Assembly: GCA_035277545.1 (NCBI GenBank)
Contig: DATEKI010000280.1
Coordinates: forward strand, 1 to 50,204
Direction: 5' to 3'
DNA from: Rhodanobacteraceae bacterium
GTDB taxonomy: Bacteria > Pseudomonadota > Gammaproteobacteria > Xanthomonadales > Rhodanobacteraceae
DNA length: 50,204 nt
Positions 1 to 50,204 of the stretch are shown here, one piece after another. A program made the position numbers and the translations under genes. The number at the start of each line of letters is the position of its first letter. Position 1 is the stretch's first letter. The notes under the pieces are model-generated. The model was not told the origin of the DNA, searched no databases, and saw nothing but the letters and a program-made list of their open reading frames with translations.

Positions 1-671
1 GTTTCCTGCACGAATTGGTAGCCGAACACCTGCCGGGCACGCCGGCCGCGGTCGTGACCGGTCCGTCGTTCGCGCGCGAAGTCGCGGCCGGCATGCCCAC
101 CGCGGTTACCGTGCATTCCGATGATGACGGGTTCGCGCATCGCGTGGCCGAGCTGTTGCACGGCAACGCCTTCCGCGCCTATACCGGCAACGACATGCTG
201 GGCGCGGAACTCGGCGGTGCGATGAAAAACGTGCTGGCGGTGGCGACGGGTGTCGCCGACGGCATGCAGTTGGGATTGAATGCGCGCGCCGGCCTGATCA
301 CCCGCGGCATGAACGAGATGCTGCGCCTCGGCGCGGCGCTGGGCGCCAAGCCGCAGACGCTGATGGGCCTGGCGGGCCTGGGGGACCTGGTGCTGACCTG
401 CACCGGCGATCTGTCCCGCAACCACCGCTTCGGTTTCGCGTTGGGGCGTGGCGTGCCGCTCAAACAGGCGCTCGCCGACATCGGCCAGGTGGTCGAAGGC
501 GCCGTGACCGCCGATGAAGTGATGCGGCTGGCCGCACGCCATGATCTGGACCTGCCGATATCGCAACACGTCCAGGCCGTGCTGCGCGGCGAGATGACGC
601 CGACCGACGCCCTGCATTCGCTGCTGGCGCGCGAGCGCAAGCCGGAGTATCCGGAAAACCTTTTTGGCTGA
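1..671 (+). CDS. gpsA: NAD(P)H-dependent glycerol-3-phosphate dehydrogenase, C-terminal part (5' end lies outside the window)
   Basis: The translation ([18 protein letters not shown]..., [13 protein letters not shown]..., [14 protein letters not shown]) matches the conserved GpsA core and C-terminus. The frame is open from the window edge and stops at TGA 669-671. Confidence 0.9.
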
Positions 672-853
672 AGGCGGCTTGTTCGAAGCGGCTTTCGTGG
701 AAAGTCAGGCCAGGGAGCTCCTGGCCATGGATGGCGGCTCCATGGCCGTGGTGATCTTCCAAGGAGCAACGGTCCATTCCGGTGAACCGGGCGCAAGCGA
801 GGCAGCGGTCAGGGACGACCGCACAAATACGTTATGCTTGAGCCCTTTGGGTA

Positions 854-3800
854 GTGGATCGACAGCGGATGCAGTCCCGCAACGGCCAGAATGCAGCGCC
901 GACGCAGGCACCCCGGGCCAGGCCCGCCGGTGCATCGTTGCCGGCCGCGTGGTCACGGCTGATCGACGCGGCCGACGCGACGGCGTCCGGGCCGGGGCAA
1001 GGCCCCACGCTTGGCTTCCTGCTGGAATTGCTGCAGGACGAACCGGCCCTGTCACGCATCGAAGCGGCGCCCGTGCTGCTGGAAACCGTCGCCAAGGATC
1101 GGCTCGGGCGCGCGGTACCGCTGGATTCGAAACAGCTGCCCGCCAGTGCATTGCCCGATTCCGAAACACGGCTGGCCGCCAGCGTCCTGGGCCTGCCGCA
1201 GACACAGCGCAAGGGCCGCAGCTACGCGCACCTTGCCGGTTCGTTCGGCGATGTGCTGCTGCGCGAAATCCTGGCCGGTGCGCCCAGCCTGCTGGGTGGC
1301 GTCGCCGGATTGCGGCTGGCGCTGGGCAAGCCGCGTCCACTGGAATGGGAATGGCAGCTGGAGCGCGATGGCCGCCAGCGCCTGCTGCCGAAGCTGCCGG
1401 CGCACCAGCGGCTGATCCGCGTGGGCGGCTTGTGGTACCTCGATCCGGAGCGTGCCGAGCTCGGCCCGCTCGATGGCGACGCCGCCGAGATGGCGCTGAT
1501 CGAAGCGCCACCGCTGGCACCCGAACATGCCGAAGCCCTCGCCGCGCGGGTCGCCGCGTCGCCATGGGCGGCGCGCATTCCCCCGCCGCAGGCATTCGAT
1601 GCGGTGCAGCGGGCGGATCTTGCGCCCAAGCCGGTGACGGTTTTCCAGGCACTGACGCGGCACGCGCGCATCGGCGCCGGCACGCCGCCGCTCGCGTATG
1701 CGCGGCTCGCGTTCGACTACGGCGGTGATCGTTTGCCCGGCCGCGGTGGCGAGGCCATCGTGCGGCGCGTGCGCAACGGCAAGCTGGTCGAGATCGTGCG
1801 CAAGCGCGCGGAAGAACTCGCGATGATGGAGCGCCTGGAATCGTTCGGGCTCGCGCCCGCGGTCGATTGCGAAGGCCTGCCGTGGGACATGGCCGATGCG
1901 CTGCCGGAAGACGCATGGGTGTTCCCCGGCAAGGGCTACGCCGGCGCGCTGGAGGTCAACACGCCCGCACGCTGGCTGGGCCTGCGCGAAAAGCTGGAAA
2001 AGGAAGGCTTCGCCGTCGAATACGCATCGAGCTTCCCGTTCGAGGTGCTGGAAGGTCCGCCGCGCTGGTACGGCGTCGCCAGGGTCGATGAGGGCGGCGA
2101 GGCGTTCGAGTTCGAGATGGGCATCGAGGTCGAAGGCAAGCGCGTCAACCTGTTGCCGACCGTCGCGCGCGCGCTGTCCGAACACACGCTGTCGCTGACC
2201 GCGCCCGAGAACGAGACGAAGGACGCCGTGTGGTACGCGCCGGTGGACGACCGCCGCCGCGTCGCGGTGCCGTTGGCGGTGCTCCGGAAATTGCTGGCGC
2301 CGCTGGCCGAATACCTGACGCATCCGCGCGACAAGTTGCGGTTGCCGCGCGTGCAGGCGGGACGCCTGGAGGAATTCGAAGGCGCGCTGCCGAAGAACGG
2401 CAAGCTGGATGCGCCGCAGGACCTCACCGGCTTCACCACGCGCCTGCGCGAAGCCGCGGAACATGCATCCGACGCGGTACCGGAAGGGCTGGTCGGCGAG
2501 CTGCGTCCGTACCAGCGCGAAGGCCTGCGCTGGTTGAACGCATTGGCCGACGCGGGGCTGGGCGGCGTGCTGGCCGACGACATGGGGCTCGGCAAGACCG
2601 TGCAGTTGCTCGCGCACGTCCTGTCCTTGAAGCAGAACTCCGCGTTGACGCAACCCGCGTTGATCGTCGCGCCGACCAGTTTGATCCCGAACTGGCAATC
2701 GGAAACCGAACGCTTCGCGCCGTCGCTGAAAATGTTGACGCTGCACGGGCCGGAACGGGTCAAGAGCTTCGACCGGCTGGCCGGCCACGACGTGATCCTC
2801 ACCAGTTACGCGCTGCTGCCGCGGGACCTGTCCGTGTTGCGTGAACAACCCTTCGCGCTGGTGGTGCTGGACGAAGCGCAGCAGGTCAAGAATCCGCGCA
2901 CCCAGGCGCGTCGCGCACTGTTGTCGATTTCCGCGAAACGCCGCGTGTGCATGACCGGCACGCCGCTGGAGAATCATCTGGGCGAACTCTGGTCGCAGGT
3001 CGATCTGGCGGTGCCCGGATTGCTGGGTGACGAAGGTTCATTTCGCCGCCACTACCGCATTCCCATCGAACGCCAGGCCGATGCCGATTGCCAGGCGCGA
3101 CTCAACCACCGGATCGCGCCGTTCATCCTGCGCCGTACCAAGGCGCAAGTCGTGAAGGAACTGCCCGAGAAAACCGAGATCGCGCGGCGCGTGGTGCTGT
3201 CGGGCAAGCAGCGCGAGTTGTACGACGCGCTGCGCATCAGCCTGGGCGAGGAGGTGCGCGAAGTGGTGCGCCAGCGCGGCATCGAGCACAGCGGCATCAT
3301 CGTGCTGGACGCGCTGTTGAAGCTGCGCCAGACCTGTTGCGATCCGCGACTCGTGAAACTCGAATCCGCGCGCGGCGTGCGTGAGTCGGCCAAGCTCGAA
3401 TTGCTGATGGACATGCTGCCCGACCTCCTCAGCGAAGGCCGGCGCGTGCTGCTGTTTTCGCAGTTCACCGAAATGCTGGCGCTGATCGCACGCGAATTGA
3501 ACCGCCGGCACCTGCAGTACGTCACGCTGACCGGCGACACGCGTGACCGCGCCGAACCCGTGCGCAAGTTCCAGGACGGCGAAGTGCCGCTGTTCCTGTT
3601 GTCGCTGAAGGCCGGCGGCGTCGGCCTCAACCTCACCGCGGCCGACACGGTGATCCACTACGACCCGTGGTGGAATCCCGCCGCCGAAACCCAGGCCGCC
3701 GATCGCGCGCACCGCATCGGCCAGGACAAGCCGGTGTTCGTCTATCGGCTGATCTGCGCCGACACGGTCGAGGAACGCATCGAGGATTTGAAAGCGCGCA

Positions 3801-3898
3801 AGGCCGAACTGGCGCAAGCGGTGCTGGAAGGCGGCGGCACCCGCGACAAGTTGAAGTTCGACGAGGATGATCTGAACGCGTTGTTTGCGGCCGAATAA
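854..3898 (+). CDS. SNF2-family (Swi2/Snf2) DEAD/DEAH-box helicase, about 1014 aa, with a long uncharacterised N-terminal half
   Basis: Helicase motifs are visible in the C-terminal half: LADDMGLGKT (motif I), VLDEAQQVKN (motif II), MTGTPLEN (motif III) and SLKAGGVGLNLTAADTVIHYDPWWNPAAETQAADRAHRIGQ (motifs V-VI). The start is uncertain (ATG 854 or ATG 869). Confidence 0.85.
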   Translation: MDRQRMQSRNGQNAAPTQAPRARPAGASLPAAWSRLIDAADATASGPGQGPTLGFLLELLQDEPALSRIEAAPVLLETVAKDRLGRAVPLDSKQLPASALPDSETRLAASVLGLPQTQRKGRSYAHLAGSFGDVLLREILAGAPSLLGGVAGLRLALGKPRPLEWEWQLERDGRQRLLPKLPAHQRLIRVGGLWYLDPERAELGPLDGDAAEMALIEAPPLAPEHAEALAARVAASPWAARIPPPQAFDAVQRADLAPKPVTVFQALTRHARIGAGTPPLAYARLAFDYGGDRLPGRGGEAIVRRVRNGKLVEIVRKRAEELAMMERLESFGLAPAVDCEGLPWDMADALPEDAWVFPGKGYAGALEVNTPARWLGLREKLEKEGFAVEYASSFPFEVLEGPPRWYGVARVDEGGEAFEFEMGIEVEGKRVNLLPTVARALSEHTLSLTAPENETKDAVWYAPVDDRRRVAVPLAVLRKLLAPLAEYLTHPRDKLRLPRVQAGRLEEFEGALPKNGKLDAPQDLTGFTTRLREAAEHASDAVPEGLVGELRPYQREGLRWLNALADAGLGGVLADDMGLGKTVQLLAHVLSLKQNSALTQPALIVAPTSLIPNWQSETERFAPSLKMLTLHGPERVKSFDRLAGHDVILTSYALLPRDLSVLREQPFALVVLDEAQQVKNPRTQARRALLSISAKRRVCMTGTPLENHLGELWSQVDLAVPGLLGDEGSFRRHYRIPIERQADADCQARLNHRIAPFILRRTKAQVVKELPEKTEIARRVVLSGKQRELYDALRISLGEEVREVVRQRGIEHSGIIVLDALLKLRQTCCDPRLVKLESARGVRESAKLELLMDMLPDLLSEGRRVLLFSQFTEMLALIARELNRRHLQYVTLTGDTRDRAEPVRKFQDGEVPLFLLSLKAGGVGLNLTAADTVIHYDPWWNPAAETQAADRAHRIGQDKPVFVYRLICADTVEERIEDLKARKAELAQAVLEGGGTRDKLKFDEDDLNALFAAE

Positions 3899-3919
3899 AA
3901 GCCTGCACGCAACACCTTT

Positions 3920-4112
3920 CGTCATTCCGGACGCGATGCAAACGCATCGCGATCCGACTGCGTTTGCAGGATTGCAAACGCGAACGCCGGAGGCGGCCCG
4001 CAGGGTGAGCGCCAAGGATGGCGCGAGTCAACCCAGCGTCTTTGCGTTTGAGCGGCAAGCCACTTGGCTCCGGGTTCGCCTGCGATAAAGCCGCAGGCGC
4101 CCCGGAATGACG
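3920..4112. repeat. REP-like hairpin cluster bounded by a perfect 11-bp inverted repeat, CGTCATTCCGG (3920-3930) and CCGGAATGACG (4102-4112)
   Basis: Internal hairpins are visible: GCGATGC-AAAC-GCATCGC (3933-3950), GCGTTTGCA-GGAT-TGCAAACGC (about 3960-3981) and GCCTGCG-ATAAAGC-CGCAGGC (about 4078-4098). The CGTCATTCCGG end motif recurs in the hslV-hslU spacer. Confidence 0.6.
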
Positions 4113-4152
4113 ACACAAGGGGACGAATCCACTCGCAAAGCATGCCGTGCCC

Positions 4153-4638
4153 ATGACTCCTGCCCAAACCTTCGAAGGCGGTTGCGACTGCCGCCACATC
4201 CGCTACCGGCTCACACGAACGCCGCTGTTCGTGCATTGCTGTCATTGCCGCTGGTGCCAGCGCGAAACCGGCAGCGCGTTCGTGTTGAATGCACTGATCG
4301 AGACGGAATGCATCGAGTTGCTGCACGGTGAACCAGGAATGGTGATGACGCCATCGCACAGCGGCAAGGGACAGGACATCGCGCGTTGTCCGCATTGCCG
4401 CATCGCGTTGTGGAGCCACTATCCGGGAGCAGGCCCGCTGTTTGCGTTCGTGCGCGTCGGCACGCTCGACAACCCGGATCGCTTTCCGCCCGACATCCAC
4501 ATCTTCACGATGTCGAAGCAGCCGTGGATGGTCCTGCCCGAAGGCGTGCCCGCGATGCGCGAGTATTACGACCGCGAGAAATACTGGCCGAAGGAAAGCC
4601 TGGCGAGGCGCTCGGCGTTGCTTCCCGGGATTCGCTGA
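4153..4638 (+). CDS. GFA-family (glutathione-dependent formaldehyde-activating / CENP-V-like) zinc-binding protein
   Basis: The Cys motifs GGCDCRHIRY and HCCHCRWCQRETGSAF, plus a later CPHC, are typical of the GFA fold. The start is ATG 4153 (alternative GTG 4147). Confidence 0.8.
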   Translation: MTPAQTFEGGCDCRHIRYRLTRTPLFVHCCHCRWCQRETGSAFVLNALIETECIELLHGEPGMVMTPSHSGKGQDIARCPHCRIALWSHYPGAGPLFAFVRVGTLDNPDRFPPDIHIFTMSKQPWMVLPEGVPAMREYYDREKYWPKESLARRSALLPGIR

Positions 4639-4659
4639 GTCGGTGTGCTGAGTGTTGCG

Positions 4660-5289
4660 TCAAGAATGGATTTCATGCCCTGCGACGCAAGCCCGATTGG
4701 CCTTGACCCACTCGTGAAGCGCGGTCCATTTCTTGAGTTCGGCCGAAAGAACCTCCGGCGTTTGTTCGAATTCGGCATTGCGGACCGGCGTGGGCGCGAC
4801 GGGCGTGGCATCAGGGTCCAGTACCCAGCCAGGTATTCCAGTGAACATCGTGACGTCCTTGCCCACATGCACGACACCCGGGTTTGCCGAATCGCGTGAG
4901 CAGAGAACCATGCTGCGCGCCAGCAACGCGGCTCTTCCGCGCGGACTTTGATCAGTCCTTAGCGTCGTGCTCTGGTTCAACCTGGCGAATTGCCGTAGGA
5001 CCATGGCCTGGTGCGACTTCGTCAGGGTGTTGAACATCTCCGCGGCGAGTTCGGAATTTTCCTGTGCGGTCCAGATGACCGTAGTCGTGAGCTTGTCGGA
5101 AGATTGGTCTGCGGCGGTCAGCAGGGAGTTGCTCAAGGCAAGATTCCCGACGATGTTGGCCTGGGTGGCACCCCAGTTCTGGCGGATCAACCAGAGTACG
5201 AATCCCGTGGTCAGCGCAATGGCGACGATGAAGCCAAGGACGAAAAAACCACTGCCGATGAGAACCGACCGTCTCGAAGGGCGTTTCAT
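4660..5289 (-). CDS. Hypothetical single-pass membrane-anchored protein (209 aa), with no family recognised
   Basis: The internal ATG at 5289 is preceded by GGGAGG. The N-terminus MKRPSRRSVLIGSGFFVLGFIVAIALTTGFVLWLI is a signal-anchor. Three 60-nt blocks counted between 4961 and 5140 give 57-60% G+C, clearly lower than the neighbouring genes. The upstream part of the 334-aa ORF is Arg/Cys-rich and looks like an artefact. Confidence 0.6.
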   Translation of the reverse strand: MKRPSRRSVLIGSGFFVLGFIVAIALTTGFVLWLIRQNWGATQANIVGNLALSNSLLTAADQSSDKLTTTVIWTAQENSELAAEMFNTLTKSHQAMVLRQFARLNQSTTLRTDQSPRGRAALLARSMVLCSRDSANPGVVHVGKDVTMFTGIPGWVLDPDATPVAPTPVRNAEFEQTPEVLSAELKKWTALHEWVKANRACVAGHEIHS

Positions 5290-5338
5290 GGCGGCCTCCC
5301 TGGTTGACCTGACAGCCCGAGTGTAATGTCCGGCAGGT

Positions 5339-5746
5339 TCAGCGTGGCTTCGGTCCCCGCATCGGCACCGGATGGCCGTACAACGAAGCCGGATCGCGCG
5401 ACAGGCCGTTCTTTTCGAGCGCGTCGAGATACGACTGCCAGTTCTTGTCCTGGTTGATACAGAGGTCGTGCAGCGTTTCCCAGGAATAGATGCCGGTGGC
5501 GTGGCCGTCGGTGAAGCGCAGGCTGACGGCGTAGTTGCCGACCGGTTGCAGTTCCATGATGCCGACTTCACGCTTGCCCGCGACCAGCACCTGCTGGCCC
5601 GGACCGTGGCCCTGCACTTCGGCGGACGGCGAATACACGCGCAGGTATTCGGCGGAAAGGACAAAGCGCTGGCCGGAATCGAACGCGACTTCCAGCGTTC
5701 GCGATTTCCTGTGCAGGGTGATGTCGGTGGGTTTGGGCGTCGTCAT
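5339..5746 (-). CDS. DUF971-family protein (gamma-butyrobetaine hydroxylase-like N-terminal domain)
   Basis: The 135-aa translation contains the motifs LEVAFDSGQRFVLSAEYLRVYSPSAEV and YAVSLRFTDGHATGIYSWETLHDL, which are characteristic of DUF971. Confidence 0.8.
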   Translation of the reverse strand: MTTPKPTDITLHRKSRTLEVAFDSGQRFVLSAEYLRVYSPSAEVQGHGPGQQVLVAGKREVGIMELQPVGNYAVSLRFTDGHATGIYSWETLHDLCINQDKNWQSYLDALEKNGLSRDPASLYGHPVPMRGPKPR

Positions 5747-5794
5747 GCCTGCGATTTTAGCGATGCCGCATCATCGCCACCTGACGGCGATCAC

Positions 5795-6700
5795 TCAGCG
5801 GTACGCGGCCGTACCCACAGCCGAAGCAGCGGGCAATCCGCCTGCGCCCGGCAGGGCAACTCCCGCGCTGGTCGCTGTGGCAGGCGGCGTTGCATGCGCG
5901 GGCGATGCTGGCGCATTGCCGGCGGGCAGCCCATCGATCATCTGTTCGGCCAGGCGCTGATAGCCCTCGTCGAAATGATGTCCGCCCGCTTCACCGTGCA
6001 CCGTCACCCACGCGGGCAGGTCCTTCTTCGTGCACAGGCTGTCGGCGGCATCGTCCTTGCCGTAGTAGCAAACCACCGGGAACCGGTTGTCCAGCGCCAC
6101 GAGCGGTGGCAGTGCCGCGTATTCCGGTACCTTGTTGAATTTCTCCGACAACGTTTTCACGAACGCCTTGAAGCGACCCTGCGCGACCATGTAGCCCTCG
6201 AACTGGATCTCGAACGTGGCGTCGTGGCTGGGCGACAGCAGCACCAGCTGGGCGATGCGCGATCTCGCGGCCGGGCTCAGCTTGTCGATCAGTGTCGGCA
6301 GCACGTCGGCGCCGAACGAAAACCCGACCAGCCATACGCGTTGCTTGTGCCATGTCGCCAACGAATCGATGATCAAGGCATCCAGTTGCTGCGCAGCCAC
6401 ATCCGGCGACCGGGCGCGCCAGAAGTACTTGAAGCTGTTGACGCCCAGCACGGGAATGCCGCGTGCCGCGAACGCGGTGCCGAGTTGCTTGTCGAGATCG
6501 GCCCAGCCACCGTCGCCGGAATACAGGATCGTCAACATGTCGTCCTTGCCGGCGGGCGCCTGCACGCCGGGCGCGGGTGGAACGACGACGATGGACTTTT
6601 CCAGGCTCGGCCGTGCAAACGGGTTCCAGAGCAGGGCGAATCCCAGCACGCACACGCATGCACCCGCGCTTGTCCTCATGATCCACTTGCCTCGCTTCAT
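5795..6700 (-). CDS. acvB: AcvB/VirJ-family aminoacyl-phosphatidylglycerol hydrolase (periplasmic serine hydrolase)
   Basis: The start MKRGKWIMRTSAGACVCVLGFALL is a signal peptide, and the GFSFGAD motif fits GxSxG. The ATG at 6700 overlaps the mprF stop (TGA 6699-6697) as ATGA. The rest of the 564-aa ORF is an artefactual extension into mprF. Confidence 0.85.
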   Translation of the reverse strand: MKRGKWIMRTSAGACVCVLGFALLWNPFARPSLEKSIVVVPPAPGVQAPAGKDDMLTILYSGDGGWADLDKQLGTAFAARGIPVLGVNSFKYFWRARSPDVAAQQLDALIIDSLATWHKQRVWLVGFSFGADVLPTLIDKLSPAARSRIAQLVLLSPSHDATFEIQFEGYMVAQGRFKAFVKTLSEKFNKVPEYAALPPLVALDNRFPVVCYYGKDDAADSLCTKKDLPAWVTVHGEAGGHHFDEGYQRLAEQMIDGLPAGNAPASPAHATPPATATSAGVALPGAGGLPAASAVGTAAYR

Positions 6701-9279
6701 CGGCGCACCACTCCGGTGAGGCCGCCCGAAATCAGGCTGGCCACGTTCGCGAGGATCATCGGAAGCGCGATCCCGCCCGGAACGGCCATGTAGCGCGGCT
6801 CCCACTCGGGGTCGAACTTGTCCTTGTAGCGCTTCAGGCCCTGGAAATTGTAGAAACGTTCGCCGCGCCCGAATACCAGCGCGCCGAACCGGTTCCACAG
6901 CGGCGCCAGCCGCCGGTTGGTCATGCCGGACATGGGGGCCATGCCGAGGTTGAACCAGCGATAGCCCGCTTGCCGCGCCCAGCGCATCAGTTCGATGAAC
7001 AGGAAATCCATGCTGCCGGACGGACTTTCGGGCGCGAAGCGCATCAGGTCCAGCGAGGCTTCTTCCTTGTTCCCGGTGAGGAACAGGTTGGCGAACGCCA
7101 GCAAGCGTTCGCCTTGCCACACCAGCGCCATCGAGGTGCGGGCGAGATATCCCGGATCGAACGCACCGAGAGAGAAACGTTTCTCGCGCGCGTGTTTGTC
7201 GGCCAGCCACGCGTCGGAAATTTCCCTGAGCCGTGGCATCAGGGGCGGTACCGCTTGCGCAGGAATCACTTCGAGGCGAAGCCCTTCGCGTTCGAGCTTG
7301 TTGAGCGTGCCGCGCAGGGTCTTCTTCGATTTGCCATCGAGGTTGAAATCCGCGAGGGCCACCCGCGCCTCCTCGCCAAGCTTCAACAGGGTCATGCCGA
7401 CTTCGAGATACAGGTCGAGATCGGCGGGGCTTACCTGGTAGAAGACCGGCCAGCCGCCCGCGCGCTCGCACTGCTCCATGAAGCTCCACACCAGTTCGCG
7501 CCGCGCGGCGTCGTCATCACCGACCGGGTCGCCCATGCTGACCCAGCTGCGTCCTTCGATGCCGTACATCAGGAAGGCGCCGTCGTCGGGAGAAAACAGA
7601 AGTTGCTTGTCACCCATCAACGCCAGGTGCGCCTGCGCCGAACGATAGTTGCGGATCAGCGGCCACGCGCGAGCAAGCTCGGCTTCGCTGGGTCGCGCAC
7701 GGCGCGGGGTTTGCGGCCGGATCAGGCTCGCCACCGCGAACAGCAGGCCCGCCGCGGCCGCGGCCACCAGTGCGCGCAGGGCACGCGATGCACCGCCGTG
7801 GTGGAAACTGAATTCCCACCACAGGTTGTTGCTGTAATCCACGTGCTTGTAGCTGAAGAACACCAGCCACGCGGCGCAGCCGAATACCGCGAGGATCGCG
7901 ACGATCCAGCCGGGGGAAAAATTGGTACTGAAAAGCGACGCGCGGCGATAGAACAGCTTGTGCGCCGGCATCAGCGCGAGCGCAAGCAGGCCGAGAAAAA
8001 TGGCTTCTTCGTAGTCGATGCCTTTCAGCAGCGAGAACACTGCGCCGGCCACCAGCAGGACCAGCGTCAGCCAGTACGCCGCGTCCAGGCGGCGTTGCAG
8101 GCCGCGCGCGAGGATCAGCAGCAGCATGCCGATGACACTGGCCAGCAGGTGCGAGACTTCCAGGACCGACAGCGGCAACACGCTGCGCAGGATCGCCATG
8201 CGATCGGGCAACGCCTTGGTGGCGCCGGAGAACAACAGCACGGCGCCAGACACCAGCGTCAGTCCCGCGAAGAACGGCGGCAACAGTCCGGCGAACCACG
8301 GCGACCACGGCACGTGCCGCCGCAGGCTTTGTGCCTCGCGTTGCAGCACCAGCACCGTCGCCGCGCCGAGCGGCATGAGGTAGTAGATGATGCGAAAGGT
8401 CGCGAGCGAACCGAGGATCGGTGCGGCGAGGTGTTCGTTGCCGGTGGCGCCGAAGCCGGCCAGCATCACCGCTTCGAAGACACCCAGCCCACCCGGCACG
8501 TGGCTGATCAAGCCGGCGATCTGCGCGACGACGAAGATTGCGAGGAAGTGCCCGAAGCCGGCGTTGAGCCGATCCGGCATCAGCACGTACATCACCGCCG
8601 CCGCGAGCCACCAATCCACGGCGCCGACTGCGACCTGGCGGATCGCATGCATCGGCGTCGGCAAACGCAGCCGCCAGCGCCACAATTTCAGCGGGCGCCG
8701 GACGAAGCTGCCAAGGATCCACGCGAGCGGCATCGCCACCATCACGCAGGCGAACGCAACCCGCCAATCGCTCATCGGCAAGCCCGACGGCAACGGCACC
8801 ACCAGCAGCGTCACGCCGGTCAGCGCCAACAGTCCGAGCCAGAAGCTCAACGTGCAATACAGGACCAGCTTGCCGATCTCGCCCGTCGAGAGACCGCTTT
8901 GCAGGTAAAAGCGGTAGCGGATCGACCCGGACACCAGCAGCGACATGCCGACGGCATTGCTGAAGGCGTAGCTGATGAACGAGATCAGGGTGACGCGCCG
9001 CCACGGCAGTCGCTTTCCGATCGCCGCCAGGCCGAAGCGGTCGTAGAAGCTCATCACGCCGAAGCCGAGCGTGGTCAAGGCGATGGCCAGCACCAGCCGC
9101 TGGCGTGACACACCTTCGACATAGTGGCGGATCTCGTTGTAGGTGACGTTCCGGGCGAGCAGGTGCAGCGCCCACAACGCCAGTGCCAGCATCCCCAGGG
9201 ACACCAAGGGCCCCGCGACCCGGCGCAGCCACACGCTGCGCGGGCTGGGCGGCGTCAGCGCGCCATCGGCGCCTGGCAT
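6697..9279 (-). CDS. mprF: Bifunctional aminoacyl-phosphatidylglycerol synthase/flippase MprF (lysyl- or alanyl-PG; the specificity cannot be read from the sequence)
   Basis: It has a large polytopic N-terminal flippase domain and a C-terminal synthase domain (RFSLGAFDPGYL, LDLMRFAPESPSGSMDFLF, WFNLGMAPMSG, RFYNFQGLKRYKDKFDPEW). The start is ATG 9279 (GGAGAA upstream) or GTG 9342. Confidence 0.9.
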   Translation of the reverse strand: MPGADGALTPPSPRSVWLRRVAGPLVSLGMLALALWALHLLARNVTYNEIRHYVEGVSRQRLVLAIALTTLGFGVMSFYDRFGLAAIGKRLPWRRVTLISFISYAFSNAVGMSLLVSGSIRYRFYLQSGLSTGEIGKLVLYCTLSFWLGLLALTGVTLLVVPLPSGLPMSDWRVAFACVMVAMPLAWILGSFVRRPLKLWRWRLRLPTPMHAIRQVAVGAVDWWLAAAVMYVLMPDRLNAGFGHFLAIFVVAQIAGLISHVPGGLGVFEAVMLAGFGATGNEHLAAPILGSLATFRIIYYLMPLGAATVLVLQREAQSLRRHVPWSPWFAGLLPPFFAGLTLVSGAVLLFSGATKALPDRMAILRSVLPLSVLEVSHLLASVIGMLLLILARGLQRRLDAAYWLTLVLLVAGAVFSLLKGIDYEEAIFLGLLALALMPAHKLFYRRASLFSTNFSPGWIVAILAVFGCAAWLVFFSYKHVDYSNNLWWEFSFHHGGASRALRALVAAAAAGLLFAVASLIRPQTPRRARPSEAELARAWPLIRNYRSAQAHLALMGDKQLLFSPDDGAFLMYGIEGRSWVSMGDPVGDDDAARRELVWSFMEQCERAGGWPVFYQVSPADLDLYLEVGMTLLKLGEEARVALADFNLDGKSKKTLRGTLNKLEREGLRLEVIPAQAVPPLMPRLREISDAWLADKHAREKRFSLGAFDPGYLARTSMALVWQGERLLAFANLFLTGNKEEASLDLMRFAPESPSGSMDFLFIELMRWARQAGYRWFNLGMAPMSGMTNRRLAPLWNRFGALVFGRGERFYNFQGLKRYKDKFDPEWEPRYMAVPGGIALPMILANVASLISGGLTGVVRR

Positions 9280-9370
9280 CTGCGCAAGCTTCTCCACCAG
9301 CCGGTCACATTCCCCCGAAAGGCGCCAGTGTAAGGCATGCACCGCAGCCGCCCGTGAATGGGACGGCGCC

Positions 9371-9985
9371 TCAAGTCGCGCTGCCGAACCCGGAGCCGGT
9401 GAAATCGATGCGCGGCGGTTGGCCCGCCACGTCCAGCAGCACCTGCGCGTAGGGTTCGTCGAAGCTCACCGTGGAAATCTCGTCCCAGCCGAAGAAAGAC
9501 GGCTCGCGCAGCCATTCGGCGTCGGGCGTGATTTCCTGCAGCGTGAAGCCGTCGTCCTCGATGCCGAGCGGACGGCCGATGTAGCACACCTCGTGTTCGT
9601 CCTCGGTATCGACGTGCACGCACATCACCGCCGCGTACTCGGCCGCCGCGCGCACCACTTGGGTGACGTCGTCCAGCGGAAAGTTGCGTGGCAGGCGCGG
9701 GTGGATGTTGCGGATCGCCAGCGCCTTCTCGATGAAGACGTGGTGGCTGTCCGGCGCTTCGACTTCGGTGATGTCGGCCAGCCGCATCGCGTACAGGCCG
9801 TCGAAGCTGATCTGGTCGCCGACCACCCACAGCAGCAGCCATTCCCTGCCCATGCCGGCGAGGTAACCGCAGAAACTGCCGTCCTCGATATTGTTGCGCC
9901 ACACCCGCACCAATTCGCCGCGCTGCATGGCGCCGCGCAGCTTCGGGCGCGGACTCTCGGACTCGAATTTCAGGACCTTGCCCAT
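9371..9985 (-). CDS. Hypothetical acidic cytoplasmic protein (204 aa) with an apparent internal two-fold repeat
   Basis: This is a clean ORF with ATG 9985, on the same strand as hslU upstream and mprF downstream. The two halves share a pattern (...FCGYLAGMGREWLLLWVVGDQISFDGLYAMRLADITEVE and ...VCYIGRPLGIEDDGFTLQEITPDAEWLREPSFFGWDEISTVS). No family was recognised. Confidence 0.55.
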   Translation of the reverse strand: MGKVLKFESESPRPKLRGAMQRGELVRVWRNNIEDGSFCGYLAGMGREWLLLWVVGDQISFDGLYAMRLADITEVEAPDSHHVFIEKALAIRNIHPRLPRNFPLDDVTQVVRAAAEYAAVMCVHVDTEDEHEVCYIGRPLGIEDDGFTLQEITPDAEWLREPSFFGWDEISTVSFDEPYAQVLLDVAGQPPRIDFTGSGFGSAT

Positions 9986-10031
9986 GGTGTCATTCTAGCT
10001 GGAGAGGGCAGGGGGTGCCCGGCTGCGGGTC

Positions 10032-11375
10032 TCACAGGATGTAGCGGGACAGATCTTCGTTGGATGCCAGATCTTTGAGGTTTTTGTCCACGTATTCGGC
10101 GTCGATCGAGTAACGTTCGCCGCTTTTGTCCGCGGCCTCGAACGAGATCGACTCCAGTAGCCGCTCCATGACCGTCTGCAAGCGACGGGCGCCGATGTTT
10201 TCGGTGCTTTCGTTCACCTTGAACGCCACTTCGGCCAGCTTGGCGATGCCGTCGCCGGTGAATTCCAGCTTCACGCCCTCGGTGTTCAGCATGGCGGCGT
10301 ATTGCTTGGTCAGGGCGTTGTGCGGCTCGGAAAGAATCCGCTCGAAATCCTTCACCGACAGCGCCGACAGCTCCACGCGGATGGGCAGGCGCCCCTGCAG
10401 TTCAGGGATCAGGTCGGAAGGCTTCGCCATCGAGAACGCACCCGAGGCGATGAACAGCACGTGGTCGGTCTTGACCGGGCCGTATTTGGTCGAAACGGTC
10501 GAGCCTTCGACCAGCGGCAACAGGTCACGCTGCACGCCCTCGCGCGAAACCCCGGCGCCGCCCCAGTCGCTGCGCTGCGCGACCTTGTCGATCTCGTCGA
10601 TGAAGACGATGCCGTTCTGCTCGCAGTTCTCGATCGCCTGCGCGCGCAGTTCGTCGTCGTTGAGCAGCTTGCCGGCTTCCTCGTCGATCAGCATCGGCCG
10701 CGCAGCCTTGATCTTGAGCTTGCGCTTCTGGCTCTTGCCACCGCCCATGCTCTGGAACATCGAACTCAGTTGCTGCGACATTTCCTCCATGCCGGGCGGC
10801 GCCATGATCTGGACGCCAACGTTCATCGCGAACTCGAGTTCGATCTCGCGTTCGTCCAGCGCGCCCTCGTGCAACTGCTTGCGCAGCTTGCCGCGCGTGG
10901 AGGAGTCGGATTCGACTTGTTGCTCGTCGCCTTGCTGATCCCAGCCGCCGCTTTGCTCGCGACGCGGCAGCAGTGCATCGAGGATGCGTTCGTCGGCGTG
11001 TTCCTCGGCCTGCGATTTCACGCGCTCCTTGGCCTGGTCGCGGGTGAGCTTGTAGGCGACGTCGGCGAGGTCGCGCACGATGGAATCCACGTCCTTGCCG
11101 ACGTAGCCGACCTCGGTGAACTTGGTCGCTTCCACCTTCACGAATGGCGCTTTCGCGAGCGTCGCGAGGCGCCGCGCGATTTCGGTCTTGCCGACGCCGG
11201 TCGGTCCGATCATCAGGATGTTCTTGGGCGTCACTTCGTTGCGGAACGAAGGTTCGAGCTGCATCCGCCGCCAGCGGTCGCGCAGGGCGATCGCCACCGC
11301 GCGCTTGGCGTTGTGCTGGCCGATGATGAAGCGGTCGAGTTCATTGACGATTTCGCGAGGGGTGAGTTCGGACAT
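10032..11375 (-). CDS. hslU: ATP-dependent protease ATPase subunit HslU
   Basis: [20 protein letters not shown], the Walker A motif [15 protein letters not shown] and the C-terminus EDLSRYIL all match HslU. I chose ATG 11375 because the longer ORF (to 11408) runs into a REP element. Confidence 0.95.
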
Positions 11376-11401
11376 GGGAATTGAGTCGGTAGGAAGGTTC
11401 G

Positions 11402-11477
11402 TCGTCATTCCGGCGCGAGCCGGAATCCAGGTCGCGTGTGTATTGAAAATGGATCCTGGCCTGCGCCGGGATGACGA
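11402..11477. repeat. Inverted pair of REP units in the hslV-hslU spacer
   Basis: TCGTCATTCCGGCGCGAGCCGGAATCC (11402-11428) and GGATCCTGGCCTGCGCCGGGATGACGA (11451-11477) are near reverse complements. Each unit is itself a hairpin. They share the CGTCATTCCGG end with the 3920-4112 cluster. Confidence 0.6.
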
Positions 11478-11478
11478 A

Positions 11479-12015
11479 TCAAAGTTCTTCGATCGTCACG
11501 TTGTGGTTGGTATAGATGCAGATGTCGCCGGCGATGCCCAGCGCTTTTTCGACGATGGCGCGCGCGTCCAGGTCGGAGTTGTCCAGCAATGCCTTCGCCG
11601 CGGCCTGGGCGTAGGGACCGCCGGAACCGATCGCGATCAGGCCGTGTTCGGGTTCCAGCACGTCGCCGTTGCCCGAGATCAGCAACGACGCCTCCTTGTC
11701 GGCGACCGCCAGCATGGCTTCGAGTCGACCCAGCCGCCGGTCGGTCCGCCATTCCTTGGCCAGCTCCACCGCGGCGCGGGTCAACTGGCCGTTGTGCTTG
11801 GCGAGCTTGTCCTCGAACAGCTCGAACAGCGTGAAGGCATCGGCGGTCGCGCCGGCGAAGCCGGCCAGCACGTCGGAATTCTTGCCTAAACGCCGGATCT
11901 TGCGCGCATTGGCCTTGACCACGGTGTTGCCCAGCGTGACCTGGCCGTCGCCGCCTAGGACGACCTTGCCGTTCTTGCGCACGGACAGGATGGTGGTGGC
12001 GTGGAATGATTCCAT
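11479..12015 (-). CDS. hslV: ATP-dependent protease subunit HslV
   Basis: [43 protein letters not shown] contains the catalytic Thr-Thr N-terminal region. ATG 12015 is the start, and the extension to 12051 is rejected. Confidence 0.95.
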
Positions 12016-12050
12016 GGACGCCTCGTGTGGTGGTGGATCCGGATGCGGCA

Positions 12051-12080
12051 AACGTGGGGGCGGTGTGCAGTGATGGCAAG
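12051..12080 (-). promoter_or_regulatory. Candidate sigma32 (heat-shock) promoter for hslVU
   Basis: The minus strand reads CTTGCCA-N14-CCCCACGT, against the E. coli sigma32 consensus CTTGAAA-N13-17-CCCCATNT. It ends about 35 nt upstream of the hslV ATG. Confidence 0.4.
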
Positions 12081-12365
12081 CGCATCGGGGAATCCCGGTC
12101 CTGGTTGGTTCGCAGCCTTTCTGGGCGCTCGTGCACAGGGGAACCGCCGAGCTCGATGCTGGCTGGCGGCTGAACCGCGTCCGTCGATGGCGCCGCCGCG
12201 CTACCCGAGTGCATTGCGTGATCCAAATGTGACGAGTATTGTTAAAGCGTGGTTAATGGACGAGGCGGTTTCCGGCGCAGTGCAGGGGTGCGCGCCGCAA
12301 GCCGCAGCTTTGATGCGGCACAAGCATCGCACTGATGTTTTCCCACACTTCGCCGGGGAGTATCC

Positions 12366-15209
12366 ATGACTCACAAACAGAACCGCTTGTCGCTGGCCGT
12401 GCGCGTTGGTTTGACTGCAGGCCTTGTCGCCGTCGCTGGCATGGCGCAGGCGCAACAACAGGCGCCTGATCAACAGACGCAGACAAAAGGCCAACCGAAG
12501 ACGCTGCAAACGGTGGTCGTCACCGGTTCGCTGATCCGACGCGTCGATACCGAAACCGCCAGTCCGGTCACGATCATCGATCGCCGGAACATCACCAGCT
12601 CCGGCAAGCCGACCTTGGGCGACGTGGTGCAGCAATTGCCCAGCATCGCCGGCGCCGCCACCAATCCGCAAAACAACAGCAATGGCGGCGGTGTGGCCTC
12701 GCCGTTGACCGAGGGCGGCGACGGCGCCTCGCGCGTTTCGCTCCGCGGCTTGGGCGTGAGCCGTACGCTGGTGCTGATCGACGGCCAGCGCATGCTCAAC
12801 GCCGACTTGAACCTGATTCCGCAGAACATGGTGCAGCGCATCGACGTGCTGGCCGAGGGCGCTTCGACGACCTACGGTTCGGATGCCGTTGGCGGCGTGG
12901 TCAACATCCTGCTTCGCCATGATTTCGATGGCGCGGAGATGAGCTTCAATGGCGGCGTCTCCGGCCATGGCGATGGGCAGCGTCACGGCTTCAGCCTGAC
13001 CATGGGCCACAGCGGCGATCGCTACAACATCGTCGGTGGCTTGGATTACAACAAGTACAACGCCGTGTCCGACGCGCGCCGTGAATTCTCTGCGCACCAG
13101 TTGTACCTGTACGACGGGGCGGTCAGCGTGGCGGGTTCCAGCTCGATCCCGAATGGCCGGCTTTCGATACCCGCGTCCTTCGCCGCCCAATACGGATGCA
13201 CGCCCAACTCATCGGGCCTCATCACGGTGACGCGGGACAGCGGCGATGGTACGGCGCTTGGCGACTATCGCTGCCGCACTTCGAGCGACACGTTCAACTA
13301 CGCCGCCTACAACTACATCCAGGTCCAGCAGCAGCGAACCGATGGTTTCGTGCTGGGCAGCTACAACCTGACCGACAACATCACGGCGTTCGTCGATGCC
13401 TTCTACAACCATACCTCGTCGGCCGGCCAGGACGCGTCGATTCCCGTCGGCACCGGTGACGGCCTGGTGATTCCTTCGACGGCACCATTCAATCCATTCG
13501 GGCTGACCTTCAGTCCCAACCCGATTCCCGGCGATCCGAACAGCGGCTACGTGTTCCAAGGTCGCCTCACCGGCATCGGCACCCGCATCCATCCCTATAT
13601 CACCAGCACCGGCCAATTGATCGCCGGGTTGCGCGGCGCGATCGGCCAAAGCAGCTGGAACTGGAACGTCACGTTCGACTATGGCCATACCGCACGTACC
13701 CAGATCGACAAGAACGAGCTGTACATCCCCGCGCTGCAGGCGGCCATCGATGCCGGTGCCAACATCTTCGACCAGCAGGCGAATGGTCCGGCGCTGTCCG
13801 CGGGCGCGCTGGATGCTGTCTACCGGAAGAACGAGAACCTGCGACAGATCAGCGCGGGCGCCAATGGCGACCTGTTCTCGTTGCCTGCCGGGAATGTGCA
13901 GTTGGCGGTCGGCGCGTTGTATCGCAAGCAGAGCATGAACTACACGATCAACCCGCTCGCCTTGCTGGATCCGACGACGGGTATCTGCCAAATCTCGCAG
14001 GAAGCCTGCGGTTCGCCGGGGAGCGGCAAGGACGACGTCACGGAAGCCTTCGCCGAAACCCTGATCCCGTTGTTGAAGGAGGTGCCCGGCGCCTACTCGC
14101 TGAACCTCGACCTGGGCGTGCGCTACTCCGACTACAACAGTGCAGGGTCCACGACGAACGGCAAGATCGCCATCGAATGGCGTCCGATCCAGGACCTGCT
14201 GGTGCGCGGCACGATCTCGCAGGTGTTCCGTGCGCCCAATCTCGACGACCTTTACGACGGGCGTTCCATCGACCAGCCCACCCTGAACGACCCCTGCGCG
14301 CATCTTTCATCCGCAGAGCTTGCGCAGCATCCTTCCGCGTGCCAGTACGTGCCGCCGAACTGGGCAGGAAACAATCCGGCGCAGATCAACGATTACTATT
14401 CCGGCGCCAACGTCATGGGCATCAAGCTCAAGCCCGAGCACGGCAAGTCGGTGGATTTCGGACTGGTCTACAACCCAAGCTGGGCGCCGGGCCTGAACAC
14501 CAGCGTCGATTTCTGGCACATCTACCTGTATGACACGCTGGTGCCGATCAACGGCATCACCGTGGTCAACGCTTGCTTCAACAACGAAGCCAGTCCGTTC
14601 TGCCCGTACATCCATCGCTACGACAACACGACCAAGCAACCCGGCCAGGTCTTCTGGATCGATGCGCCGGTACTCAACCTCGGTACCCTTAGTACCAGTG
14701 GTATCGATTTCACCGCCAATTACAAGCTCCCGCACTTCGACTTCGGCGGTTTCAATCCGGGCGACTTCAGGCTCGGTCTGGCGACCAGCTACATCTCCAC
14801 CTTCAACAACAACAAGACTCCTGGAGCTCCGGGTTCCACCGTCGACAAGCTTGCGGGTACCTGGAACGCGCAGTTCGGCAATGTCTCGCGTTGGCGCGCG
14901 ACGGCCACGCTGGGCTGGAACCGCGGCAACTGGGATGCCCAGTGGCGCACCCGTTACATCAGCGGCGTCACCGCCTTGAATGCGGATTACGTGACTGGAG
15001 CGAGTATCCCCGTTGCCTCGGTGGTGTACAGCGATCTGCAACTGGGTTACGCCGTACCCGCCATCCACACCCGTTTCGATGTGGGCGCCGACAACGTGTT
15101 CGGCAGGCGGCCACCGTTGATCTACCAGAACGGGCAGGGCAACACGGATGGCGCCACCTACGACATGATGGGCCGGTACTACTGGGCGAAGGCGACGCTG
15201 AAGTTCTAG
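12366..15209 (+). CDS. TonB-dependent outer-membrane receptor (947 aa)
   Basis: It has a signal peptide ending AGMAQA, a TonB-box-like TLQTVVVTGSLI, plug motifs (VSLRGLGVSRTLVLIDGQR) and the C-terminal YYWAKATLKF with a terminal Phe. GGGGAG lies upstream of the ATG. Confidence 0.9.
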   Translation: MTHKQNRLSLAVRVGLTAGLVAVAGMAQAQQQAPDQQTQTKGQPKTLQTVVVTGSLIRRVDTETASPVTIIDRRNITSSGKPTLGDVVQQLPSIAGAATNPQNNSNGGGVASPLTEGGDGASRVSLRGLGVSRTLVLIDGQRMLNADLNLIPQNMVQRIDVLAEGASTTYGSDAVGGVVNILLRHDFDGAEMSFNGGVSGHGDGQRHGFSLTMGHSGDRYNIVGGLDYNKYNAVSDARREFSAHQLYLYDGAVSVAGSSSIPNGRLSIPASFAAQYGCTPNSSGLITVTRDSGDGTALGDYRCRTSSDTFNYAAYNYIQVQQQRTDGFVLGSYNLTDNITAFVDAFYNHTSSAGQDASIPVGTGDGLVIPSTAPFNPFGLTFSPNPIPGDPNSGYVFQGRLTGIGTRIHPYITSTGQLIAGLRGAIGQSSWNWNVTFDYGHTARTQIDKNELYIPALQAAIDAGANIFDQQANGPALSAGALDAVYRKNENLRQISAGANGDLFSLPAGNVQLAVGALYRKQSMNYTINPLALLDPTTGICQISQEACGSPGSGKDDVTEAFAETLIPLLKEVPGAYSLNLDLGVRYSDYNSAGSTTNGKIAIEWRPIQDLLVRGTISQVFRAPNLDDLYDGRSIDQPTLNDPCAHLSSAELAQHPSACQYVPPNWAGNNPAQINDYYSGANVMGIKLKPEHGKSVDFGLVYNPSWAPGLNTSVDFWHIYLYDTLVPINGITVVNACFNNEASPFCPYIHRYDNTTKQPGQVFWIDAPVLNLGTLSTSGIDFTANYKLPHFDFGGFNPGDFRLGLATSYISTFNNNKTPGAPGSTVDKLAGTWNAQFGNVSRWRATATLGWNRGNWDAQWRTRYISGVTALNADYVTGASIPVASVVYSDLQLGYAVPAIHTRFDVGADNVFGRRPPLIYQNGQGNTDGATYDMMGRYYWAKATLKF

Positions 15210-15239
15210 GCCTTCGTGCGGGCGGCATTCGAACCGGAC

Positions 15240-15270
15240 AAGGGCGCCGTGCAAGCGGCGCCCTTTTTTG
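15240..15270 (+). terminator. Rho-independent terminator after the first TonB-dependent receptor
   Basis: GGGCGCCG-TGCAAG-CGGCGCCC (an 8-bp GC stem, 15242-15263) is followed by TTTTTT (15264-15269). Confidence 0.75.
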
Positions 15271-15311
15271 CGTCCGTTAAAGTGGTGCCATTGCTGCAGG
15301 ACTGATTTCAC

Positions 15312-17174
15312 ATGACCGTTCCGATCGCCTCGATCGTCGAATCCATGGCTGCCGCATGGAATGCGGGCGATGCCAGGCGCGTGCTCGCGTTGGCGACGCA
15401 GGCTTCCGCCGTCGAGGCGGACAACGAAGGGTTCCTCGGATTGCTCGGCGTGGCGCAACAAGAGCTTGGTGCATACCCGCAGGCTGCAAGGACGTTCGAA
15501 CGTCTGGTACACATCCAGCCGGGGGTTCATGCGTGGTGGAACAACCTCGGCGTCGCTTGCCGCCACGCGGGTGAGTTCGCGACGTCCGAACAGGCCCTGC
15601 TCAAGGCCAGGTCGCTGGCGCCCGGCGATGCCGAGGTGCATTACAACCTCGGCCTGCTTTACATCCAGCAGCAGCGCTGGCCGCTGGCGCGCGAGACGTT
15701 GCTGGATGCCGTGCGGCTTGCGCCGCAGTTTGTCGAAGCCCGCCTGGAGGCCGCCCACGCTTGCCATGTCTGCGGGGATATCGAGAGCGAAAGGGCGATG
15801 CTGGAAGGAGCCGACGGCTGGCCGCCGCAGCCGGCAGCGCAGGCGTTGGTGCTCGCTTCGATATTGTCGGTACTGGGGCGGCTGGAAACGGCGTTGCACG
15901 TGTTGGCGAGGGCGCGCGTGCCGGAAGGGCCGGCGGCAGGCACGTTGCGGTTGCGCATCGCCGCTCAGCGCGTTGCGTTGTACGAACGGAACAACTTGCT
16001 CGAACTTGCGCAGCGCGAGCTGCAGCAGGTGCCGATGGACGCCCTGGACGCGTTGCCGGCCGATGCCGTCGATGCGCGTGCCGATGGCTGGCGCGCCCAC
16101 GCGGTGGTGGCGATGCGCGAGGGCCGCCATGCCGATGCGGCCGCACTGTACCAACGCGTCCTGGGCGTGGTCGGCGACGACGAAGGCCGCGCAACGGCCG
16201 CATTCGGCCTCGCCGCCGCGCTCGATCGGCAGGCCCGCCACGACGAAGCGTGGCAGTCGCTCGGGATTGCCCACGCGGCGCAACTTGACGTTGTGCGACA
16301 GGCAGCTCCGGAATTGTTGAAACCGGACAGCCAGCCGCTGCCGATGGTGACGAGCGTAGTGGATGCTGACGCGTTCGCCACGTGGAAGCCGCTGACGGGG
16401 CCGCGCATGGAAAGCAGCCCGGTATTCGTGATCGGGTTTCCGCGCTCCGGCACCACCTTGCTGGAACAGATGCTCGACGCCCACCCGGATTTCCGCTCGA
16501 TGGACGAACGCGGTTTCATCTACAGCCTGGTCGATCGCATGCAGCACGTCGGCCAACGTTACCCGGCCGACCTTGCCGGTCTGCCGCAAGCCGATGCCGA
16601 CCATCTGCGCGCGACCTACTTCGGCATGGTCGCACACGCGTTGCCCGATCTCGGCGGCCACCGGCTGGTCGACAAGAATCCGCTCAACCTGTTGTGCCTG
16701 CCGCTGATCCTGCGCCTGTTCCCCAAGGCACGCATCATCCTTTGCATCCGACACCCCTGCGACGTGCTGTTGAGTTGTTACATGCAGTCCTTCCGCTCGC
16801 CGGCGTTCAGGGCGATGTGCTCGGCGTTGCCCAGGCTTGCGCGCGGCTATGCGGAAGCGTTCGAACAGTGCTGCCGGCACCTCGAGGTTTTCAAGCCGGG
16901 CGTGTTGGAGTGGCGCTACGAATCCGTGGTCGATGATTTCGACGCTGCGGTCACGCGACTCGGGCGATCCCTGGAAGTCGCGGACCCCTCGCCGTTCGCG
17001 GGCTTTGCCGCTCGCGCGCGGGACAAGCAGTTCATCGCGACGCCGAGCTATGCGCAGGTCACGCAACCGGTGAATGCGAAGGCGGTGGGGCGCTGGGTGA
17101 ACTACCGCGAACAGTTTGAACCGGTGCTTCCGGTGCTGCGTCCGTGGATCGAACGTTTCGGCTACGGCGCGTGA
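15312..17174 (+). CDS. TPR-repeat-containing sulfotransferase-family protein (cytoplasmic, PAPS-dependent type)
   Basis: The N-terminal ~330 aa are TPR-like helical repeats. The C-terminal domain carries a 5'-phosphosulfate-binding loop (VFVIGFPRSGTTLLEQML) and a 3'-phosphate motif (IILCIRHPCDVLLS). There is no signal peptide. Confidence 0.85.
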   Translation: MTVPIASIVESMAAAWNAGDARRVLALATQASAVEADNEGFLGLLGVAQQELGAYPQAARTFERLVHIQPGVHAWWNNLGVACRHAGEFATSEQALLKARSLAPGDAEVHYNLGLLYIQQQRWPLARETLLDAVRLAPQFVEARLEAAHACHVCGDIESERAMLEGADGWPPQPAAQALVLASILSVLGRLETALHVLARARVPEGPAAGTLRLRIAAQRVALYERNNLLELAQRELQQVPMDALDALPADAVDARADGWRAHAVVAMREGRHADAAALYQRVLGVVGDDEGRATAAFGLAAALDRQARHDEAWQSLGIAHAAQLDVVRQAAPELLKPDSQPLPMVTSVVDADAFATWKPLTGPRMESSPVFVIGFPRSGTTLLEQMLDAHPDFRSMDERGFIYSLVDRMQHVGQRYPADLAGLPQADADHLRATYFGMVAHALPDLGGHRLVDKNPLNLLCLPLILRLFPKARIILCIRHPCDVLLSCYMQSFRSPAFRAMCSALPRLARGYAEAFEQCCRHLEVFKPGVLEWRYESVVDDFDAAVTRLGRSLEVADPSPFAGFAARARDKQFIATPSYAQVTQPVNAKAVGRWVNYREQFEPVLPVLRPWIERFGYGA

Positions 17175-17199
17175 GCGCCGCAGCCTGCACGCGCCGTAG
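17162..17199. terminator. 12-bp-stem hairpin between convergent genes (possible bidirectional terminator or attenuator)
   Basis: CTACGGCGCGTG (17162-17173) pairs perfectly with CACGCGCCGTAG (17188-17199) across a 14-nt loop. It overlaps the sulfotransferase stop codon (17172-17174). No strong U-tract follows. Confidence 0.35.
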
Positions 17200-17228
17200 T
17201 CGCGGTTTTCCGGATCATTCGCCGCCCG

Positions 17229-19799
17229 TCAGAAATCCTGCCGGAAGCGGATGCCGATCGTGCGCGGGTTGATGAAGCCGGTGTAAACCTGTCCGTCCGG
17301 ATACGTGGCGGAGACGCCATGGGCGGCGCAGGTTTCCGGCTTGCACTCCGAGTACTTGTACAGTTCGCCCCGCTCGTCGAAGGCGTTGTTGACGAACACA
17401 TCCAGCGACCAGTTGCTCTTCTTCACGCCGGCGGAAAGATCGACCGAGTTGTAGGAAGGCAGGTCGCCCAGCAGGCTGCGCGGAACCAGGCGCAGGTCGG
17501 TGGTGCGCTGGCCGACATGCACCCATGCGGCCTGCACGTACGCGTCGTTGCCGTCGAGGTCGAACGCGTAGCGTGCGATCAGGTTGCCCTTGAAGTGGGG
17601 CGTGATCGGCAAGCGTGTGCCGGCCGGAGCCTCGGGACCGTCCACCACCGCGCCGGTCTGGGGGTTGATGGAGCCGGGTGGACAGTCGGTGACCGGGTTG
17701 CCGCTGCTGTCCGAGAACCCGCAGTAATTGGACGTCAGCCGCGCGCGGTAGAACCCCACGCCCGCGCTGAGGTTCAGGTTGTAGGTGGCCTGCCAATCCA
17801 GTTGCGACTCCAGGCCGTCGATCCGCGCCGAGTTGACGTTGCGGATGATGGTCAGGCCGGGCGGCACCAGGATGTTGTACTGGAAATTGTCCCAGTTCTC
17901 GCGGAACAGCGCGCCGTTGAAGGATATCCGGTTGTCGAGCCAGGTGGTCTTCCAGCCCAGCTCGACATTGGTCAGGAAATCGGGATGGTACGGGACCGTG
18001 CCGGCGGCACGGTTGACGCCGCCGGGCCGGAAGCCTTCCGAGCGCGTGACGTACACCATCGCGGTCGGCGAGATGTTCCAGGTCAGGTTGATCTTGTGCA
18101 GCGAACCGCTGTCGCGGGTGTTCTTGTCGAAGTCCAGGCAGGGTGCGCCGAAGAACGCTGCCTGCGAGATGCACCCCGCCTCGCCGTAGCTCGATCCGGA
18201 CGAGAAGCCCTTGCTGTATCCGTAGAACCCGAGCAGATGGTCGCGGCTGCGGTAGTAACGTTCGCCCAAGGTCAGGGTGAGCTTGTCGGGAAGGATGTCG
18301 TACGACACCTCGCCGAACAGGGCCTTGTTGCTGTCGAAGCGCATTTCGCGGGTCAGCCAGATGGTGTTCGCCCAGCCGCTCACCGACAGCGAATCGGCGA
18401 GGCCGTCGATCTGGTAGTCCTGCTGGATGTCGTGTTTCTGGTTCTGCGTGAATGCGCCGGCGACGAAGCGCAGGCGGTTTTCCGCGGGCGAGGCAATCCG
18501 CAATTCGTTGCTGTTGAAGTAATACCCGTCCCGGCCGCTGATGTGCTGGGCTGGGTTGATCAGTGCGCCGCTGTTGTCCGTGAAATACAGTCCGTACGCG
18601 GCGAGGGTGTCGTACCAGTAACCGTAGTCGGTGTAATCCGAATGCTGTTCCTGGTTGCGCCGCAGGTGTCCATACGCGTAGGTCACGTCGAAGTTGCCGA
18701 TCTTGCCCTGCACGGTCAGCGCCGCCTGCCACCAACGGTCGTTCACGCCTTCCGGGTAGAAGTGGCTCAATGCGAGGTCGCCGACCATGGGATCACTCGC
18801 GAAGTTGCCGTGGGCGATCGTTTGCTGGCCCATGACAGAGGGACTGATCGACCAGTTGTCGTTGAGGTCGATCTTCAGCTCGGCGCGTGCGCCCTTGGTG
18901 GTGACGTCGTTGTAATGGTCGTGCGCGCGGGCCGGCGAACACACCAGCTTGGCCGCCGGCGTGCAGTTGTCGGCATTGCTCAGCGTGATGCCGGAGGAGG
19001 GAAACGTGACGCTGCCGGGCTTGTTGTCGATGTAGCCGGCATCGTGCTCGCGCCAGCCGACCAGGCGGATGGCGGCACGCTCGTTGATTGGTATGTTGAG
19101 CATGCCTTCGAAGGTGTCGCCGATCCCGCCGTGCGATACCTGGTTGGCGGTGAGCGTGTAGTTCGCCGCGAACCCGCTGGGATCCGGTTTGTTGGTGATG
19201 ATGCGCAGCGCGCCGGCTTCGGCGCTGGCGCCGTACAACGTTCCCTGTGGTCCCTTCAGGACTTCGACGCGCGCGATGTCGTACATGTGGATGTCGACCG
19301 GGCCCTGGATCGTCGTGACCGGCTGGTCGTTGAGGTAAACGCCCACGGTCGGCTGCGAACCGGAGTGGTTGCGGTTGCTGCCGTCGGTCACGCCGCGCAT
19401 GTAGATCGCGGCGAAGCCCGGGCCCGCCTGCACGCCGCCGCCGCCCGACTGGAACGTCACGCCCGGAAGGTATTGCACGTAGTCCTTGAAGTCCTGTACG
19501 TGCAGCGCCTCGAGCTGGTCGTTGGCCAGCACGTTCATGCTGATCGGCACCTTCTGGAGGTTCTCGGTGCGCTTCTGCGCGGTCACCACCACCGTGCCGA
19601 GGGTCTTGATCTTGTCCGCCTTCGACTTGGGAGTCGGTGTCGTGGGCGATGCTTGCGGCTGGGGCGAGGCGGCCTCGCTGCCTTGTTCCGATCCCAGTGC
19701 CAATGCCGGCGTCGCCAGCGCCACGCAGATCGCCGCCGCCAGGGGCAACCTGGTCCAACGTGCCGATCGAGTCCCCGCACCCCGCTTGCATGTGCTCAT
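17229..19799 (-). CDS. TonB-dependent outer-membrane receptor (about 856 aa)
   Basis: It has a signal peptide ending ATPALALG, a TonB-box-like TLGTVVVTAQKR, a plug (GVTDGSNRNHSGSQPTVGVYLNDQP) and the C-terminal GIRFRQDF. I chose ATG 19799 (alternatives ATG 19805 and TTG 19814). Confidence 0.9.
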   Translation of the reverse strand: MSTCKRGAGTRSARWTRLPLAAAICVALATPALALGSEQGSEAASPQPQASPTTPTPKSKADKIKTLGTVVVTAQKRTENLQKVPISMNVLANDQLEALHVQDFKDYVQYLPGVTFQSGGGGVQAGPGFAAIYMRGVTDGSNRNHSGSQPTVGVYLNDQPVTTIQGPVDIHMYDIARVEVLKGPQGTLYGASAEAGALRIITNKPDPSGFAANYTLTANQVSHGGIGDTFEGMLNIPINERAAIRLVGWREHDAGYIDNKPGSVTFPSSGITLSNADNCTPAAKLVCSPARAHDHYNDVTTKGARAELKIDLNDNWSISPSVMGQQTIAHGNFASDPMVGDLALSHFYPEGVNDRWWQAALTVQGKIGNFDVTYAYGHLRRNQEQHSDYTDYGYWYDTLAAYGLYFTDNSGALINPAQHISGRDGYYFNSNELRIASPAENRLRFVAGAFTQNQKHDIQQDYQIDGLADSLSVSGWANTIWLTREMRFDSNKALFGEVSYDILPDKLTLTLGERYYRSRDHLLGFYGYSKGFSSGSSYGEAGCISQAAFFGAPCLDFDKNTRDSGSLHKINLTWNISPTAMVYVTRSEGFRPGGVNRAAGTVPYHPDFLTNVELGWKTTWLDNRISFNGALFRENWDNFQYNILVPPGLTIIRNVNSARIDGLESQLDWQATYNLNLSAGVGFYRARLTSNYCGFSDSSGNPVTDCPPGSINPQTGAVVDGPEAPAGTRLPITPHFKGNLIARYAFDLDGNDAYVQAAWVHVGQRTTDLRLVPRSLLGDLPSYNSVDLSAGVKKSNWSLDVFVNNAFDERGELYKYSECKPETCAAHGVSATYPDGQVYTGFINPRTIGIRFRQDF

Positions 19800-19843
19800 G
19801 TGCATGATCCCCAAAGTGGATGAGTCCGACCCTTCTTGTTTGT

Positions 19844-21805
19844 TTACTCCCGCTGGCCGGGCGCCGCAGGATACGCCTGCAACACCGGTCCCAATGCCAC
19901 CTGCAACGGTTGCAGCCAGTCCGCAAATCCCTGCCAGTGATCCAGCCCGTCACGGTAGATCGGCTGGCGCACCTGTTCCGAACTTGCCGTCCTTACCGGC
20001 CGCCGGTTGTCGAAAAACCGCAGGCAGGCGGGCTCGAACGACAGGCCGCAATAATCCAGGACGCGCCGCACCTCGGCCTCGGTATCCTCGACCAGCCGCT
20101 CGTAGTGGACACGACAGACGCGGCCCGGCAGCACGGCGTCGAAATGCGCCATCAGTTCGACGTAGTCGCGGTAATAGCGTCCGATGTCGTCGAGGCTGTA
20201 GCTGAAGCCCTGGCCGCGGGCGAAATGCTGCTTGAAGATCGAAAACCCGCACGCCATCGGATGTCGCCGCGCGTCGATGATCTTCGCGTTCGGCAGGATC
20301 AGGTGGATCAGTCCGGCGTGCATGAAGTTGTTCGGCATCTTGTCGATGAAGAACGGCCTGTCCGTCTTGCGCTGGATGCGCGTTGCAGCGAGATAGCGCT
20401 CGCCCAGCGCGCGCAGTGCACCCGCATCCATCGCCGCCAGCGCGCGGTGGTAGGGCATCGCGTCCTCCGGGCCTCCCTTCCGGCGCAACTCGCCGGTGAG
20501 GGTCGTGAGCTCCGGCAACTCCATCGTGCCCTCGACCTGGCTGTGGCTGGCGAGGATCTGCTCGATCAGGGTCGAGCCCGCGCGCGGCAGGCCGACCACG
20601 AAGATCGGATCGGGTGCAGCGCACCCCGTGCCCGCTCGCGCCGCAAAGAATTCGCGCGTGTAATGGTTACGGATGTAAGCGACGCGGGACGTGGTCTCGC
20701 CGGCGTCGTAGCCAAGCTGCGCGCGGCGAATCGCATTGCCCCGCGCGTAGTGGCGGAACGATGCCGCGCAGTCGCCGTTGTCTTCCAGCGCCTTGCCCAA
20801 TGCAAACTCGAGATGCAGGCGGTCCTCGTCGCCGAGATTCCCGCGGGCGAGTTGCCCGCGCATTGCGTCGATGTCCGCTGTTTCGAAACGAAACAGCTTG
20901 AGGTTGGCGAGGCTCCACCACGCTTCGCCGAAAGTGGGCGCCAGTTCCACGCAACGCCGGTACGCGGTGACCGCCTGTTCGACGTGGTTCGCGGTTTTCA
21001 GCGCGTGGCCGTAACTCAACCACAGCTTGACCGCATCCGGGTGATCCATGGCCAGCTTGCGATAAAGCGCCAGCGCTTCGTCGTAGTCGCCGATCCGGCA
21101 CAGCACCGCGGCCTTGAGGTTCAGGCAACTTGCGTGTGCGGGATCCAGCACCAACACCCGCTCGATCTCCGCGAGCGCATCCTGCGGCCGGTTGCTCCGG
21201 TGCAGGACCAGTGCGTGGTTCCAGCGCGCTTCCAGGAAATCGGGCGCCAGTTCCAGGCAGCGTTCCAGCAGGTGCGCCGCATCTTCGTTGCGGTCCAGGC
21301 GCGCCGCCACTTCGGCCAGCATCCGGATCGCCGCCACGTCGGTCGGCGCCTCGCGCAGCCGTGCACGCAACAAGGTTTCGGCCTGCGGAATCCGGTTCGC
21401 GACCATCGCATCGGCCGCCTGGAGCAAGGTTGCATCGCGAACGGAATGGTGTACGTGGCCAAGGTAGGCACGCTGTGCCGCGGCGCGCTCGCCGCACGCC
21501 ATCCTCGCATCGCCGAGCATTCGCCACGCCTGCGGGTGCCACGGGTTCGCCCGCACGAAATGTTCGAGCTGCGTGGACGCGCTTGCAGGGTCGGATTCGA
21601 GCAGCGGCTCGATGCGCGCGAGGGCCCGTTGCGGGTCCGCGATGCATGTTGCGGCCGTTGCCGTGTCGGCGGCAAACGGCGCCTGCGTGGCAGGCATGGA
21701 TCCAACGCGGACACTTGGCATGGTGCGCTCAAACCGTTCACGGTTGCGCCGGCGCGAGTGTACTGCATGCGTGGTCCACTGCGATGCCGGAAGCCGCGCG
21801 GGCAT
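19844..21805 (-). CDS. TPR-repeat-containing sulfotransferase-family protein (second copy, distantly paralogous to 15312-17174)
   Basis: TPR repeats are followed by IFVVGLPRAGSTLIEQILASH (5'-PSB loop) and IIDARRHPMACGFS (3'-PB motif). It ends 29 bp upstream of the receptor gene on the same strand. The start is uncertain (ATG 21805, 21721 or 21697). Confidence 0.85.
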   Translation of the reverse strand: MPARLPASQWTTHAVHSRRRNRERFERTMPSVRVGSMPATQAPFAADTATAATCIADPQRALARIEPLLESDPASASTQLEHFVRANPWHPQAWRMLGDARMACGERAAAQRAYLGHVHHSVRDATLLQAADAMVANRIPQAETLLRARLREAPTDVAAIRMLAEVAARLDRNEDAAHLLERCLELAPDFLEARWNHALVLHRSNRPQDALAEIERVLVLDPAHASCLNLKAAVLCRIGDYDEALALYRKLAMDHPDAVKLWLSYGHALKTANHVEQAVTAYRRCVELAPTFGEAWWSLANLKLFRFETADIDAMRGQLARGNLGDEDRLHLEFALGKALEDNGDCAASFRHYARGNAIRRAQLGYDAGETTSRVAYIRNHYTREFFAARAGTGCAAPDPIFVVGLPRAGSTLIEQILASHSQVEGTMELPELTTLTGELRRKGGPEDAMPYHRALAAMDAGALRALGERYLAATRIQRKTDRPFFIDKMPNNFMHAGLIHLILPNAKIIDARRHPMACGFSIFKQHFARGQGFSYSLDDIGRYYRDYVELMAHFDAVLPGRVCRVHYERLVEDTEAEVRRVLDYCGLSFEPACLRFFDNRRPVRTASSEQVRQPIYRDGLDHWQGFADWLQPLQVALGPVLQAYPAAPGQRE

Positions 21806-21870
21806 GGGCGCGCCGGCCAGCGCGGCGTGCCGCGATATTCGGTGTTTCGGGGTGGCGAGCGTGGCCGGCG

Positions 21871-22758
21871 CTATTTGCGCTTCGCGCGCGGATGTGCCGC
21901 GTCGTACACCTTGGCGAGGTGCTGGAAATCGAGGTGCGTGTAGATTTGGGTCGTGCCGATGTCGGCGTGGCCCAGCAGTTCCTGCACCGCGCGCAGGTTG
22001 CCCGAGGATTCCAGCAGGTGCGACGCGCAGGAATGCCGCATCAGGTGCGGATAGACGCGTCGCCAGATGCCCTGCGAACGCGCGCGGCGCTTGATCGCGG
22101 CGCGTACCGCGCCGGCGGTCAGCGGCTGGTCGTTGCGCCCCCGAAGGATCGGTGCGTCCGCATCCGCAGGCTGCGATTCACGTAGCGCGGCGAGCGCTTC
22201 CAGCGCCATCCGGCCGACCGGCACGATGCGGGTCTTGTTGCCCTTGCCGGTGACGCGCAGCAGGCCCTGATCGGTGTCGAGATCACGCCAGCGCGTGCCG
22301 CACAGTTCCGATACGCGCAGGCCGCTGGAATACAGCAGCTCGAGCATCGCGCGGTCGCGCAGGGCCAGCGGGTCGCCCGCCGTGATTTCGACCAGTGCGG
22401 TGGCCTCGTCCACATCCAGCACTTCCGGCAGCTTGCGGCGCACCTTCGGCGAACGCACACCCGCGGCCGGGTTGTTCCGGATCTTCCCCTCGCGCGCGAG
22501 GAAGCGGAAGAAGCTGCGGAAGGCCGACAGCATCGCACGCAGCGACGGCGGCTCCAGCCCGCGGCGGTGTTCGTTTGCGATCAGCGTCTGCACCTGTTCG
22601 CCGCGCAATTCATCCCACGCGGTCAGGGAAAGTCCGTCGGCGAAGCGCGTCAAGGCTTCCAGCGCGTGCGTGTAGTTGCGCAGCGTGCCCGGCGAATAGT
22701 GCCGCTCGACTTTCAGGTAATCCAGGAACCGCGCGGCGTCGGCGGCGAGGCCGCTCAT
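21871..22758 (-). CDS. xerC: Tyrosine recombinase XerC
   Basis: FLDYLKVERHYSPGTLRNYTHAL is the N-terminal SAM-like domain. The catalytic residues appear in context (ELLYSSGLRVSEL, HLMRHSCASHLL, LLGHADIGTTQIYTHL). Synteny with dapF and DUF484 supports the call. Confidence 0.9.
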   Translation of the reverse strand: MSGLAADAARFLDYLKVERHYSPGTLRNYTHALEALTRFADGLSLTAWDELRGEQVQTLIANEHRRGLEPPSLRAMLSAFRSFFRFLAREGKIRNNPAAGVRSPKVRRKLPEVLDVDEATALVEITAGDPLALRDRAMLELLYSSGLRVSELCGTRWRDLDTDQGLLRVTGKGNKTRIVPVGRMALEALAALRESQPADADAPILRGRNDQPLTAGAVRAAIKRRARSQGIWRRVYPHLMRHSCASHLLESSGNLRAVQELLGHADIGTTQIYTHLDFQHLAKVYDAAHPRAKRK

Positions 22759-22759
22759 C

Positions 22760-23446
22760 TCATGCCGTCGCCGGGTAACGTGCGATCGCGGCGTCCAGCG
22801 CCTGCGCGATCAGCTTCAGGAACAGCGTGCCGATGCCCGGATGGAAACGGTTGGGATCGCTGCTGCCGATCGCGAGCATGCCCTCGTTGCCGATCTTCAG
22901 CAGGGCCGCCGATTGCACCTTGCCGGCGTCGTTGCCGAACAGGCGATCGAGCTTCGCCTGCGCAAGCCTGCCGCACGCGGGTTCGCCACGCGCGAGGAAA
23001 TCCGTGAACGCCGGAAGCGCCTGCTTGCCCTCGGGTACGCAGACCAGCCAGTCCGCGCGCGGCAGATCGGCGCCGTCACGGAACAACACCACGCGTACCA
23101 GGTCGGAATGAAAGTCTTCGTTCAACGCGCCGACGAAACTCTTCAGCACGTCCGGCAGGTTGTCGTCGCGCAGCAAGCCCACGGTGAGCGTATGCACGCG
23201 CACCATCAGCTGTTCGTTGTCGCCGGCGATCGCCACCAGCTCCGCCAGCCTGTCGTTCAACTCGCGGTTGCGGGCGCGCAGTGCTTCGAGCTGGTAAGCC
23301 GCCAGCGACGCGGCGGGGCCGTTTTCGCGCGGCATCACCAATTCAGTGGCGACGTCCGGAAAGTTTTGCAGGAAGCGCGGGTGGTGGCGCAGGTATTCGG
23401 CGACGTCCATCGCTTCGAGGCTTTGCTTCAGGGTCAGATCGGGCAT
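22760..23446 (-). CDS. DUF484-family protein (YigA-like)
   Basis: The start MPDLTLKQSLEAMDVAEYLRHHPRFLQNFPDV is followed by a coiled-coil segment (QLEALRARNRELNDRLAELV) and a GAF-like C-terminus. The stop lies 1 nt before the xerC ATG. The internal ATG 23446 is chosen over the ORF start at 23548. Confidence 0.8.
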   Translation of the reverse strand: MPDLTLKQSLEAMDVAEYLRHHPRFLQNFPDVATELVMPRENGPAASLAAYQLEALRARNRELNDRLAELVAIAGDNEQLMVRVHTLTVGLLRDDNLPDVLKSFVGALNEDFHSDLVRVVLFRDGADLPRADWLVCVPEGKQALPAFTDFLARGEPACGRLAQAKLDRLFGNDAGKVQSAALLKIGNEGMLAIGSSDPNRFHPGIGTLFLKLIAQALDAAIARYPATA

Positions 23447-23623
23447 GCGTGGCGGGCCGGTCGGGAGCTGCCGCAAAGTTTGGTTGTTTGCGTGCGCGAA
23501 CGCAAACGCGAATGCAGGAAACCTTCGACACGGATCAGGGCGGATCAAGGCAGAGACGGGAAGTGCCCTGTCCGTGGCAATCCGCCTCCATCCGTGCCGA
23601 GTGTCCCTGGCGAAGGGCCCGGT

Positions 23624-24460
23624 TCAAATCCCCAGCCATTCTCCGTCGAAAGAGAAGCTCGCCGGGCCAGTCATCCACAGCGCGTGACCCGGCCCTTGCC
23701 AGAGGATGGCCAGCGTGCCGCCGGGCAGTTCCACGCGCACCTCGTCGCCGACACGGCCGCGATTGCGCAGCGCGGCGACTGCTGCGCAGGCGCCGCTGCC
23801 ACAGGCGAGCGTCCAGCCGGCGCCACGTTCGTGCACGCGCAGCCTGATTTCATTTGCATCGACGACCTGGGCAAAACCGGCGTTGACGCCCCGCGGGAAG
23901 CGCGGGTGCATGGTGATGCGCGGTCCCAGATAATCCACGCGTGGGTCGTTCACGCCCGCCACTTCAAGTACCGCGTGCGGATTGCCCATCGACACCGCGG
24001 CGATTTCGATCTGTTCGCCGTCGACATCGAGCGGATAGCCATCCGCCGCCGCGGTGGCCACGAAGGGAATCCTCATGGGCTCGAATCCGGGCTCGCCCAT
24101 TTCCATCGCGACCATGGTGGCGTCGAGCAGGCGCATGCCTACGACGCCAGCCGGGCTTTCCAGCTTCACCGCGTCGCCGATCGCGATCGCACCGGCGCGG
24201 TGCAGCCAGGCGCCGATGCAGCGCGCACCGTTGCCGCACTGTTCCGCGAAGGAACCATCCGCGTTGCGGATCGAATACCCGGCGACGCAAGCAGCGTCAT
24301 GCGGGCGTTCGATGACCAGCAGTTGGTCGAAGCCGACACCGGTATGGCGATCGGCCATGGCGCGGACACGTGCTTCGCCGGGTTCCGGTGAGGACGCGCG
24401 CGCATCCAGCACCACGAAATCGTTGCCGAGGCCGTGCATCTTGGTGAACCGGATACCCAC
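23624..24460 (-). CDS. dapF: Diaminopimelate epimerase
   Basis: GIRFTKMHGLGNDFVVLD is present, and both catalytic Cys contexts are visible (EQCGNGARC and ACGSGACAA). The GTG start at 24460 preserves the conserved residues before KMHGLGNDF. Confidence 0.95.
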   Translation of the reverse strand: MGIRFTKMHGLGNDFVVLDARASSPEPGEARVRAMADRHTGVGFDQLLVIERPHDAACVAGYSIRNADGSFAEQCGNGARCIGAWLHRAGAIAIGDAVKLESPAGVVGMRLLDATMVAMEMGEPGFEPMRIPFVATAAADGYPLDVDGEQIEIAAVSMGNPHAVLEVAGVNDPRVDYLGPRITMHPRFPRGVNAGFAQVVDANEIRLRVHERGAGWTLACGSGACAAVAALRNRGRVGDEVRVELPGGTLAILWQGPGHALWMTGPASFSFDGEWLGI

Positions 24461-24475
24461 GTGCGATCCCGGGCG

Positions 24476-24688
24476 TCAGCCGCCAGCGGAGGAAGATGGC
24501 GCAGGTGCCGCCGCCGTTGTCGCAGCGGCCGGTTTGGCGGTCGCTGCCGCCGCCGGCGTCGAAGCGGCGGAAGGCGGCGCCGCGGCCCTGGTCGGCAGGT
24601 ACAAGGGTCCCTTCTGTCCGCAGCCGGCGAGCAATCCGAAAACCAGCAGCAGCGCTGCAGAAATGATGTGACGGCGCATGCGCGGCAT
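24476..24688 (-). CDS. lptM: Small lipoprotein LptM (YifL family)
   Basis: The lipobox LLAGC is followed directly by the family signature GQKGPLYLP. The protein has an Ala/Pro-rich tail and sits immediately upstream of dapF, as in E. coli. The start is ATG 24688 or ATG 24679. Confidence 0.75.
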   Translation of the reverse strand: MPRMRRHIISAALLLVFGLLAGCGQKGPLYLPTRAAAPPSAASTPAAAATAKPAAATTAAAPAPSSSAGG

Positions 24689-24772
24689 CCGGTGGGGAAC
24701 GTGCCGCGAGTATAAGGGCAGGGCCGGCGGCCGGCATCGTGGCAGGCCGCCGGTGTGCGCGATGCCCGTGGA

Positions 24773-25639
24773 TCAATGACCCGCGCTGGATGCGGGCGTG
24801 GGCGTGTCCCCGGCCGGTTTCGCACTTGTGCTGGATGCCGGCGCGTTCAAATCCTTCATGTTGCCGACCGTGACCGTACCGCGCCAACGCGCATCGCGCG
24901 CGGCGAAATATTGTTTCGGATTCCAGCGCCACGGACTCCAGAAATCCGTGCTGCCGCAACCGGCGGCCGGCGAGTCGCCGACCGTCGGGCCGCCGCAGTT
25001 GGCGTTGACGCCCGCCGTCATCACCCCGCTGTCGAAACCCAGCCGGGAACCGGTGCCTTCCGTCTTGGCCATGTCGAGCGCCCGTACCATCCGCTTTTTC
25101 GCGACCGCATCGCCGTATTCGGGCATCAGCGTGCCCAGCACGGCGACGGCTTGGTCGTGCTGCGCCGGCGTCAGTGCCTCGCACACGCGATTGCGGGTGG
25201 CAATGAAACTCGGGAATTTGCGCTCGGCCGCCAGGGCCAGCCACGCGCAGGCGGCAACGGGATCCTTCGCGACGCCCTGTCCGTTGTCGTACATCAGGCC
25301 GATGCTGAGCTGCGACAGCTTGTCGGCATAGCGGGCACCGTATTTGAAATACTTGATGGCCGCCGCGTAGTGGCCCTCGGAATACAGGCGCATGCCGGCG
25401 TATTCGCCGAACAGGTCGGGGTGTCCCCACGTGGAGGCATTGTTCATCGCGGTAACGATTTTTTCGATTTCCGGATCCGTCTCGGGAGGTGGCGGATTCG
25501 GGTTCTTCACCGGCTTGGCCGCCGCCGCAGTCGCAGTCATGGGCGGATTGGCGGCCGTGGCAGTGGTCGTGGCGTACGCCGTCGTGCCCACGCACAACAA
25601 GGCGGCGCAAACGGACGTGATCAGGCGGGATCGATTCAT
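24773..25639 (-). CDS. Secreted Sel1-like repeat protein with an uncharacterised Cys-containing C-terminal domain
   Basis: The signal peptide is MNRSRLITSVCAALLCVGTTAYA. The Sel1 signature is LSIGLMYDNGQGVAKDPVAACAWLALAAE. GGAG lies 8 nt upstream of ATG 25639. Confidence 0.65.
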   Translation of the reverse strand: MNRSRLITSVCAALLCVGTTAYATTTATAANPPMTATAAAAKPVKNPNPPPPETDPEIEKIVTAMNNASTWGHPDLFGEYAGMRLYSEGHYAAAIKYFKYGARYADKLSQLSIGLMYDNGQGVAKDPVAACAWLALAAERKFPSFIATRNRVCEALTPAQHDQAVAVLGTLMPEYGDAVAKKRMVRALDMAKTEGTGSRLGFDSGVMTAGVNANCGGPTVGDSPAAGCGSTDFWSPWRWNPKQYFAARDARWRGTVTVGNMKDLNAPASSTSAKPAGDTPTPASSAGH

Positions 25640-25652
25640 GATGCCGACTCCT

Positions 25653-25714
25653 TGTCAAGTTTGCTTGACAGTCAAGATATCTGCCCCGGCGCATCGTGTC
25701 AAGCATGCTTGACA
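25653..25714 (-). promoter_or_regulatory. Sigma70-type promoter overlapped by two 18-bp palindromic operator-like sites
   Basis: TGTCAAG-TTTG-CTTGACA (25653-25670) and the perfect palindrome TGTCAAG-CATG-CTTGACA (25697-25714) have centres 44 bp apart. On the minus strand, TTGACA (25702-25697), a 17-nt spacer and TATCTT (25679-25674) form a promoter facing the Sel1-like gene. Confidence 0.5.
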
Positions 25715-25794
25715 ATAGTGGCGGGACCGGAATGATTCCGGCGCGCATGATGAATCGTCCGGGCGCCTCCCCGCATGTCCCGAATGGCACCGGT

Positions 25795-26262
25795 TCAGGG
25801 CGTGACAGTTGTCAGCACTTTCACGTAACGCCAGCCATCCGCGCCGTCCTCGTAGAACCCAGGCAACCGCGCGATCCGCCTGTAACCGCGCCGCTCGTAC
25901 AGCGCGATCGCGGCCGGATTGTCGCTGCGTACTTCCAGGCGCATCGACGTGCAGCCGCGTGTGCGGGCGTCGGTTTCCGCTGCGGCCAGGAGCGCGCCGC
26001 CGAGCCCCGTGCCGCGCGCGTGCGAACCGACCGCGAGCGAGTACAACCGCGCCGTCCGTGCGTTGCGGCGATAGAACACCACGGCGGCAGCGTCGGCCCT
26101 GCCGGGCGTGCCGCCCACGAACACCGCCGCACTGCTGCTTTCGATGTGGCGGCGCCACTGCGCGCGGCTGATGCGATCGCTGTCGAAGGTGGCTTCCTCC
26201 AACGCAAGCAATGCGTCGACGTCGGCGCGGGTGGCGCGGCGGATGGAATGGCGGGTTTGCAT
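25795..26262 (-). CDS. GNAT-family N-acetyltransferase (RimI-like, 155 aa)
   Basis: MQTRHSIRRATRADVDALLALEEATF opens the protein, and the acetyl-CoA-binding motif is LAVGSHARGTGLGGALLAAAE ... AIALYERRGY. The internal ATG 26262 is chosen because the upstream ORF extension is Arg/Gly-rich and looks like an artefact. Confidence 0.8.
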   Translation of the reverse strand: MQTRHSIRRATRADVDALLALEEATFDSDRISRAQWRRHIESSSAAVFVGGTPGRADAAAVVFYRRNARTARLYSLAVGSHARGTGLGGALLAAAETDARTRGCTSMRLEVRSDNPAAIALYERRGYRRIARLPGFYEDGADGWRYVKVLTTVTP

Positions 26263-26423
26263 GCGCGCAGCGTAGGCGGCGTGTCCGCGCGCTTGCAAGC
26301 CTGAACACGCGCCGGCCAGGCGACCGCTGCCCCTTGCGTTCCCGGACCCGCGTGCCGACACTGCGCGGACCGTCGCCCGGCCATTCGCGTCCCGGGCCCG
26401 AGAACAGGATCGGGAAGCTTGCA

Positions 26424-27905
26424 ATGAGTCGGCTCGCCATCGTTGTCGAAAAGGCCTCGGATTGGGGTTCCTACTATCCGTCCGACAACGTCGTCACCGC
26501 GATGCAGTACCTGCGCGAGCCGCTGGGCGGCGACGAGCGCACCCACGTCATCAACCTGTGCCGCAGCTACAAGTACCTCGGCGTCGGCCACTACGTTTCG
26601 CTGCTGGGCGAGGCGCGCGGACATCGCGTGATTCCCTCGGTACGCACGATCAGCGACCTGCGCAAGCGCGCGCTGTACAACCTCGACGTCGAGGATCTCA
26701 ACCAGAAGCTCACGCATTTCCTGCCGGTGGGCGGCCAGGACACCACCGACCTCGGCATCCTGGTCTATTTCGGCGTCACTTCGTATCCCGCGCTGCAGGA
26801 CCTGGCGCGACAGGTGTTCGAGACGTTTCCGTGCCCGTTGTTGCGCATCGAGTTCGAGCGCGACCGGGTGTGGCAGATCAGCGCGATCAAGCCGGTCGGC
26901 CTGCACACGCTGGACGACGCACAGGAAGACGGGTTCGCGCAGGCGCTGGACGCATTCTCGAAACGGTTGTGGCGCAAACCGCGTGCGCGCAAGCCGTCGC
27001 GTTACGACCTTGCGATGCTGGTCAACCCCAAGGAAGCGATGCCGCCGTCGAACGCGCGCGCGCTGAAGCAGTTCATCGCCGCGGGCAGGGATCTCGGCAT
27101 CGAGGTGGATCCGATCCAGAAGCATGACTATCCGCGCCTGGCCGAATACGACGGCCTGTTCATCCGCGAAACCACCGCGCCCGACGACCATACCTACCGC
27201 TTTGCGCACAAGGCCGAGCGCGAAGGCATGGTGGTGGTCGACGACCCCACCTCGATCCTGCGTTGCACCAACAAGATCTATCTGAACGACCTGCTGCGCG
27301 CGCACAAGATCGCGGTGCCGCGTTCCGAGGTGTTGTATCGCGAGGATTCGAAACAGCTGCGCGAGCTGCCGGAAAAGCTCGGCTTTCCGTTGGTGCTGAA
27401 GATCCCGGACGGTTCGTTCTCGCGCGGCGTGATCAAGGTGGACGACCAGGAGCAGCTGGCCAAGGCGGCTGCGCACCTGTTCCAGAGCACCGCGCTGCTG
27501 ATCGCGCAAGAGTTCCTTTACACCGAATTCGACTGGCGTATCGGCGTGCTCAACCGCAAGGCGCTCTACGCCTGCAAATACTTCATGTCACGCGGGCACT
27601 GGCAGATCTACAACCACAGTGCGCGCGGCAGCGCCCGTTCGGGCGGCTTCGAGTGCCTCAAGATCGACGAGGCACCGGCGGATGTCATCAAGCTGGCCCT
27701 GCGTGGCGCAGGCGCGATCGGCAATGGCCTGTATGGCGTCGACATCAAGCAGACCCACGACCGCACGGTGCTGATCGAGGTGAACGACAACCCCTCCATC
27801 GACGCCGGCGTGGAAGATGCCGAGTTGGGCGACGAGCTTTACCGCCGCGTGATGCACGAATTGTTGCGGCGGATGGAGGCGAAGCGGAACGGCGTCGCTG
27901 CCTGA
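26424..27905 (+). CDS. RimK-family ATP-grasp ligase with an extra N-terminal (RLAN-like) domain, 493 aa
   Basis: The C-terminal ~300 aa have ATP-grasp motifs (KLGFPLVLKIPDGSFSRGV, LIAQEFLYTEFDWRIGVLN, GLYGVDIKQTHDRTVLIEVNDNPSID). The N-terminal ~190 aa form an additional domain. It is divergent from the GNAT gene across a 161-bp spacer. Confidence 0.85.
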   Translation: MSRLAIVVEKASDWGSYYPSDNVVTAMQYLREPLGGDERTHVINLCRSYKYLGVGHYVSLLGEARGHRVIPSVRTISDLRKRALYNLDVEDLNQKLTHFLPVGGQDTTDLGILVYFGVTSYPALQDLARQVFETFPCPLLRIEFERDRVWQISAIKPVGLHTLDDAQEDGFAQALDAFSKRLWRKPRARKPSRYDLAMLVNPKEAMPPSNARALKQFIAAGRDLGIEVDPIQKHDYPRLAEYDGLFIRETTAPDDHTYRFAHKAEREGMVVVDDPTSILRCTNKIYLNDLLRAHKIAVPRSEVLYREDSKQLRELPEKLGFPLVLKIPDGSFSRGVIKVDDQEQLAKAAAHLFQSTALLIAQEFLYTEFDWRIGVLNRKALYACKYFMSRGHWQIYNHSARGSARSGGFECLKIDEAPADVIKLALRGAGAIGNGLYGVDIKQTHDRTVLIEVNDNPSIDAGVEDAELGDELYRRVMHELLRRMEAKRNGVAA

Positions 27906-27912
27906 CCAGGCC

Positions 27913-28230
27913 TCAGGCCGCGCGGCGCGCATGTCCGCCTGGACGGTTGCCGGTTTTGTGGCGCCGGAGCGCCTGCGCGTTCTTGTGCTTTGCGAAACGT
28001 GCAATTCGTTGTGGCGCTGTTTGCGTGCGGGGCAGGAATGCTTGTCTTGCAATCAGCACAATGCACGGCGCCACGACCAGCCAGAACACCGGCGACCAGC
28101 CGAGCGCCGCATCGCGCCAGGGCAAAGGGGTCAAGCCGAACAGCACGATGCCGCAGGCAAGCCAGGTCGCGGTGGCAAGCGTGAGGCCGTCGTACAGGCG
28201 GGTGGATTCGGGCGTTGTGTGGCGGCGCAT
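27913..28230 (-). CDS. Hypothetical small membrane protein (105 aa, two predicted TM helices)
   Basis: ATG 28230 is preceded by GAGGAA. The hydrophobic segments are LTLATATWLACGIVLFGL and WSPVFWLVVAPCIVLIA. No family was recognised, so this is a weak call. Confidence 0.4.
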   Translation of the reverse strand: MRRHTTPESTRLYDGLTLATATWLACGIVLFGLTPLPWRDAALGWSPVFWLVVAPCIVLIARQAFLPRTQTAPQRIARFAKHKNAQALRRHKTGNRPGGHARRAA

Positions 28231-28318
28231 GGTGGGGTTCCTCGGCGGCGATGGAGCCATCCTGCCCGACCGCCGTCTCACGGATCGGGACGCGGGGCTT
28301 TGCCCGTAAACTGCAACC

Positions 28319-29140
28319 ATGCCCGACGTTTCCCGTTACGCCGTTTTCGGCCATCCCATCGCGCATTCCCTGTCGCCGCGCCTGCACGCGTTGTTCGCGG
28401 CGCAAACCGGTGTCGCGCTGGAGTACATCGCCATCGACGCCGCGCCGGATGAATTCGAGCATGCGGTCCGGGATTTCTTCGCGCTTGGCGGCCGTGGCGC
28501 GAACGTCACCCTGCCGCACAAGGCCGCGGCGTTCGCGCTGGCGGATGCACACACCGGCATCGCGCGGCGCCTCGGCGTGGCGAATGTGCTGACGGCGTTG
28601 CCGGATGGCCGCATCGAAGCGGACAACAACGACGGTGCCGGGATGCTGGCGGACCTGCGCGCACGCTTCGGTGTCGATCCACGTGGACGCGACGTGCTGT
28701 TGCTGGGCGCCGGCGGCGCGGCGTACGCGGCGGCCTTCGCCTTGCTGGACGCCGGTGTCCGAAGCCTGGCGATCGCCAACCGGACGTCGTCGCGCGCACG
28801 CATGCTGGCCGAGGCACTTTCCGGATCGAAACAGGTACACACGCTCGAATGGGATGCACTCGACCGTTGCGGGGTATTCGGCCTGATCGTCAACGCGACG
28901 TCGGCAGGGGTGCGGGACGACGCGCTGGCATTGCCGCGATCGCTGGTGCACGCGCGCACGTTCGCCTACGACCTGAGCTACGGTCCGGCCGCGCGACCCT
29001 TCGTCGAATGGGCCGAAGATTCGGGCTGCGCGGCGGCCGATGGTCTCGGGATGCTAGTCGGAACCGCGGCGGCTTCATTCGAGCGTTGGCACGGCGTGAG
29101 GCCGGATGTTGACGCGGCGTTGCGCGATTTGACCCGGTAG
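28319..29140 (+). CDS. aroE: Shikimate dehydrogenase
   Basis: YAVFGHPIAHSLSPRLHALFAAQTG, NVTLPHK, DNNDGAG and the NADP-binding LLLGAGGAAYAAAFAL are all present. Confidence 0.9.
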   Translation: MPDVSRYAVFGHPIAHSLSPRLHALFAAQTGVALEYIAIDAAPDEFEHAVRDFFALGGRGANVTLPHKAAAFALADAHTGIARRLGVANVLTALPDGRIEADNNDGAGMLADLRARFGVDPRGRDVLLLGAGGAAYAAAFALLDAGVRSLAIANRTSSRARMLAEALSGSKQVHTLEWDALDRCGVFGLIVNATSAGVRDDALALPRSLVHARTFAYDLSYGPAARPFVEWAEDSGCAAADGLGMLVGTAAASFERWHGVRPDVDAALRDLTR

Positions 29141-29222
29141 GAGCGCGCCGGCCCGAAACGCCGTCTTTTCGTTCGCGCGCGACCTTGCGTGTTCGAACAT
29201 CTGTCGCGGGCATGATCCGCTC

Positions 29223-29762
29223 CTACGACAATGCGGCGAGGTATTCGTCCTTCAGCTTGACGTAATGCGCAGCCGAATAACGCAGCGCCTCGATTTCACC
29301 ATCGCCCAGCTTGCGCACGCAGCGTGCGGGGTTGCCGATCCACAGTTCGCCTTCGCCCACGACCTTGCCGGGCGCGACCAGCGCGCCGGCGCCGACGAAC
29401 GCGTGGCGCCGCACCACCGCACCATCCAGGATCGTGGCGTGCATCCCGATCAGGCAGCAGTCGTCCACGGTGCAGGCGTGCACCACAGCGCCGTGGCCGA
29501 TGGTGACGTCCGCGCCGATGATGCAGGGATGGCCGCCGGGTGTGTACGGGCCGTCGTGGGTCACGTGCAGCACCGCGCCGTCCTGGACGTTGCTGCGCGC
29601 GCCGATGCGGATCCTTTCCACGTCGCCGCGCACCACCGCCACGGGCCAGATCGATACGTCATCGCCAAGTTCGACGTCGCCGATCACCGTGGCCGCGGGG
29701 TCGATGTACACCCGCGCGCCGGGTTTCGGCAGCACGCCACGGTAGGCACGCAGGTTGTTCAC
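29223..29762 (-). CDS. Gamma-class carbonic anhydrase-family / hexapeptide-repeat protein (YrdA/PaaY-like)
   Basis: NNLRAYRGVLPKPGARVYIDPAATVIGDVELGDDVSIWPVAVVRGD is a left-handed beta-helix repeat. The GTG start at 29762 has GGAGGGGAAGAGGG upstream. The longer ORF to 30113 is an artefact overlapping the patatin gene. Confidence 0.85.
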   Translation of the reverse strand: MNNLRAYRGVLPKPGARVYIDPAATVIGDVELGDDVSIWPVAVVRGDVERIRIGARSNVQDGAVLHVTHDGPYTPGGHPCIIGADVTIGHGAVVHACTVDDCCLIGMHATILDGAVVRRHAFVGAGALVAPGKVVGEGELWIGNPARCVRKLGDGEIEALRYSAAHYVKLKDEYLAALS

Positions 29763-29793
29763 ACGCCCTCTTCCCCTCCGAAGCGCGAAGCGG

Positions 29794-31614
29794 TCATCGT
29801 AACGGCGGGGTGGCGCTCGCGGAACGCCCGGCGCCTCCACTTTCGCGAACGGGGGTGGCGCGGCGCAGTGCATCGCGCGTGCAGCGATAGCCGAGCTCGA
29901 TCGCGCGGTCGAACTTGTGCCAGTCGAACAGGCCGATCTGCTGCATGTCCGGACGCAACAGCAGGTCTGCAAGCGCGCGGCGGCGCGCGCTGCCGGTTTC
30001 CGAGTTGACCATGCCGGCGCGCACCAGGATGGCGAAGGCGCTCGGCCGCAGATCGGGGCGATGGCGCTGTGCCCACAACGCCGGCAACGCCGGCGAAGCC
30101 GCTTCGTCGACACCGGCCGTCAGGGTATCGTCGGCCCCGATGTCCACGGCGATCACGCGGCCATGGCTTTCCTCGGCCAGCACGTCGGTAGGCAGGTTGT
30201 TGATGATCGCGCCGTCCACGTATACATGGCGATCGTGGAACAGCGGCGGCAGCACGCCCGGCACCGCGCTGGAGGCGCGCAACCAGCGCCACAGCAGGCC
30301 GTCGCGATGCACCGCGGTGGTGCCCTCGGTCAGGTCCGCCGACACGCACGCGAAGCGGATCGGCAAGTCCTCGATGTCGATTTCACCAAAGGCTTCGCGC
30401 AGCAGCATCGTGGTGCGCGCGCCGCGCGTGAGCGCGACCAGCGGCAGGGTCCAGTCGCGCAACGGGCGGCCATCGACCAGTGCGCGCCGGTACGCCTCGC
30501 GCATCTTGGCGTCGTCCCACTCGTAGGCGATGCCCGCGCCGATGATCGCGCCGATGCTGGTGCCGACCACGGTGTCGATCAGGATTCCGGTTTCGCGCAA
30601 TGCCTGGATCACGCCGATCTGCGCGAAGCCGCGCGCGCCGCCACCGGAAAGCACGAGCCCCGTGCTGCGGCCGGACAGCAGGCGCGCGATCCGCGCGACA
30701 TCGCCCTGGTACCGCCAGTGGTAATGCTGCAACCCGTCGCGATCCAGGGCCGCGCACCAGGCGCGGGCCGCGCCGTAGATGAACTTGCCGGGCGGATGCC
30801 GGAGCACCAGGTGGCGCGGGCGATGGTGCGTGTATTCGGCGGCGGATTCGCGCCTGAAGGCGCCCGCGCCCGGTGACTCGCCGATCGGGTAGGGCCATGC
30901 GGTGGCGGGTTGGCCGGCGTCGACCAGCAGCAACAGGGCGTCGGCCTGGCGGCGGCACAACTGCCGCCACGACGCGTCGCCGTTGTCGACGTACAGCACG
31001 AAGCGCGATTCGGCTTCGCGGGCTGCGAACCATTCGCTGTCGTGACCGCGGCCGAGGTTCGCGTCGACCACCGCGCATGCGCCGTGCCCGATCAACTGGT
31101 GCTGGAGTTCCATCGCGAAGGTGTGCGCGTCGATGCCGGCGTCGAAGGGCAGGATCGCGAAGGTGCGCGGCGGACTGGGCAGGTCGTCGTTCTGGAGGTG
31201 GCGCACCGCGACTCGCGCGGCCTCGAGCATTGCCCGCGGATGCCGCGCGACCAGGTCCTCGTAGCGCTCGCGCGACAGGCGCAGCAATTCCGAATCGCGC
31301 AGGGCACGCACGCTGTGCGTGCGCGGCTCGCCGCTGATCAATCCGACCTCGCCCAGCGTGGTGCCGGCAGGAAGCACGCCGAGCATGCGCGCCGGGCCGC
31401 CGATCCGCGGTACGCCGAATACGCCGAGGCTGCCGGACTTCAGCAGGTACAGGGCATCGGAGGGTTCGCCGCGCAGGTACAGTGGCGCGCCTCCCGGCAG
31501 CCATAGCCATGCCATCTCGCGGGCCAGCACGTCCAGCTCATGTGCATTCAAGTGGCCGAAGACCGCGGTGTTCCCCAGCAGCGCGCGCAGGCCCGGATCC
31601 GCCAAGGTGTCCAT
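29794..31614 (-). CDS. Cyclic-nucleotide-binding-domain / patatin-like phospholipase fusion protein (NTE/RssA-like)
   Basis: The N-terminal cNMP-binding fold is FGHLNAHELDVLA...LYLLKSGSLGVF...GEVGLISGEPRTHSVRA. The patatin motifs are LVLSGGGARGFAQIGV (oxyanion hole), VGTSIGAIIG (GxSxG) and VDGAIINNLP (catalytic Asp). The start is ATG 31614. Confidence 0.85.
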   Translation of the reverse strand: MDTLADPGLRALLGNTAVFGHLNAHELDVLAREMAWLWLPGGAPLYLRGEPSDALYLLKSGSLGVFGVPRIGGPARMLGVLPAGTTLGEVGLISGEPRTHSVRALRDSELLRLSRERYEDLVARHPRAMLEAARVAVRHLQNDDLPSPPRTFAILPFDAGIDAHTFAMELQHQLIGHGACAVVDANLGRGHDSEWFAAREAESRFVLYVDNGDASWRQLCRRQADALLLLVDAGQPATAWPYPIGESPGAGAFRRESAAEYTHHRPRHLVLRHPPGKFIYGAARAWCAALDRDGLQHYHWRYQGDVARIARLLSGRSTGLVLSGGGARGFAQIGVIQALRETGILIDTVVGTSIGAIIGAGIAYEWDDAKMREAYRRALVDGRPLRDWTLPLVALTRGARTTMLLREAFGEIDIEDLPIRFACVSADLTEGTTAVHRDGLLWRWLRASSAVPGVLPPLFHDRHVYVDGAIINNLPTDVLAEESHGRVIAVDIGADDTLTAGVDEAASPALPALWAQRHRPDLRPSAFAILVRAGMVNSETGSARRRALADLLLRPDMQQIGLFDWHKFDRAIELGYRCTRDALRRATPVRESGGAGRSASATPPLR

Positions 31615-31681
31615 GTCCGCCGATCCTATCTTGATTTTGCAACAGGCGAGCGCCACGCTGTGGAATCCCCCGGAGCCACGC

Positions 31682-33727
31682 ATGCCCACCGAAAATCCCC
31701 TGCTCAGCAATGCGGCATTGCCCGCGTTTTCGAAAATCCGTGCGGCCGACGTGGTGCCCGCGATCGATACGGTCCTGGCCGATTACCAGTCCGGCATCGA
31801 TCGGTTGACCGCCGCCGGCGCGCCAGGCGACTTCGAGCACGTGATGCTGGAACAGGAACGCCTTGACCAGCGCCTTTCGCATGCGTGGGCACCGGTGTCG
31901 CACCTGCACGCGGTCGCGGACAACAAGGAATTGCGCGCGGCCTACGAGCAGGCCGAGGAAAGGATCACCGATTTCGCCAGCGCGCTGGGACAGAACCGCG
32001 ACCTGTACGCCAAGGTGCAGGCGGTTGCCGATGCGCCGGGCTTCGTGCGGCGGTCACCCCCGGAACGCGCGCTGGTCGAACATGCACTGCGCGACTTCAG
32101 GTTGTCGGGCGTCGCGTTGGAAGAACCCGCGCGCACGCGCTTCCGCGAAATCGCCAACGAGCTGTCCAGGCTCACCACCGCATTCTCGAACGCCGTGCTG
32201 GACGCGACCGACGCGTGGCAGGAACACATCGAGGACGAGCGCGACCTCGCAGGCATCCCCGAGTCCGGACGCTCGGTGCTGCGCGAATACGCGCGCGAGC
32301 ACGATCTCGACGGCTGGCTGGTGACGTTGAAGCAGCCGGCCGTGCAGGCGGTGCTCACCTACGCGGACAATCGGGGCCTGCGCGAACGCGTGTACTGGGC
32401 GTACCAGACGCGCGCGTCGGACCAGGGGCCGGACGCCGGCAAGTTCGACAATTCGGAACGCATGGAGAAGATCCTGGCGTTGCGCTTCGAGGCCGCGCAA
32501 CTGCTGGGCTTCGCCAACGCGGCGGAAGAATCGCTGGCGACCAAGATGGCGGAAACGCCGGATGAAGTGCTGGCTTTCCTGCGTGACCTTGTTGCGCGCG
32601 CCAGGCCGGTCGCGCAACGCGAGCTCGAAGAGCTGCGCGAATTCGCGCGCAACGAACTCGGGCTGGAAACACTCGAATCCTGGGATGTCGCGTACGCGTC
32701 TGAGAAATTGCGCATCGCGCGTTACGCGCTGGACGAGGAACAACTGAAGGCGTATTTCCCGCTGCCTTCGGTGATGGATGGCATGTTCGCGCTCGCCGGC
32801 CGGCTGTACGGCATCAGCGTCGAACCGGCGCGCGAAGCCGTGGACACGTGGCACCCCGACGTGCGCTATTGCGAAGTACGTGGTGTCGATGGCAAGCCCG
32901 TCGCGGGCGTCTACCTCGATCTGTACGCGCGCAGCGGCAAGCGCGGCGGCGCCTGGATGGACGTATGCCGAGCGCGCTTCCGCGACGGCGACGGCGTGCA
33001 ATTGCCGATCGCGTTCCTCACCTGCAATTTCGCTCCGCCGGATGGCCAGCGTCCATCGCTGCTGACCCACGACGACGTGCAGACGCTGTTCCACGAGTTC
33101 GGCCACGGCCTGCACCACATGCTGACCCGCATCGACCTGCCTTCGATCGGCGGCATCGACGGCGTGGAATGGGATGCGGTGGAACTGCCCAGCCAGTTCA
33201 TGGAGAACTTCTGCTGGAACCGGCAGGCGCTGGATCTGTTTGCCAAACACTGGTCGAGCGGGGAGCGGCTCCCCGATGAATTGTTCGGCAAGATGCTCGC
33301 GGCGCGCCATTTCCAGGCGGGCATGTTCCTGTGCCGTCAATTGGAATTCGGCCTGTTCGATTTCATGCTGCATGCGACCTACGATCCGGCGCGCGGCGCG
33401 CGCGTGATGGAAACACTGGAAGCCGCGCGGCGCGAAGCGGCGGTGCTGCACCCGCCCGCGTGGCAACGTTTCCCGCATGCGTTCACGCACATCTTCGCGG
33501 GTGGATACGCAGCAGGCTATTACAGCTACCTGTGGGCCGAGGTCCTGTCGGCCGACGTGTTCGGTGCGTTCGAGGAGCATGGCGTGATCGATGCCGCGAC
33601 CGGTGCCCGTTTCCGCGATGAGTTCCTGGGCGTGGGCGCGAGCCGGCCAGCACTCGAAAGCTTCATCGCATTCCGCGGGCGTGCGCCGCAACCGGAAGCG
33701 CTGTTGCGCTCCTACGGACTGCAGTGA
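31682..33727 (+). CDS. prlC: Oligopeptidase A (M3-family zinc metallopeptidase)
   Basis: MPTENPLLSNAALPAFSKIRAADVVPAID opens the protein, and the zinc motif is LFHEFGHGLHHM. The length of 681 aa fits. The internal ATG 31682 is chosen over the ORF start at 31319. Confidence 0.9.
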   Translation: MPTENPLLSNAALPAFSKIRAADVVPAIDTVLADYQSGIDRLTAAGAPGDFEHVMLEQERLDQRLSHAWAPVSHLHAVADNKELRAAYEQAEERITDFASALGQNRDLYAKVQAVADAPGFVRRSPPERALVEHALRDFRLSGVALEEPARTRFREIANELSRLTTAFSNAVLDATDAWQEHIEDERDLAGIPESGRSVLREYAREHDLDGWLVTLKQPAVQAVLTYADNRGLRERVYWAYQTRASDQGPDAGKFDNSERMEKILALRFEAAQLLGFANAAEESLATKMAETPDEVLAFLRDLVARARPVAQRELEELREFARNELGLETLESWDVAYASEKLRIARYALDEEQLKAYFPLPSVMDGMFALAGRLYGISVEPAREAVDTWHPDVRYCEVRGVDGKPVAGVYLDLYARSGKRGGAWMDVCRARFRDGDGVQLPIAFLTCNFAPPDGQRPSLLTHDDVQTLFHEFGHGLHHMLTRIDLPSIGGIDGVEWDAVELPSQFMENFCWNRQALDLFAKHWSSGERLPDELFGKMLAARHFQAGMFLCRQLEFGLFDFMLHATYDPARGARVMETLEAARREAAVLHPPAWQRFPHAFTHIFAGGYAAGYYSYLWAEVLSADVFGAFEEHGVIDAATGARFRDEFLGVGASRPALESFIAFRGRAPQPEALLRSYGLQ

Positions 33728-33779
33728 AGGTGTCATGTCGCGCTGCGATAATCCCGTGCATATGAGACAAGGCTGATCC

Positions 33780-35621
33780 GTGCAGACGCATTCCTGGCTG
33801 GCATCGGTGCTGGTGTTCCTGGTCGCGGTCGTGATCGCGGTGCCGTTGTCGCGCAAGCTGAAGCTCGGTTCGGTGCTGGGCTACCTTGCGGCCGGCGTGG
33901 TGATCGGGCCGTACGGCCTCAGATGGATCCAGAACCCCGAAGCGATCGCGGGGGTATCGGAACTCGGCGTCGCGCTGCTGCTGTTCGTGATCGGCCTGGA
34001 GCTTTCCCCGCAGCGGCTATGGGTGATGCGGCGCGCGGTGTTCGGTGCGGGCGCATTGCAGGTGGCCGGTTCGGCGCTGGTGATGGCGCTGATCGCGGTG
34101 TTCGGATTCCACTTGAAGCCCGTGACCGCGATCGTGGTCGGCTTGGGCCTCGCGTTTTCATCCACCGCGTTCGGCCTGCAGATCCTTGCGGAGCGGCGCG
34201 AGTTGCAGAGTGCGTACGGCCGGCAGGCATTCGCGATCCTGCTGTTCCAGGATCTGGTGGCGATTCCGCTGATCGCCGCCATCCCCTTGTTGGCCGACCA
34301 TGGCGGCGCACACGCGGCGAACATGCCCTCATGGTTGTCGGCCTTGCGGGTCGCGGGCGTGATCGCCCTGGTCGTGGTGGGCGGACGTTATGCGTTGCGG
34401 CCGATCTTCCGCGCCGTCGCCAGGACGCAGTTGATCGAGGTTTCCACCGCCGTCGCGCTGCTGGTGGTGATGGGCGTGGCGTGGTTGATGCAGCTGGCGG
34501 GGATTTCCATGGCGCTGGGCACCTTCCTGGCCGGCGTCCTGCTGGCCGATTCGGAATACCGCCACGAACTGGAATCGAACATCGCGCCGTTCGAGGGGCT
34601 TTTGCTCGGCCTGTTTTTCATCGCCGTGGGCATGGGCGTGGACCTGCACCTGCTGGAACAGCATCCGTGGCTGGTGGCGGGCCTGGTGATCCTGCTGCTC
34701 GCGTGCAAGGCGCCGGCGCTGGCACTGGTGGGCCGCCTGAACAGGCGCATGACCAACGCCGATGCACTCAAGCTGGTGGCGCTGCTCGCGGGCGGCGGCG
34801 AATTCGCGTTCGTGGTGTTCAAGCTTGCGCGCGAGCAGGGCCTGCTGACGCCGACCCAGCACGGCGTGCTGGTGCTGGTGGTCACGCTGGGGATGGCTGC
34901 GGTGCCGCTGCTGGTGCTGGCGGCCGCGAAACTGCCCGAGCCGAAAACGCCGGTGCGCGAGTACGACACCATCGACACCGGCGCGCCGCGCGTGGTGATC
35001 GCGGGGTTCGGACGCGTCGGCCAGATCGTGGGCCGCTTGTTGCGTGCGCGCGGGATCCCGTTCGTGGCGCTGGAAAGTTCAGTGGAACAGGTCGACCTGT
35101 CGCGCCGTTTCGCCGGCACCGAGATTTTCTTCGGCGATCCCACCCGTGCGGAAATCCTGCGCGCGGCCGGGGCCGGCAAGGCCGATGTGTTCGTGTTGGC
35201 GACCGATGATCCGGACACCAACGTGCGCACCGCGCGGATCGTGCGGCGGATGTTTCCGCATCTCAAGATCGTCGCGCGTGCGCGCAACCGCCAGCACGCG
35301 TTCCGCCTGATGGACTTGACCTCCGACCCCGACGACGTGGTGCGCGAGACGTTCTACTCCAGCCTGAAGATGGCGGTGCTGACGCTGAAGGCGCTGGGCA
35401 TGGACAGGGAACAGGCGCGCGCGATCGTGGAATTATTCCGCGAGCACGACGAAAAGCTGCTGCGCGACCAGCACCTGGTGTACGACGACGACGTCGCGCT
35501 GCGCCAGACCACGCGCGAGGCCTACGAGGAACTGCAGGGCCTGTTCGAAGCCGACACCGCGCAGCGGCGGGAAGAAGCTACTCCGGATGCGTCATCACCG
35601 GTGTCACCACCGGTGCATTGA
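33780..35621 (+). CDS. CPA2-family monovalent cation:proton antiporter with a C-terminal RCK/TrkA-N domain (KefB/KefC-like K+ efflux)
   Basis: The protein has about 12 TM helices, followed by VVIAGFGRVGQIVGRLLRARGIPFVALE (a Rossmann GxGxxG). It uses a GTG start at 33780. Its 3' end overlaps the convergent ankyrin gene by 44 bp. Confidence 0.85.
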   Translation: MQTHSWLASVLVFLVAVVIAVPLSRKLKLGSVLGYLAAGVVIGPYGLRWIQNPEAIAGVSELGVALLLFVIGLELSPQRLWVMRRAVFGAGALQVAGSALVMALIAVFGFHLKPVTAIVVGLGLAFSSTAFGLQILAERRELQSAYGRQAFAILLFQDLVAIPLIAAIPLLADHGGAHAANMPSWLSALRVAGVIALVVVGGRYALRPIFRAVARTQLIEVSTAVALLVVMGVAWLMQLAGISMALGTFLAGVLLADSEYRHELESNIAPFEGLLLGLFFIAVGMGVDLHLLEQHPWLVAGLVILLLACKAPALALVGRLNRRMTNADALKLVALLAGGGEFAFVVFKLAREQGLLTPTQHGVLVLVVTLGMAAVPLLVLAAAKLPEPKTPVREYDTIDTGAPRVVIAGFGRVGQIVGRLLRARGIPFVALESSVEQVDLSRRFAGTEIFFGDPTRAEILRAAGAGKADVFVLATDDPDTNVRTARIVRRMFPHLKIVARARNRQHAFRLMDLTSDPDDVVRETFYSSLKMAVLTLKALGMDREQARAIVELFREHDEKLLRDQHLVYDDDVALRQTTREAYEELQGLFEADTAQRREEATPDASSPVSPPVH

Positions 35622-38600
35622 GCGGCGCGCCACGGCGTGGCGCCAGTTCCATCGCCAGATCGACGTAACCCAGAACGCGCGCGACGTCCGACGGCGTGCG
35701 CTGCATGCAGTCGCGTGCTTCGCGATTGGCGCCGCGCTGCAGCAACACGCGCGCGGGTTCGAAGGTGGCGTGCATTGCGCAGGCGTGCAGCGCGGTGACG
35801 CCGTGTTCGTCGGCGTGGTCGAGGTTCGCGCCCGCGTCCAGCATCGCCGGCAACAGCGCGCCGAGGTGGGTGCCGTCGCAATCGGCGCCGGGCTTGGTTT
35901 GCACGCCGAGCAGGACCAGCAGGGGCGTGGCGCCGCCGCGGTCGGCGGTGTTCACGGGTGCAGGGTCGTGCAGCAGCGCATCCAGCAACCGATGGCAGCG
36001 CAGGCTGTCGCGGCTGTCGAAGCAGAAGCGCGCGGCGGCGTGCAGCGCGGTCTGGCCACGGGCATCGGCGAGGTTGGCCTGTGCACCGAGCTCGCGCAAT
36101 ACCGCGACCATGTCGGGATGACCCAGCGCGGCGGCGATCATAAGGGCCGTCACGTCGTCCGCGTGGCGCAGGTCCACCGGCACGCCCGCGGCAACCAGCG
36201 CGCGCGCGATGTCCGGCTGGCGCGCGCTGACGGCGGCCGACAGCGGCGACGCGCCGGTGTCGACCGTCAGCCTGGGATCGGCGTGCGCGGCCAGCAACCG
36301 CTGCACGCTTTGCAGCGCGCCGGCGCCGCTCGCACGCAGCAGCGCGGTGGCGCCGCGGCTGTCGCGGGCGTCCACGGGCAGGCCGAGTTCCAGCAGGCGT
36401 GCGACGGCATCCGGGTCGGCGGCGGCGGCGGGCAGGTCTTCGTCGCGCAGCGGGCGTTTCGGCAGGGGCCAACCGTTCCAGCGCAGCCAGTGTTCGAGTT
36501 TGGAGGCATCGCGCGCGAGCGCGAGCCCGAGCGGCGTTTCTCCGCTGGCGGCGGGACTTTCCGGATCCGCTCCATGGGCGATGAGCGCTTTCACCAGCGG
36601 CAACACTTCGCCGGGGTTGCCGTCGAGCGCGACATGCAGGGGCGTGGCACCCGCCCGGTCGCGGGCGTTGGGATCGGCGCCGCGCGCGAGCAGCCCACGC
36701 AACACGGGCATCAGGGCCGGGCGGCTGGCGTGGTGCAGCGGCGTGCGGTTGTCTGCATCGACGCCGAACGCATCCGCGCCGCGTTCCAGCATCGCAAGCG
36801 CGAGCGCCGCGCCATCTCCATCATCCAGGCGTGCGAGTGCCCGACCGAACCGTCCCGCGCCCGCAGGCGTGGCACCGGCGTCGAGCAGTTGGCGCACGGC
36901 CGCGTTCGATGCCGGCAGGTGATCGAGCAGCGCGTCGAACAGGCGGTTGCCGTCATCGAGGCGTGACTCGGCGCCGAGCCCGTGTTCCAGCAGCCATGCG
37001 CGCGGCGCGGTGTCGGCGTGATCGGCGAGGTCGAGGTACAACGCGGCGAGTTCGGTGGCAGGCCACGTACGCACACGCTCCTCGAAGCGCGCGACCACGC
37101 TCCAGTGCGCGAAGCGCAGCGCGTCGAGCAAGTGCTGCGGCGTGTCCGCGCCCGGATCGGGTTCGTTGCCGCGCGCATGGCTGGCGGGCAATGCAGCCTC
37201 GGGATCCATCAACGCCACGAGATCCCAGCGCCCGGCGGTGCTGGCCTGGTCGATGGCGTTGCGGCCGTCGCTGCCCTTGCGCGCCGGGTCGGCGCCGAGA
37301 TCCAGCAGCGCACGCACGCATGCCGCGTTCGCGCGCGGCGACTGGCACGCGAGCATCAGCGCGGTGCGGCCGTGTTGGTCGCAGGCGTTCACGTCGGGAT
37401 TTTTTTCCGCGAGCAGGGCGACGACGCCCGCCGCGCCCGCGCGCGCGGCTTCCATCAGGGGCGTGGTGCCGTAGCGGTCGGCCAGCGTCACGTCCGCGTT
37501 CGCGTCCAGCAACACGCGCGTGATCTCGACGTGGTTTTCGCGTGCCGCGTGCAGCAACGCGCTGCGTCCGAGGGCATCGACGGCCGTGGCGCGGCCCTTG
37601 TGCTTGAGCAGGATCCGCACGCCTTCCGGATCGTCGTCGGCAATGCCCGCGGCGGCCGGCACCGCGGCGTCGGCGTGCGCGCCGCGTTCCGCCAAGAAGC
37701 GCAGCACCGGCCAGTTCGCCGCGGCTGCCGCGACCGCGAGTGGCGTCGCCTGTTCGCGGTTGCGCGCTTCCAGCGGTGCCTGCGCGTCGATCAGGATCGC
37801 GGCGACCGCGGGTTCCGCGCACAACGCGGCGTGGTGCAGCGGCGTGTTGCCGTCGGCGTCCGCGCGTGCCGGGTCGGCGCCGTTCGCGATCAGGCTGGTC
37901 ACCATTTCGGGACGGCCTTCGTGGCAGGCGCGCGTGGTCGCCAGGAGCGGCGTCAGGTCGGCGTGCGCGCGATTGACGTCGGCGCCCTTGGCGATGAGGG
38001 CGCGCAGCAAGTGCGTGTCTGGCAGCTCCGCGGCCAGCACCAGTGCGGAACGCTGGTCGCGCGCACCCGCGGGCGGTATCGCGTCGGGATTCGCGCCCTG
38101 CGCCAGCCAGTCCATCGCCGCAGTGATGTTGCCGTCGCGCGCGGCGGTGAGCAGGTTTTCGTCCAGCACGGCCTGCGCGAGCGGGTCGGGCTTTCCGGCT
38201 GCGTTTTCCACGGCGGCGTCGACCGCCCCGGCGGGCACCGCTTCGGAACGCGGGCCATCGTTCGGCGGCGCCGGCTTGGGGCCGGCTGGCGGCGCCGGGG
38301 GCCGTGGCGCGAAGCGCCGCACGCGGCCATCGAACAACAGGCGCAGCGTGCGGTCCGCCACGATCAGCGAACACAACGGCAATACCACCACCGCGAACAG
38401 GAACAACGATGCCGTGCGGATTTCGTCGGGCAGGCTGGCGCCCATGCCCGCCAGGGACAATGCACCGAATGCGACCGCGAGTTGCGCGAGCGAAGCCGGC
38501 AGGAAGTGCGTGAGGAACAAGTCGCGCCCGCGCGTGAGGTGGCGCGCGAAGGCAAGGCTGCGCGCCAGCGCGGCGGTGATCCAGGAATGTTCCTCGCCGG

Positions 38601-39024
38601 CGGGAAATGCGTCGTCCCACGCGAATACCAGACCGAACACCGGCCAGAAACGCCACAACACCAGCAGCGCGATCACCAGCGCGACCGCAAGGCCGAGCGC
38701 CGCCGCCAGGGAAGGCGCCTGCGACAGCACCGTCAACGGCCACGCCACCAGCAGGAACACGATCGCGGTGTGGATCGCCAGCGCGATCAGGTGTGCCGGT
38801 CCGCGCCGCAACGCGGTGCGCAAGAAGGTGTGTTCGCAACCGAAGCCGATCGCATGGCACACGGCGGCCATCGACAGGGACGCGCCGACCAGCAGCAGCA
38901 ACAACGAATAACGTTCCCACGCGGGGGGAATCCAGATCGCGAGGAACACCACGATCAGCGAAGGAAGGAAGCAGGGCAGGGAACGGGACAGCGGTGGCCG
39001 ACGGCGGTACTTGGCTGGTGGCAT
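35578..39024 (-). CDS. Polytopic membrane-anchored ankyrin-repeat protein (1148 aa)
   Basis: The N-terminal ~250 aa contain about 6-7 hydrophobic helices (for example LPSLIVVFLAIWIPPAW and LGLAVALVIALLVLWRFWPVFGLVFAW). A Pro-rich linker (PRPPAPPAGPKPAPP) follows, then about 880 aa of ANK repeats (DADGNTPLHHAALCAEPAVAAILIDAQAPLEARN, DRYGTTPLMEAARAGAAGVVALLAEKNPDVNACD and others). Confidence 0.85.
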   Translation of the reverse strand: MPPAKYRRRPPLSRSLPCFLPSLIVVFLAIWIPPAWERYSLLLLLVGASLSMAAVCHAIGFGCEHTFLRTALRRGPAHLIALAIHTAIVFLLVAWPLTVLSQAPSLAAALGLAVALVIALLVLWRFWPVFGLVFAWDDAFPAGEEHSWITAALARSLAFARHLTRGRDLFLTHFLPASLAQLAVAFGALSLAGMGASLPDEIRTASLFLFAVVVLPLCSLIVADRTLRLLFDGRVRRFAPRPPAPPAGPKPAPPNDGPRSEAVPAGAVDAAVENAAGKPDPLAQAVLDENLLTAARDGNITAAMDWLAQGANPDAIPPAGARDQRSALVLAAELPDTHLLRALIAKGADVNRAHADLTPLLATTRACHEGRPEMVTSLIANGADPARADADGNTPLHHAALCAEPAVAAILIDAQAPLEARNREQATPLAVAAAAANWPVLRFLAERGAHADAAVPAAAGIADDDPEGVRILLKHKGRATAVDALGRSALLHAARENHVEITRVLLDANADVTLADRYGTTPLMEAARAGAAGVVALLAEKNPDVNACDQHGRTALMLACQSPRANAACVRALLDLGADPARKGSDGRNAIDQASTAGRWDLVALMDPEAALPASHARGNEPDPGADTPQHLLDALRFAHWSVVARFEERVRTWPATELAALYLDLADHADTAPRAWLLEHGLGAESRLDDGNRLFDALLDHLPASNAAVRQLLDAGATPAGAGRFGRALARLDDGDGAALALAMLERGADAFGVDADNRTPLHHASRPALMPVLRGLLARGADPNARDRAGATPLHVALDGNPGEVLPLVKALIAHGADPESPAASGETPLGLALARDASKLEHWLRWNGWPLPKRPLRDEDLPAAAADPDAVARLLELGLPVDARDSRGATALLRASGAGALQSVQRLLAAHADPRLTVDTGASPLSAAVSARQPDIARALVAAGVPVDLRHADDVTALMIAAALGHPDMVAVLRELGAQANLADARGQTALHAAARFCFDSRDSLRCHRLLDALLHDPAPVNTADRGGATPLLVLLGVQTKPGADCDGTHLGALLPAMLDAGANLDHADEHGVTALHACAMHATFEPARVLLQRGANREARDCMQRTPSDVARVLGYVDLAMELAPRRGAPLNAPVVTPVMTHPE

Positions 39025-39339
39025 GAGCGCGTTGCGTGCGAGGACGGCCCAGTATAAGGAAAGCGCATGTACGAGAAGTTAGTGCGGGCCGTCCTTGTTC
39101 GCCGCTTCGCGATCGCAACTTTTCGGCCGCGCTGCGCGCAGCGGGCGCGAGCCGCGCAACCGAAAGCCGGGATCGTGGGCCCTTCGATGTCCCGCTTGCC
39201 AAGCCACGGCCACCCCCGGCCCCTCCCGTATCGAGGCCTTGCATCCTCGTCCGGTGCGAACGGAAATCGACGCCGGCACCGCGCTTGATTTACGGACTTG
39301 CGCAGACCCCGCCTTGGTGAGATAGTCGCCATAACAAAA

Positions 39340-39357
39340 TTCATACAAACGTATGAA
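39340..39357. promoter_or_regulatory. Perfect 18-bp palindrome TTCATAC-AAAC-GTATGAA in the AT-richer spacer upstream of fadL
   Basis: It was read directly from the sequence. It lies 83 bp upstream of the fadL ATG, inside a 415-bp divergent intergenic region shared with the ankyrin gene. Confidence 0.4.
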
Positions 39358-39439
39358 AGACCCGAGACGGGCCGATTGCGGCAGGGATTCGGGCGTGCCC
39401 CTTACCGATGCAAAAACCCATTCGACTGGAGATCCATCC

Positions 39440-40801
39440 ATGAGCAAGCATCCGATCACCGCGCCCAGGCTGGCTGGCTTGGCGCTCGCCGCGCTGAGTG
39501 TCGCCGTCACCGGCGCGCTGGTGAGCCCGGTCGCGTCCGCATCCGGCTTCCAGATCAGCGAGAACACCGTGCAGGCGATGGGCCGCGCCTATGCCGGTCG
39601 CGAAGCCGCAGGCAACGACGCCTCCGTGGTGATGAACAACCCTGCCGCGATGGTCGACTTCGACACCTACGCGGTGCAGGTCGATGCCACCGCGATCAAC
39701 GTCAGCACGCAATTCCACGGCAGCGGCACCGATGCCATCGGGCAGCCGCTGTCGGGAGGCGATGGCGGCAACGGCGGTGGCGTGCATGGCGTGCCGGCGA
39801 TCAGCTTCATCGCGCCGATCGCGCAGAATTGGCGGCTCGGCTTCGGCATCAACGCGCCCTTCGGCCTGGCCACCGAATACAACGCGGGCTGGGTGGGCCG
39901 TTACCAGGCCCTCAAGACCAGCGTGAAGTCGATGGACTTCACGGGCTCGGTGGCGTGGGCCATCAGCCCGCAGTTCTCGGTGGGCCTGTCGGTGATCGCG
40001 CAGAAGACCACCATCGACCTCGGCAATGCCGTCAACTTCGGCGCGGTGATGGCGGCGCCTCCGTTCAATCTAGCGCCCACCTTCCTGCCGCAATCGGCGG
40101 ATGGCGCGGTTCGCATCCGCGGTGACAACACGAAGTGGGGCTGGGCGCTCGGTGCGGAGTGGAAGCCGACCACGCAGGACACCCTGGCGCTCTCCTACCA
40201 CGCCAAGATCAACCACCACTTCACGGGCCAGGCCTATTTCACGGTGCCGTCGAGCGTGCAGTTCGTGCTCGCGCAGCCGGGCGTTCCCCCGCTGTTCCAG
40301 AACACCACGGGCAGCGGCCAGTTCGCCACCCCGGCGACCGCCTCGTTGAGCTACTGGCACAAGACGCTCGGCCCGGTTTCGTGGGGCGCGGAAGTGAGCT
40401 GGACCGGCTGGAGCTCGTTCAGCCGCCTCGCCATCGACTTCGCCAACCCCTACCAGCCGGACATCAACCAGTATTACGGCTGGAAGAACACCTGGTTCGG
40501 TTCGGTCGGCATGGATTACCGCTTGAGCGATACCTGGACGCTGCGCGGCGGCCTCGCGTTCGACCAGACCCCGACCCAGGATTTCTCGCGTGATCCGCGT
40601 ATCCCGGACGGCGCGCGCAAGTGGATTTCGGTGGGCGCCGGCTACACGCCGATGCAGAACCTCACGCTCAACATCGGTTACACGCACCTGTTCGTCGACA
40701 ACGGCAACGTCAACGACGTGAGCGCCACCGGCGATCATCTGGTCGGCAGCTTCGACAACTCCGGCGACCTGTTCGGGATTTCGATGCAGTACAAGTTCTG
40801 A
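39440..40801 (+). CDS. fadL: FadL/TodX/OMPP1-family outer-membrane channel for hydrophobic compounds
   Basis: The signal peptide ends SPVASASG. The N-terminal hatch is FQISENTVQAMGRAYAGREAAGNDASVVMNNPAAM, and the C-terminal beta-signal is FGISMQYKF. ATG 39440 has GGAG upstream. Confidence 0.85.
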   Translation: MSKHPITAPRLAGLALAALSVAVTGALVSPVASASGFQISENTVQAMGRAYAGREAAGNDASVVMNNPAAMVDFDTYAVQVDATAINVSTQFHGSGTDAIGQPLSGGDGGNGGGVHGVPAISFIAPIAQNWRLGFGINAPFGLATEYNAGWVGRYQALKTSVKSMDFTGSVAWAISPQFSVGLSVIAQKTTIDLGNAVNFGAVMAAPPFNLAPTFLPQSADGAVRIRGDNTKWGWALGAEWKPTTQDTLALSYHAKINHHFTGQAYFTVPSSVQFVLAQPGVPPLFQNTTGSGQFATPATASLSYWHKTLGPVSWGAEVSWTGWSSFSRLAIDFANPYQPDINQYYGWKNTWFGSVGMDYRLSDTWTLRGGLAFDQTPTQDFSRDPRIPDGARKWISVGAGYTPMQNLTLNIGYTHLFVDNGNVNDVSATGDHLVGSFDNSGDLFGISMQYKF

Positions 40802-40814
40802 CGGGCATCGCCTT

Positions 40815-40914
40815 CACCCTCTTCGAAACGAAGGGGGTCGCTGCGAAGCAGCGGGGATGCGCGCTCGCGTGAGAATGCCGTCCCCCTCGTTCCCCCTTCC
40901 TCCGGAAGGGGGTG
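40815..40914. repeat. Composite REP-like element of about 100 bp, copy 1
   Basis: It contains the hairpins CTTCG-AAA-CGAAG(GGGG) and CCCCCTTCC-TCC-GGAAGGGGG (40892-40912). It is collinear with copy 2 at 43713-43812; the 38-nt cores GCCGTCCCCCTCGTTCCCCCTTCCTCCGGAAGGGGGTG and GCCATCCCCCTCGGTCCCCCTTCCCGCGGAAGGGGGAG differ at about 5 positions. Confidence 0.55.
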
Positions 40915-40937
40915 TGCATGTGAAGCGTGTTCCACGA

Positions 40938-40962
40938 CCCCGCCTTCCGGCGGGGTTTTTTT
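40938..40962 (+). terminator. Rho-independent terminator downstream of fadL
   Basis: CCCCGCC-TTCC-GGCGGGG is followed by TTTTTTT (40956-40962). Confidence 0.75.
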
Positions 40963-40985
40963 GTGGCGTCCGGAGACGTCCGCAA

Positions 40986-41001
40986 GGTGTCCGCGGACAC
41001 C
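40986..41001. promoter_or_regulatory. Perfect 16-bp palindrome GGTGTCCGCGGACACC upstream of the permease array
   Basis: It was read directly from the sequence. It lies 163 bp upstream of the first permease ATG. Related GTCCGGA motifs occur at about 40969 and about 41048. With only two central unpaired bases it is better suited to binding a dimeric protein than to forming an RNA hairpin. Confidence 0.35.
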
Positions 41002-41163
41002 CCTCGTGGCGATCGTTCCGCTGCAAGCGCTTGATTGCGGGCGCGTTGTCCGGATGACGCGCGTGGCATGCCGGATGCAATCAAGACGCAGGAGCCAGCG
41101 AGCCGTGCGGCAGCGTCGCGTCGTTCCACGCAGCGCACGCTCGACACCTTCACGGAGAATGGG

Positions 41164-42474
41164 ATGTTCGGCTACTACCTTGATCTCGCGGTACACAGCC
41201 TGAAGCGCAACCGGGTGCTGACCGCGCTGATGATGCTGGCGCTGGCGGTCGGCATCGGCGCGAGCATGACCACGCTGACGGTGCTGCACGTGCTGTCGGG
41301 TGATCCGCTGCCCGGCAAGAGCGGCGAACTGTACTACCCGCAGATCGATCCACAGGACGCGCGCGGGATGATGCCCGGCACGCTGCCGCCGGAGCAGGTC
41401 ACCCTGATCGACGGCATGAACCTGCTGCGCGCGAAGCGCGCGGACCGTCAGGCGTTGATGGAGGGCGGCGCGGTGCCGATCCAGCCGGAATCCTCGTCAC
41501 TCGATCCGTTCTACGTGGAAGCGCGCTACACCAGCGCGGATTTCTTCGCGATGTTCGATGCGCCGTTCCTGTACGGCCACGGCTGGACCACCGCCGGCGA
41601 CGAGGCGCATGCGCGCGACGTGGTCATCACGCGCAAGCTCGACGACAGGTTGTTCAACGGCGCCGACAGCACGGGGCGCACGCTGCGCATCGGCGGTACC
41701 ACGTTCCGCATCGTCGGCGTGCTCGACACCTGGCATCCCAATCCGCATTTCTATGACATCGACACCGGCGCTTACGACTACTACGAAGAGGTGTTCCTGC
41801 CGTTGCAGACCGCACTGGAACTGCATTACGACCGCAACGGGTCGGTCGATTGCTGGGGCAACGGCACCGGCGGCGTGGAGGGCACGTCCTACCCGTCGGC
41901 GACATGCGCGTGGCTGCAGTTCTGGGTGGAACTGGACAGCCCGGCGAAAGCGGCGGCGTACAAACAGTTCCTGATCCACTACTCGGAAGAGCAAAAGACG
42001 CTCGGTCGCTTCGTGCGCGGGCCGAACGTGCGCCTCGACGACCTCACGCAGTGGCTCGATTACAACGGCGTGGTGCCGAGCGACGTGCGCCTGCAGGCGT
42101 GGCTCGCGTTCGGCTTCCTGCTGGTGTGCCTGGCCAACACGGTCGGCCTGATGCTGGCGAAGTTCCTGCGCCGTTCAAGCGAGTTGAGCGTGCGGCGCGC
42201 ACTGGGCGCGTCACGGCGCGCGTTGTTCGCGCAGTTGCTGATCGAGTCCGGCGTGGTCGGGCTGGCCGGCGGCCTTGGCGGCCTGCTGCTCGCGCTGCTC
42301 GGATTGTGGATGGTCCGGCACCGCTCCACCGACTACGCATCGTTGGCGCACCTCGATCCCGCGATGTTGCTGGTCACGTTCGCGCTCGCGCTTTGCGCCA
42401 GCCTGCTGGCCGGAATCCTGCCCGCATGGCGTGCCTGCAACGTTTCGCCGGCCCTGTTGATCAAGAGCAACTGA
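41164..42474 (+). CDS. FtsX/MacB-type ABC permease, type A, copy 1 (436 aa)
   Basis: MFGYYLDLAVHSLKRNRVLTALMMLALAVGIGASM contains TM1. An extracytoplasmic domain of about 280 aa follows, then three TM helices with the coupling-helix motif ELSVRRALGASRRALF. The internal ATG 41164 is chosen over the ORF start at 41035. Confidence 0.85.
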   Translation: MFGYYLDLAVHSLKRNRVLTALMMLALAVGIGASMTTLTVLHVLSGDPLPGKSGELYYPQIDPQDARGMMPGTLPPEQVTLIDGMNLLRAKRADRQALMEGGAVPIQPESSSLDPFYVEARYTSADFFAMFDAPFLYGHGWTTAGDEAHARDVVITRKLDDRLFNGADSTGRTLRIGGTTFRIVGVLDTWHPNPHFYDIDTGAYDYYEEVFLPLQTALELHYDRNGSVDCWGNGTGGVEGTSYPSATCAWLQFWVELDSPAKAAAYKQFLIHYSEEQKTLGRFVRGPNVRLDDLTQWLDYNGVVPSDVRLQAWLAFGFLLVCLANTVGLMLAKFLRRSSELSVRRALGASRRALFAQLLIESGVVGLAGGLGGLLLALLGLWMVRHRSTDYASLAHLDPAMLLVTFALALCASLLAGILPAWRACNVSPALLIKSN

Positions 42475-42475
42475 C

Positions 42476-43708
42476 ATGGACATCCTGCCGATCCTCTCGA
42501 CGTTGCGCCGGCACAAGGTCATCCTGTGGTTGCTGATGCTGGAGATCGCGCTGAGCTGCGCGATCATCTGCAACGGCGTGTTCCTGGTCGCGCAGCGCAT
42601 CCAGCACATGGATATGCCCAGCGGCATCGCCGAGCACGAGCTGGTGCAGATCCAGCAGGCGCCGATCGCGTCGCCGCCGGATCGTTATGCACGCGCGCAG
42701 GAAGACCTCGCCGCGCTGCGGCAGATTCCCGGCGTGCAGGCGGTCGGCATGAGCAACCAGGTTCCGTTCGGCGGTGCGTCGTCGAACGGCAACGTGATGC
42801 TCTCGCCCACGCAGCCGCACCGGACCTTGAGCGCGGCCGAATACTTCGGCGAGAACCTGGTGCAGACGCTCGGGTTGCATCTGGTCGCTGGGCGCAGCTT
42901 GCGGCCCGACGAATACGTCAATGCGGATGTGGTGATCCGGGAACTCGCCGACGGCAGCGACAAGGGCTTCCCGATGCCGATGCTCGTCAGCCAGGCGCTC
43001 GCCACGCGCCTGTGGCCGCAGCAAAACCCGCTGGGCAAGCTGGTCTGGCTGACCCCCACCGCGAGCTTCCGCGTGGTGGGCGTGGTGGCGACGTTGGCGC
43101 GTGCCAACGCCTGGAGCACCGCTACCGCCCAATACTCGATGATCATCCCGTTGCACATGGGTGCGGACAAGGATCAAAGCTATCTGCTGCGCACCCGGCC
43201 CGAGGACCGGCAGCGCGTGCTGGCCGCCGCGGTGGCGGCGCTGAAACGCGCGGACCCGGCGCGCGTGATCACGCACACGCGCACCTACGACCAGATCCGC
43301 AGCGATTACTTCAAGGACGACCACGCCATGGCGGGCATGCTGGTGAGCGTGATCCTGGCGGTGCTGCTGATCACCGGGCTCGGCATCGTGGGGCTCGCGA
43401 GTTTCTGGGTCGCGCAGCGCCGCAAGCAGATCGGCATCCGCCGCGCGCTGGGTGCGACGCGCGCCGACATCCTGCATTACTTCCAGACCGAGAATTTCCT
43501 GATCGTCACGTTCGGCATCATGGCCGGAATGGCGCTGGCCTACGGCCTCAGCCTGTGGCTGATGATGCATTACGAATTGCCGCGCCTGCCGCTGACGTAC
43601 CTGCCGATCGGTGCGGTCGTGCTGTGGCTGATCGGACAACTGGCCGTATTGGGTCCGGCTCTGCGGGCAGCGAGGGTGCCGCCTGTCGTGGCGACGAGGA
43701 GCGTGTGA
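42476..43708 (+). CDS. FtsX/MacB-type ABC permease, type B, copy 1 (410 aa)
   Basis: MDILPILSTLRRHKVILWLLMLEIALSCAIICNGVF contains TM1. An extracytoplasmic domain follows, then QIGIRRALGATRADILHYF and three TM helices. The ATG lies 1 nt after the A1 stop codon. Confidence 0.85.
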   Translation: MDILPILSTLRRHKVILWLLMLEIALSCAIICNGVFLVAQRIQHMDMPSGIAEHELVQIQQAPIASPPDRYARAQEDLAALRQIPGVQAVGMSNQVPFGGASSNGNVMLSPTQPHRTLSAAEYFGENLVQTLGLHLVAGRSLRPDEYVNADVVIRELADGSDKGFPMPMLVSQALATRLWPQQNPLGKLVWLTPTASFRVVGVVATLARANAWSTATAQYSMIIPLHMGADKDQSYLLRTRPEDRQRVLAAAVAALKRADPARVITHTRTYDQIRSDYFKDDHAMAGMLVSVILAVLLITGLGIVGLASFWVAQRRKQIGIRRALGATRADILHYFQTENFLIVTFGIMAGMALAYGLSLWLMMHYELPRLPLTYLPIGAVVLWLIGQLAVLGPALRAARVPPVVATRSV

Positions 43709-43712
43709 TGAA

Positions 43713-43812
43713 CACCGCCTTCGTTCCGAAGGGGCGGAGCGAATGCGCCGGGGGATGTCGTCTTGTGAACAAGAGCCATCCCCCTCGGTCCCCCTTCCCG
43801 CGGAAGGGGGAG
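43713..43812. repeat. Composite REP-like element of about 100 bp, copy 2
   Basis: It has the same order of hairpins as 40815-40914: CCTTCG-TTC-CGAAGG, then CCCCCTTCC-CGC-GGAAGGGGG. It fills the 125-bp gap between permease B1 and A2. Confidence 0.55.
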
Positions 43813-43833
43813 GACAAGAATGGGAGCGATTGA

Positions 43834-45150
43834 ATGTTTGGCTATTACCTCGACCTCGCCCTGCGCAGCCTCAAACGCAACCCGGCGCTCACCGCGCTGA
43901 TGATCGTGGCGATCGGCTTCGGCGTGGCGGCGTCGATGATCACGTATTCCGTGTTCCGTGCGGTATCGGGCGATCCCATTCCCGACAAGTCCGCGCAATT
44001 GTTCACGCCTCAGATCGACAGTTGGGGGCCGCAGCAAAGCTTCAACGGTGACAACGAGCCTCCGCAGGCGCTGGACTACACCGATGCGATGGCGCTGATG
44101 CGCGCACACGCGGCGAAGCGGCAGACTTTGCTTTATCCGGTGCAACTGTCGCTGATGCCAGGCGGCAGCCGCAGCCTGCCGATCAAGGCGAACGGCTACG
44201 CCGTGTACGGCGATTTCTTCCCGATGTTCGAGGTGCCGTTCCACTACGGCAGCGGTTGGAATGCAACGCAAGACCAGGCCCGCGCACCGGTGATCGTGCT
44301 GAGCCAGGAGTTCAACAAGAAGCTGTTTGGCGACGCCAACAGCATCGGCCGGGAGATCAACCTGGACGGCCACGATTATCGGGTCGTGGGCGTGACCCGG
44401 CACTGGGATCCCGTGCCGCGCTTCTATTCGTTGTTCGGCAGCAGCGGTTTCGAGCAGCCCGCGGATTTCTACCTGCCGTTCACCCGCGCGCTGGACCTCA
44501 AGATCGATACCGCCGGCAACAACAGTTGCCGCAAGGTCACGACCATGAATGGCTGGGACGACTGGTTGCACAGCGATTGCGTGTGGATCACGCCGTGGGT
44601 GGAACTGGACAGTGCCGCGGACGTCGCGCGCTATCGCAATTTCCTGCAAGGTTATTCCGCCGACCAGCAGCGCGCCGGTCGCTTCGGCTGGGCGCCCAAC
44701 ATCCGCCTGCGCGACGTGACGCAATGGATGGCGTACATGCACGTGGTGCCGCCCGAGAGCCGCATCTCGCTGATGGTGTCGCTGGGTTTCTTCCTGATCT
44801 GCCTGGTCAATACCGTCGGGTTGCTGCTCGCCAAGTTCATGCGCCGCGCCAGTGAAATCGGCGTGCGCCGTGCGCTGGGTGCCTCGCGGCGCGAGATCTA
44901 CATTCAATTCCTGATCGAGGCTGGCACGGTCGGCGTGGCGGGTGGCCTGCTGGGTCTGGTGCTGACGGCGATCGGCGTTTCCGGTGTTGGCTTGCTGTTC
45001 CGTCCCGAGATCGCGCGCCTGGCGCACGTGGACGTGTCGCTGGTGGCGTTGACGCTGGCGGTCGCGGTCGCCGCCACCGTGATCGCGGCGTTCTATCCCA
45101 CCTGGCGCGCGGCGCACGTGCAGCCGGCGTGGCATTTGAAAACCAATTGA
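43834..45150 (+). CDS. FtsX/MacB-type ABC permease, type A, copy 2 (438 aa, the most divergent A)
   Basis: MFGYYLDLALRSLKRNPALTALMIVAIGFGVAASM and EIGVRRALGASRREIYIQF are present, with a C-terminal FtsX-type three-TM bundle. GGGAG lies upstream of the ATG. Confidence 0.85.
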   Translation: MFGYYLDLALRSLKRNPALTALMIVAIGFGVAASMITYSVFRAVSGDPIPDKSAQLFTPQIDSWGPQQSFNGDNEPPQALDYTDAMALMRAHAAKRQTLLYPVQLSLMPGGSRSLPIKANGYAVYGDFFPMFEVPFHYGSGWNATQDQARAPVIVLSQEFNKKLFGDANSIGREINLDGHDYRVVGVTRHWDPVPRFYSLFGSSGFEQPADFYLPFTRALDLKIDTAGNNSCRKVTTMNGWDDWLHSDCVWITPWVELDSAADVARYRNFLQGYSADQQRAGRFGWAPNIRLRDVTQWMAYMHVVPPESRISLMVSLGFFLICLVNTVGLLLAKFMRRASEIGVRRALGASRREIYIQFLIEAGTVGVAGGLLGLVLTAIGVSGVGLLFRPEIARLAHVDVSLVALTLAVAVAATVIAAFYPTWRAAHVQPAWHLKTN

Positions 45151-45164
45151 TGCGGGGCACGCAA

Positions 45165-46397
45165 ATGCAAATCCAGCCCATCATTGCCGCGCTTCGCCAC
45201 CACAAGGCCGGCACCGTGCTGATCGCGCTGCAGATCGCGCTGACCCTGGCAATCGTGTGCAACGCGTTGTTCATCATCCATCAGCGGACGGTGCACCTGT
45301 CCGAGCCCACCGGCATCGACGAAGCCAACGTATTCGTGGTCGAGAGCCAGTGGGCAGGCCGGCAGTCCGACCAGCAGATCGACGCGCAAATCCAAGCCGA
45401 CCTCGTCGCGCTGCGGCAACTGCCGGCGGTGCGCGATGCGGCGCCGGCCAATTCGTATCCACTGCGTGGCGGTGGCTGGGACAACTTCATCACGATGAAG
45501 CCCGACCAAGTGCAGAAGACCACCGATGCCGCGGTGTACCTGAGCGACACCCACCTGGTCGACACGCTGGGCCTCAAGCTGATCGCCGGGCGCAATTTCC
45601 GTCCCGATGAAATCGAACCGATGGGGATGCGCGAGAACAAGACGCCGCCGGTGGCGATCGTGACCAAGGCGCTGGCCGACAAGCTGTTCCCGGATGGTTC
45701 GGCGCTGGGCAAGAGCTTCTACACCATGAGCGCGACGCCGACCACCATCATCGGGATCGTCGCGCGCCTGCAACGGCAGGAAGTCGACACCTGGTCGCGC
45801 GGTTACGCCTACCAGGCCATGCTGTGGCCGCGCCGCCTGGATGTGTCGTTCGGGACCTATTACATCGTGCGCGCCAAACCCGGCCAACTGGCGGCCGCGA
45901 TGCGCGAGGCCCCCAAGGCACTGCTCGCGCAGAGCCGGATGCGCATCATCGATCCCAGGGACGGCGTGCTGAGCTTCGCCGAAATCCGCCACCGTGCCTA
46001 CGACGGCGACCGCGGCACCGTGATCCTGATGGGCATCATCTGCGCGGTGCTGCTGGTGATCACCGGCGCCGGCATCATCGGGTTGACCAGTTTCTGGGTT
46101 GGCCAGCGGCGCAAGCAGATCGGCATCCGCCGTGCGCTCGGCGCGACGCGTACCGACATCCTGCGCTACTTCCAGACCGAGAACCTGCTGATTGCTGGCG
46201 CCGGCGTGGTATTGGGCGCGGTTCTCGCGGTCGGCCTGAACCTCTGGATGATGCGGCAGCTCGCGATGGACCGCATGCCGCTGTCGTACGTGCTGGCGGG
46301 AATCGTCGTGTTGCTGCTGCTGGGACAGGGCGCAGTGTTCGCGCCGGCGCGGCGTGCGTCGCGCGTGTCACCGGTGGAGGCGACGAGGAGCGTTTGA
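45165..46397 (+). CDS. FtsX/MacB-type ABC permease, type B, copy 2 (410 aa)
   Basis: MQIQPIIAALRHHKAGTVLIALQIALTLAIVCNALF aligns with the N-termini of B1 and B3, and QIGIRRALGATRTDILRYF is present. An alternative ATG at 45150 overlaps the A2 stop as TGATG. Confidence 0.8.
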   Translation: MQIQPIIAALRHHKAGTVLIALQIALTLAIVCNALFIIHQRTVHLSEPTGIDEANVFVVESQWAGRQSDQQIDAQIQADLVALRQLPAVRDAAPANSYPLRGGGWDNFITMKPDQVQKTTDAAVYLSDTHLVDTLGLKLIAGRNFRPDEIEPMGMRENKTPPVAIVTKALADKLFPDGSALGKSFYTMSATPTTIIGIVARLQRQEVDTWSRGYAYQAMLWPRRLDVSFGTYYIVRAKPGQLAAAMREAPKALLAQSRMRIIDPRDGVLSFAEIRHRAYDGDRGTVILMGIICAVLLVITGAGIIGLTSFWVGQRRKQIGIRRALGATRTDILRYFQTENLLIAGAGVVLGAVLAVGLNLWMMRQLAMDRMPLSYVLAGIVVLLLLGQGAVFAPARRASRVSPVEATRSV

Positions 46398-47701
46398 TGT
46401 TGGCCTACTACCTCGATCTCGCGCTGCGCAGCCTCAGGCGCAATCCCGTGCTGACGGGATTGATGGTGCTGGCGATCGCGCTGGGCATCGGTGCGTCGAT
46501 GACGACGCTGACCGTCTTGCACGTGCTTTCTGGCGATCCCTTGCCGGGACGCAGCGCGCACATCTACTTCCCGCAGATCGATCCGCGCGACATGAACGGC
46601 TATCAGCCGGGCGGGGAACCGGCCGACCAGGTGAGCTGGATCGACGGATTGAACCTGTTGCGCGCGCATCGCGCAGACCGTCAGGCACTGATGACCGGTG
46701 GCTCGGTGCCGATCCAGCCGGCCGGCGCGAATCTCGATCCGTTCTACGCCGATGCGCGTTACACCACCGCGGATTTCTTCCCGATGTTCGAGGTGCCGTT
46801 CGAGTACGGCGCGGCGTGGAACGCGGCCGACGATGAGGGTCGTGCGCGCGTCGCGGTGATCTCGCGCAAGTTGAACGACAAGCTGTTCGGCGGCAGGGAC
46901 AGCGTCGGCAAGACCATCGACGTCAACGACGCCAACCTGCGCATCGTGGGCGTGCTGGACACGTGGCGCCCGAATCCGCACTTCTACGACTTGTACCAGG
47001 GCACCTACTCGGAACAGGAGGACGTGTTCGTGCCTTTGACGACCTCGCGTGATTTGCACCTTGCGCACGATGGCTCCACCGACTGCTGGGGCAATGGCGC
47101 GCCCAGCCAGAAGGAGCTGGAACAGGCGCCGTGCACCTGGCTGCAGTTCTGGGTGCAACTCGACACGCCCGCGAAGACTGCCGCATACAAGGAATATCTG
47201 GTTCATTACTCGCAGGAGCAGAAGGCACTCGGACGCTTCCAGCGGCCGCCCAACGTGCGCCTGCGCGACGTGATGCAGTGGCTGGCGTTCGAGAAGGTGG
47301 TACCGGGCGACGTCCGCCTGCAGGTCTGGCTCGCATTCGGTTTCCTGCTGGTGTGCCTGGTCAACACCGTCGGCCTGATGCTGGCGAAGTTCCTGCGCCG
47401 CAGCGGCGAGATCGGCGTGCGCCGCGCGCTGGGCGCCGCGCGGCGCACGGTGTTCGAACAATTGCTGGTCGAGGCCGGCCTGGTCGGTTTGGCCGGCGGC
47501 GTCGGCGGCCTGCTGCTGGCGTTGCTGGGCCTGTGGCTGGTGCGCCGGCAGCCGGCGGATTACGCACGGCTCGCGCACCTCGATCCATTGATGTTGCTGG
47601 TCACGTTCAGCCTTGCGATCGGTGCGACCCTGCTTGCCGGCATCCTGCCGGCCTGGCGTGCCTGCCATGTCGCACCGGCACTGCAATTGAAGGGGAATTG
47701 A
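46397..47701 (+). CDS. FtsX/MacB-type ABC permease, type A, copy 3 (434 aa)
   Basis: MLAYYLDLALRSLRRNPVLTGLMVLAIALGIGASM and EIGVRRALGAARRTVF are present. The ATG overlaps the B2 stop as TGATG. The ORF start at 45824 is an artefactual extension. Confidence 0.85.
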   Translation: MLAYYLDLALRSLRRNPVLTGLMVLAIALGIGASMTTLTVLHVLSGDPLPGRSAHIYFPQIDPRDMNGYQPGGEPADQVSWIDGLNLLRAHRADRQALMTGGSVPIQPAGANLDPFYADARYTTADFFPMFEVPFEYGAAWNAADDEGRARVAVISRKLNDKLFGGRDSVGKTIDVNDANLRIVGVLDTWRPNPHFYDLYQGTYSEQEDVFVPLTTSRDLHLAHDGSTDCWGNGAPSQKELEQAPCTWLQFWVQLDTPAKTAAYKEYLVHYSQEQKALGRFQRPPNVRLRDVMQWLAFEKVVPGDVRLQVWLAFGFLLVCLVNTVGLMLAKFLRRSGEIGVRRALGAARRTVFEQLLVEAGLVGLAGGVGGLLLALLGLWLVRRQPADYARLAHLDPLMLLVTFSLAIGATLLAGILPAWRACHVAPALQLKGN

Positions 47702-47702
47702 C

Positions 47703-48932
47703 ATGCAGATCCTGCCGATCCTCTCCACCTTGCGCCGGCACAAGATCACGGCGTCGCTGATCGTGCTGGAGATCGCGCTGACCTGCGCGATCGTCTGCAA
47801 CGCGGTGTTCCTGATCAGCCAGCGCCTGCAGCGGATGGACATGCCGAGCGGCGTGGCGATGCACGAACTGGTGCAGGTGCAGGTCTCGACGATTGGCGAG
47901 CAGCCGGACGCCAAGGCACGCACGCAGGAAGACCTGGCGGCATTGCGCGGCATTCCGGGGGTGCAATCGGTGGCGCTTGCGAACGAACTGCCGTTCACCA
48001 ATTCGTCATCGAACAGCAGCATCCTGTTGAAACCCACGCAGACCCAGCCGACCCTCAACGCCACTTATTACACCGGTGAGGACGTCGCGCACGTGCTTGG
48101 CACCCGGCTGGTGGCCGGACGCTGGTTCCGTCCCGACGAGTACCTGGATTTCGAATACGTGGTGACGCACCAGGGCGACCTTCCGGATTCGGCGAGGATC
48201 GCGATCATCACCCACGCCATGGCCGAGAAGTTGTGGCCTGGCGAAAACCCGTTGGGCAAGACTTTCTGGATGGGCAATCGCATCGAGATGCGGGTGGTGG
48301 GCGTGGTCGAAAGCCTGATCCGACCGTCCTTGTGGATGGGTGACAACGCCGCGCAGTGGAGCATGGTCTTCCCGCTGCGCATGACGGTGGGCCAGGGCGC
48401 GTCGTACGTATTGCGCACCGCGCCGCAGGATCGGCAACGCGTGATCCGGGCCGCCGTTGCCGCCCTCAAGAAGCTCGATCCGAAACGCGTGGTCACCGAG
48501 CACCGCACACTGGACGACGCGCGCGCCGAATTCTTCCAGGGCGACCGCGCGATGACCGGCCTGTTGCTTGGCGTCATCGTTGCGCTGCTGCTGGTCACCG
48601 GCCTCGGCATCGTCGGCCTGGCCAGCTTCTGGGTTGGGCAGCGCCGCCGCACCATCGGCGTGCGTCGCGCGCTGGGAGCAACGCGCGCCGACATCCTTCA
48701 TTACTTCCAGACCGAGAACTTCCTGCTGGCGACCATCGGCATCGTGCTGGGGATGGTGCTGGCCTACGGCATCAACCTTTTGCTGATGCTGCACTACGAA
48801 TTGCCGCGGATGCCGTGGATGTACTTTCCGGTGGGCGCGCTTGCGCTGTGGCTGATCGGACAAATCGCCGTGTTGGGTCCGGCCCTGCGCGCCTCGCGCG
48901 TGCCGCCGGTGGTGGCGACACGCACGGTGTGA
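47703..48932 (+). CDS. FtsX/MacB-type ABC permease, type B, copy 3 (409 aa)
   Basis: MQILPILSTLRRHKITASLIVLEIALTCAIVCNAVF and TIGVRRALGATRADILHYF are present. The ATG lies 1 nt after the A3 stop, and AAGGGGA lies upstream. Confidence 0.85.
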   Translation: MQILPILSTLRRHKITASLIVLEIALTCAIVCNAVFLISQRLQRMDMPSGVAMHELVQVQVSTIGEQPDAKARTQEDLAALRGIPGVQSVALANELPFTNSSSNSSILLKPTQTQPTLNATYYTGEDVAHVLGTRLVAGRWFRPDEYLDFEYVVTHQGDLPDSARIAIITHAMAEKLWPGENPLGKTFWMGNRIEMRVVGVVESLIRPSLWMGDNAAQWSMVFPLRMTVGQGASYVLRTAPQDRQRVIRAAVAALKKLDPKRVVTEHRTLDDARAEFFQGDRAMTGLLLGVIVALLLVTGLGIVGLASFWVGQRRRTIGVRRALGATRADILHYFQTENFLLATIGIVLGMVLAYGINLLLMLHYELPRMPWMYFPVGALALWLIGQIAVLGPALRASRVPPVVATRTV

Positions 48933-48950
48933 TTCGACGCGCAGACGTGC

Positions 48951-48982
48951 CCAAAAAAGAAACGGGCGCCATCTGGCGCCCG
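48951..48982 (-). terminator. Rho-independent terminator for the minus-strand DUF4168 gene (the stem may also stop plus-strand readthrough)
   Basis: CGGGCGCC-ATCT-GGCGCCCG (48963-48982) forms the stem. On the minus strand it is followed by TTTCTTTTTTGG. Confidence 0.6.
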
Positions 48983-48988
48983 CATTCC

Positions 48989-49441
48989 CTATGACGTCGG
49001 TGGTTGCTGCGGTTGCGGTTGTTGCTGCGGCTGCGGCGGCATGAACTTCTGGACCTTGGAGCGGACGCTGCTGTCGGTCTGCACGAGGTTGGCGATCTGC
49101 ACGTAGCGTTTGGGCGAAAGCTGGTGGCTTTCGACTGCCGCTTCCATTTTCTTTTCGCCTTGCGCCTGCAGCTTGGTGCGGGCATCCGCGGTCTGTGCGG
49201 ACGCCATTTCCGGCTGCAGCGAGTTCTTGATGTTCTGCACGTCCACGACGGCCAGTGCAAAGTTCTTCAGCTCCGTGTCGTTCGGGGCCGGCCCGGTATC
49301 GGCCTGGGATGCAGCGGCGTTGTCCTGGGGCTGCGCCTGTTGCGGAGCGGGCTGGGTTTGTGCAAGCGCTGCGGGCGCCAACATGGCGACGGCCAGCGAC
49401 ACGGCGGCCGCTACACCCGTACGGTTGATTCGTCCAATCAT
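48989..49441 (-). CDS. Periplasmic DUF4168-like protein with a Gln/Pro-rich C-terminal tail
   Basis: The start is MIGRINRTGVAAAVSLAVAMLAPAALAQ (a signal peptide), followed by the helical repeats DTELKNFALAVVDVQNIK... and LSPKRYVQIANLVQTDSSVRSKV, and the tail PPQPQQQPQPQQPPTS. The internal ATG 49441 is chosen. Confidence 0.6.
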   Translation of the reverse strand: MIGRINRTGVAAAVSLAVAMLAPAALAQTQPAPQQAQPQDNAAASQADTGPAPNDTELKNFALAVVDVQNIKNSLQPEMASAQTADARTKLQAQGEKKMEAAVESHQLSPKRYVQIANLVQTDSSVRSKVQKFMPPQPQQQPQPQQPPTS

Positions 49442-49618
49442 TGCGTTGTCCTCATCGGCGAAATGCACGGCGTTGACACGCGCCGTACATTCGACCGTAA
49501 CGAGGTACGCAACGTGCATGCAACCCTGCGCGGCGCACCGGTTCAGGCGCAAGTCGGTTTGCGCGGGAAAGCCGAACGCGTCATGAATGAACGGCGTTCA
49601 AGATGTGTTTCGCAGCCA

Positions 49619-50204
49619 TCAATCTTCCAGCGTCAGCAACGACGCGTTGCCGCCGGCCGCGGTGGTGTTGACGGTGAAGGTGCGCTCGGTCGCGAAACGC
49701 AACAAATAGTGCGGGCCGCCGGCCTTGGGGCCGGTGCCGGACAGGTTTTCGCCACCGAACGGCTGCACGCCGACCACCGCGCCGATCTGGTTGCGGTTGA
49801 CGTAGAGGTTGCCGACCTTGGCGCGACGGCGGATGTGTTCCACGGTTTCATCGATGCGGCTGTGCACGCCGAGCGTCAGGCCGAAGCCGGTCGCGTTGAT
49901 CGCATCGATCACCTCGTCGAGTTCGCTCGCCTTCCAGCGCACCACGTGCAGCGCGGGGCCGAAGACTTCGCGGGTCAGCAATTTGATCGACGGGATTTCG
50001 TAGGCGCGCGGCGCGAAGAAGGTGCCGTGTTCGGCGCCTTCAGGCAGCTTCGCCATGTTGATGAGTTTGGCCGAGCCGCGCATCACTTCCGCGTGTTCTT
50101 CCAGCGACGCGCACGAGGGCTGGTCGATCACCGGGCCGACGTCGGTCGAAAGCAGCGCCGGGTCGCCCACCTTCAGCTCATCCATCGCGCCCTTGAGCAT
50201 GTTG
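49619..50204 (-). CDS. putA: Bifunctional proline dehydrogenase / L-glutamate-gamma-semialdehyde dehydrogenase PutA, C-terminal end (the rest lies outside the window)
   Basis: NLYVNRNQIGAVVGVQPFGGENLSGTGPKAGGPHYLLRF and the C-terminal VNTTAAGGNASLLTL are typical of the PutA aldehyde-dehydrogenase module. The frame is open to the window edge. Confidence 0.85.
   Translation of the reverse strand, partial: NMLKGAMDELKVGDPALLSTDVGPVIDQPSCASLEEHAEVMRGSAKLINMAKLPEGAEHGTFFAPRAYEIPSIKLLTREVFGPALHVVRWKASELDEVIDAINATGFGLTLGVHSRIDETVEHIRRRAKVGNLYVNRNQIGAVVGVQPFGGENLSGTGPKAGGPHYLLRFATERTFTVNTTAAGGNASLLTLED

Follow-up and report, generated by a model that had tools for sequence, protein, structure and literature searches.

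A six-gene array of split FtsX/MacB-type permeases in Rhodanobacteraceae is probably the satellite operon of a larger envelope pump

Six consecutive permease genes with no ATPase gene beside them raise the question of what would drive the proteins that they encode. The genes lie on one strand within a 50,204-nt stretch of DNA from a Rhodanobacteraceae bacterium (the window), and a preliminary description of this DNA had left two alternatives: that the permeases share an ATPase encoded elsewhere, or that they work by an undescribed mechanism. The analysis favored the former, as evidenced by orthologues within ATPase operons, a common control region and the gene content of the related metagenome-assembled genome (MAG) 66-474; nothing that we found requires an undescribed mechanism. 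We consider it probable that the six genes constitute a satellite operon of a larger, conserved and uncharacterized MacB-type (type VII ABC) envelope pump of the Rhodanobacteraceae, with a shared ATPase and adaptor encoded elsewhere.

Coordinates and domain content confirm the arrangement of the locus (positions 41164–48932) as three tightly coupled A-B pairs (Table 1). A and B are encoded separately, with individual start and stop codons, and none of the six polypeptides has two FtsX modules. The junctions reported earlier were confirmed: the A1/B1 and A3/B3 gaps are 1 nt each, the A2/B2 gap is 14 nt, and at B2/A3 the sequence TGATG places the A3 ATG over the B2 TGA. For B2 a second possible ATG, at 45150, shares nucleotides with the A2 stop; the start at 45165 is favored by comparison with the homologues B1 and B3. 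The B1/A2 gap is 125 nt and holds a multi-hairpin element that is missing from the equivalent junction of the related locus L011 and may be functionally outside the system. Across related loci the A-to-B junctions had a median length of 16 nt and were ≤30 nt in 87% of cases (n = 307), the median for B-to-A junctions was 64 nt, and the identity between A proteins correlated with that between their partner B proteins (r = 0.95). This spacing and the co-varying identities support the strict A-B pairing that had been proposed, so that heterodimers, as opposed to a homodimer as in MacB, are most likely. Purifying selection acts on each of the six genes (dN/dS 0.11–0.23).

Table 1. Features of the permease array and its control region (positions in the window; a point in the strand column marks features without an assigned strand).
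Feature	Position	Strand	Remarks
Intrinsic terminator of fadL	40936..40957	+	9-bp GC-rich stem, then T run
12-bp palindrome TGTCCGCGGACA	40988..40999	.	Putative upstream activating site; sole match in the window, even with one mismatch allowed
Sigma-54 type -24/-12 promoter element TGGCATGCCGGATGCA	41064..41079	+	Sole TGGCAYGNNNNWTGCW match on both strands of the 50 kb; chance expectation 0.10
A1	41164..42474	+	436 aa; FtsX/MacB-type permease corresponding to the ADOP N half (ADOP 7-399, E 2e-44); dN/dS 0.14-0.16 against orthologues
B1	42476..43708	+	410 aa; FtsX-type permease corresponding to the ADOP C half (ADOP 411-801, E 4e-53); dN/dS 0.11-0.19
Repeated multi-hairpin intergenic element (B1-A2 gap)	43713..43812	+	Second copy at about 40815-40915; copies about 70% identical; RNA fold z = -3.5
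A2	43834..45150	+	438 aa; divergent pair type, 44-46% identity to A1/A3; dN/dS 0.11-0.18
B2	45165..46397	+	410 aa; Pfam and NCBIfam matches; dN/dS 0.13-0.23
A3	46397..47701	+	434 aa; sister of A1 (67% identity); AF2 model, mean pLDDT 73.6
B3	47703..48932	+	409 aa; Pfam and NCBIfam matches; dN/dS 0.22-0.23
GC-rich hairpin in the gap between B3 and the convergent DUF4168 gene	48962..48983	.	Scored as a minus-strand terminator: 9 pairs, 8 of them GC; likely end of the array transcription unit

Profile-HMM searches, hydropathy and the fold of A3 identified the proteins as type VII ABC (MacB/FtsX) permeases, as had been suspected. The FtsX domain (PF02687) was found above the gathering score in all six (54.8–61.8 bits against a cut-off of 25.5, E 1e-14 to 1e-17), and MacB_PCD (PF12704) in five (44.6–79.1 bits against a cut-off of 27); B1 had no MacB_PCD match in Pfam, yet its residues 11–408 of 410 align to positions 411–801 of the NCBIfam ADOP model. 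Along the 803 positions of that model, the three A proteins match 7–400 and the three B proteins 411–801, which supports the earlier view of the pairs as a split form of the ADOP double-FtsX layout; A is the N half and B the C half. A periplasmic domain of the MacB_PCD type lies between TM1 and TM2 of the array proteins. According to the hydropathy profiles of A3 and B3, one membrane helix is N-terminal and three are C-terminal, and the same disposition was seen in the AF2 model of A3. The top Foldseek matches of the A3 model in the PDB were MacB structures (5gko, 5nik and 5lil, E 4e-17 to 6e-15), followed by Spr0694-0695 (5xu1) and LolC/E, with BceAB weaker. The coupling-helix signature noted earlier stood in part: RRALGA is present in all six proteins, but the leading E belongs to the A genes only, the B genes having Q or T. 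In both A and B, the periplasmic domain is the least conserved part, and conservation peaks in the N-terminal helix, TM1, TM2 and the coupling helix.

A combination of Walker A and LSGGQ was not detected in any frame across the 50 kb window, and Pfam and a motif scan revealed no ATPase domain in any of the six permeases. Among the other window ORFs scanned, no gene for an ABC ATPase, an MFP adaptor, a sigma-54 activator or TolC was found. The flanks are as first described: on one side fadL with its own terminator, on the other two opposite-strand genes, one for a DUF4168 protein and one whose aldehyde-dehydrogenase domain is consistent with putA. The fadL terminator sets the upstream boundary of the array transcription unit; the hairpin behind B3 likely forms its other end, a plus-strand role being assumed. 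This fadL-putA placement is kept in three other MAGs. It had been taken as a hint of a lipid substrate, a suggestion that we do not retain, since fadL is separately terminated and the orthologous array of MAG 66-474 lies inside a leucine-catabolism (liu) operon.

The relatives of the array are organized differently. A core locus in the Rhodanobacteraceae consists, in order, of (i) an MFP adaptor gene, (ii) a MacB/LolD-type ATPase gene, (iii) A-B pairs and (iv) genes for a sigma-54 response regulator and a histidine kinase, often with a small ORF of about 100 aa as well; in Frateuria soli the adaptor, ATPase, five A-B pairs, regulator and kinase form a single run, a layout that recurs in further loci. 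The adaptor thus stands at the head of core loci and the sigma-54 activator gene at their end, and both are missing from the window. The number of pairs per locus varies from 2 to 8 or more, and number and order differ even among close relatives. We surveyed 80 species-representative loci, of which 48 had the MFP and ATPase linkage, 24 were cut by a contig end and 8 had no upstream ATPase; adaptor and ATPase were therefore directly upstream of the array in 48 of the 56 decidable loci. Orthologues of window pairs 3, 2 and 1 (78–84% identity) were found directly behind adaptor and ATPase genes in L012, L013 and L014. Hence 'orphan', which the preliminary description had offered as a property of the family, is not supported: the window has no cognate ABC ATPase, either as a fusion or as an operon neighbor, but most decidable orthologous loci do. 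Identity among core ATPases is 80–96% across genera, versus about 40–70% among permease paralogues; this much higher conservation would be expected if the ATPase has to fit many partners, and speaks for it as a shared part. We found no TolC-type outer-membrane channel gene in the window or, for the inspected core loci, at a distance of up to 10 kb from the ATPase gene (for L001, from the permease gene used as anchor).

Core and detached loci also occur together. The closest full relative, MAG 66-474, carries on one contig (MKWP01000002) an orthologous detached six-gene array with pairs 80–93% identical to those of the window, and on another (MKWP01000015) a core locus where at least 3.5 further pairs accompany the adaptor and ATPase, which brings the genome to at least six complete pairs and the start of a seventh. 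Its core and satellite control regions agree in palindrome and 64-nt spacing, and their -24/-12 elements differ at a single base. Dyella choica likewise has a core locus (L074) and a detached pair (L088).

A conserved control region precedes both kinds of locus. Ahead of the array, TGGCATGCCGGATGCA combines a -24 GG and a -12 GC element at the correct spacing, and is located 64 nt past the palindrome and 85 nt ahead of the A1 ATG. The exact palindrome TGTCCGCGGACA occurs once per locus in 48 of 89 loci; core loci have it 5′ of the MFP gene, detached arrays 5′ of the first A gene. All 45 non-redundant palindrome loci have a -24/-12 element, with invariant TGGCA and TGC, at a median spacing of 66 nt from the palindrome (IQR 64–66), and the same architecture is found 5′ of the first A gene in the satellites L009, L011 and L063. 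We regard the palindrome as a putative upstream activating site; its sigma-54 activator is, we infer, the regulator of the core locus. The array had been described as having no regulator; it is, in fact, preceded by a promoter of the sigma-54 type and by the palindrome found in front of core operons. Both features had been overlooked in the first reading of this DNA. Not every detached pair belongs to this regulon, as six single A-B pairs in other genera lie behind a LytS/LytTR two-component system and have neither the palindrome nor a nearby ATPase.

In the arrangement that we propose, each A-B pair would form a heterodimer of eight helices that corresponds to a single fused protein of the ADOP type, and the RRALGA coupling helices of both subunits would be presented to a dimer of the shared ATPase, as in LolC/LolE with LolD. 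The complex would probably move a periplasmic or outer-leaflet substrate through the shared adaptor and an outer-membrane channel; we infer the direction of this transport, as we do the physical sharing of ATPase and adaptor. Different pairs probably take different substrates, given that they diverge most in their periplasmic domains. The three pairs of the window would have moved away from the motor and kept their place in the regulon through their own copy of the palindrome and sigma-54 promoter. A broader proposal, that one adaptor-ATPase motor is common to many interchangeable heterodimeric pairs, adjacent or detached, and tied together by one sigma-54 control site, seems to us evenly balanced between right and wrong.

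Three other explanations were weighed. The permeases might be driven by the ATPase of another system (LolD, FtsE or MacB-type), possibly without the core adaptor. The partner cannot be read from the window, and MacB-family ATPases are alike, the Frateuria enzyme scoring well against the DarD, LolD, FtsE and MacB models; we nevertheless regard this as unlikely, because the common control region speaks for expression together with the core ATPase, related species encode orthologous pairs in the operon of that very ATPase, and its conservation far exceeds that of the permeases. Slightly less likely still is that the pairs act mainly as sensors or co-sensors of envelope or peptide stress for the two-component system and not as export modules. 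BceAB, which reports to BceS, is a precedent for such a role, a regulator and a kinase are always present at the end of core loci, and in Dyella and Rhodanobacter single pairs lie directly behind a LytS-type kinase and LytTR regulator. However, the MFP adaptor kept at the head of the core operon suggests transport across the envelope, the presence of up to eight or more pairs per locus is hard to square with sensors for a single kinase, and the nearest structural matches are the pump MacB and Spr0694-0695, ahead of BceAB. That the pairs are true orphans, working without any ABC ATPase, as supposed for the acidobacterial ADOP proteins, and perhaps acting as ion-driven or passive periplasmic machines, is very improbable: the lack of an ATPase across 50 kb, the retention of the ATPase-less array at the same site in three other MAGs and the definition of the ADOP family by absence of a linked ATPase would suit it, but sister species have the orthologues inside ATPase operons, the cytoplasmic coupling helix ranks with the best-conserved segments of A and B, MAG 66-474 has the ATPase core locus besides its detached array, and array and core have a common promoter architecture.

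Pumps of the MacB type carry toxins, siderophores and peptides out of the cell and make their hosts resistant to antibiotics and antimicrobial peptides. To our knowledge, every characterized member has one motor with one permease, and in the literature searched we found neither a paper on the present permease-array system nor a description of module sharing in type VII ABC systems. Should one motor indeed be common to many interchangeable pairs, this would amount to a plug-in architecture for these pumps, comparable to that of group II ECF importers, and would hint at how the 'orphan' ADOP permeases of other phyla are powered. If one ATPase and one adaptor work with a variable complement of pairs, bacteria would have a new route to widening and reshuffling the substrate range of such a pump, and the orphan status of ADOP-type permeases would become testable, the expectation being a motor elsewhere and shared regulation. 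The conserved palindrome is a simple sequence handle for locating all operons of the regulon in a genome.

The permeases most resemble those of MacAB-TolC, with 1+3 membrane helices, a MacB periplasmic core domain and MacB structures as their best sequence and structure matches, and in relatives the core loci supply an adaptor resembling MacA together with an ATPase domain of the MacB type. In MacB, however, the ATPase is fused to the permease N terminus and one gene yields a homodimer, whereas here the ATPase is separate (in core loci), 2–8 or more alternative A-B pairs, most likely heterodimers, are encoded, some away from the motor, and regulation is probably by sigma-54. LolCDE shares the two side-by-side paralogous FtsX-type permeases and the separate ATPase dimer, and is the precedent for the expected make-up of two ATPase copies, one A and one B. 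It differs in having no MFP adaptor, one pair per genome and an essential housekeeping role, and the array proteins reach just 15–36 bits against LolC/LolE model cut-offs of 362–540.

Full-length A aligns to the N half and full-length B to the C half of ADOP (TIGR03434), and fused relatives of 831–868 aa are 38–42% identical to A. The array genes are nevertheless split, and they score 152–199 bits per half, with fused relatives at 260–322 bits, against a cut-off of 622.3. ADOP paralogues also form arrays in Psychroflexus torquis (PMC3914696), and the same paper mentions in passing that the ADOP family lacks a linked ATPase. For the present permeases that trait is true of the window only; the family as a whole is usually linked to an ATPase and adaptor and is therefore no orphan family. 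The darobactin exporter DarBCD (NF038007, NF038008 and NF038010) likewise combines an adaptor, a separate ATPase and a double-FtsX permease; the best NCBIfam match of the relatives' core ATPase is DarD (255.6 bits), the core adaptor matches DarC, and the B proteins and A2 match DarB weakly. None of these scores reaches its cut-off (375, 450 and 700 bits), neither the window nor any inspected core locus showed a peptide precursor or radical-SAM gene, and DarB is a single fused protein, in contrast to an array of split pairs. Finally, in group II ECF transporters and in importers with the shared ATPases MsiK/MsmK, one energizing module serves several substrate-specific membrane modules, some of them encoded elsewhere; these are importers of unrelated folds, but the shared-motor principle would be the one that we propose, by analogy, for the array.

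Six permease genes lie on one strand between positions 41164 and 48932 of the window as three A-B pairs, numbered in gene order, in which A is the equivalent of the N half and B of the C half of an ADOP protein. The coordinates match the array of pairs put forward in the preliminary description, and so do its junctions: A1 and B1, like A3 and B3, are 1 nt apart, gaps of 14 nt and 125 nt separate A2 from B2 and B1 from A2, and B2 and A3 overlap as TGATG. The FtsX/MacB domain content claimed there was confirmed by profile-HMM searches, as all six proteins scored above the Pfam FtsX cut-off and five of them (the exception being B1) passed MacB_PCD. Against the NCBIfam ADOP model of 803 positions, every A matched positions 7-400 and every B positions 411-801, with E-values of 1e-44 to 1e-59 and scores of 152-199 bits vs a cut-off of 622 bits. 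Hydropathy analysis placed one membrane helix at the N-terminal end and three at the C-terminal end. The AF2 model obtained for A3 (mean pLDDT 73.6) matched MacB first and then Spr0694-0695, LolC/E, YtrF, HrtB and YbbP; PDB sequence searches led to the same families. Decaying duplicates were ruled out by the purifying selection acting on each of the six genes (dN/dS 0.11-0.23).

Coordinates of features in the window and, where an L number is given, in related loci
Feature	Coordinates	Strand	Remark
A1	41164-42474		
B1	42476-43708		
A2	43834-45150		
B2	45165-46397		
A3	46397-47701		
B3	47703-48932		
fadL terminator	40936-40957		Clean
Palindrome TGTCCGCGGACA	40988-40999		Sole match in window
Sigma-54-type element TGGCATGCCGGATGCA	41064-41079		Sole match on either window strand, 0.10 expected by chance
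Multi-hairpin element, first copy	40815-40915		Just past fadL stop
Multi-hairpin element, second copy	43713-43812		In B1-A2 gap
Ankyrin ORF	35578-39024	-	1148 aa, almost wholly ankyrin repeats; in most GC-rich part of window (73.5%)
Receptor/sulfotransferase region	12336-22177		Two two-gene modules
TonB-dependent receptor	12336-15206	+	
TPR plus sulfotransferase gene	15306-17171	+	Adjoins receptor
TonB-dependent receptor	17232-19949	-	
TPR plus sulfotransferase gene	about 19847-21870	-	Adjoins receptor
Patatin-like phospholipase	29797-31782	-	N-terminal cyclic-nucleotide-binding domain and NTE-family P-loop-like domain
Small ORF, L004	10919-11230		Between ATPase and first A
Small ORF, L007	10689-11027		Between ATPase and first A
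Small ORF, L091	10889-11191		Between ATPase and first A
Small ORF, L001	19564-19902		112 aa, between sigma-54 regulator and kinase
Second-class detached pairs (L059, L069, L078, L081, L083, L088)	about 8000-12500 in each		

The absence of an ATPase from the window, also claimed earlier, was upheld. No Walker A motif accompanied by LSGGQ occurred in the six frames of the 50 kb, the only Walker A motif being that of HslU, and Pfam scans of the other window ORFs returned no ABC ATPase, MFP adaptor, sigma-54 activator or TolC; together these scans rule out an ATPase concealed in the array or elsewhere in the window. The window itself seems to be an entire metagenomic contig of 50,204 bp. The organism's own ATPase was not found, and an identical A3 protein turned up on just one further contig, of 6.9 kb. 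Among the other features of the window, the product of the ankyrin ORF is of a size seldom reached by ankyrin proteins of bacteria, the two receptor/sulfotransferase modules form a roughly mirror-image pair, and the patatin-like gene product is a bacterial neuropathy-target-esterase-like protein.

The nearest homologues of A3 occur in Rhodanobacteraceae and Lysobacterales genomes and MAGs (Dyella, Frateuria, Rhodanobacter, Luteibacter and Fulvimonas). The A3 orthologue of Frateuria soli belongs to a single long run that opens with an MFP and an ABC ATPase, continues with five A-B pairs and closes with a sigma-54 response regulator, a small ORF and a histidine kinase. Its ATPase gave the best scores with the DarD, LolD, FtsE and MacB models, and its adaptor scored against RND_mfp, DarC and MacA. 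This layout, here termed the core locus, recurs in other genomes with two or three pairs. An A3 scan of species-representative genomes, followed by tblastn mapping of all components, yielded 80 loci: MFP and ATPase were present in the locus of the array in 48, almost always directly upstream, the start of the array was cut off by the contig or locus end in 24, and a visible start had no ATPase upstream in eight. Arrays judged complete contained 2-6 pairs (median 4), and some truncated loci at least eight. The A-to-B junctions had a median of 16 nt, with 87% at 30 nt or less (n=307), and the B-to-A junctions a median of 64 nt. A-A identity tracked the identity of the partner Bs (r=0.95), and A and B evolve together as one unit. 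Between genera, the separate ATPase shows 80-96% identity, a conservation that is compatible with a part needing to suit many partners. Some core loci also contain ORFs of 100-112 aa between the ATPase and the first A; these, like the ORF between regulator and kinase in Frateuria-type loci, are conserved and matched nothing in Pfam or NCBIfam. Further genes of the core loci encode a divergently transcribed ECF sigma factor, an unknown protein and a PDZ protein.

Pairs 1 and 3 of the window are sisters (A 67%, B 60% identical), and pair 2 is distant from both (40-46% identity). Orthologues of the window pairs, of 78-93% identity, were found in several arrangements. The order is 2, 1, 3 in L009, the array of MAG 66-474 (the closest full relative), and 1, 2, 3 in L011, where the contig ends after the A of a further, fourth pair. 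Behind MFP and ATPase stand pair 3, immediately (L012), pairs 3 and 2 (L013), or pairs 3 and 1 (L014); the window permeases are thus orthologous to ATPase-linked permeases of sister species. Quick gain, loss and reordering of pairs seem to have taken place, judging from the window vs L009 vs L011 and from an identical ATPase protein (P0155) that accompanies three pairs in L004 vs two in L005 and L006. As in the window, an ankyrin gene and fadL precede the array in L011, and DUF4168 and putA follow it in L010 and L018. The 66-474 array is flanked by methylcrotonyl-CoA carboxylase alpha and HMG-CoA lyase (liu operon). The earlier suggestion that FadL hints at the substrate was rejected as weak, since a terminator of its own closes fadL and the orthologous 66-474 array lies in the liu operon. 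The ankyrin ORF is 90% conserved in L011 together with fadL. The two copies of the GC-rich multi-hairpin element (~100 nt, ~70% identical), which contains CCCCCTCG(T/G)TCCCCCTTCC..GGAAGGGGG, look like a recent REP- or MITE-like insertion because the element is missing from the same junction of L011.

Core and detached array were found together in 66-474 (GCA_001899805.1). Its ATPase, P0254, recovered from the members of a 90%-identity cluster, is on contig MKWP01000015 and its detached array on contig MKWP01000002. On the former, MFP and ATPase are followed by a 100-aa ORF and then by no fewer than 3.5 additional A-B pairs, just 48-60% identical to the window pairs. The control regions of core and satellite share the same palindrome with the same flanking bases, and their promoter elements, TGGCATCGCACTTGCT and TGGCATCGCGCTTGCT, differ by one base. 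The two contigs therefore supply this genome with no fewer than six complete pairs plus the beginning of a seventh; the search through the cluster members yielded one adaptor-ATPase locus, and the two operons have their control architecture in common. In Dyella choica, too, a core locus (L074) is accompanied by a detached pair (L088). That the window pairs would be driven by some different ATPase appears, on sequence evidence, improbable to us.

In the window, the A1 ATG is 85 nt downstream of the sigma-54-type element, and the array has the look of an independent transcription unit. The exact palindrome occurred once per locus in 48 of 89 loci examined. In core loci it lies ~120-160 nt ahead of the MFP gene, and in the detached arrays of 66-474, L011 and L063 about as far ahead of the first A gene. 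All 45 non-redundant palindrome loci had a -24/-12 element downstream, at a median distance of 66 nt (IQR 64-66) and with TGGCA and TGC invariant; the figure in a loose control at randomly chosen positions was 19%. The spacing is 64 nt in the window, L009, L011 and the 66-474 core alike. We infer that the palindrome is bound by the sigma-54 regulator whose gene stands at the end of core loci, in which case the window array would belong to that regulon. A minus-strand sigma-54-like motif was seen after the L009 array.

Six loci of Dyella and Rhodanobacter represent a second detached class, each with one A-B pair (72-75% identity to A3) behind the gene of a LytTR response regulator. L088 was the one locus of the class scanned with Pfam, and there a LytS-type kinase gene lies ahead of the regulator gene. 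No palindrome, sigma-54 promoter or ATPase was found within 10 kb in this class. A mainly sensory role keeps some plausibility for this subclass, given the placement of its six single pairs behind a two-component system of the LytS/LytTR type and their lack of the palindrome; for the pairs in general we regard it as slightly less probable still than a different ATPase. That the pairs are true orphans working independently of any ATPase is the least credible reading, and a very improbable one: it is contradicted by their orthologous relation to pairs linked to an ATPase, by the conservation of the coupling helix and by the regulon shared with the core.

The orphan status originally assigned to the array is largely explained away, and the array would be a detached, co-regulated part of a conserved, uncharacterized multi-permease MacB-type pump, the core locus of which is known from relatives. 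The RRALGA coupling helix is kept in both A and B, within the best-conserved stretch of each protein, and the periplasmic domains are their most variable part. In such a pump, each A-B pair would form a heterodimer, the counterpart of one fused ADOP-type protein, and the complex would comprise two ATPase copies, one A and one B, as in LolD2CE, with a MacA-like adaptor and an unlinked outer-membrane channel as partners. Periplasmic specificity would be supplied by each pair itself. Motor sharing, transport direction and substrate are all matters of inference.

By superfamily, the array genes are type VII ABC permeases. Membership in ADOP was rejected, as the scores are under the curated cut-off and the genes are split, and curated cut-offs also led us to reject LolCE, MacB and DarB. 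The representative library contained fused A-then-B relatives of 831-868 aa (P0370, P0380, P0408, P0434, P0448 and P0468), the N half of which is 38-42% identical to A3. These align with ADOP end to end at 260-322 bits, under the 622-bit cut-off; curated ADOP therefore has a sister group in split as well as fused forms. ADOP arrays of Psychroflexus torquis have been mentioned in passing, without an assigned function (PMC3914696), and a review of the MacB family describes homodimer, heterodimer and fused arrangements and lists no multi-pair arrays (PMC5985334). No study of the present system was found in the literature searched on ADOP, MacB with sigma-54, COG0577, FtsX-like permeases or Rhodanobacter. 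Unlike ADOP, the wider family described here is usually ATPase-linked. It is predicted to resemble LolCDE in subunit make-up and MacAB and DarBCD in the use of an adaptor. Group II ECF systems share one motor, and by analogy a shared motor would be the predicted likeness to them.
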